A stretch of DNA of 20,000 nucleotides from an uncultured virus (IMG/VR IMGVR_UViG_3300044731_002104) (lineage: Duplodnaviria; Heunggongvirae; Uroviricota; Caudoviricetes), in IMG/VR virus record IMGVR_UViG_3300044731_002104; one strand, 5' to 3'. Shown in pieces: positions 1 through 20,000 of the stretch; the first letter of the stretch is position 1, and every line of letters starts with the position of its first letter. Both the position numbers and the translations under genes were made by a program. Under the pieces are notes generated by a model that was not told the origin of the DNA, made no database searches, and worked only from the letters and a program-made list of their open reading frames with translations.

Positions 1-2
1 CC

Positions 3-1370
3 ATCCTTGGCAAACTGCAGCCGCCCGATGACGTGCAGGACTTTGTGGTGCTGCGCCGCACGACCGATCTGCTGCTGAGTTGGAGCGCCAACACGGATGC
101 CGATCTGGCAGGGTACGAGGTGAGGGTGGGCGCGGGCTGGGATGCGGGAACTCTGGTTGGGCAGACCGCTGGTACCCAGCTCGTCCATGACCAAAGTGAA
201 TCAGGTCGGTACAACTACTTCATCCGGGCCTTTGACACCTCTGGCAAGTACAGCCAGCATGTCGCCACCTTCGAGTTGCTCCTGCTGGCACCAGCCGCAG
301 TGCGGCAGTTTGATGTGGTCCAGTCGGCCAACCGGCTGGAGTTTCGTTGGCTGCCCAATCCTGAGCCGGAGGTGGTGGCCTATGAGCTGCGAGAAGGCAC
401 GGCGTGGGACACTTCGATCTTCATTGCCGAGGTCAAGTCCAGCAGCTTCACTTTGCCTTCAGGCTTTGACGGTGAGCGTAATTTCTGGATCAAGGCAATC
501 GCCTCGCCAGGCATCTACTCGGACGAGGCCACCTTCGTCTCGACGGTGGTGGCCCAGCCCCAGAACGCCAACCTGCTGGTCACCATCGATGCACAGGCCA
601 CCCGGTTTCCAGGGGTGAAGCATTTCGCATCGGTCGAGTCGGTCAACAGCCTGGATGTGCTGCGCATGGACAGTGGCGTTGCGCAGTCCGAGTACCTGTT
701 CGAGGTGAATCTGCCCACCAGCTACCGGGCGCAAAACACCCTGTTGGCCAGCATCGGGGCCACACTGGATGATCGAGAAACCTGGTCGACAGCGAACTAT
801 GTCTGGAGCAGCAATGCTGCCAAACGGCAATGGAACTATGACGGCGCGCTCAAAAGCATCGAAGCGAGGTTTCAGATGGCGCGCGAAGATGCATTGCAGG
901 CCGGAGAGCTCTACGGCTGGCGCCTCAATGGTGCGCTGGCAGGGTACGGCAGTCCTGCCAGTGGGGAGGCCGTGGGCGTCAGCTATGGCGACGGGCGGTA
1001 CGGCAGTGGGGTACTCATCAAGGACACGACCCGGGTTTCCTGGGGTGTGAGCATCCCCGGGGTGTTCCATGTGAGCTTTTGGTTCATCCCGAATCAGATC
1101 ACCACCTCGGTCATCTGGACAGCATCTGGTGCAGGGGTGAGCCTGCTTGTGGGCTTCGATGCGGCGGCAGGCAGCTTCTTTCTGGAAGACCACCTGTTCA
1201 ACCGAATCGTCGTGCCATACCCCGTGAGCGTCAGCGACCGGATTTGCGTTGGTGTATGTCAGACGGCCGCTGAACGCAGGCTCTTTGTCGGAAAGATGGG
1301 CGGCGATGTGCAAAGCGCAAGCAGTCCTTTGCAACCCACTGCCGGATACACGGTCCTCAAGCTGTATTGA
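3..1370 (+). CDS. Phage tail tip / host-specificity (J-like) protein, C-terminal part with FN3-like repeats and a C-terminal LamG/ConA-like domain; 5'-partial
   Basis: Frame is open from the window start (ILGKLQPPDDVQDF...). Two FN3-like units (LLLSWSANTDADLAGYEVRVG..WD and LEFRWLPNPEPEVVAYELREG..WD). C-terminal GRYGSG...VSFW pattern resembles LamG-like folds. Lies upstream of tail-fibre and lysis genes. Confidence 0.75.
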   Translation: MLGKLQPPDDVQDFVVLRRTTDLLLSWSANTDADLAGYEVRVGAGWDAGTLVGQTAGTQLVHDQSESGRYNYFIRAFDTSGKYSQHVATFELLLLAPAAVRQFDVVQSANRLEFRWLPNPEPEVVAYELREGTAWDTSIFIAEVKSSSFTLPSGFDGERNFWIKAIASPGIYSDEATFVSTVVAQPQNANLLVTIDAQATRFPGVKHFASVESVNSLDVLRMDSGVAQSEYLFEVNLPTSYRAQNTLLASIGATLDDRETWSTANYVWSSNAAKRQWNYDGALKSIEARFQMAREDALQAGELYGWRLNGALAGYGSPASGEAVGVSYGDGRYGSGVLIKDTTRVSWGVSIPGVFHVSFWFIPNQITTSVIWTASGAGVSLLVGFDAAAGSFFLEDHLFNRIVVPYPVSVSDRICVGVCQTAAERRLFVGKMGGDVQSASSPLQPTAGYTVLKLY

Positions 1371-1393
1371 ACGTAAACCCAGAACCCCAACCT

Positions 1394-1430
1394 GGGCGTT
1401 GCATCGAATGGTGCAGCGCCCGTTTTGTTT
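1394..1430 (+). terminator. Rho-independent terminator-like hairpin
   Basis: GGGCGTTGCATC-GAAT-GGTGCAGCGCCC forms a 12-bp stem with two G-U pairs, followed by GTTTTGTTT, in the gap after the tail-tip gene. Confidence 0.6.
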
Positions 1431-1448
1431 GAAGAAACGGAAAACTCC

Positions 1449-1895
1449 ATGATTGAAGAAGGCATGAGCATCAAAGGCTCAATCACGCTGCTGCTGGCCA
1501 AGCCCACGGGCGAAGTCGAGGTGGTGCACAAGGACAACATCATCGTCAATGGCGGCTTTGACTTCGTGGCCGATGCCATCGGCAATTCGGCCAGCCGCCC
1601 TGGTGTTATGGGTTGGATTGCGGTGGGCACTGGCTCCACGGCCGCTGCCGCCACTCAGACGGCCCTGGTCACCGAAATCAAGCGCAATGCGGCCACGTAT
1701 GCCCACACGGCTGGCACCAAGGTGTTCACTTTCACGGCCAGCTATCCGGCGGGTGACGCCACAGGTGCGCTCACCGAGGCGGGCGTGTTCAATGCAGCCT
1801 CGGCTGGCGCCATGTTCGATCGGGTCGTTTTCCCGGTGGTGAACAAAGGCGTGGACGACAGCCTGACGGCTGTTTTCACCTTCACCATGAGCTGA
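1449..1895 (+). CDS. Phage tail structural protein (tail-collar fibre, DUF3751-like fold), 148 aa
   Basis: ATG 1449 is preferred over the ORF-track start, which overlaps the terminator U-tract. Motifs IAVGTG..A..TQTAL.TEI.R and LTEAGVFNAAS.G.MF.R resemble tail-collar proteins. Position is in the tail cluster. Confidence 0.6.
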   Translation: MIEEGMSIKGSITLLLAKPTGEVEVVHKDNIIVNGGFDFVADAIGNSASRPGVMGWIAVGTGSTAAAATQTALVTEIKRNAATYAHTAGTKVFTFTASYPAGDATGALTEAGVFNAASAGAMFDRVVFPVVNKGVDDSLTAVFTFTMS

Positions 1896-1908
1896 TCGGG
1901 CACCTGAT

Positions 1909-3099
1909 ATGGCCGAGACCGTCAACGTCTCCAGCTCGCCGGGGGCCAACTACACCTGGACTTCCGGCAAGTTTTCCTGGGGCAGCGCTACGGCAGGCAA
2001 GAACTGGACAACGGCCTACCCGGCGGTCTACGCCCTGACCGTGGCCACTGACCTGAGTTTTGCCGAGTTGGTTCAGAAATTGGGCATTAAGAGCAATTCC
2101 GAGAGCCTGACCTTCTCGGATAAATCCAGCCGGGCTTTGGCACTCAACAAGTACGAGAACCTGAACTTTGTCGAGACCTACACCGACCTGATTGCCTTTG
2201 TGCTGCGTTTCGTTGAGTCCCTGACGTTCACGGAAAAGTACGCTCGCACGGGCACCAAAGCCGTCTTCGAGACGTTTCAGGTGGGGGAGGGACTGGCACG
2301 GCAGTTGGTATTGCGCAAATACGAGACGCTGGCGCTGGCTGAGACCTATACGGACCTCATTGCGTTCATCCTGCGGGTATCCGAGAGCCTGAGTTTTTCC
2401 GAGAAGCCTTCCAAAGGGATGACCAAGCCACAGGCTGAAAACTTCAGGCTGAGCGATGCACTGGTCAAGTCGCAGGTCAAGCAAATCTCCGAGGCCTTCA
2501 GTCTGGCCGAGGCGCTCGGTCGAACGGTCGCGTACCGCCGTGCCATCAGCGAAGGCTTTGCCATTGGCGAGGCGATAAGGCGTGCGCAGACCTTGAAGCT
2601 CAGCGAGGCCTTTGGTCTGGCCGAGCAGTATCGGCGCCGGGCCAATGGGGTGATCAGCGACATGATCGTTGCCAACACCGAGATCACCGAGCAGGACTTC
2701 ATGGACATCCTGGAGTCTGGTCATCCACCCGGTTACACCAACTTCCGGGACTTCATCCAGGGCGACTACACCTACCAGCGTGCGCTTTTTAGGGCGATCT
2801 TGACTTCCAGCAACGCAGACCGAGGCTACATCGATGGCCTGCGGGTGACTGTGGACGTGCCCGATGTATTCGATCGAGGCACGGCGCAGGTGGTCACCGC
2901 GTCCAGTGGCGTAGCGGTCGTTTTTGTGCGGACTTTTCGGGTCTCGCCGGAGGTCACGCTGACCTTCAAGGGCGGTACCACCGTGGCCATTCCTCGAATT
3001 CTTGGAACGGTCACCACCGCAGGCTTCACCGCCGTTTTGGAAAACACCTCTGGCGCCCGCGTGACGGGAGCCATTTCTTGGGTTGCCCAGGGGTATTGA
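1909..3099 (+). CDS. Phage tail protein with internal repeats and a C-terminal beta domain (H-lectin/gp53-like), 396 aa
   Basis: Recurrent SE.(L/F).(F/L).(E/D) units and a duplicated ETYTDLIAF.LR..ESL.F.EK segment. The C-terminus V.F.R.F...PEV...T.AGF...ISWVAQGY is typical of tail-protein terminal domains. Confidence 0.6.
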   Translation: MAETVNVSSSPGANYTWTSGKFSWGSATAGKNWTTAYPAVYALTVATDLSFAELVQKLGIKSNSESLTFSDKSSRALALNKYENLNFVETYTDLIAFVLRFVESLTFTEKYARTGTKAVFETFQVGEGLARQLVLRKYETLALAETYTDLIAFILRVSESLSFSEKPSKGMTKPQAENFRLSDALVKSQVKQISEAFSLAEALGRTVAYRRAISEGFAIGEAIRRAQTLKLSEAFGLAEQYRRRANGVISDMIVANTEITEQDFMDILESGHPPGYTNFRDFIQGDYTYQRALFRAILTSSNADRGYIDGLRVTVDVPDVFDRGTAQVVTASSGVAVVFVRTFRVSPEVTLTFKGGTTVAIPRILGTVTTAGFTAVLENTSGARVTGAISWVAQGY

Positions 3100-3110
3100 A
3101 AGGGTACTGA

Positions 3111-4121
3111 ATGCAAAACTACACCGAAATCCCGTCCAGCACGACGCTCTCGGACTCGCTGTCGCAGATCCTGAACAACGACAAGACGGCGCTCTCGCTC
3201 TCCAGCGGAACGGCGTTTCCGACTGTGAATCTGCAGCAGGGTATGCCGTGTTTCAGGACTGATGAGCAAAAGCTCTACATCCTCACCGTGGTCAGTCCCG
3301 TCACGTGGAAGATGGTCATCGACCTCTCGGCCACAGTGGGCAAAGTGGCCAATGCGGATCTGCTGGATGGCATCGACTCCACCGGCTTTGCACTGAGTGG
3401 GCACAACCACGATGCCGCATATGCAGCGCTGGGCCACAACCACAACGCGGCATACCTGGGCATCACGGCCAAGGCAGCGGACGCTGACAAGCTCGATGGC
3501 TATGACTCCACGGCCTTTGTGCGCTCAGTCAATGGCAACGCACCGGATGCCTCTGGTAATGCCACCGTACCGATCGATTTGTCCAGTCGATTGGCCAAGG
3601 CCGGTGACACGATGACAGGCCATCTGTACATGGGTACTGGCGCAGTGATTTACTCGTCTCAGTCTGGTGCGGCGGACAACGCTCGCAACACTGGCTATCG
3701 CATGAACGATGGACAGGACATTGGCGAGATGGGGCGCAGCAACCAGTATTACGACGATCTGGCTGCTAACTGCAATGGCATCTTGCCGACCGGCAACTGC
3801 GCAGGCAATACGTACTGGAAACCCTCCAATACCAGCTGGTGGACCTGGGGCCTGGGGTTCAACTACTGCGCCAACTCGGCCCAATACGACGGTGCGGGGG
3901 GAACGACCTACGCCTATAACGCCGTGCCCAGCACAGGCTACAACTACGACGGTTACTACCTGGCCCAAGACGAGATTGGTGGTGGCGAGTACCACCGCTG
4001 GTACCGAGCCTGCAATTGCAACTGCAACTGTGGCAGCTACACCAACTGCAACTGCGGCAACACCGCCTTCAATTGCCGAACAAACTGCAATTGCAACTGT
4101 GCCTGCTGCGGTTGCTGCTGA
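3111..4121 (+). CDS. Phage tail fibre protein with a Cys/Asn-rich C-terminal tail, 336 aa
   Basis: Fibre shaft motifs: NADLLDGIDSTGF and DADKLDGYDSTAF repeats, two GHNH (HxH) motifs, VRSVNG.APDASGN, KAGDTMTG.L. Ends CNCNCNCGSYTNCNCGNTAFNCRTNCNCNCACCGCC. Confidence 0.8.
   Translation: MQNYTEIPSSTTLSDSLSQILNNDKTALSLSSGTAFPTVNLQQGMPCFRTDEQKLYILTVVSPVTWKMVIDLSATVGKVANADLLDGIDSTGFALSGHNHDAAYAALGHNHNAAYLGITAKAADADKLDGYDSTAFVRSVNGNAPDASGNATVPIDLSSRLAKAGDTMTGHLYMGTGAVIYSSQSGAADNARNTGYRMNDGQDIGEMGRSNQYYDDLAANCNGILPTGNCAGNTYWKPSNTSWWTWGLGFNYCANSAQYDGAGGTTYAYNAVPSTGYNYDGYYLAQDEIGGGEYHRWYRACNCNCNCGSYTNCNCGNTAFNCRTNCNCNCACCGCC
4011..4118 (+). repeat. Degenerate AAYTGY hexamer repeats encoding (Asn-Cys)n
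   Basis: tgc aat tgc aac tgc aac tgt ... aac tgc aac tgc ... aat tgc ... aac tgc aat tgc aac tgt gcc tgc tgc ggt tgc tgc: 9 NC dipeptides and 14 Cys in 36 codons. Confidence 0.9.
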
Positions 4122-4130
4122 AGGATCATC

Positions 4131-4937
4131 ATGAAAGTCTTTCTTGTGCGCGCGGGCAAGCTCTCGACTGCGCTGGATTACGCCATTCATCTCAAAGTGG
4201 ACCAAGCGGCTGAGCAGGTACTCATGCGCTTTGGCTTGCGACACCGTCCAGATAGTGATCAGCCTTCTGACTTCTCTGTGGAGGGGGTGACTTACCAGGT
4301 GGTTGCCGAGCAGGTGTTTGCCTATCGTGAGCTGAGAAACAACCGTGGGTGGTCCGACCGACAGTCCTTTATGACCGGTTACCGCTGGGCAGAAAAACGG
4401 CTCATCGACCCGTTGCCCTTGTATGTCTACACCCTGTCTACGCGTTTCACAGCGCCAGAAGTCTCGGGGCATGTCTGGAACGGGAACTTCCTGACCGGAT
4501 TTAACGTGCCCTTTGCGGACAGCAGCTTTGATGAATGCTTCGTGACGGTGAACCTTCATCCCACGCTTGGAGGATGTCTGGTTGAAGGTGTGGCTTCCAT
4601 GGATGTGGAGCACACCGATTACCAGTCATCTGCTCAGGTAAGGGAAATGGAGTTCCCAGACTTGCGGGTGATTGCCCCCGCAAATGTCATAGCGGGGGAT
4701 CCAGCCGAATTCACTGTGCAGATGCTCGACGGCCTGGGCAATCCCAGCAACCGTGATGCAGAGATTCACTTTGAGTCGGTCAATGGTTATCTGCCCGTCA
4801 GCCGACGCCGAACGCAGGGCGGGATGACCACAGCCACCGTCATGACCTTGGGGCTTCAAGCTGGCGACACCGTCCGATTGAAAGCGGGCTTCAAGTTCTA
4901 CCCCGGCTGCGCCGATGCTCAGGTGGTCCTTTCATGA
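4131..4937 (+). CDS. Hypothetical protein with a C-terminal Ig-like beta-sandwich, 268 aa; possible fibre accessory or chaperone
   Basis: AAGGA RBS directly after the fibre stop. The C-terminal ~90 aa (PANVIAGDPAEFTVQMLD...GDTVRLKAGF) has an Ig-like strand pattern. Stop overlaps the next ATG (ATGA). Confidence 0.6.
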   Translation: MKVFLVRAGKLSTALDYAIHLKVDQAAEQVLMRFGLRHRPDSDQPSDFSVEGVTYQVVAEQVFAYRELRNNRGWSDRQSFMTGYRWAEKRLIDPLPLYVYTLSTRFTAPEVSGHVWNGNFLTGFNVPFADSSFDECFVTVNLHPTLGGCLVEGVASMDVEHTDYQSSAQVREMEFPDLRVIAPANVIAGDPAEFTVQMLDGLGNPSNRDAEIHFESVNGYLPVSRRRTQGGMTTATVMTLGLQAGDTVRLKAGFKFYPGCADAQVVLS

Positions 4938-5533
4938 TTCGCGAACTGTTTTCTGCTCGGGTCTACCAAGGACAACTGAGTTTTGAGGATGGCTTGCGTG
5001 ATCAGATGCTCAAAAGGGCAATGGATTTACATCAGCGGCTCAATCGAGATGGGCAGCCCTGGGCACGCAAAAGCCGTCAGTCCCTGATCGATCATGAAAG
5101 CTGCTGTGACGTTTTCAGACCCCTGGTAAACCAGGTTCGTGAAGTCATTGGGCACGCCTACCAGTGTGAACCCGTGTGGCAATCCGCCCGAGAGGTCATC
5201 ACCCAACCTGGTCAGTTCATTCCGCTGCATGCCGAAGACACCGATCTCTCGGCGGTGTATTGGATTGACGGAAATGCTCGGCCAGATCCTTCTCGCCAGG
5301 ACTACTCCGGCGCTTTTGTGCTGGTCAATCCCAGCGGTGCTTACGGCAGCCGCAAATTGCCCTGGGAAGGCTGGCGCTCGGAAATCATCCATCCGTACCC
5401 CGGCCTGCTGGTGATTTTCCCGAGCTACCTGGCGCACCATTCCCACCCCTACAACGGTACCCGGCCGAGTGTGGAAGTCCATTTTGAGTTCCGGGTTCAG
5501 GCATTGGAGGGACAAGCCCATGCAAATCGTTGA
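4934..5533 (+). CDS. Putative 2OG-Fe(II) oxygenase (TIGR02466-like), 199 aa
   Basis: LHAED..LSAVYWID, SGAFVLVNP and P.PGLLVIFPSYLAH..HP...R.S give the double-stranded beta-helix pattern with H-x-E...H ligands and R-x-S. ATGA-coupled to the upstream gene. Confidence 0.8.
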   Translation: MIRELFSARVYQGQLSFEDGLRDQMLKRAMDLHQRLNRDGQPWARKSRQSLIDHESCCDVFRPLVNQVREVIGHAYQCEPVWQSAREVITQPGQFIPLHAEDTDLSAVYWIDGNARPDPSRQDYSGAFVLVNPSGAYGSRKLPWEGWRSEIIHPYPGLLVIFPSYLAHHSHPYNGTRPSVEVHFEFRVQALEGQAHANR

Positions 5534-6098
5534 CGGTTTGATTGAGCCCGAGTTGACCGCTGAATGCCGCCAGTGGCTGTTGAGCCAGAACCTTGTGTTT
5601 GGCTGGAAAGCGCATGCCAAGGCCCCTGGGGTGTTTTGGCACCGAAATTTTGTGCTGCCAGGAAAGCACAACCACCACTATGACGCAGGTGCATGGCAGC
5701 CAGAACATACTTTTGATGCGTTTGTGGCCCAGGGGGGACCACTGGTCCGAGTGGCCCTTCAGGTCAAAGAGCAGTTCTTTCCCAACGCAGAGATCACGCG
5801 CCTGTGGGTCAATGTGCAAGCGTTCGGAGATGAGGCTTCGCTCCACAGGGACTTCCCAACTGAGTTTCAGGACACGGCAAGATCCGTGATCTGGTATCCG
5901 GTAGCCGAGTGGAGTGCGGATTGGGGAGGGGATTTGGTGATGTTGGACGATCTGGGTGAAATTCAGGCGGCAGTCATGGTCAAACCCAATCGGATGGTGC
6001 AGATCAATGGCTGCATGCGCCATGCTGCCCGCCCGATCTCCCGTTATTGCAACGCCTTGCGTATCGCGGTGGCGTTTGGTTCAGAGGTGGCACCATGA
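5520..6098 (+). CDS. 2OG-Fe(II) oxygenase (prolyl-hydroxylase-like), 192 aa
   Basis: GGAGG at 5506-5510 precedes ATG 5520. Motifs LHRD (HxD), W..DWGG.L, KPNRMV, distal H (MRHAARP) and 2OG-binding R (LRIAVAF). Confidence 0.85.
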   Translation: MQIVDGLIEPELTAECRQWLLSQNLVFGWKAHAKAPGVFWHRNFVLPGKHNHHYDAGAWQPEHTFDAFVAQGGPLVRVALQVKEQFFPNAEITRLWVNVQAFGDEASLHRDFPTEFQDTARSVIWYPVAEWSADWGGDLVMLDDLGEIQAAVMVKPNRMVQINGCMRHAARPISRYCNALRIAVAFGSEVAP

Positions 6099-6778
6099 TT
6101 GAATACCTCTGGCCAACGCCAGTGCTCAAGGACACGGCGCCTTGGACTCCATCTGAAATGGATGAACTTCGGCGCTACACGGTCGAAAGATTTCATGATC
6201 ATCAGACCCATCCACCCGTGCACGGCTTGCCTGATGTGGATGTCCGGCTGAGGGTCCAGCTCAATCTGTTTCATGCCCATCATGAGGCTCATGCACCGGC
6301 AGTTTGGCATCCATGGAAGCTCTGGGTGGAGAGTACTTACCGCAACTACCTGCTCGAAGCACACGGGGTGCGCAATGCACAGGATCTAAAAATCGAAGCT
6401 CGTTGCATCCCCGTGCATTACCAGCCAGGTATGCGGGCTCAGCCGCACTACCACCACACCTGTGACCATGTCCTGTGTCTGTACCTGGACTGCGGGCAAG
6501 GCCGAAGTCCACCGGACCAACGCAGCTGGACCGTCGGTGACGGTGAACTTATCTTGCAGGACCCCCGTCCGATGGCGGGGTTTCCATTTTGGGAGAAGGT
6601 TCGCTACATCGAAACCTTTCCCGGTCTGGTGGTACTGCATCCATCGCGCATCTGGCATGAAACCAACCCCTTCAATGCCCAGGGTGAGCGAACCCTTCTG
6701 GTGGTGACCCTTCGGGTCGCCTCTCACAACTACAGCGATCTGTACACCGAGCTCAGAGGAGGGGCGTCGTGTCTTTGA
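6095..6778 (+). CDS. Putative 2OG-Fe(II) oxygenase (TIGR02466-like), 227 aa
   Basis: GAGGTGG RBS and ATGA overlap at 6095. Motifs LWPTPV, PHYHH, LYLD, GELILQDPR, PGLVVLHPSRIWHETNP...R. Confidence 0.8.
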   Translation: MIEYLWPTPVLKDTAPWTPSEMDELRRYTVERFHDHQTHPPVHGLPDVDVRLRVQLNLFHAHHEAHAPAVWHPWKLWVESTYRNYLLEAHGVRNAQDLKIEARCIPVHYQPGMRAQPHYHHTCDHVLCLYLDCGQGRSPPDQRSWTVGDGELILQDPRPMAGFPFWEKVRYIETFPGLVVLHPSRIWHETNPFNAQGERTLLVVTLRVASHNYSDLYTELRGGASCL

Positions 6779-6978
6779 ATTCACATACCCGTCCAGGTTT
6801 CGAGGTGGATGTGGTCCGTGTGGACGACAGCAACCTGCGCATGACTGTGTTGGTCACCAATCCCGACGGCAAAGCTTCTGGCCGTCATGTCTTCAACATT
6901 CAAACGATGCCGGGTGCTGATCCGGCACAGGTTTGCCGAGAGGCATACCCCATCGCATTCGAGGAATCATTGTCATGA
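6769..6978 (+). CDS. Small hypothetical protein, 69 aa
   Basis: Strong GAGGAGG RBS before GTG 6769. Overlaps the upstream stop by 10 nt, and its TGA overlaps the radical SAM ATG (ATGA 6975-6978). Confidence 0.7.
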   Translation: MSLNSHTRPGFEVDVVRVDDSNLRMTVLVTNPDGKASGRHVFNIQTMPGADPAQVCREAYPIAFEESLS

Positions 6979-8396
6979 AATTCACACTCACCCTCAATGG
7001 CAAAAACGAGTTTGAGCGACAGGCCGTCTACAACCCAGAAGACTCCAGTCTGGTCTGGAAAGACAGTGGGGAGCCTTTGCCATTGCCACAGGCATTTGCT
7101 CGCCAGGAGGGCATGCAGTGGCAGCCTTTTTGGCATTTGCATCACCCCTCCAATCCGGCCGGAAAATCAAGGGCCATTCGCCACCTCAAGCTGCAGCTGG
7201 GGCTCAAATGCAATTACGCCTGCCAATACTGCTCACAGGCACACCAGCCTCATGACCTTGACGGGCACCCGGACGATGTCCAGCCTTTCATGCAGCAACT
7301 CGAGGGGTGGTTTGCTGGAGGAGAGGATGGCCGAGGTGCTGGCGTCAAGATCGAGTTTTGGGGTGGAGAACCCTTTGTTTACTGGAAATTGCTCAAGCCC
7401 CTGGGTGAGGAGGTCAAACGTCGCTATCCCAATGCTCAGTTGTCGATCGTGACGAACGGATCGCTATTCGATGACGAAAAACTGGCTTGGGTGGAAGCGC
7501 TGGATATCGGGATTGGCTTGTCCCATGACGGACCTGCCCAGTCATACCGTGGCCCGGATCCATTGGCTGATCCTGAAAAGCTTGTCCAGATCAAGCGCTG
7601 GGTATCCAGGCGCATGCCGCTTGATCGGATGAGCTTCAACACGGTTTTGCACCGGCACAACCAATCCCTCAAGGCGGTTCGGCAGTATTTCGCTGAAAAG
7701 CTCGATCTGCCAGTGCAGGCCATTGTGCTGGCCACCGAGGAAGTGATGCTGCCCTATGACCAAGGAGGTCTCTCGCTGACGCTGGAAGGTGCTGATCTTG
7801 ATCGATACCGCCACCAGATGTTCTGGGAACTGGTGACAGGTGCTGGCATGTCGGTGGGTACGATGCGAGACAAAGTCGACGAATTCATGCGAGCGCAGGC
7901 ACAGTCCAGGCCGCTGAACTCTTTGGGCCAAAAGTGCGGCATGGACCGTGATGACTCGATTGCCGTAGACATGAAAGGCAATGTGACGACCTGCCAGAAC
8001 ATGAGCGCCTCGACCCGTCACAGGATCGGCCACGTTGAACAATTTGACGACATAGCGCTGAATACGGCGTACCACTTCAGCACCCGAATCGAATGCCCGC
8101 GTTGTCCCGTGGTGCAACTTTGCAAAGGGGCCTGTTTGTTTCTGGAAGACGGTTACTGGCGCGCTGCCTGCGACAACTCGTTTTCGCACAACCTGGCGGT
8201 CATGGCCGCAGCGCTGTACTACCAGACGCAAGGGCTGATCCTGACCCGGATTGAGGCTGATGCTATTCGTTCGTCACGACAGAACGTGATTGACGTCATC
8301 TGTCTTGCGTTTGTGGAGTCTGGTGGAGACATGCAGACCGTGGTTCCTGTCCTGCAGCTCCGAAAAGCGTTTCCGATTGCGGTCGTTGCCGCATAG
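6975..8396 (+). CDS. Radical SAM protein with SPASM domain (peptide/protein maturase type), 473 aa
   Basis: CNYACQYC (CxxxCxxC), FWGGEP, VTNG, SHDG. SPASM cysteines KCG...GNVTTC...IG and CPRCPVVQLCKGAC...AC. GAGGA RBS before ATG 6975. Confidence 0.92.
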   Translation: MKFTLTLNGKNEFERQAVYNPEDSSLVWKDSGEPLPLPQAFARQEGMQWQPFWHLHHPSNPAGKSRAIRHLKLQLGLKCNYACQYCSQAHQPHDLDGHPDDVQPFMQQLEGWFAGGEDGRGAGVKIEFWGGEPFVYWKLLKPLGEEVKRRYPNAQLSIVTNGSLFDDEKLAWVEALDIGIGLSHDGPAQSYRGPDPLADPEKLVQIKRWVSRRMPLDRMSFNTVLHRHNQSLKAVRQYFAEKLDLPVQAIVLATEEVMLPYDQGGLSLTLEGADLDRYRHQMFWELVTGAGMSVGTMRDKVDEFMRAQAQSRPLNSLGQKCGMDRDDSIAVDMKGNVTTCQNMSASTRHRIGHVEQFDDIALNTAYHFSTRIECPRCPVVQLCKGACLFLEDGYWRAACDNSFSHNLAVMAAALYYQTQGLILTRIEADAIRSSRQNVIDVICLAFVESGGDMQTVVPVLQLRKAFPIAVVAA

Positions 8397-8442
8397 ATCT
8401 GCTACGAAGCCTTTCATTTCATTCTTTGTTCATTTTTTATCG

Positions 8443-8475
8443 GCCGCCATGGTTTTCCCTGGCGGCTTTTCTTTT
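8443..8475 (+). terminator. Rho-independent terminator-like hairpin
   Basis: GCCGCCA-tggttttccc-TGGCGGC followed by TTTTCTTTT, between the radical SAM gene and the holin. Confidence 0.7.
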
Positions 8476-8485
8476 GGAGTTACGA

Positions 8486-8869
8486 ATGCCAGAACCGACA
8501 AGCAGTGGGGTCGCCGGAGCGGCGGTCGCCTATAAAGCATTGGGAGGTTCCGCAGCTGCTGCAGCCAGTGGCGCCACCTTGGCAGCTGTGGTGGTCATGT
8601 TGATGACGCCGCCTCGCAACAAACGCGAGTGGGCTGTTGGGCTGATCAGCACCGTGGTGTCGAGCATCGGCGGTGGTGCCATCACCGTCGAACACTTTGG
8701 ACTGCATCACTGGGCTTTTTCAACCATGGGGCTTTGCGCCTTGGGTGGGTTGATCTTTGCGTGTGGACTGCCTGGGTGGGCGATGGTGCGATGGACGTTT
8801 GCTTTCATCGATAAGCGCCGTGACGATTCCATCGACCAGGTGGCCAAGGATGTGAAGGAGCTGCTGTGA
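8486..8869 (+). CDS. Holin-like membrane protein, 127 aa
   Basis: GGAG RBS and ATG 8486 (MPEPTSSG). About three hydrophobic segments and a charged C-terminus. Overlaps the endolysin start (GTGA). Confidence 0.7.
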   Translation: MPEPTSSGVAGAAVAYKALGGSAAAAASGATLAAVVVMLMTPPRNKREWAVGLISTVVSSIGGGAITVEHFGLHHWAFSTMGLCALGGLIFACGLPGWAMVRWTFAFIDKRRDDSIDQVAKDVKELL

Positions 8870-9330
8870 GACCTTCAGAGTTCATCATGCGGCTGTCAAA
8901 GCCAGCGATGGAGTCCCAGCGAAAGTCAGGGGTTCCTGCCAGCATCACGATCGCTCAGGCGGCACTTGAGTCCGCCTGGGGTGAATCAGGCCTTGCAAAA
9001 GCTGGGAACAACCTCTTTGGTATCAAGGCCGATAGCCTGTGGCAGGGTGAAACGCTGACCTTAAACACACGCGAGTTCATCAGAGGGCAATGGCTTGTTA
9101 TTCCAGCCAAATGGCGAAAGTACAGCAGTTGGCAGGCCAGCATTGATGATCATGCCGCTTTTCTCAAAGGCAATCCACGCTATCAGCGCTGTTTCATGTG
9201 TCAGACCACTGAGGATTTTGCTCGTGCGCTGCTCAAGGCAGGGTATGCGACCGATCCTTCCTATACCGAAAAGCTGCTCGGATTAATTTTCCAACACAAG
9301 CTCCAGGCTTTGGATCAGGAATCGAAATGA
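8866..9330 (+). CDS. Endolysin, GH73 / FlgJ-type glucosaminidase-muramidase, 154 aa
   Basis: IAQAALESAWG (catalytic Glu), NNLFGIKA and GYATDP.Y; located between the holin and Rz. Confidence 0.9.
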   Translation: MRPSEFIMRLSKPAMESQRKSGVPASITIAQAALESAWGESGLAKAGNNLFGIKADSLWQGETLTLNTREFIRGQWLVIPAKWRKYSSWQASIDDHAAFLKGNPRYQRCFMCQTTEDFARALLKAGYATDPSYTEKLLGLIFQHKLQALDQESK

Positions 9331-9836
9331 ACTGGCTCACTCGTCTATTGATTTCCAACTGGACCCTGGTCATCGTCCCCATTGTGATGCTTGGCGTCTG
9401 GCTCAATGGTGTGTGGGTGGGGGAGGGGCGTACTCAACGGGCGTGGGATGCCGAACGGCATCAGGTAGCGCTTGTTCAAGCACGGTCTGAACAAAAGTCG
9501 GCAGACATTAAACGCTCACAGGAGCAAATCAACCATGAAATCTCAAATGAGTTCAAGCGAAAATCTGCGCGCTTGGCTGCCAATTGGCAGTCTGGTCGTC
9601 CTGTCGGGGTGTGCAGCAACCCCCCAGATGGTGCCGAGCATTTGCCCACCGTTTCCGCAACTTCCACCAACGTTGCTGAAGCCGCCACCGACCCTTTACC
9701 TTCTGCCTCCGCAGATGAGAGACGGCTGACCTGTGACAAGCTCTATGAGGATTCAGCACAGACTACGTTGATGTTGGTTGAAATTCAGAAGTGGTACGTC
9801 GAACATTCAAAGTTGCTCTTGACTGTAGCTAGGTAA
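9327..9836 (+). CDS. Rz: Rz-like inner-membrane spanin, 169 aa
   Basis: N-terminal TM segment followed by a helical/coiled-coil region. ATGA-coupled to the endolysin. Contains a nested lipoprotein ORF. Confidence 0.75.
   Translation: MNWLTRLLISNWTLVIVPIVMLGVWLNGVWVGEGRTQRAWDAERHQVALVQARSEQKSADIKRSQEQINHEISNEFKRKSARLAANWQSGRPVGVCSNPPDGAEHLPTVSATSTNVAEAATDPLPSASADERRLTCDKLYEDSAQTTLMLVEIQKWYVEHSKLLLTVAR
9535..9729 (+). CDS. Rz1: Rz1-like outer-membrane lipoprotein spanin nested in Rz (start 9535 or 9547)
   Basis: Lies in the +1 frame inside Rz. Lipobox LVVLSGC followed by a Pro-rich mature part (CPPFPQLPPTLLKPPPTLYLLPPQ), the lambda Rz/Rz1 layout. Confidence 0.8.
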   Translation: MKSQMSSSENLRAWLPIGSLVVLSGCAATPQMVPSICPPFPQLPPTLLKPPPTLYLLPPQMRDG

Positions 9837-10950
9837 TTGCTGAAGTTCTCCGAAGCCAAAACTCAGATTTTGGCCAGCGTGCTTGGTCTTGATACCAGCT
9901 GGCCCGGTTGTTCAAATACGTCTGCCAAATGTTTGCCAGTGCGTTGCTGTATTCATCGATACAAGGCTGAAAATGATCCGTGCTGAGCGCATCATGAATC
10001 GATGTTGATGCAGCCAGACCTGTGTACAGCGCATTGAATATGCCTTGGGATGAGAGCGGATCAAAACACATGGCCGCGTCTCCGGTGGCCAGCCAGCGGT
10101 GTCCGGCGTATTGAGGCAGCGTGGCGCTGTTGGCTGAGCAAAAGCCGTGTTTGGCGGCTATGTCAGAAAAGTCTGTTGTCAATATTGTTTGCGCCAGGTC
10201 TGGCAGCTGCTGTGCACGCCTTAGCAACGCGTTGGGCTTGTGTGCATCTTTGGCAGAAGGCTGATCTGCATCGGTATAGAAGGCCAGCAACCTTTGTTGA
10301 TTGGGAAGAACCGACGTATACCACCAGCCATCTCTTTCGGCATGGATTTCACTTTCCTGCTCTGCGTTGGAGAGGTGACGGCCAATCATCCAGCCACAGG
10401 CAAGCTTGTCTTTGGCTTGCGGTATCAACCCCATTTGTTTGGCGAAGAATGATTTTCGGCCAGTGGCATCAACCAACCAATTGGCTTTGATGTGAATGCG
10501 CTGTCCATCGACTTCGGTTTCCACAAGCCATGATTGATCGGTGGGGTCCAGATTTCCAAAACTCAATCCCGAACACCTCAGAATTCCAGCGCCTCGTCGA
10601 TGAGCTTGCTGCAGCAGCCACTCATCAAATCGAGCGCGGTCCAGATGCCAGCCATCGCCGTCCAGGTTGCGAACCGAGTCATTGAAGTAAGGTTCAGCAC
10701 TGCCCCATAGTGACTTGCTCAAGCGATGGGGTTGATGGTCTTGTTCAAGAAACGAAGACCACAGCCCCATGTCTTTAAGTAAACGTGATGCAGCAGCCGG
10801 CAATGACTCCCCAACTGCTTGTGACGTGACACTCTGCTGCGTGACGATCAAAACCTTGTGAAAAGTTGCCAGATTAAGCGCCACCGTACTGCCTGCGGGG
10901 CCAGCCCCCACCACCAAAACATCGACAAAGAGCTGGTCCCGCACAGGCAC
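9829..10950 (-). CDS. LodB/GoxB-family FAD-dependent oxidoreductase (CTQ cofactor biogenesis), 373 aa
   Basis: DVLVVGAGPAG Rossmann motif, LDRARFD, VDATGR and GDAA..FDPLSSQG. Starts directly after the stop of the LodA-like gene. Confidence 0.85.
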   Translation of the reverse strand: MPVRDQLFVDVLVVGAGPAGSTVALNLATFHKVLIVTQQSVTSQAVGESLPAAASRLLKDMGLWSSFLEQDHQPHRLSKSLWGSAEPYFNDSVRNLDGDGWHLDRARFDEWLLQQAHRRGAGILRCSGLSFGNLDPTDQSWLVETEVDGQRIHIKANWLVDATGRKSFFAKQMGLIPQAKDKLACGWMIGRHLSNAEQESEIHAERDGWWYTSVLPNQQRLLAFYTDADQPSAKDAHKPNALLRRAQQLPDLAQTILTTDFSDIAAKHGFCSANSATLPQYAGHRWLATGDAAMCFDPLSSQGIFNALYTGLAASTSIHDALSTDHFQPCIDEYSNALANIWQTYLNNRASWYQDQARWPKSEFWLRRTSAIT

Positions 10951-13893
10951 TTACAAACCACGAGGGAAGCGACGCACTTTCTCAATCGTCATCAGATCAA
11001 CAGAGTCAGGGCGAGTTTCACCAGCTGCGCCCAGCTTTGCATCGTCATGATGTTTGCGCGGTGCATGTCCATCACTCAAGATAGGACGGTGTTCGTCCTC
11101 TACCTGAATCACAGCAGGGAAATTTGCTCGGTCTGCTGGGCCTTCGCGCACTTCAACCACACCCATGTGGTCAAAGTGATGAATCATGTTGTTGATCTGA
11201 TCCGTGTACGAACTGTCACCCAGCGGAGCGGTCCAAGCCGCGCGATTGGCGAATGCCATCATGCGCTCTCCGAGCGACTTGCTGGTGTCCATCACGATGT
11301 CGTAGTTTTGCTTGGTCAGAACCTGGTTGGGCACACGTGCGGGCCAGAAGCTGGGCACATAAGGGTCATACGCTTTGTCGTAGCCCGAGCGGCAGCTGGC
11401 GGTGTCTGTTTGCCACGGCACGGCCATCCATCGGGTGATGCCGCCCGCCTGCTGACCGCTGAAAGGTCCGTTGGGAATCGTGATCCAGTCACTGCTCAAA
11501 ACCTCGCCAATAGACGGGGCAACCCAGCCCTTGGGTGCATGCGCAAACCTGAACGGTCCCATGTACATGGTTTTGATGCGTACAGGCCATGTCATCTCGC
11601 ACCCCGGGTGAAACGCATCGGCCAAACAGAAGTCCAGAGCTGCGCGTGTCAGTGTGTCGCCTTGCGCTGCAAGTGGCACGTCTTCAATGGACTTGGGCGT
11701 CACTTGCTCAGGATCGTAGTCTTCAATGAAATCACCATTCGCCCATTGCTGCAGGAAAGCGAGCTGCGTTGCAGTCAATGACGTGTTCTGCAGGGGAGTA
11801 TGGGCCGCGGGTACCGACATGGCGTCGCCATACAGCCATGGCCAAGGCTTGGGAGACCACGAGTCCACGTTGTCGTTGCGGAACTGATTTGCAATGGTTT
11901 TGCGTAGCTCCCTGAAGGCTGGGGACGCGCTGGACAGTCTGGCTACCACTTCCGGGCTGGTCAAATCATTTGCACCCCTCCAGCCAAAGCCGGCAGCAAA
12001 GCCACTGTTGACCCACTGCAAACCATGAAGCCGCTGGAACAGCGGGTAAATGTCCAAAGTAAAGCTTGGACGTGTGGGCATGGGCAGCATCCCGTTGGTG
12101 ATGGCTACATCACGCATCAAGTCCCACATCGTGCGCACAGTTTTCAACTCAGGACCGTAGTTGGGTGGCGCCACCACCACCCAAGCAGGATCAACCATCA
12201 GTTGCAAGCCTTGGTATTTCACGCTTGCTGTCACCGGGCCGTCGGACACATCGTCATGCCAGCCTTCGTTGTTGCCAAACGTGATGGCTTTGCTGTTGTT
12301 GTAAGAAGACGAATGGCCGTGGCCGCCCAAAACAATCAGACGCCCGTTTTCGTCTGTGTGAATTTCACCCAGGTACACCGGCTTACCCATGAACTGGCCA
12401 TCGTCAAAGCGCTTGGCTTTGGCGTTCTTGCCTTTCACCTTGTGTGGGTTGGGGGTGATGCTCAGCATGTTTCTGTCTGGGACACCCGGATTGCGCAAAG
12501 TGGTCGGTGGTGCAGAAGCCGCCTCCGGAATGTCCAACGCCAGCTGAAACCCGTACCAAGCTGACTTTTGGTTGGCCAGTTGAACATCCCACTCGATGTC
12601 AGCGTTGTCTGCAGTCAGCTCTCGCACGATCTCGCCCTTGGCATTGAGTCCGTAAATGCGGAACCTGGCGGCCTGCCGTTTGAGGCGATGATGTGCGTCC
12701 CGGTAAGAGCCTGGCGGAAAGGGGGCCGGGTCTGGCACCTCTGGCCCCAGAAACCATTCATCAGGACTGTTGCCTACACGCGCCACCCCAATAGACGGGT
12801 AGATGGCCGCTTTCACAATGCAGGTGTCGACGGGTCCATACATTTGAATGGCGGGTTCGGCCGTGGCCTCCTGTACTTGATGGAAAGGACATGCCGATGC
12901 AGCTGGCCTCGGTTCTGTGGGGTCTTGCAAGGGCTGGCCATTGGCTTCGTGCCTCAAGCGTGCGCCTTCGCGGTAGACCATTTTGCGAGCCACGGCAATC
13001 GAGCCCACTGGCGCTTGCTCTGGCGGCACACGCCAGATGTTGAAGCTCAAGCCTTGTCCGTATTCCGACTGGCCACGCAAAGTGATGTCTTGCCTGGGCA
13101 GTGTGAGTGTGGCCACATGCACAAACGGACTTTCTGTCTCGGGCCATTCCACTGTGGCCTGATCCAACGGCATGGTTTCGGGATTGGTTCGCAACTGAAC
13201 CATGAACTTGAACTGATAGCCGTCATGGGACAAGCGATTGCACATATCCACCGCCAGGTAGTCGGCCTGATCATTGGGCACGTTCTCGGGTGGTGTAACT
13301 GGATCGAGACGGTATTTGACGTATTGCTTCTCGCCTGCCATGAAAGGCAGGATGGCCCAATAGGTTGTGGTGAGCACACTGCCTTCGACCTTGGCCATGC
13401 GATCCAGAATCGCAGCGGTTTTGGGGTGCTTTTTCAGGTAGCTGGGGTAGTCTTTTTGCACCACACCGGCATAGGTAAACTCGGTCATCTCTTGGGCGTT
13501 GTCCACAAAGAAGACCGGAAAGTTCTGCATGATGAAGTCGGCCGTATCGCCATCATCACCCAGTGCTTTGACACCCGGGACGCCAAAAAGTTTGATGCCA
13601 ACCCCAAGCGTGGACTTCAAGTCCGGCGATGTGGGCGTTGTGTCACTCGAAAAACGCACCCATGCTTGCAAGCGCTCATGCGTGAAGATGCCGACCTTCA
13701 GAGCCTCGGGAATGTTTGGTTGTAGCACCCATTCGGCACTGGCTACACCATGCAGCTTGCGGAACACCGCCCGTTCGGCAGGTCGCTGGCCCAGTTGAAT
13801 GCGACGGTCTTGCGCAACGCCGACGAACATTTCGGTCAGCCGCTCAGGAGCTTCTTCCGGATTATCAAAGCAAGGGGGAATAGGGTATTGCAT
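10951..13893 (-). CDS. LodA/GoxA-family CTQ-dependent amino-acid oxidase with an N-terminal catalase-like domain (alternative start 13920)
   Basis: LodA motifs IYPSIGVARVGNS, W.DDVSDGPV, C...FHPGCEMTW, MAVPWQTDTASC (D-x3-C) and FWPARVP (W). The N-terminal ~330 aa has catalase-like RAVFRKLHG, VRFSS, DFIMQN and R...Y motifs. AAAGG lies 7 nt before ATG 13893. Confidence 0.88.
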   Translation of the reverse strand: MQYPIPPCFDNPEEAPERLTEMFVGVAQDRRIQLGQRPAERAVFRKLHGVASAEWVLQPNIPEALKVGIFTHERLQAWVRFSSDTTPTSPDLKSTLGVGIKLFGVPGVKALGDDGDTADFIMQNFPVFFVDNAQEMTEFTYAGVVQKDYPSYLKKHPKTAAILDRMAKVEGSVLTTTYWAILPFMAGEKQYVKYRLDPVTPPENVPNDQADYLAVDMCNRLSHDGYQFKFMVQLRTNPETMPLDQATVEWPETESPFVHVATLTLPRQDITLRGQSEYGQGLSFNIWRVPPEQAPVGSIAVARKMVYREGARLRHEANGQPLQDPTEPRPAASACPFHQVQEATAEPAIQMYGPVDTCIVKAAIYPSIGVARVGNSPDEWFLGPEVPDPAPFPPGSYRDAHHRLKRQAARFRIYGLNAKGEIVRELTADNADIEWDVQLANQKSAWYGFQLALDIPEAASAPPTTLRNPGVPDRNMLSITPNPHKVKGKNAKAKRFDDGQFMGKPVYLGEIHTDENGRLIVLGGHGHSSSYNNSKAITFGNNEGWHDDVSDGPVTASVKYQGLQLMVDPAWVVVAPPNYGPELKTVRTMWDLMRDVAITNGMLPMPTRPSFTLDIYPLFQRLHGLQWVNSGFAAGFGWRGANDLTSPEVVARLSSASPAFRELRKTIANQFRNDNVDSWSPKPWPWLYGDAMSVPAAHTPLQNTSLTATQLAFLQQWANGDFIEDYDPEQVTPKSIEDVPLAAQGDTLTRAALDFCLADAFHPGCEMTWPVRIKTMYMGPFRFAHAPKGWVAPSIGEVLSSDWITIPNGPFSGQQAGGITRWMAVPWQTDTASCRSGYDKAYDPYVPSFWPARVPNQVLTKQNYDIVMDTSKSLGERMMAFANRAAWTAPLGDSSYTDQINNMIHHFDHMGVVEVREGPADRANFPAVIQVEDEHRPILSDGHAPRKHHDDAKLGAAGETRPDSVDLMTIEKVRRFPRGL

Positions 13894-14044
13894 ACATGAA
13901 CCTTTTGGATATGGGTACATGCATTCGAACGCAATCTCTCTGAAAAAACACCTACCAAATCCAATAGGTCTGCATTTAATTCAAAATATTTATCGCGATC
14001 TTCTGAAAAAGTTGAATACGCATCCAGCGTTTCATAAGACCCAT

Positions 14045-14536
14045 TTATCTATTGATCAAGTGAGGCCGGATCTCCGAGAGGCAAATGGACTTCGTGAATT
14101 TCCCTGTGGTACACGTGAACTCAAGATAGCCTGTCATCTGCACATTAATCAGGGGGTCAAAGTGATCGCGGATGGCGCGAGAAGAGCCTTCGTGGATTGT
14201 GGCTTGCAGGGGTAGCTGGGCTGCCATGCCTGGCGTCATGGCAATCCTCGGTGATACATGAACAAAGTCAATCTTCGCTCCAGCACACTGTAAGCTGAAC
14301 TGCCCACGGTCCAGTTCTATCGGTAAAGGCGAAAGATTGATGAGTTGTAAATAAACCCGTGCAGAGGTGACTTGCCCTAGGTCTAATTGCGCAGACTCGC
14401 CGCGAGGAACCAGGTCGCAATAGACCAGATTGGACAGACGCTCGGCGGTTTAGTAGCGACGGAGAAGAAAAGTAGGAAAATACCGGATCAGTACTTTGCC
14501 GATGCTGTAGATCGGGAAGAAGGTAGAAGACAACAA
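14045..14536 (-). pseudogene. Probable pseudogene of a ~163-codon hypothetical protein with one in-frame TAA
   Basis: The 64-aa ORF in the track extends upstream in frame to TTG 14536 with a single stop at 14450-14452: ...FPTFLLRRY*TAERLSNLVYCDLVPRGESAQLDLGQVTSARVYLQLINLSPLPIELDRG... Confidence 0.5.
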
Positions 14537-14710
14537 GAAAAACTTCTATAAAGATTGAAGGCTATTGGGCGCCTAACGAATTAGACGAAAACACCGCCAG
14601 ACAAAAAAGCTAATAAAAATAGTAGGTTGGCCTGGGTTGAGGTTCCGGATCGGTCGAAATAGACTCAAACTGCATCAAGATTCAATAAACCTGAAGGATG
14701 TAACAGATAC

Positions 14711-14905
14711 ATGAATAACCAAGCAAAAAAACGCCGGAGCATCGTGGCAATGATTGGGATTTCATTGATGGGAATTCTTCCAGTCGCAGCAGATGCCCGT
14801 GGCGGAAGACGAGGTGGCGGCGGCCGCAGTAGCGGTGGCTGTGGGTCTAAAGGAGGCCCAGGCTATCGAAAAGCCAATGGCAAGTGTGCAAGTTGGAATG
14901 ATTGA
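14711..14905 (+). CDS. Small secreted Gly/Arg-rich two-Cys peptide, 64 aa
   Basis: Basic N-region (KKRR), hydrophobic core and ADA cleavage motif, then RGGRRGGGGRSSGG-CGSKGGPGYRKANGKCASW. Confidence 0.65.
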   Translation: MNNQAKKRRSIVAMIGISLMGILPVAADARGGRRGGGGRSSGGCGSKGGPGYRKANGKCASWND

Positions 14906-15164
14906 GGTTAATTCTATGAAATTAACTATGGCATCCAGAAACTGACTGCAAAAGGCTGACAGCAGACTGTCGTTGCGAGCATGTGACCGGCAGTGGCTTA
15001 ATCTTTGCGGGCATACGACATGTTCGGTACATTACCCCTAATAGGTAGCCCAGAATAGTCGAAATGCTGCATCCTGAAAATCGAATCCCAACGGTTTCTC
15101 TGCGCATCGACCAGGTCAATTGAGTGGCGCCGCTTTAGTCCCTTTGCATTGACCTATAAACGCC

Positions 15165-16355
15165 ATGCTTTTCTACATTCAGCAGGTCGACATCGACAGG
15201 GTTTCCGGCATCCACGATGTGATCCTTGATGTCGCAACAATGGACGACCATTTGCGACTGGCGTCATTTCTGAATGACCAGCCACAGTTGGATGGAGCTT
15301 TTTCTGCGAATAAAGCTTCAATGTTGCGACTCTCCTATGCCCCTTCTGGCTACCACGGACTCAAGGAGGGATCATGGTACGACATTGATCTTGACGCATT
15401 TGTCGGCACGAGGTATCAGAGAACTAATCCTGATGACGCCAGCTCTTCCTTCTTACGCGCTAACTTGGTTGGCATACCGAGTAATGGCAATTACGCTCAG
15501 TTCTTGACCACGCCACGAGTGGCCAAAATACCGCAAAGTACTTTGGAGCTGGTTGTCGATCCAAATCCAACGGGTGACATCGAGTTGACAGTCATCGACT
15601 GTGGTCATGGAAACTGGAATGAGATCAAGACTTCTACAGATCGAGTGATTTATGATGTTGGCGCAAGTCGATGGTTCACGAAGGCAAAAGTACGGTCATT
15701 AGTGGCCGGACGGAAAATTGCGAGCGAAACCCGATCGATCAGTATCGTAGTCAGTCATTGGGATGTCGACCACTTTCATGCACTACTGGAGTTCGCTCCA
15801 GCGGAGCTCGCAAAGCTTCGGATTGTCTTCACCCCAAGCCAGATACCAGACACCGAAACCTACAAGCGGGTACTCAGGCTCTTGACCCAACATAGTGTCA
15901 CCTTGGCAGCGCAGCTACCAGCGGCCAGGTTAGGTACGTCGAGAGAAATCGTTCTGGAGCCGCTTTGGCAAAAGGGAGTCTTCACAATGTTCCGCGCTAC
16001 GCCAGGCCGTTCGCGAAACCAAACTGGGATTGTCTTAGGTGTTCGCGGGCAGCACGGAATTGCCCTCCTTACAGGTGATCACCACTACGATAAGGTGCTG
16101 GCTGCAGCTGGCAAAGTACCAACATTTATTGAACAGCCGTGTGTATTGGTAACGCCGCATCATGGTGGTTTGGCCGGAAAGCCGGTTGCGGCGGACTGGC
16201 TGGCAGTATTCCCAACCATGACAACACCTATTTCCTGTGGCAACAACTCGTATGGTCACCCGATGGCTGGCGTAGTGGTAGAGCTAAAGGCCATGCAAGG
16301 TGGCGTTGCCCCATGGCGTACCGATGTCAATGGAACATGGTCGAGGGTGCTTTAA
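15165..16355 (+). CDS. Metallo-beta-lactamase-fold hydrolase (ComEC/Rec2 C-terminal-like, putative nuclease) with a ~135-aa N-terminal domain
   Basis: IDCGHG, YDVG, SHWDVDHF (HxDxDH), LLTGD, PHHGG, SCG.NSYGHP and RTD.NG. No ComEC transmembrane domain. Confidence 0.85.
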   Translation: MLFYIQQVDIDRVSGIHDVILDVATMDDHLRLASFLNDQPQLDGAFSANKASMLRLSYAPSGYHGLKEGSWYDIDLDAFVGTRYQRTNPDDASSSFLRANLVGIPSNGNYAQFLTTPRVAKIPQSTLELVVDPNPTGDIELTVIDCGHGNWNEIKTSTDRVIYDVGASRWFTKAKVRSLVAGRKIASETRSISIVVSHWDVDHFHALLEFAPAELAKLRIVFTPSQIPDTETYKRVLRLLTQHSVTLAAQLPAARLGTSREIVLEPLWQKGVFTMFRATPGRSRNQTGIVLGVRGQHGIALLTGDHHYDKVLAAAGKVPTFIEQPCVLVTPHHGGLAGKPVAADWLAVFPTMTTPISCGNNSYGHPMAGVVVELKAMQGGVAPWRTDVNGTWSRVL

Positions 16356-16635
16356 CTTCGGATGGCCGTGATAGTTGCGCTTAACCTTACCCTCGTTCTC
16401 GAAAAGGCAAAGCAGTCGTTGGTGGACGACCGCAACTGGTTAAAGCGTTACTTGGGATTCCCATGCGGAACGGCAGTAATAGAGGCTTCTCCGTCAATCA
16501 AGCAAATCGCCACACCGACATTTTGATGGTCTGGAAAAGGCTGGTTGCCAACATCCAGTTTTTTTCTACGAGAGTCAGGAAAATCCGAACTCGGTCACTT
16601 GCCGATAGCCAAGACTCATGATCGGCGTACTTAGC

Positions 16636-17538
16636 TCATGCTGACCAGCCAAGATCTCGAATCACCAAGCCAACCGATTCCAGCGCAAACTCGTCATCAC
16701 CGATTTCAGGAGTCCGCAACCCGCGCGCTTGCTGCTCATTAGGCTTGCCACGCGCATGTAGCCTTGCAACGATATGAGCTGCGTTTGCTACGCAGAACAT
16801 TTCGTACGCCTCCATGCGCCTGGCCAGAGGACCCAAGTCGAGAGCGAGGGCAGCCTCCTCTTCTCGCCTGTTCTGGAGCAGCCATCGCGATAGCAGGACG
16901 GTCAGCGCTGCCCGACAATGGTCCACGACCGAAATGGGAGCCTCGCGAAATGCGGAATTCATTACTCGTTCGATGGCATCCGTCACTGCTGGCCGATGCT
17001 CCTGCGCAACTTGCCCATAGTCAACCGCAGGGATGATTGCGAAGGCAGATAGGGACTTGAGCGTCACCATCACAGATCCGTTAGCTAAGGCCTCGGTCTG
17101 AATGATGCGCCATGGGGATGCAGCTCGGGCATCTCCCAGGGCGAGCGTCATACCTTGGCCTTGATTAGGGAGAGCTAGGAGTGGGTGGCACGCTGTGAAG
17201 GTAAAGAGGGTCTTCGCGACTCGCCCCCCTGTGCCCACCTGCCGCATCATAGGGTCTTCGTAAGGATGGGGTCCGACTCGCTGCTGGTTGGGCTGTCCAT
17301 GGCCTGACTGAGGCTCGTAGAGCCGGCCACGCCGGGTTCGTGTCACTGGGTCAAAAGAGTCCTCGCGGAAGATCCACCGCAGCGGATCCAACGTCAACCC
17401 TCGCGGCAGATCCTGCCATTCAGCGTCGGCCTCGATCAGCTTAGCTTGGGTGACGCTGGGCGTCGGAATCGATGGAATGTCGGCGGCTCCCAACCCCTCA
17501 TAGACGAGCCCTGTGTTGTTGCATATGCCCAGATACAT
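16636..17538 (-). CDS. Hypothetical protein, 300 aa; helical C-terminus possibly HEPN/DUF4145-like
   Basis: Strong AGGAGG RBS (17543-17548), starting 21 nt after the ATPase stop. C-terminus S.VDHCRAALTVLL...DLG.L...IVARLHARGKPNE...EFALESVG.VIR resembles HEPN-like helical bundles. Confidence 0.7.
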   Translation of the reverse strand: MYLGICNNTGLVYEGLGAADIPSIPTPSVTQAKLIEADAEWQDLPRGLTLDPLRWIFREDSFDPVTRTRRGRLYEPQSGHGQPNQQRVGPHPYEDPMMRQVGTGGRVAKTLFTFTACHPLLALPNQGQGMTLALGDARAASPWRIIQTEALANGSVMVTLKSLSAFAIIPAVDYGQVAQEHRPAVTDAIERVMNSAFREAPISVVDHCRAALTVLLSRWLLQNRREEEAALALDLGPLARRMEAYEMFCVANAAHIVARLHARGKPNEQQARGLRTPEIGDDEFALESVGLVIRDLGWSA

Positions 17539-17559
17539 CGTACCTCCTGGTTGACGAGT

Positions 17560-19887
17560 TCATGCCCGCGTTGGGATTCCCTGCCTATTTCGTTTGTCTA
17601 CCGCTACGCGGAAAGTTTCAAGGCTTTCGATGTCTGCTGAGAGCTCTTCAGGATCCGGTAGCGGAAGACGTCCGACTGGGCTGGCCGCATCGTGCTCAAA
17701 CTTCGAGCTCTTCGACATGCCAGCATGGATCTGTTTGTAGTCATCGTCAGTCACTACGACGGCTTTCAGCTTTTGCGTGGAGACGCCCTCGCCAAAGCGT
17801 TGGACAACGCCATTGAACAAGACCTCTTCGACGCAACGCTCCCAGGCCAATCGCAGCCTTCCGTAGGCTGCATTCGTCAGCATTCGATGCCGGTCATCAT
17901 CTCCGTCTTTCTTTGCTAGCTGAGCTTCAACCTGCATTTGCCGCAATTGGCCCACCCGCGCCTTGGTTCCCTCTACATCGAACGGGAGGCTTTGGGAGTG
18001 GACGCCAAAGCCGTTAGCAGTCCTTCGGATGTAATGCTTGGCTAGTGATGCGCCAACTGCCTCTGCCTTCTGTTCCAAGATCGCCAGGAAATAGATGTCG
18101 TGAGTGAAGATGATCACCTGGCGGACTTTGGATTCCTGCGCGAGGCGCTCAGCCACCTCCCAGCGGCGGCGATGGTCAAGAGAGGAGACCGGGTCGTCCA
18201 AGACTATGCCTCCCTTACCCTTTCCTAGTTTGATTTCTGCCAAGAAGGATGCGATGGCAATGGCGCGTTGCTCGCCTTCGCTGAGGACTGCTGATGGCGC
18301 GCCACCACCTGGAAGCTGTAGCGTCAGCTTGAATTGAGTCTTGCCGCCCGGGGACTCAGGCTTCATCCCGACACACAGCTCATGGACTTTGAGGCAACGA
18401 AGCTCTGTATTGAGTGCGTCAGCGAGTTCTTGGCTGGCCATAGTCCGTGAAAGCTCGGTGGATTTGCGAGATATTGCGCGCGTATCCATTGCGTCGATGC
18501 ACGCCTGTAGCTTAGCGCAAAGATCGTGTTTGGTAATTGTGTCGAGTACTGCTGCCTTGACTTCGGTAAGGCGCTTACGTGCATCCAACTCCAGCTTTTC
18601 CTGCACCATGGCGGCCTTAGCCTTCTCATCAGCGGTTGCCTCAAGCGCGTTGGCATGCTCGATTAGCCTTGCAGCATGTACCTCGAGCTTGCCGCGAGGA
18701 TCATCGGCGATAGGCTGAATCTGCTCCCAAGCAAGCTTTCCAGCGGAGGCCTCCATAGTCTGTCGCTGACGGTTGATCAGGCAGGTTTGCAGCGCTGAGC
18801 ATTGATCGGCAAGGGCCGCATCAATCTCCTTTAACTCTTCGGCAAGGGCCGCTCCGATCAGCACGTTCAAATTTGCTGCCTGCAAATTCCTATAGGCTGC
18901 TTCGGCATCGACTCGAGCCTTCTTTGCCTGCGCTTCGGAATCTTGCTGGATGAACGCTTCGAAGCGAGACATCCGAGTTGAGCCTTCACTGCCTAAGACG
19001 TTTTGGCACAGTGGGCAGGATGCGCCATTGGGCAACTTGCCCATTTGGTGATCGGGGTGCGAAGTCCTTGCAAAAGCTCTGGCGGACTCGAACAGAGCCT
19101 TCCATTCCTCGCCACCTGTTCCGGGCAACTGCCCATCCTTTGCCTTGAAGTCGGTGGCTGCAAGATCGGCTGCTGCTTTGGCTGCTCTCGACCTGTCAAT
19201 CAGCTCCCGCAGGGCTGCGATCTTGGCGCTGTCGACCAGAGGTATTGCAAGGTCGAGGCGACCCTTCAGCTCTTGCAATCGCCCCGCCCGCTGCTTCAAT
19301 GCCTGAGCCTTCTGCTTGGGATCCGTCTCGGATAGGGTGTGCGTAAGCAGTTCTATTCGTGCGAGTTCAACCTCAGAAAACGTTGCGAGGGTTTCAATAT
19401 CAGTGGCTTTGGTTGCGCCAGGTATGGCAAGCAAGGCTCGTCCAACCGCTGTTTGCTGCGTTGCAATGGCTCCGTAAGCTGTATTTGTGGGAGCGTTGGC
19501 TGCCTTCTCTTGCGTGGCCAGGACCCTCAGCTTGTTGCAGAGTCCTACCAGGCCCTCCAGGATGTCTAGCCCATAAGGACGATAGGCAAAGTCGCCATGA
19601 TTGTCGATGTAGGCCCTGGCGCAATGGGTATCGAAAATGGCGATCTCGGATAACGGCTCAGGGGGAGTGCTGTCAACTGTCCACGCTAGTTCAGAGTTGA
19701 CACCATCGATGATCACGTCAAACTTTGCCGAGGGCTTCCCAGCCTTTGCAGGATCCATCTTCGCGTCAGGAAGGATAGCTTCGCGCTGATCGCGGGCGCG
19801 GCAGGCATGCTTGAGAATTCGTGAGTAACCTGACTTGCCGGCCCCATTCTCTCCATAGATGACTGTCAAGCCAGCGGAACGTGTCAA
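17560..19887 (-). CDS. SMC/Rad50-like ABC ATPase with zinc hook (RloC/AAA_13-like); apparently 5'-truncated
   Basis: Walker A GENGAGKS at residue ~11, central CPLC hook in coiled coils, LSEGE signature, IVLDDPVSSLD (Walker B/D-loop), FTHD H-loop and a helical C-terminal extension. TTG start without RBS; in-frame TGA at 19966-19968. Confidence 0.85.
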   Translation of the reverse strand: MTRSAGLTVIYGENGAGKSGYSRILKHACRARDQREAILPDAKMDPAKAGKPSAKFDVIIDGVNSELAWTVDSTPPEPLSEIAIFDTHCARAYIDNHGDFAYRPYGLDILEGLVGLCNKLRVLATQEKAANAPTNTAYGAIATQQTAVGRALLAIPGATKATDIETLATFSEVELARIELLTHTLSETDPKQKAQALKQRAGRLQELKGRLDLAIPLVDSAKIAALRELIDRSRAAKAAADLAATDFKAKDGQLPGTGGEEWKALFESARAFARTSHPDHQMGKLPNGASCPLCQNVLGSEGSTRMSRFEAFIQQDSEAQAKKARVDAEAAYRNLQAANLNVLIGAALAEELKEIDAALADQCSALQTCLINRQRQTMEASAGKLAWEQIQPIADDPRGKLEVHAARLIEHANALEATADEKAKAAMVQEKLELDARKRLTEVKAAVLDTITKHDLCAKLQACIDAMDTRAISRKSTELSRTMASQELADALNTELRCLKVHELCVGMKPESPGGKTQFKLTLQLPGGGAPSAVLSEGEQRAIAIASFLAEIKLGKGKGGIVLDDPVSSLDHRRRWEVAERLAQESKVRQVIIFTHDIYFLAILEQKAEAVGASLAKHYIRRTANGFGVHSQSLPFDVEGTKARVGQLRQMQVEAQLAKKDGDDDRHRMLTNAAYGRLRLAWERCVEEVLFNGVVQRFGEGVSTQKLKAVVVTDDDYKQIHAGMSKSSKFEHDAASPVGRLPLPDPEELSADIESLETFRVAVDKRNRQGIPTRA

Positions 19888-20000
19888 CCTGTTTTGAGCC
19901 AGTACTGTAAAAATTAAGTTGTTTTTCCGATCACTCTTTGCAGCGTCGGGAAGTTGACGCCCTTTTCAATGGTGGCCTGATCAGCATCGGTTGGCACTGG
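19875..20000. mobile_element. Possible insertion-sequence end interrupting the ATPase gene
   Basis: ATPase-like sequence stops just before Walker A. The adjoining DNA has TGTCAAC (TG...CA-type end, 19882-19888), and a minus-strand frame entering from outside the window (..EKGVNFPTLQRVIGKTT*) stops at 19914-19916. No transposase motif is visible. Confidence 0.35.

What the first reader, a model, noticed from the sequence alone, without database searches (positions are those of the whole stretch)
3111..8396. Prophage tail fibre with an (Asn-Cys)n tip linked to a radical SAM/SPASM enzyme and three 2OG-Fe(II) oxygenases: candidate RiPP-like virion modification system
Seen: a fibre gene ending in 14 Cys/36 aa is followed by six genes (Ig-like unknown, three 2OG oxygenases, 69-aa ORF, rSAM-SPASM). 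These overlap one another (ATGA at 4934, 6095 and 6975; 14-nt and 10-nt overlaps at 5520 and 6769) and sit inside the late operon before the holin. No separate short Cys-rich precursor is present. Established: rSAM-SPASM enzymes form thioether or C-C crosslinks on Cys-rich peptides (sacti-/ranthipeptides), and 2OG oxygenases hydroxylate Asn, Asp, Pro and other residues in proteins. Inference: the substrate is the structural fibre itself, so the phage builds a crosslinked and hydroxylated receptor-binding tip. I cannot verify whether this has been described before.
Basis: partly seen in the sequence, partly recalled or inferred. Interest (0 to 1): 0.93.

Follow-up and report, generated by a model that had tools for sequence, protein, structure and literature searches.

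The report
Enzyme-modified cysteine tail on phage fibre
A freshwater phage ends its host-recognition fibre in a run of asparagine-cysteine repeats and carries, right behind it, a radical-SAM enzyme and oxygenases that almost certainly modify that tail chemically, which would be peptide-antibiotic-style chemistry used to build a virus particle.

Summary
The fibre gene (3111-4121) ends with 14 Cys in 36 residues and is followed by six overlapping genes ending in a radical SAM/SPASM enzyme.

The link between tail and enzyme holds in both directions:
- Of 136 rSAM-homologue loci with at least 3 kb upstream, 119 have an upstream same-strand ORF ending in (X-Cys)n. The background is 18 of 7354 other ORFs.
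- Ten more loci have the repeat directly followed by a Hint-like self-cleaving motif, so cleavage would leave the repeat at the C-terminus.
- Of 44 loci found through a C-terminal NC-tail DNA pattern, 37 carry the rSAM.

Related phages share the fibre's first 172 residues (91% identical) but carry a different tip, accessory genes and rSAM (37-43% identical). The whole unit is therefore swapped together. Accessory enzymes track the tail's last residues.

Not shown: the chemistry (thioether cross-links are inferred), the hydroxylation target, and any effect on adsorption. The fibre fold failed.

None of my ten literature searches found a paper describing this. This scan had already noted the same kind of cassette five times, in T4-like phages of other genomes. 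New here are a siphovirus-type full-length fibre, the Hint variants and the enzyme-tail covariation.

The parts
3..1370 (+). C-terminal part of a large tail protein (similar to the end of the central tail fibre J of phage JWF); open at the window start
   Evidence: tblastn 35% identity to the JWF gp026 region; no Pfam or PHROG hit
1425..1895 (+). small tail-fibre-module protein
   Evidence: phrog_5417 at 3.4e-23 and phrog_4176 'tail fiber protein' at 5.2e-14; 90-100% identical in related phages that carry other tips
1909..3099 (+). 396-aa tail-module protein of unknown function
   Evidence: conserved upstream of the fibre in 54 of 136 loci; no family hit
3111..3626 (+). fibre, residues 1-172: conserved anchor and shaft with two HxH motifs, ending at the GDTMTGxL junction
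   Evidence: 157 of 172 residues identical to the fibres of L138 and L143, with similarity ending at residue 172; 37% identity to JWF gp028 residues 1-174
3627..4010 (+). fibre, residues 173-300: exchangeable tip domain
   Evidence: conserved block in alignment A3, including invariant C221, C230 and the DEIGGGEY motif; the AF2 monomer gave no usable fold
4011..4121 (+). fibre, residues 301-336 plus stop: the (Asn-Cys)n tail, proposed substrate
   Evidence: 14 Cys in 36 aa; an (XC)n tail is present in 119 of 136 homologous loci, plus 10 Hint-fused variants
4131..4937 (+). P0002: two-domain protein with an unknown N-terminal domain and a C-terminal bacterial Ig-like domain; family F1
   Evidence: AF2 pLDDT 92.7; Z 10-12 to invasin, intimin and GH2 Ig-like domains over residues 175-268; 77 family members among the ORFs lying between tail and rSAM in 119 loci
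4934..5533 (+). 2OG-Fe(II) oxygenase 1 (family F0)
   Evidence: PF13759 27.7 bits, cut-off 27; phrog_81 at 1.5e-14; invariant H99 and H168 in alignment A4
5520..6098 (+). 2OG-Fe(II) oxygenase 2 (family F3, prolyl-hydroxylase-like PF13640)
   Evidence: PF13640 26.1 bits, cut-off 27; present in 16 loci, all with CC[GD] at the tail end
6095..6778 (+). 2OG-Fe(II) oxygenase 3 (family F0)
   Evidence: PF13759 26.7 bits; phrog_81 at 3.8e-12
6769..6978 (+). 69-aa protein of unknown function (family F2)
   Evidence: conserved directly upstream of the rSAM in 21 loci; no family hit
6975..8396 (+). radical SAM/SPASM enzyme, 473 aa from the ATG at 6975
   Evidence: PF04055 and TIGR04085 above their cut-offs; invariant Cx3Cx2C and seven-Cys SPASM motif; phrog_1802 at 5.6e-53
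8486..8869 (+). holin-like membrane protein (the ORF is open from 8426; the likely start is the Met at 8486)
   Evidence: hydrophobic segments in the translation; phrog_1024 at 1.5e-42; its position before the endolysin. The holin function is inferred
8866..9330 (+). endolysin (glucosaminidase)
   Evidence: PF01832 at 2.2e-38; endolysin PHROGs
9327..9836 (+). spanin-like protein with an N-terminal membrane anchor
   Evidence: translation; conserved after the endolysin in 27 loci. The function is inferred

Best explanation
The gene at 3111-4121 encodes a side tail fibre of a siphovirus-type temperate phage of freshwater Comamonadaceae-like bacteria. Residues 1-172 anchor it to the tail. Residues 173-300 form an exchangeable tip domain. 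The last 36 residues form an (Asn-Cys)n tail.

I propose that this tail is the substrate of the radical SAM/SPASM enzyme encoded 2.85 kb downstream (6975-8396). I also propose that the three 2OG-Fe(II) oxygenases in between decorate the same tail.

Proposed course of events:
1. Late in infection the fibre, P0002, the oxygenases, the 69-aa protein and the rSAM are made from one run of overlapping genes.
2. The rSAM abstracts hydrogen atoms with its SAM cluster, aided by two auxiliary clusters. It joins Cys sulfurs to carbons of neighbouring residues as thioethers, as in QhpD, PapB, NxxcB or CrpC.
3. The oxygenases add hydroxyl groups. The PF13640-type enzyme acts at the terminal Cys-Cys-Gly end.
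4. The result is a rigid, redox-insensitive, protease-resistant end on the host-recognition tip.

Tip, accessory genes and rSAM are exchanged between phages as one cassette.

Shown here: the anatomy, the two-way genomic linkage, the swapping as a unit, and the covariation of enzymes with tail ends. Inferred: that the rSAM acts on the tail, the thioether chemistry, the hydroxylation, co-transcription, and any role in adsorption.
For: 1. rSAM to tail. Of 136 rSAM-homologue loci with at least 3 kb upstream, 119 have a same-strand ORF within 6 kb upstream ending in (XC)>=3. Among the other ORFs of at least 60 aa in those loci, 18 of 7354 do. Of the 17 loci without such an ORF, 10 carry the repeat internally, directly followed by a Hint-like motif (C-F/V-P-A-G-T). 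Self-cleavage there would leave the repeat C-terminal. Three more have weaker or internal versions and 4 have none. The loci are not dereplicated; they contain 101 distinct 45-aa tails.

2. Tail to rSAM. A DNA pattern for NCNCNCNC returned 78 new viral loci. In 44 of them the pattern is an in-frame C-terminal tail, and 37 of those 44 hold an rSAM family member (26 of the 30 with at least 4.5 kb downstream). Of the 34 loci where the pattern is not such a tail, 2 hold the rSAM.

3. Swapped as one unit. Twelve loci keep the fibre's N-terminal part at 91-93% identity and the upstream gene at 90-98%, and 10 of the 12 keep the holin at 80-95% (in the other two no holin match was found). Their rSAMs are only 37-43% identical and their accessory genes differ. 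In the two fibres aligned, similarity stops at residue 172 and the tip differs.

4. Within this phage lineage. Of the 120 best cluster representatives sharing the N-terminal anchor, 116 end in (XC)>=3. The 4 exceptions are 217-279 aa long.

5. Accessory enzymes track the tail end. The PF13640 oxygenase family occurs in 16 loci, and all 16 tails contain CC[GD]. Only 2 of the 103 other loci do. A second rSAM family occurs in 14 loci, and all 14 tails end in Asp plus 0-4 non-Cys residues. Only 1 of the 105 other loci does.

6. Enzyme type. The Cx3Cx2C and seven-Cys SPASM motifs are invariant. The best NCBIfam matches are peptide- or protein-modifying maturases: nif11-type, PapB, QhpD, HxsB and CcpM. 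The best solved relatives are RiPP maturases and anSME.

7. Precedent. Dieter et al. 2026 (PMC13692751, abstract read) report that the rSAM/SPASM enzyme CrpC installs ranthionine cross-links on a Cys-rich protein.

8. The same arrangement occurs in isolated phages. JWF has a fibre with NCNCDCNCNCSC plus Hint, then the rSAM. RSP15 has a fibre ending NCQCGN, a P0002 homologue, and the rSAM.
Against: - There is no biochemical or proteomic evidence of any modification.
- The motifs used for the enzyme-tail covariation were defined after looking at the data, and related loci share ancestry. The Fisher values are therefore descriptive only.
- The rSAM reaches no curated cut-off of any characterised maturase family, so sequence does not fix the chemistry. 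Its best solved relative by sequence, 8vpo, appears in two papers in the listing, one of them on cyclopropyl synthases, which make C-C bonds rather than thioethers.
- About 14% of the non-Cys repeat positions are Ala, which does not fit a strictly Asn- or Asp-directed beta-thioether.
- rSAM similarity does not track tail similarity strictly. L073 and L078 have tails close to this one, yet their rSAMs are about 40% identical.
- Four loci with enough upstream sequence show no tail, and 7 of 44 tail loci show no rSAM, 3 of them at contig ends.
- Neither Pfam nor PHROGs names the fibre. Its identity rests on position, N-terminal homology and motifs.
Confidence: 0.68

Rival explanations
1. Same substrate, different chemistry. 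The rSAM acts on the tail but does not make thioethers. Alternatives include oxidising Cys to formylglycine-like aldehydes as anSME does, forming C-C bonds, or removing or rearranging Cys.
For: anSME is the only characterised relative that aligns over nearly the full length, both in the PDB (profile positions 81-393, E 1.6e-10) and in NCBIfam (TIGR03942, residues 90-401). In the listing, one of the two papers that name the top solved hit 8vpo concerns cyclopropyl synthases. No family cut-off is reached.
Against: The tail contains no sulfatase-type motif (direct reading; the motif itself is recalled). By E-value the strongest profile matches are maturases acting on Cys-rich peptides or proteins: PapB, QhpD and CcpM. 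The invariant feature of the tails is Cys at every second position, the pattern expected for multiple sulfur-to-carbon links.
Confidence: 0.2
2. The tail is a metal-thiolate or disulfide motif, metallothionein-like or a Cys counterpart of the His-x-His iron needle of T4 gp37. It needs no enzymatic cross-linking. The rSAM and oxygenases serve another target and merely travel with the fibre.
For: C-x-C repeats are typical metal-binding motifs (recalled). The fibre shaft also has HxH motifs, GHNHDAAYAALGHNHNAAY. Nothing run here shows catalysis on the tail.
Against: Two-way co-occurrence, swapping of tip and enzymes as one unit and covariation of accessory enzymes with the last tail residues are not expected from hitch-hiking. 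No other Cys-rich candidate substrate lies in the window. Metal binding after modification is not excluded.
Confidence: 0.07
3. The cassette makes a diffusible RiPP-type product. The tail is cut from the fibre-like carrier after modification and released, for example as a bacteriocin or signal, and is not kept on the virion.
For: Some loci have small tandem tail-bearing ORFs of 92-126 aa, three in a row in L140, L153 and L162, which look like precursor arrays. The enzyme set is typical of RiPP clusters.
Against: Among the ORFs between tail and rSAM, none of those scanned against Pfam matched a protease or a transporter (representatives of families F0, F1, F4-F7, F12 and F26). In the window the tail is fused to a full fibre whose N-terminal 172 residues are shared with other fibres. 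In the Hint variants, cleavage would leave the tail on the fibre side. The cassette sits between tail and lysis genes.
Confidence: 0.04

Closest known systems
QhpD acting on QhpC, the gamma subunit of quinohaemoprotein amine dehydrogenase
   Same: An rSAM/SPASM enzyme that installs several Cys thioether cross-links (to Asp or Glu) on a protein that stays part of a larger assembly, in aerobic proteobacteria (recalled). The NCBIfam model TIGR03906 matches the window's enzyme at E 4.7e-14.
   Different: The score of 51.9 bits is far below the family cut-off of 453, so this is not a member. The substrate here is a virion fibre with a strict X-Cys repeat. No amine dehydrogenase genes are present.
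CrpC/CrpA of Methanococcus voltae (Dieter et al. 2026, PMC13692751; abstract read)
   Same: An rSAM/SPASM enzyme with three clusters that puts ranthionine cross-links on a Cys-rich protein, not on a short peptide. It was found through gene adjacency.
   Different: It is archaeal and cellular, and its biological role is unknown. The related model TIGR04463 scores 22.9 bits against a cut-off of 525. The paper's main text does not contain the word 'phage'.
Ranthipeptide and sactipeptide maturases: PapB (freyrasin), CteB, and NxxcB, which makes an Asn-Cys beta-thioether
   Same: SPASM enzymes that process repeated Cys-containing motifs. The PapB model matches at E 1.1e-15 and the CteB structure 5wgg at 8.3e-14. 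An Asn acceptor is known from NxxcB (recalled).
   Different: Those substrates are leader-bearing peptides that are cleaved and exported. Here there is no leader, protease or exporter, and the substrate stays attached to a 336-aa structural protein. All curated cut-offs are missed.
Anaerobic sulfatase-maturating enzyme (anSME)
   Same: It modifies Cys on a folded-protein substrate. It is the only characterised relative that aligns over almost the whole enzyme.
   Different: 34.6 bits against a cut-off of 349. There is no sulfatase and no sulfatase motif nearby.
Self-cleaving C-terminal domains of phage fibres and tailspikes, and the His-x-His iron needle of T4 gp37 (all recalled)
   Same: Phage fibre tips are known to be finished by unusual means: autoproteolytic chaperone domains, or metal ions along the trimer axis. 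The Hint-fused variants resemble the first, and the X-Cys periodicity resembles the second.
   Different: None of these uses dedicated radical or oxygenase enzymes encoded next to the fibre.
Tandem dioxygenase clusters of cyanophages (Iyer et al. 2010, PMC2938197; passages read) and rSAM cassettes in the host-recognition cluster of pelagimyophages (Zaragoza-Solas et al. 2020, PMC7029224; passages read)
   Same: Oxygenase and rSAM genes were noted inside or beside phage tail-fibre regions.
   Different: The first paper read them as secondary-metabolite genes and the second left them uninterpreted. In the passages I read, neither links them to a Cys-repeat tail on the fibre.

Membership tests
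Radical SAM superfamily | Cx3Cx2C motif binding the SAM cluster; Pfam PF04055 above its gathering score | tested here: met
   C79, C83 and C86 are invariant in 18 aligned sequences; PF04055 30.3 bits against 29.5
SPASM subgroup of radical SAM enzymes | C-terminal seven-Cys motif (Cx9-15Gx4C ... Cx2Cx5Cx3C ... C) for two auxiliary clusters | tested here: met
   C321, G335, C340, C374, C377, C383, C387 and C399 are invariant; TIGR04085 33.5 bits against 27. The motif wording is recalled
Characterised maturase equivalogs (PapB NF047865, QhpD TIGR03906, anSME TIGR03942, SCIFF TIGR03974, CcpM TIGR04068, TIGR04463) | Score at or above the curated NCBIfam cut-off | tested here: not met
   Scores of 57.7/340, 51.9/453, 34.6/349, 31.8/425, 42.4/500 and 22.9/525 bits
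RiPP system in the strict sense | Short precursor with a leader or follower peptide, removal by a protease, and release or export of the product | tested here: not met
   The substrate candidate is the C-terminus of a 336-aa fibre. None of the ORFs scanned between tail and rSAM matched a protease or exporter. No separate Cys-rich small ORF exists
RiPP system in the strict sense | RiPP recognition element (PqqD-like domain) in the maturase or a partner | tested here: inconclusive
   No RRE family appeared for the rSAM N-terminus, P0002 or P0006. The N-terminal domain of P0002 was not searched on its own
2OG-Fe(II) oxygenase superfamily | Pfam family above its gathering score; conserved iron-binding residues | tested here: inconclusive
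   P0003 scores 27.7 against 27 (met). P0005 scores 26.7 against 27 and P0004 26.1 against 27 (just under). phrog_81 matches at 1.5e-14 and 3.8e-12. Two invariant His in 12 aligned family members; the acidic ligand is not invariant in that alignment
Phage side tail fibre | Homology to known fibres, position in the tail module, modular N-terminal anchor with an exchangeable tip | tested here: met
   37% identity over residues 1-174 to JWF gp028, which lies just after the central fibre J. The same anchor carries different tips. However, Pfam and PHROGs give no hit and the fold failed
Hint/intein-like self-cleaving domain (variants in other loci only, not in the window) | Pfam Hint family above its gathering score, starting at a Cys directly after the repeat | tested here: inconclusive
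   JWF gp028: PF05203 47.5 bits against 32.1 (met). L044, L121 and L051 are below the cut-offs. L032 and L128 have no hit at E<=0.01 although the CFPAGT or CVPAGT motif is visible

The most novel reading that the evidence does not exclude
Many tailed phages, including siphovirus-type prophages like this one, JWF, the Ackermannviridae phage RSP15 and, from earlier notes of this scan, T4-like phages, finish their receptor-binding tip enzymatically. A dedicated radical SAM/SPASM enzyme would turn a C-terminal (X-Cys)n tail into a ladder of covalent sulfur-carbon cross-links, possibly between the three chains of the fibre. Variable oxygenases, a second rSAM or desaturase-like enzymes would then add to the tail end. 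Tip and enzymes would be exchanged as one host-range cassette. This would be the first radical-enzyme post-translational modification of a virion structural protein, and a new layer of host-range determination.
Probability: 0.45. Interest if true: 0.9.

Novelty: new variant of a known kind. Interest (0 to 1): 0.8.

Why it matters
Host recognition by phage fibres is normally explained by the folded protein alone. If the tip is cross-linked and oxidised by enzymes encoded beside it, several things follow:
- Predicting or engineering host range from fibre sequence alone would miss a required partner.
- Fibre tips expressed without the enzymes may be inactive.
- Radical-SAM peptide chemistry, known from antibiotics and a few cellular proteins, would extend to virus particles.

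The system is widespread. The scans found 272 confirmed relatives of the rSAM in one-genome-per-species bacterial contigs and at least 413 in viral contigs. It also occurs in isolated phages that could be tested.

Tried and rejected
- **Fibre fold.** The AF2 monomer on a 22-sequence alignment gave pLDDT 36.8, so no structural statement about the tip or tail is possible.
- **Complex prediction.** The job with rSAM + P0002 + fibre residues 160-336 gave no verdict (score 0.00, controls not run), so nothing can be concluded either way.
- **P0002 N-terminal domain.** Foldseek and VIA-align matched only the Ig-like domain. The protein-atlas search gave no usable hit.
- **Family searches.** Pfam, PHROGs and NCBIfam gave nothing for the fibre, P0002 or P0006.
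- **Promoters and terminators.** The scan of 2800-10200 found no promoter-like site, and terminator-like sites were at the level of the shuffles. It neither supports nor contradicts a single transcript.
- **RNA evidence.**
  - Contigs from four freshwater metatranscriptome libraries (X19-X22), 90-99% alike, lie over 26-27 of 30 bins of window 1-10000.
  - Contigs from RNA libraries do not prove transcription, and DNA carry-over is possible.
  - The last two bins (9353-10000) have no cover in any of the four runs; a part without cover is no finding.
- **Post-hoc tail motifs.** The motifs tried for families F4 and F7 were arbitrary, and I do not rely on them.
- **rSAM-tail co-divergence.** Strict co-divergence is rejected: L073 and L078 combine a tail close to this one with an rSAM only about 40% identical.
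- **Literature.** The library lacks most subscription journals, and the original JWF genome paper was not found in it.

Full report
**Observation**

The window carries a run of same-strand genes:

| Coordinates | Product |
|---|---|
| 3111-4121 | 336-aa protein ending RACNCNCNCGSYTNCNCGNTAFNCRTNCNCNCACCGCC |
| 4131-4937 | 268-aa protein (P0002) |
| 4934-5533 | small enzyme (oxygenase 1) |
| 5520-6098 | small enzyme (oxygenase 2) |
| 6095-6778 | small enzyme (oxygenase 3) |
| 6769-6978 | 69-aa ORF |
| 6975-8396 | 473-aa enzyme |

The last 36 residues of the first protein hold 14 Cys.

Family assignments:
- The three small enzymes match 2OG-Fe(II) oxygenase families at or just under Pfam's cut-offs. 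Two of them match PHROG phrog_81 clearly.
- The last enzyme is a radical SAM protein with a SPASM domain.
- In an alignment of 18 homologues at 43-88% identity, the Cx3Cx2C motif and all seven SPASM cysteines are invariant.

The only other Cys-rich frame in the window is the antisense shadow of the tail, so there is no separate precursor peptide. Downstream lie a holin-like membrane protein, a glucosaminidase endolysin and a spanin-like protein. Upstream are tail-module genes. The window belongs to a 38-kb viral record. Its closest relatives are in Hylemonella and Limnohabitans assemblies, by the record titles.

**Is it a fibre?**

Pfam, PHROGs and NCBIfam give no hit for the first protein, and its AF2 monomer model failed (pLDDT 36.8). 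Three lines of evidence still support a fibre:
- Residues 1-174 are 37% identical to gp028 of Achromobacter phage JWF, which follows the central tail fibre J.
- The protein has HxH motifs and the GDTMTGxL motif common in fibres (that these motifs are typical of fibres is recalled).
- It shows the modular pattern of fibres. Against the fibres of L138 and L143, 157 of 172 N-terminal residues are identical and similarity then stops.

**Linkage of tail and rSAM**

The rSAM family is large: 2218 proteins at E<=0.001 among the candidates scored, none with a specific name. I fetched the best 80 of 272 confirmed relatives from bacterial genome contigs and the best 80 of at least 413 from viral contigs. 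I added the two annotated phage loci, JWF and RSP15.

From rSAM to tail:
- Of the 136 loci with at least 3 kb upstream of the rSAM, 119 have a same-strand ORF within 6 kb upstream whose last 30 residues hold at least three consecutive X-Cys units.
- Among all other ORFs of at least 60 aa in these loci, 18 of 7354 do.
- Of the 17 loci without such an ORF, 10 (JWF among them) have the repeat inside the fibre gene, directly followed by C-F/V/S-P/V-x-G-T, the start of a Hint-type self-cleaving domain.
- Pfam puts JWF gp028 above the cut-off for PF05203. Three others fall below cut-offs and two are not detected. If these domains cleave at their first Cys, the repeat again becomes the C-terminus.
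- Three further loci have weak or internal versions. RSP15 ends NCQCGN. Four have none.

From tail to rSAM:
- A DNA pattern for NCNCNCNC gave 78 further viral loci.
- In 44 of them the pattern is an in-frame C-terminal tail, and 37 of those hold an rSAM family member. Three of the seven exceptions end within 750 bases of the tail.
- Of the 34 loci where the pattern is something else, 2 hold the rSAM.

Some contigs occur in both samples and the loci are not dereplicated. There are 101 distinct 45-aa tails. In their repeats the non-Cys position is Asn in 70%, Ala in 14% and Asp in 11%.

**The unit of exchange**

- Twelve loci keep this phage's backbone. The fibre N-terminus is 91-93% identical and the gene at 1425-1895 is 90-98% identical. 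The holin is 80-95% identical in the 10 of the 12 where a match was found. Their rSAMs are only 37-43% identical and their accessory genes differ. The tips of the two fibres aligned are unrelated to this one beyond residue 172.
- The swapped block therefore runs from fibre residue 173 to the end of the rSAM.
- Of the 120 best cluster representatives that share the N-terminal anchor, 116 end in an X-Cys tail of some class. The other four are short, 217-279 aa.
- The cassette also sits in other backbones: before the NlpC and J-like genes in L063, L073 and L087, in an Ackermannviridae phage, and, by earlier notes of this scan, in T4-like phages.

**Accessory genes**

Between tail and rSAM, 264 ORFs in 119 loci fall into a few families:

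| Family | ORFs | What it is |
|---|---|---|
| F0 | 80 | PF13759-type oxygenase, in 70 loci |
| F1 | 77 | P0002-like |
| F2 | 21 | the 69-aa protein |
| F3 | 16 | PF13640-type oxygenase |
| F4 | 16 | unknown |
| F5 | 14 | a second, shorter rSAM |
| F6, F7 | 8 each | unknown |
| F12 | 2 (one locus) | fatty-acid-desaturase-like genes |

Only the tail and the SPASM enzyme are constant.

Two families track the tail's last residues:
- All 16 loci with F3, the window's middle oxygenase, have CC[GD] near the end. Only 2 of the other 103 do, and both have disturbed ORFs where F3 would lie.
- All 14 loci with F5 have tails ending in Asp plus 0-4 non-Cys residues. Only 1 of the other 105 does.

I defined these motifs after seeing the data, and related loci are not independent, so the counts are descriptive. 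They are nonetheless what one expects if these enzymes act on the tail end.

P0002 folds with high confidence (pLDDT 92.7). It has a C-terminal bacterial Ig-like domain (Z 10-12) and an N-terminal domain for which I found no match. Its role is open: fibre chaperone, adaptor or tip component.

**Mechanism**

The enzyme belongs to the SPASM group, whose characterised members modify peptides or proteins.
- Its best profile matches are nif11-type, PapB, QhpD, HxsB and CcpM maturases, all far below their family cut-offs.
- Its best solved relatives are 8vpo, CteB and anSME. In the listing, one of the two papers naming 8vpo is on cyclopropyl synthases.
- Established knowledge (recalled) is that QhpD, PapB, NxxcB and sactipeptide synthases join Cys sulfur to a carbon of Asp, Glu, Asn or other residues.
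- Dieter et al. 2026 report such links on a whole Cys-rich protein (PMC13692751, abstract).

I therefore commit to multiple thioether links along the tail as the most likely chemistry, at about 45%. A larger share, about 80%, goes to the weaker claim that the tail is the rSAM's substrate. The Ala positions and the anSME-like full-length alignment keep other Cys chemistries open. Hydroxylation by the oxygenases, and its site, is inferred only.

**Comparison and novelty**

The system works like QhpD/QhpC or CrpC/CrpA, with protein-level cross-linking by an rSAM/SPASM enzyme. It is not a member of any of those families. It is also not a RiPP in the strict sense, having no leader, no protease and no exporter.

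Ten literature searches found no paper that links a radical SAM enzyme to a phage fibre tail. Three papers touch related points:
- Iyer et al. 2010 noted cyanophage dioxygenase arrays and read them as metabolite genes (passages).
- Zaragoza-Solas et al. 2020 noted rSAM cassettes in the host-recognition cluster of pelagimyophages and did not interpret them (passages).
- A 2025 cyanophage paper called such an rSAM an antibiotic-synthesis gene (passages).

Earlier agents of this scan reached the same reading for five windows of T4-like phages. I re-tested the recurrence independently here. This window adds the full-length siphovirus-type fibre, the Hint-fused variants, the breakpoint at the GDTMTG junction, the reverse co-occurrence test and the enzyme-tail covariation.

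**Verdict**

This is a real and widespread cassette with strong genomic support, and its chemistry is untested. I class it as a new variant of a known kind and score its interest at 0.8.

Noticed in passing
window 9829-13920 (- strand): A LodA-like L-lysine epsilon-oxidase (989 aa; LodA_N at 2.1e-85, LodA_C at 3.2e-40) with its FAD-dependent partner (373 aa), directly after the lysis genes. Both also match PHROG families (phrog_30760, phrog_29573), so such pairs recur in phage records. This may be a moron or host flank.
   Followed up: no
window 17560-19887 (- strand): A 775-aa AAA_13/SMC_N/AAA_21-type ATPase (PF13166 at 3.8e-25), possibly a defence or abortive-infection gene. G+C dips to 0.48-0.51 between about 13.5 and 16 kb.
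   Followed up: no
window 3390-3460 (fibre residues about 94-116): Two His-x-His motifs (GHNHDAAYAALGHNHNAAY) in the fibre shaft. They recall the metal-binding HxH repeats of other phage fibres (recalled).
   Followed up: no
L140 4381-5305; L153 4462-5393; L162 4479-5391: Three tandem small ORFs (92-115 aa), each ending in NCNCNCNC or NCNCACNC, upstream of a P0002-like gene, an oxygenase and the rSAM. Here the tail sits on small proteins instead of a full fibre.
   Followed up: partly
L118 3371-4881: Two adjacent fatty-acid-desaturase-like genes (PF00487 at 1.7e-15 and 1.3e-14) inside a tail-rSAM cassette, where other loci have 2OG oxygenases.
   Followed up: no
L135 476-6748: A 2090-aa protein with an internal NCNCACDC followed by eight Gly, just upstream of an rSAM homologue. 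This may be another way of exposing the repeat.
   Followed up: no
window 4068-4122: Contigs from freshwater RNA-library runs break off here and continue with different tail sequences (loose ends). Close relatives in nature appear to differ in repeat number and tail end, as do L130, L008 and L040.
   Followed up: partly
L008, L015, L040 (tails ending CCGW): Some close relatives end the tail in Trp instead of Cys-Cys. Earlier notes of this scan linked a terminal Trp to a halogenase in T4-like phages. I did not look for one here.
   Followed up: no
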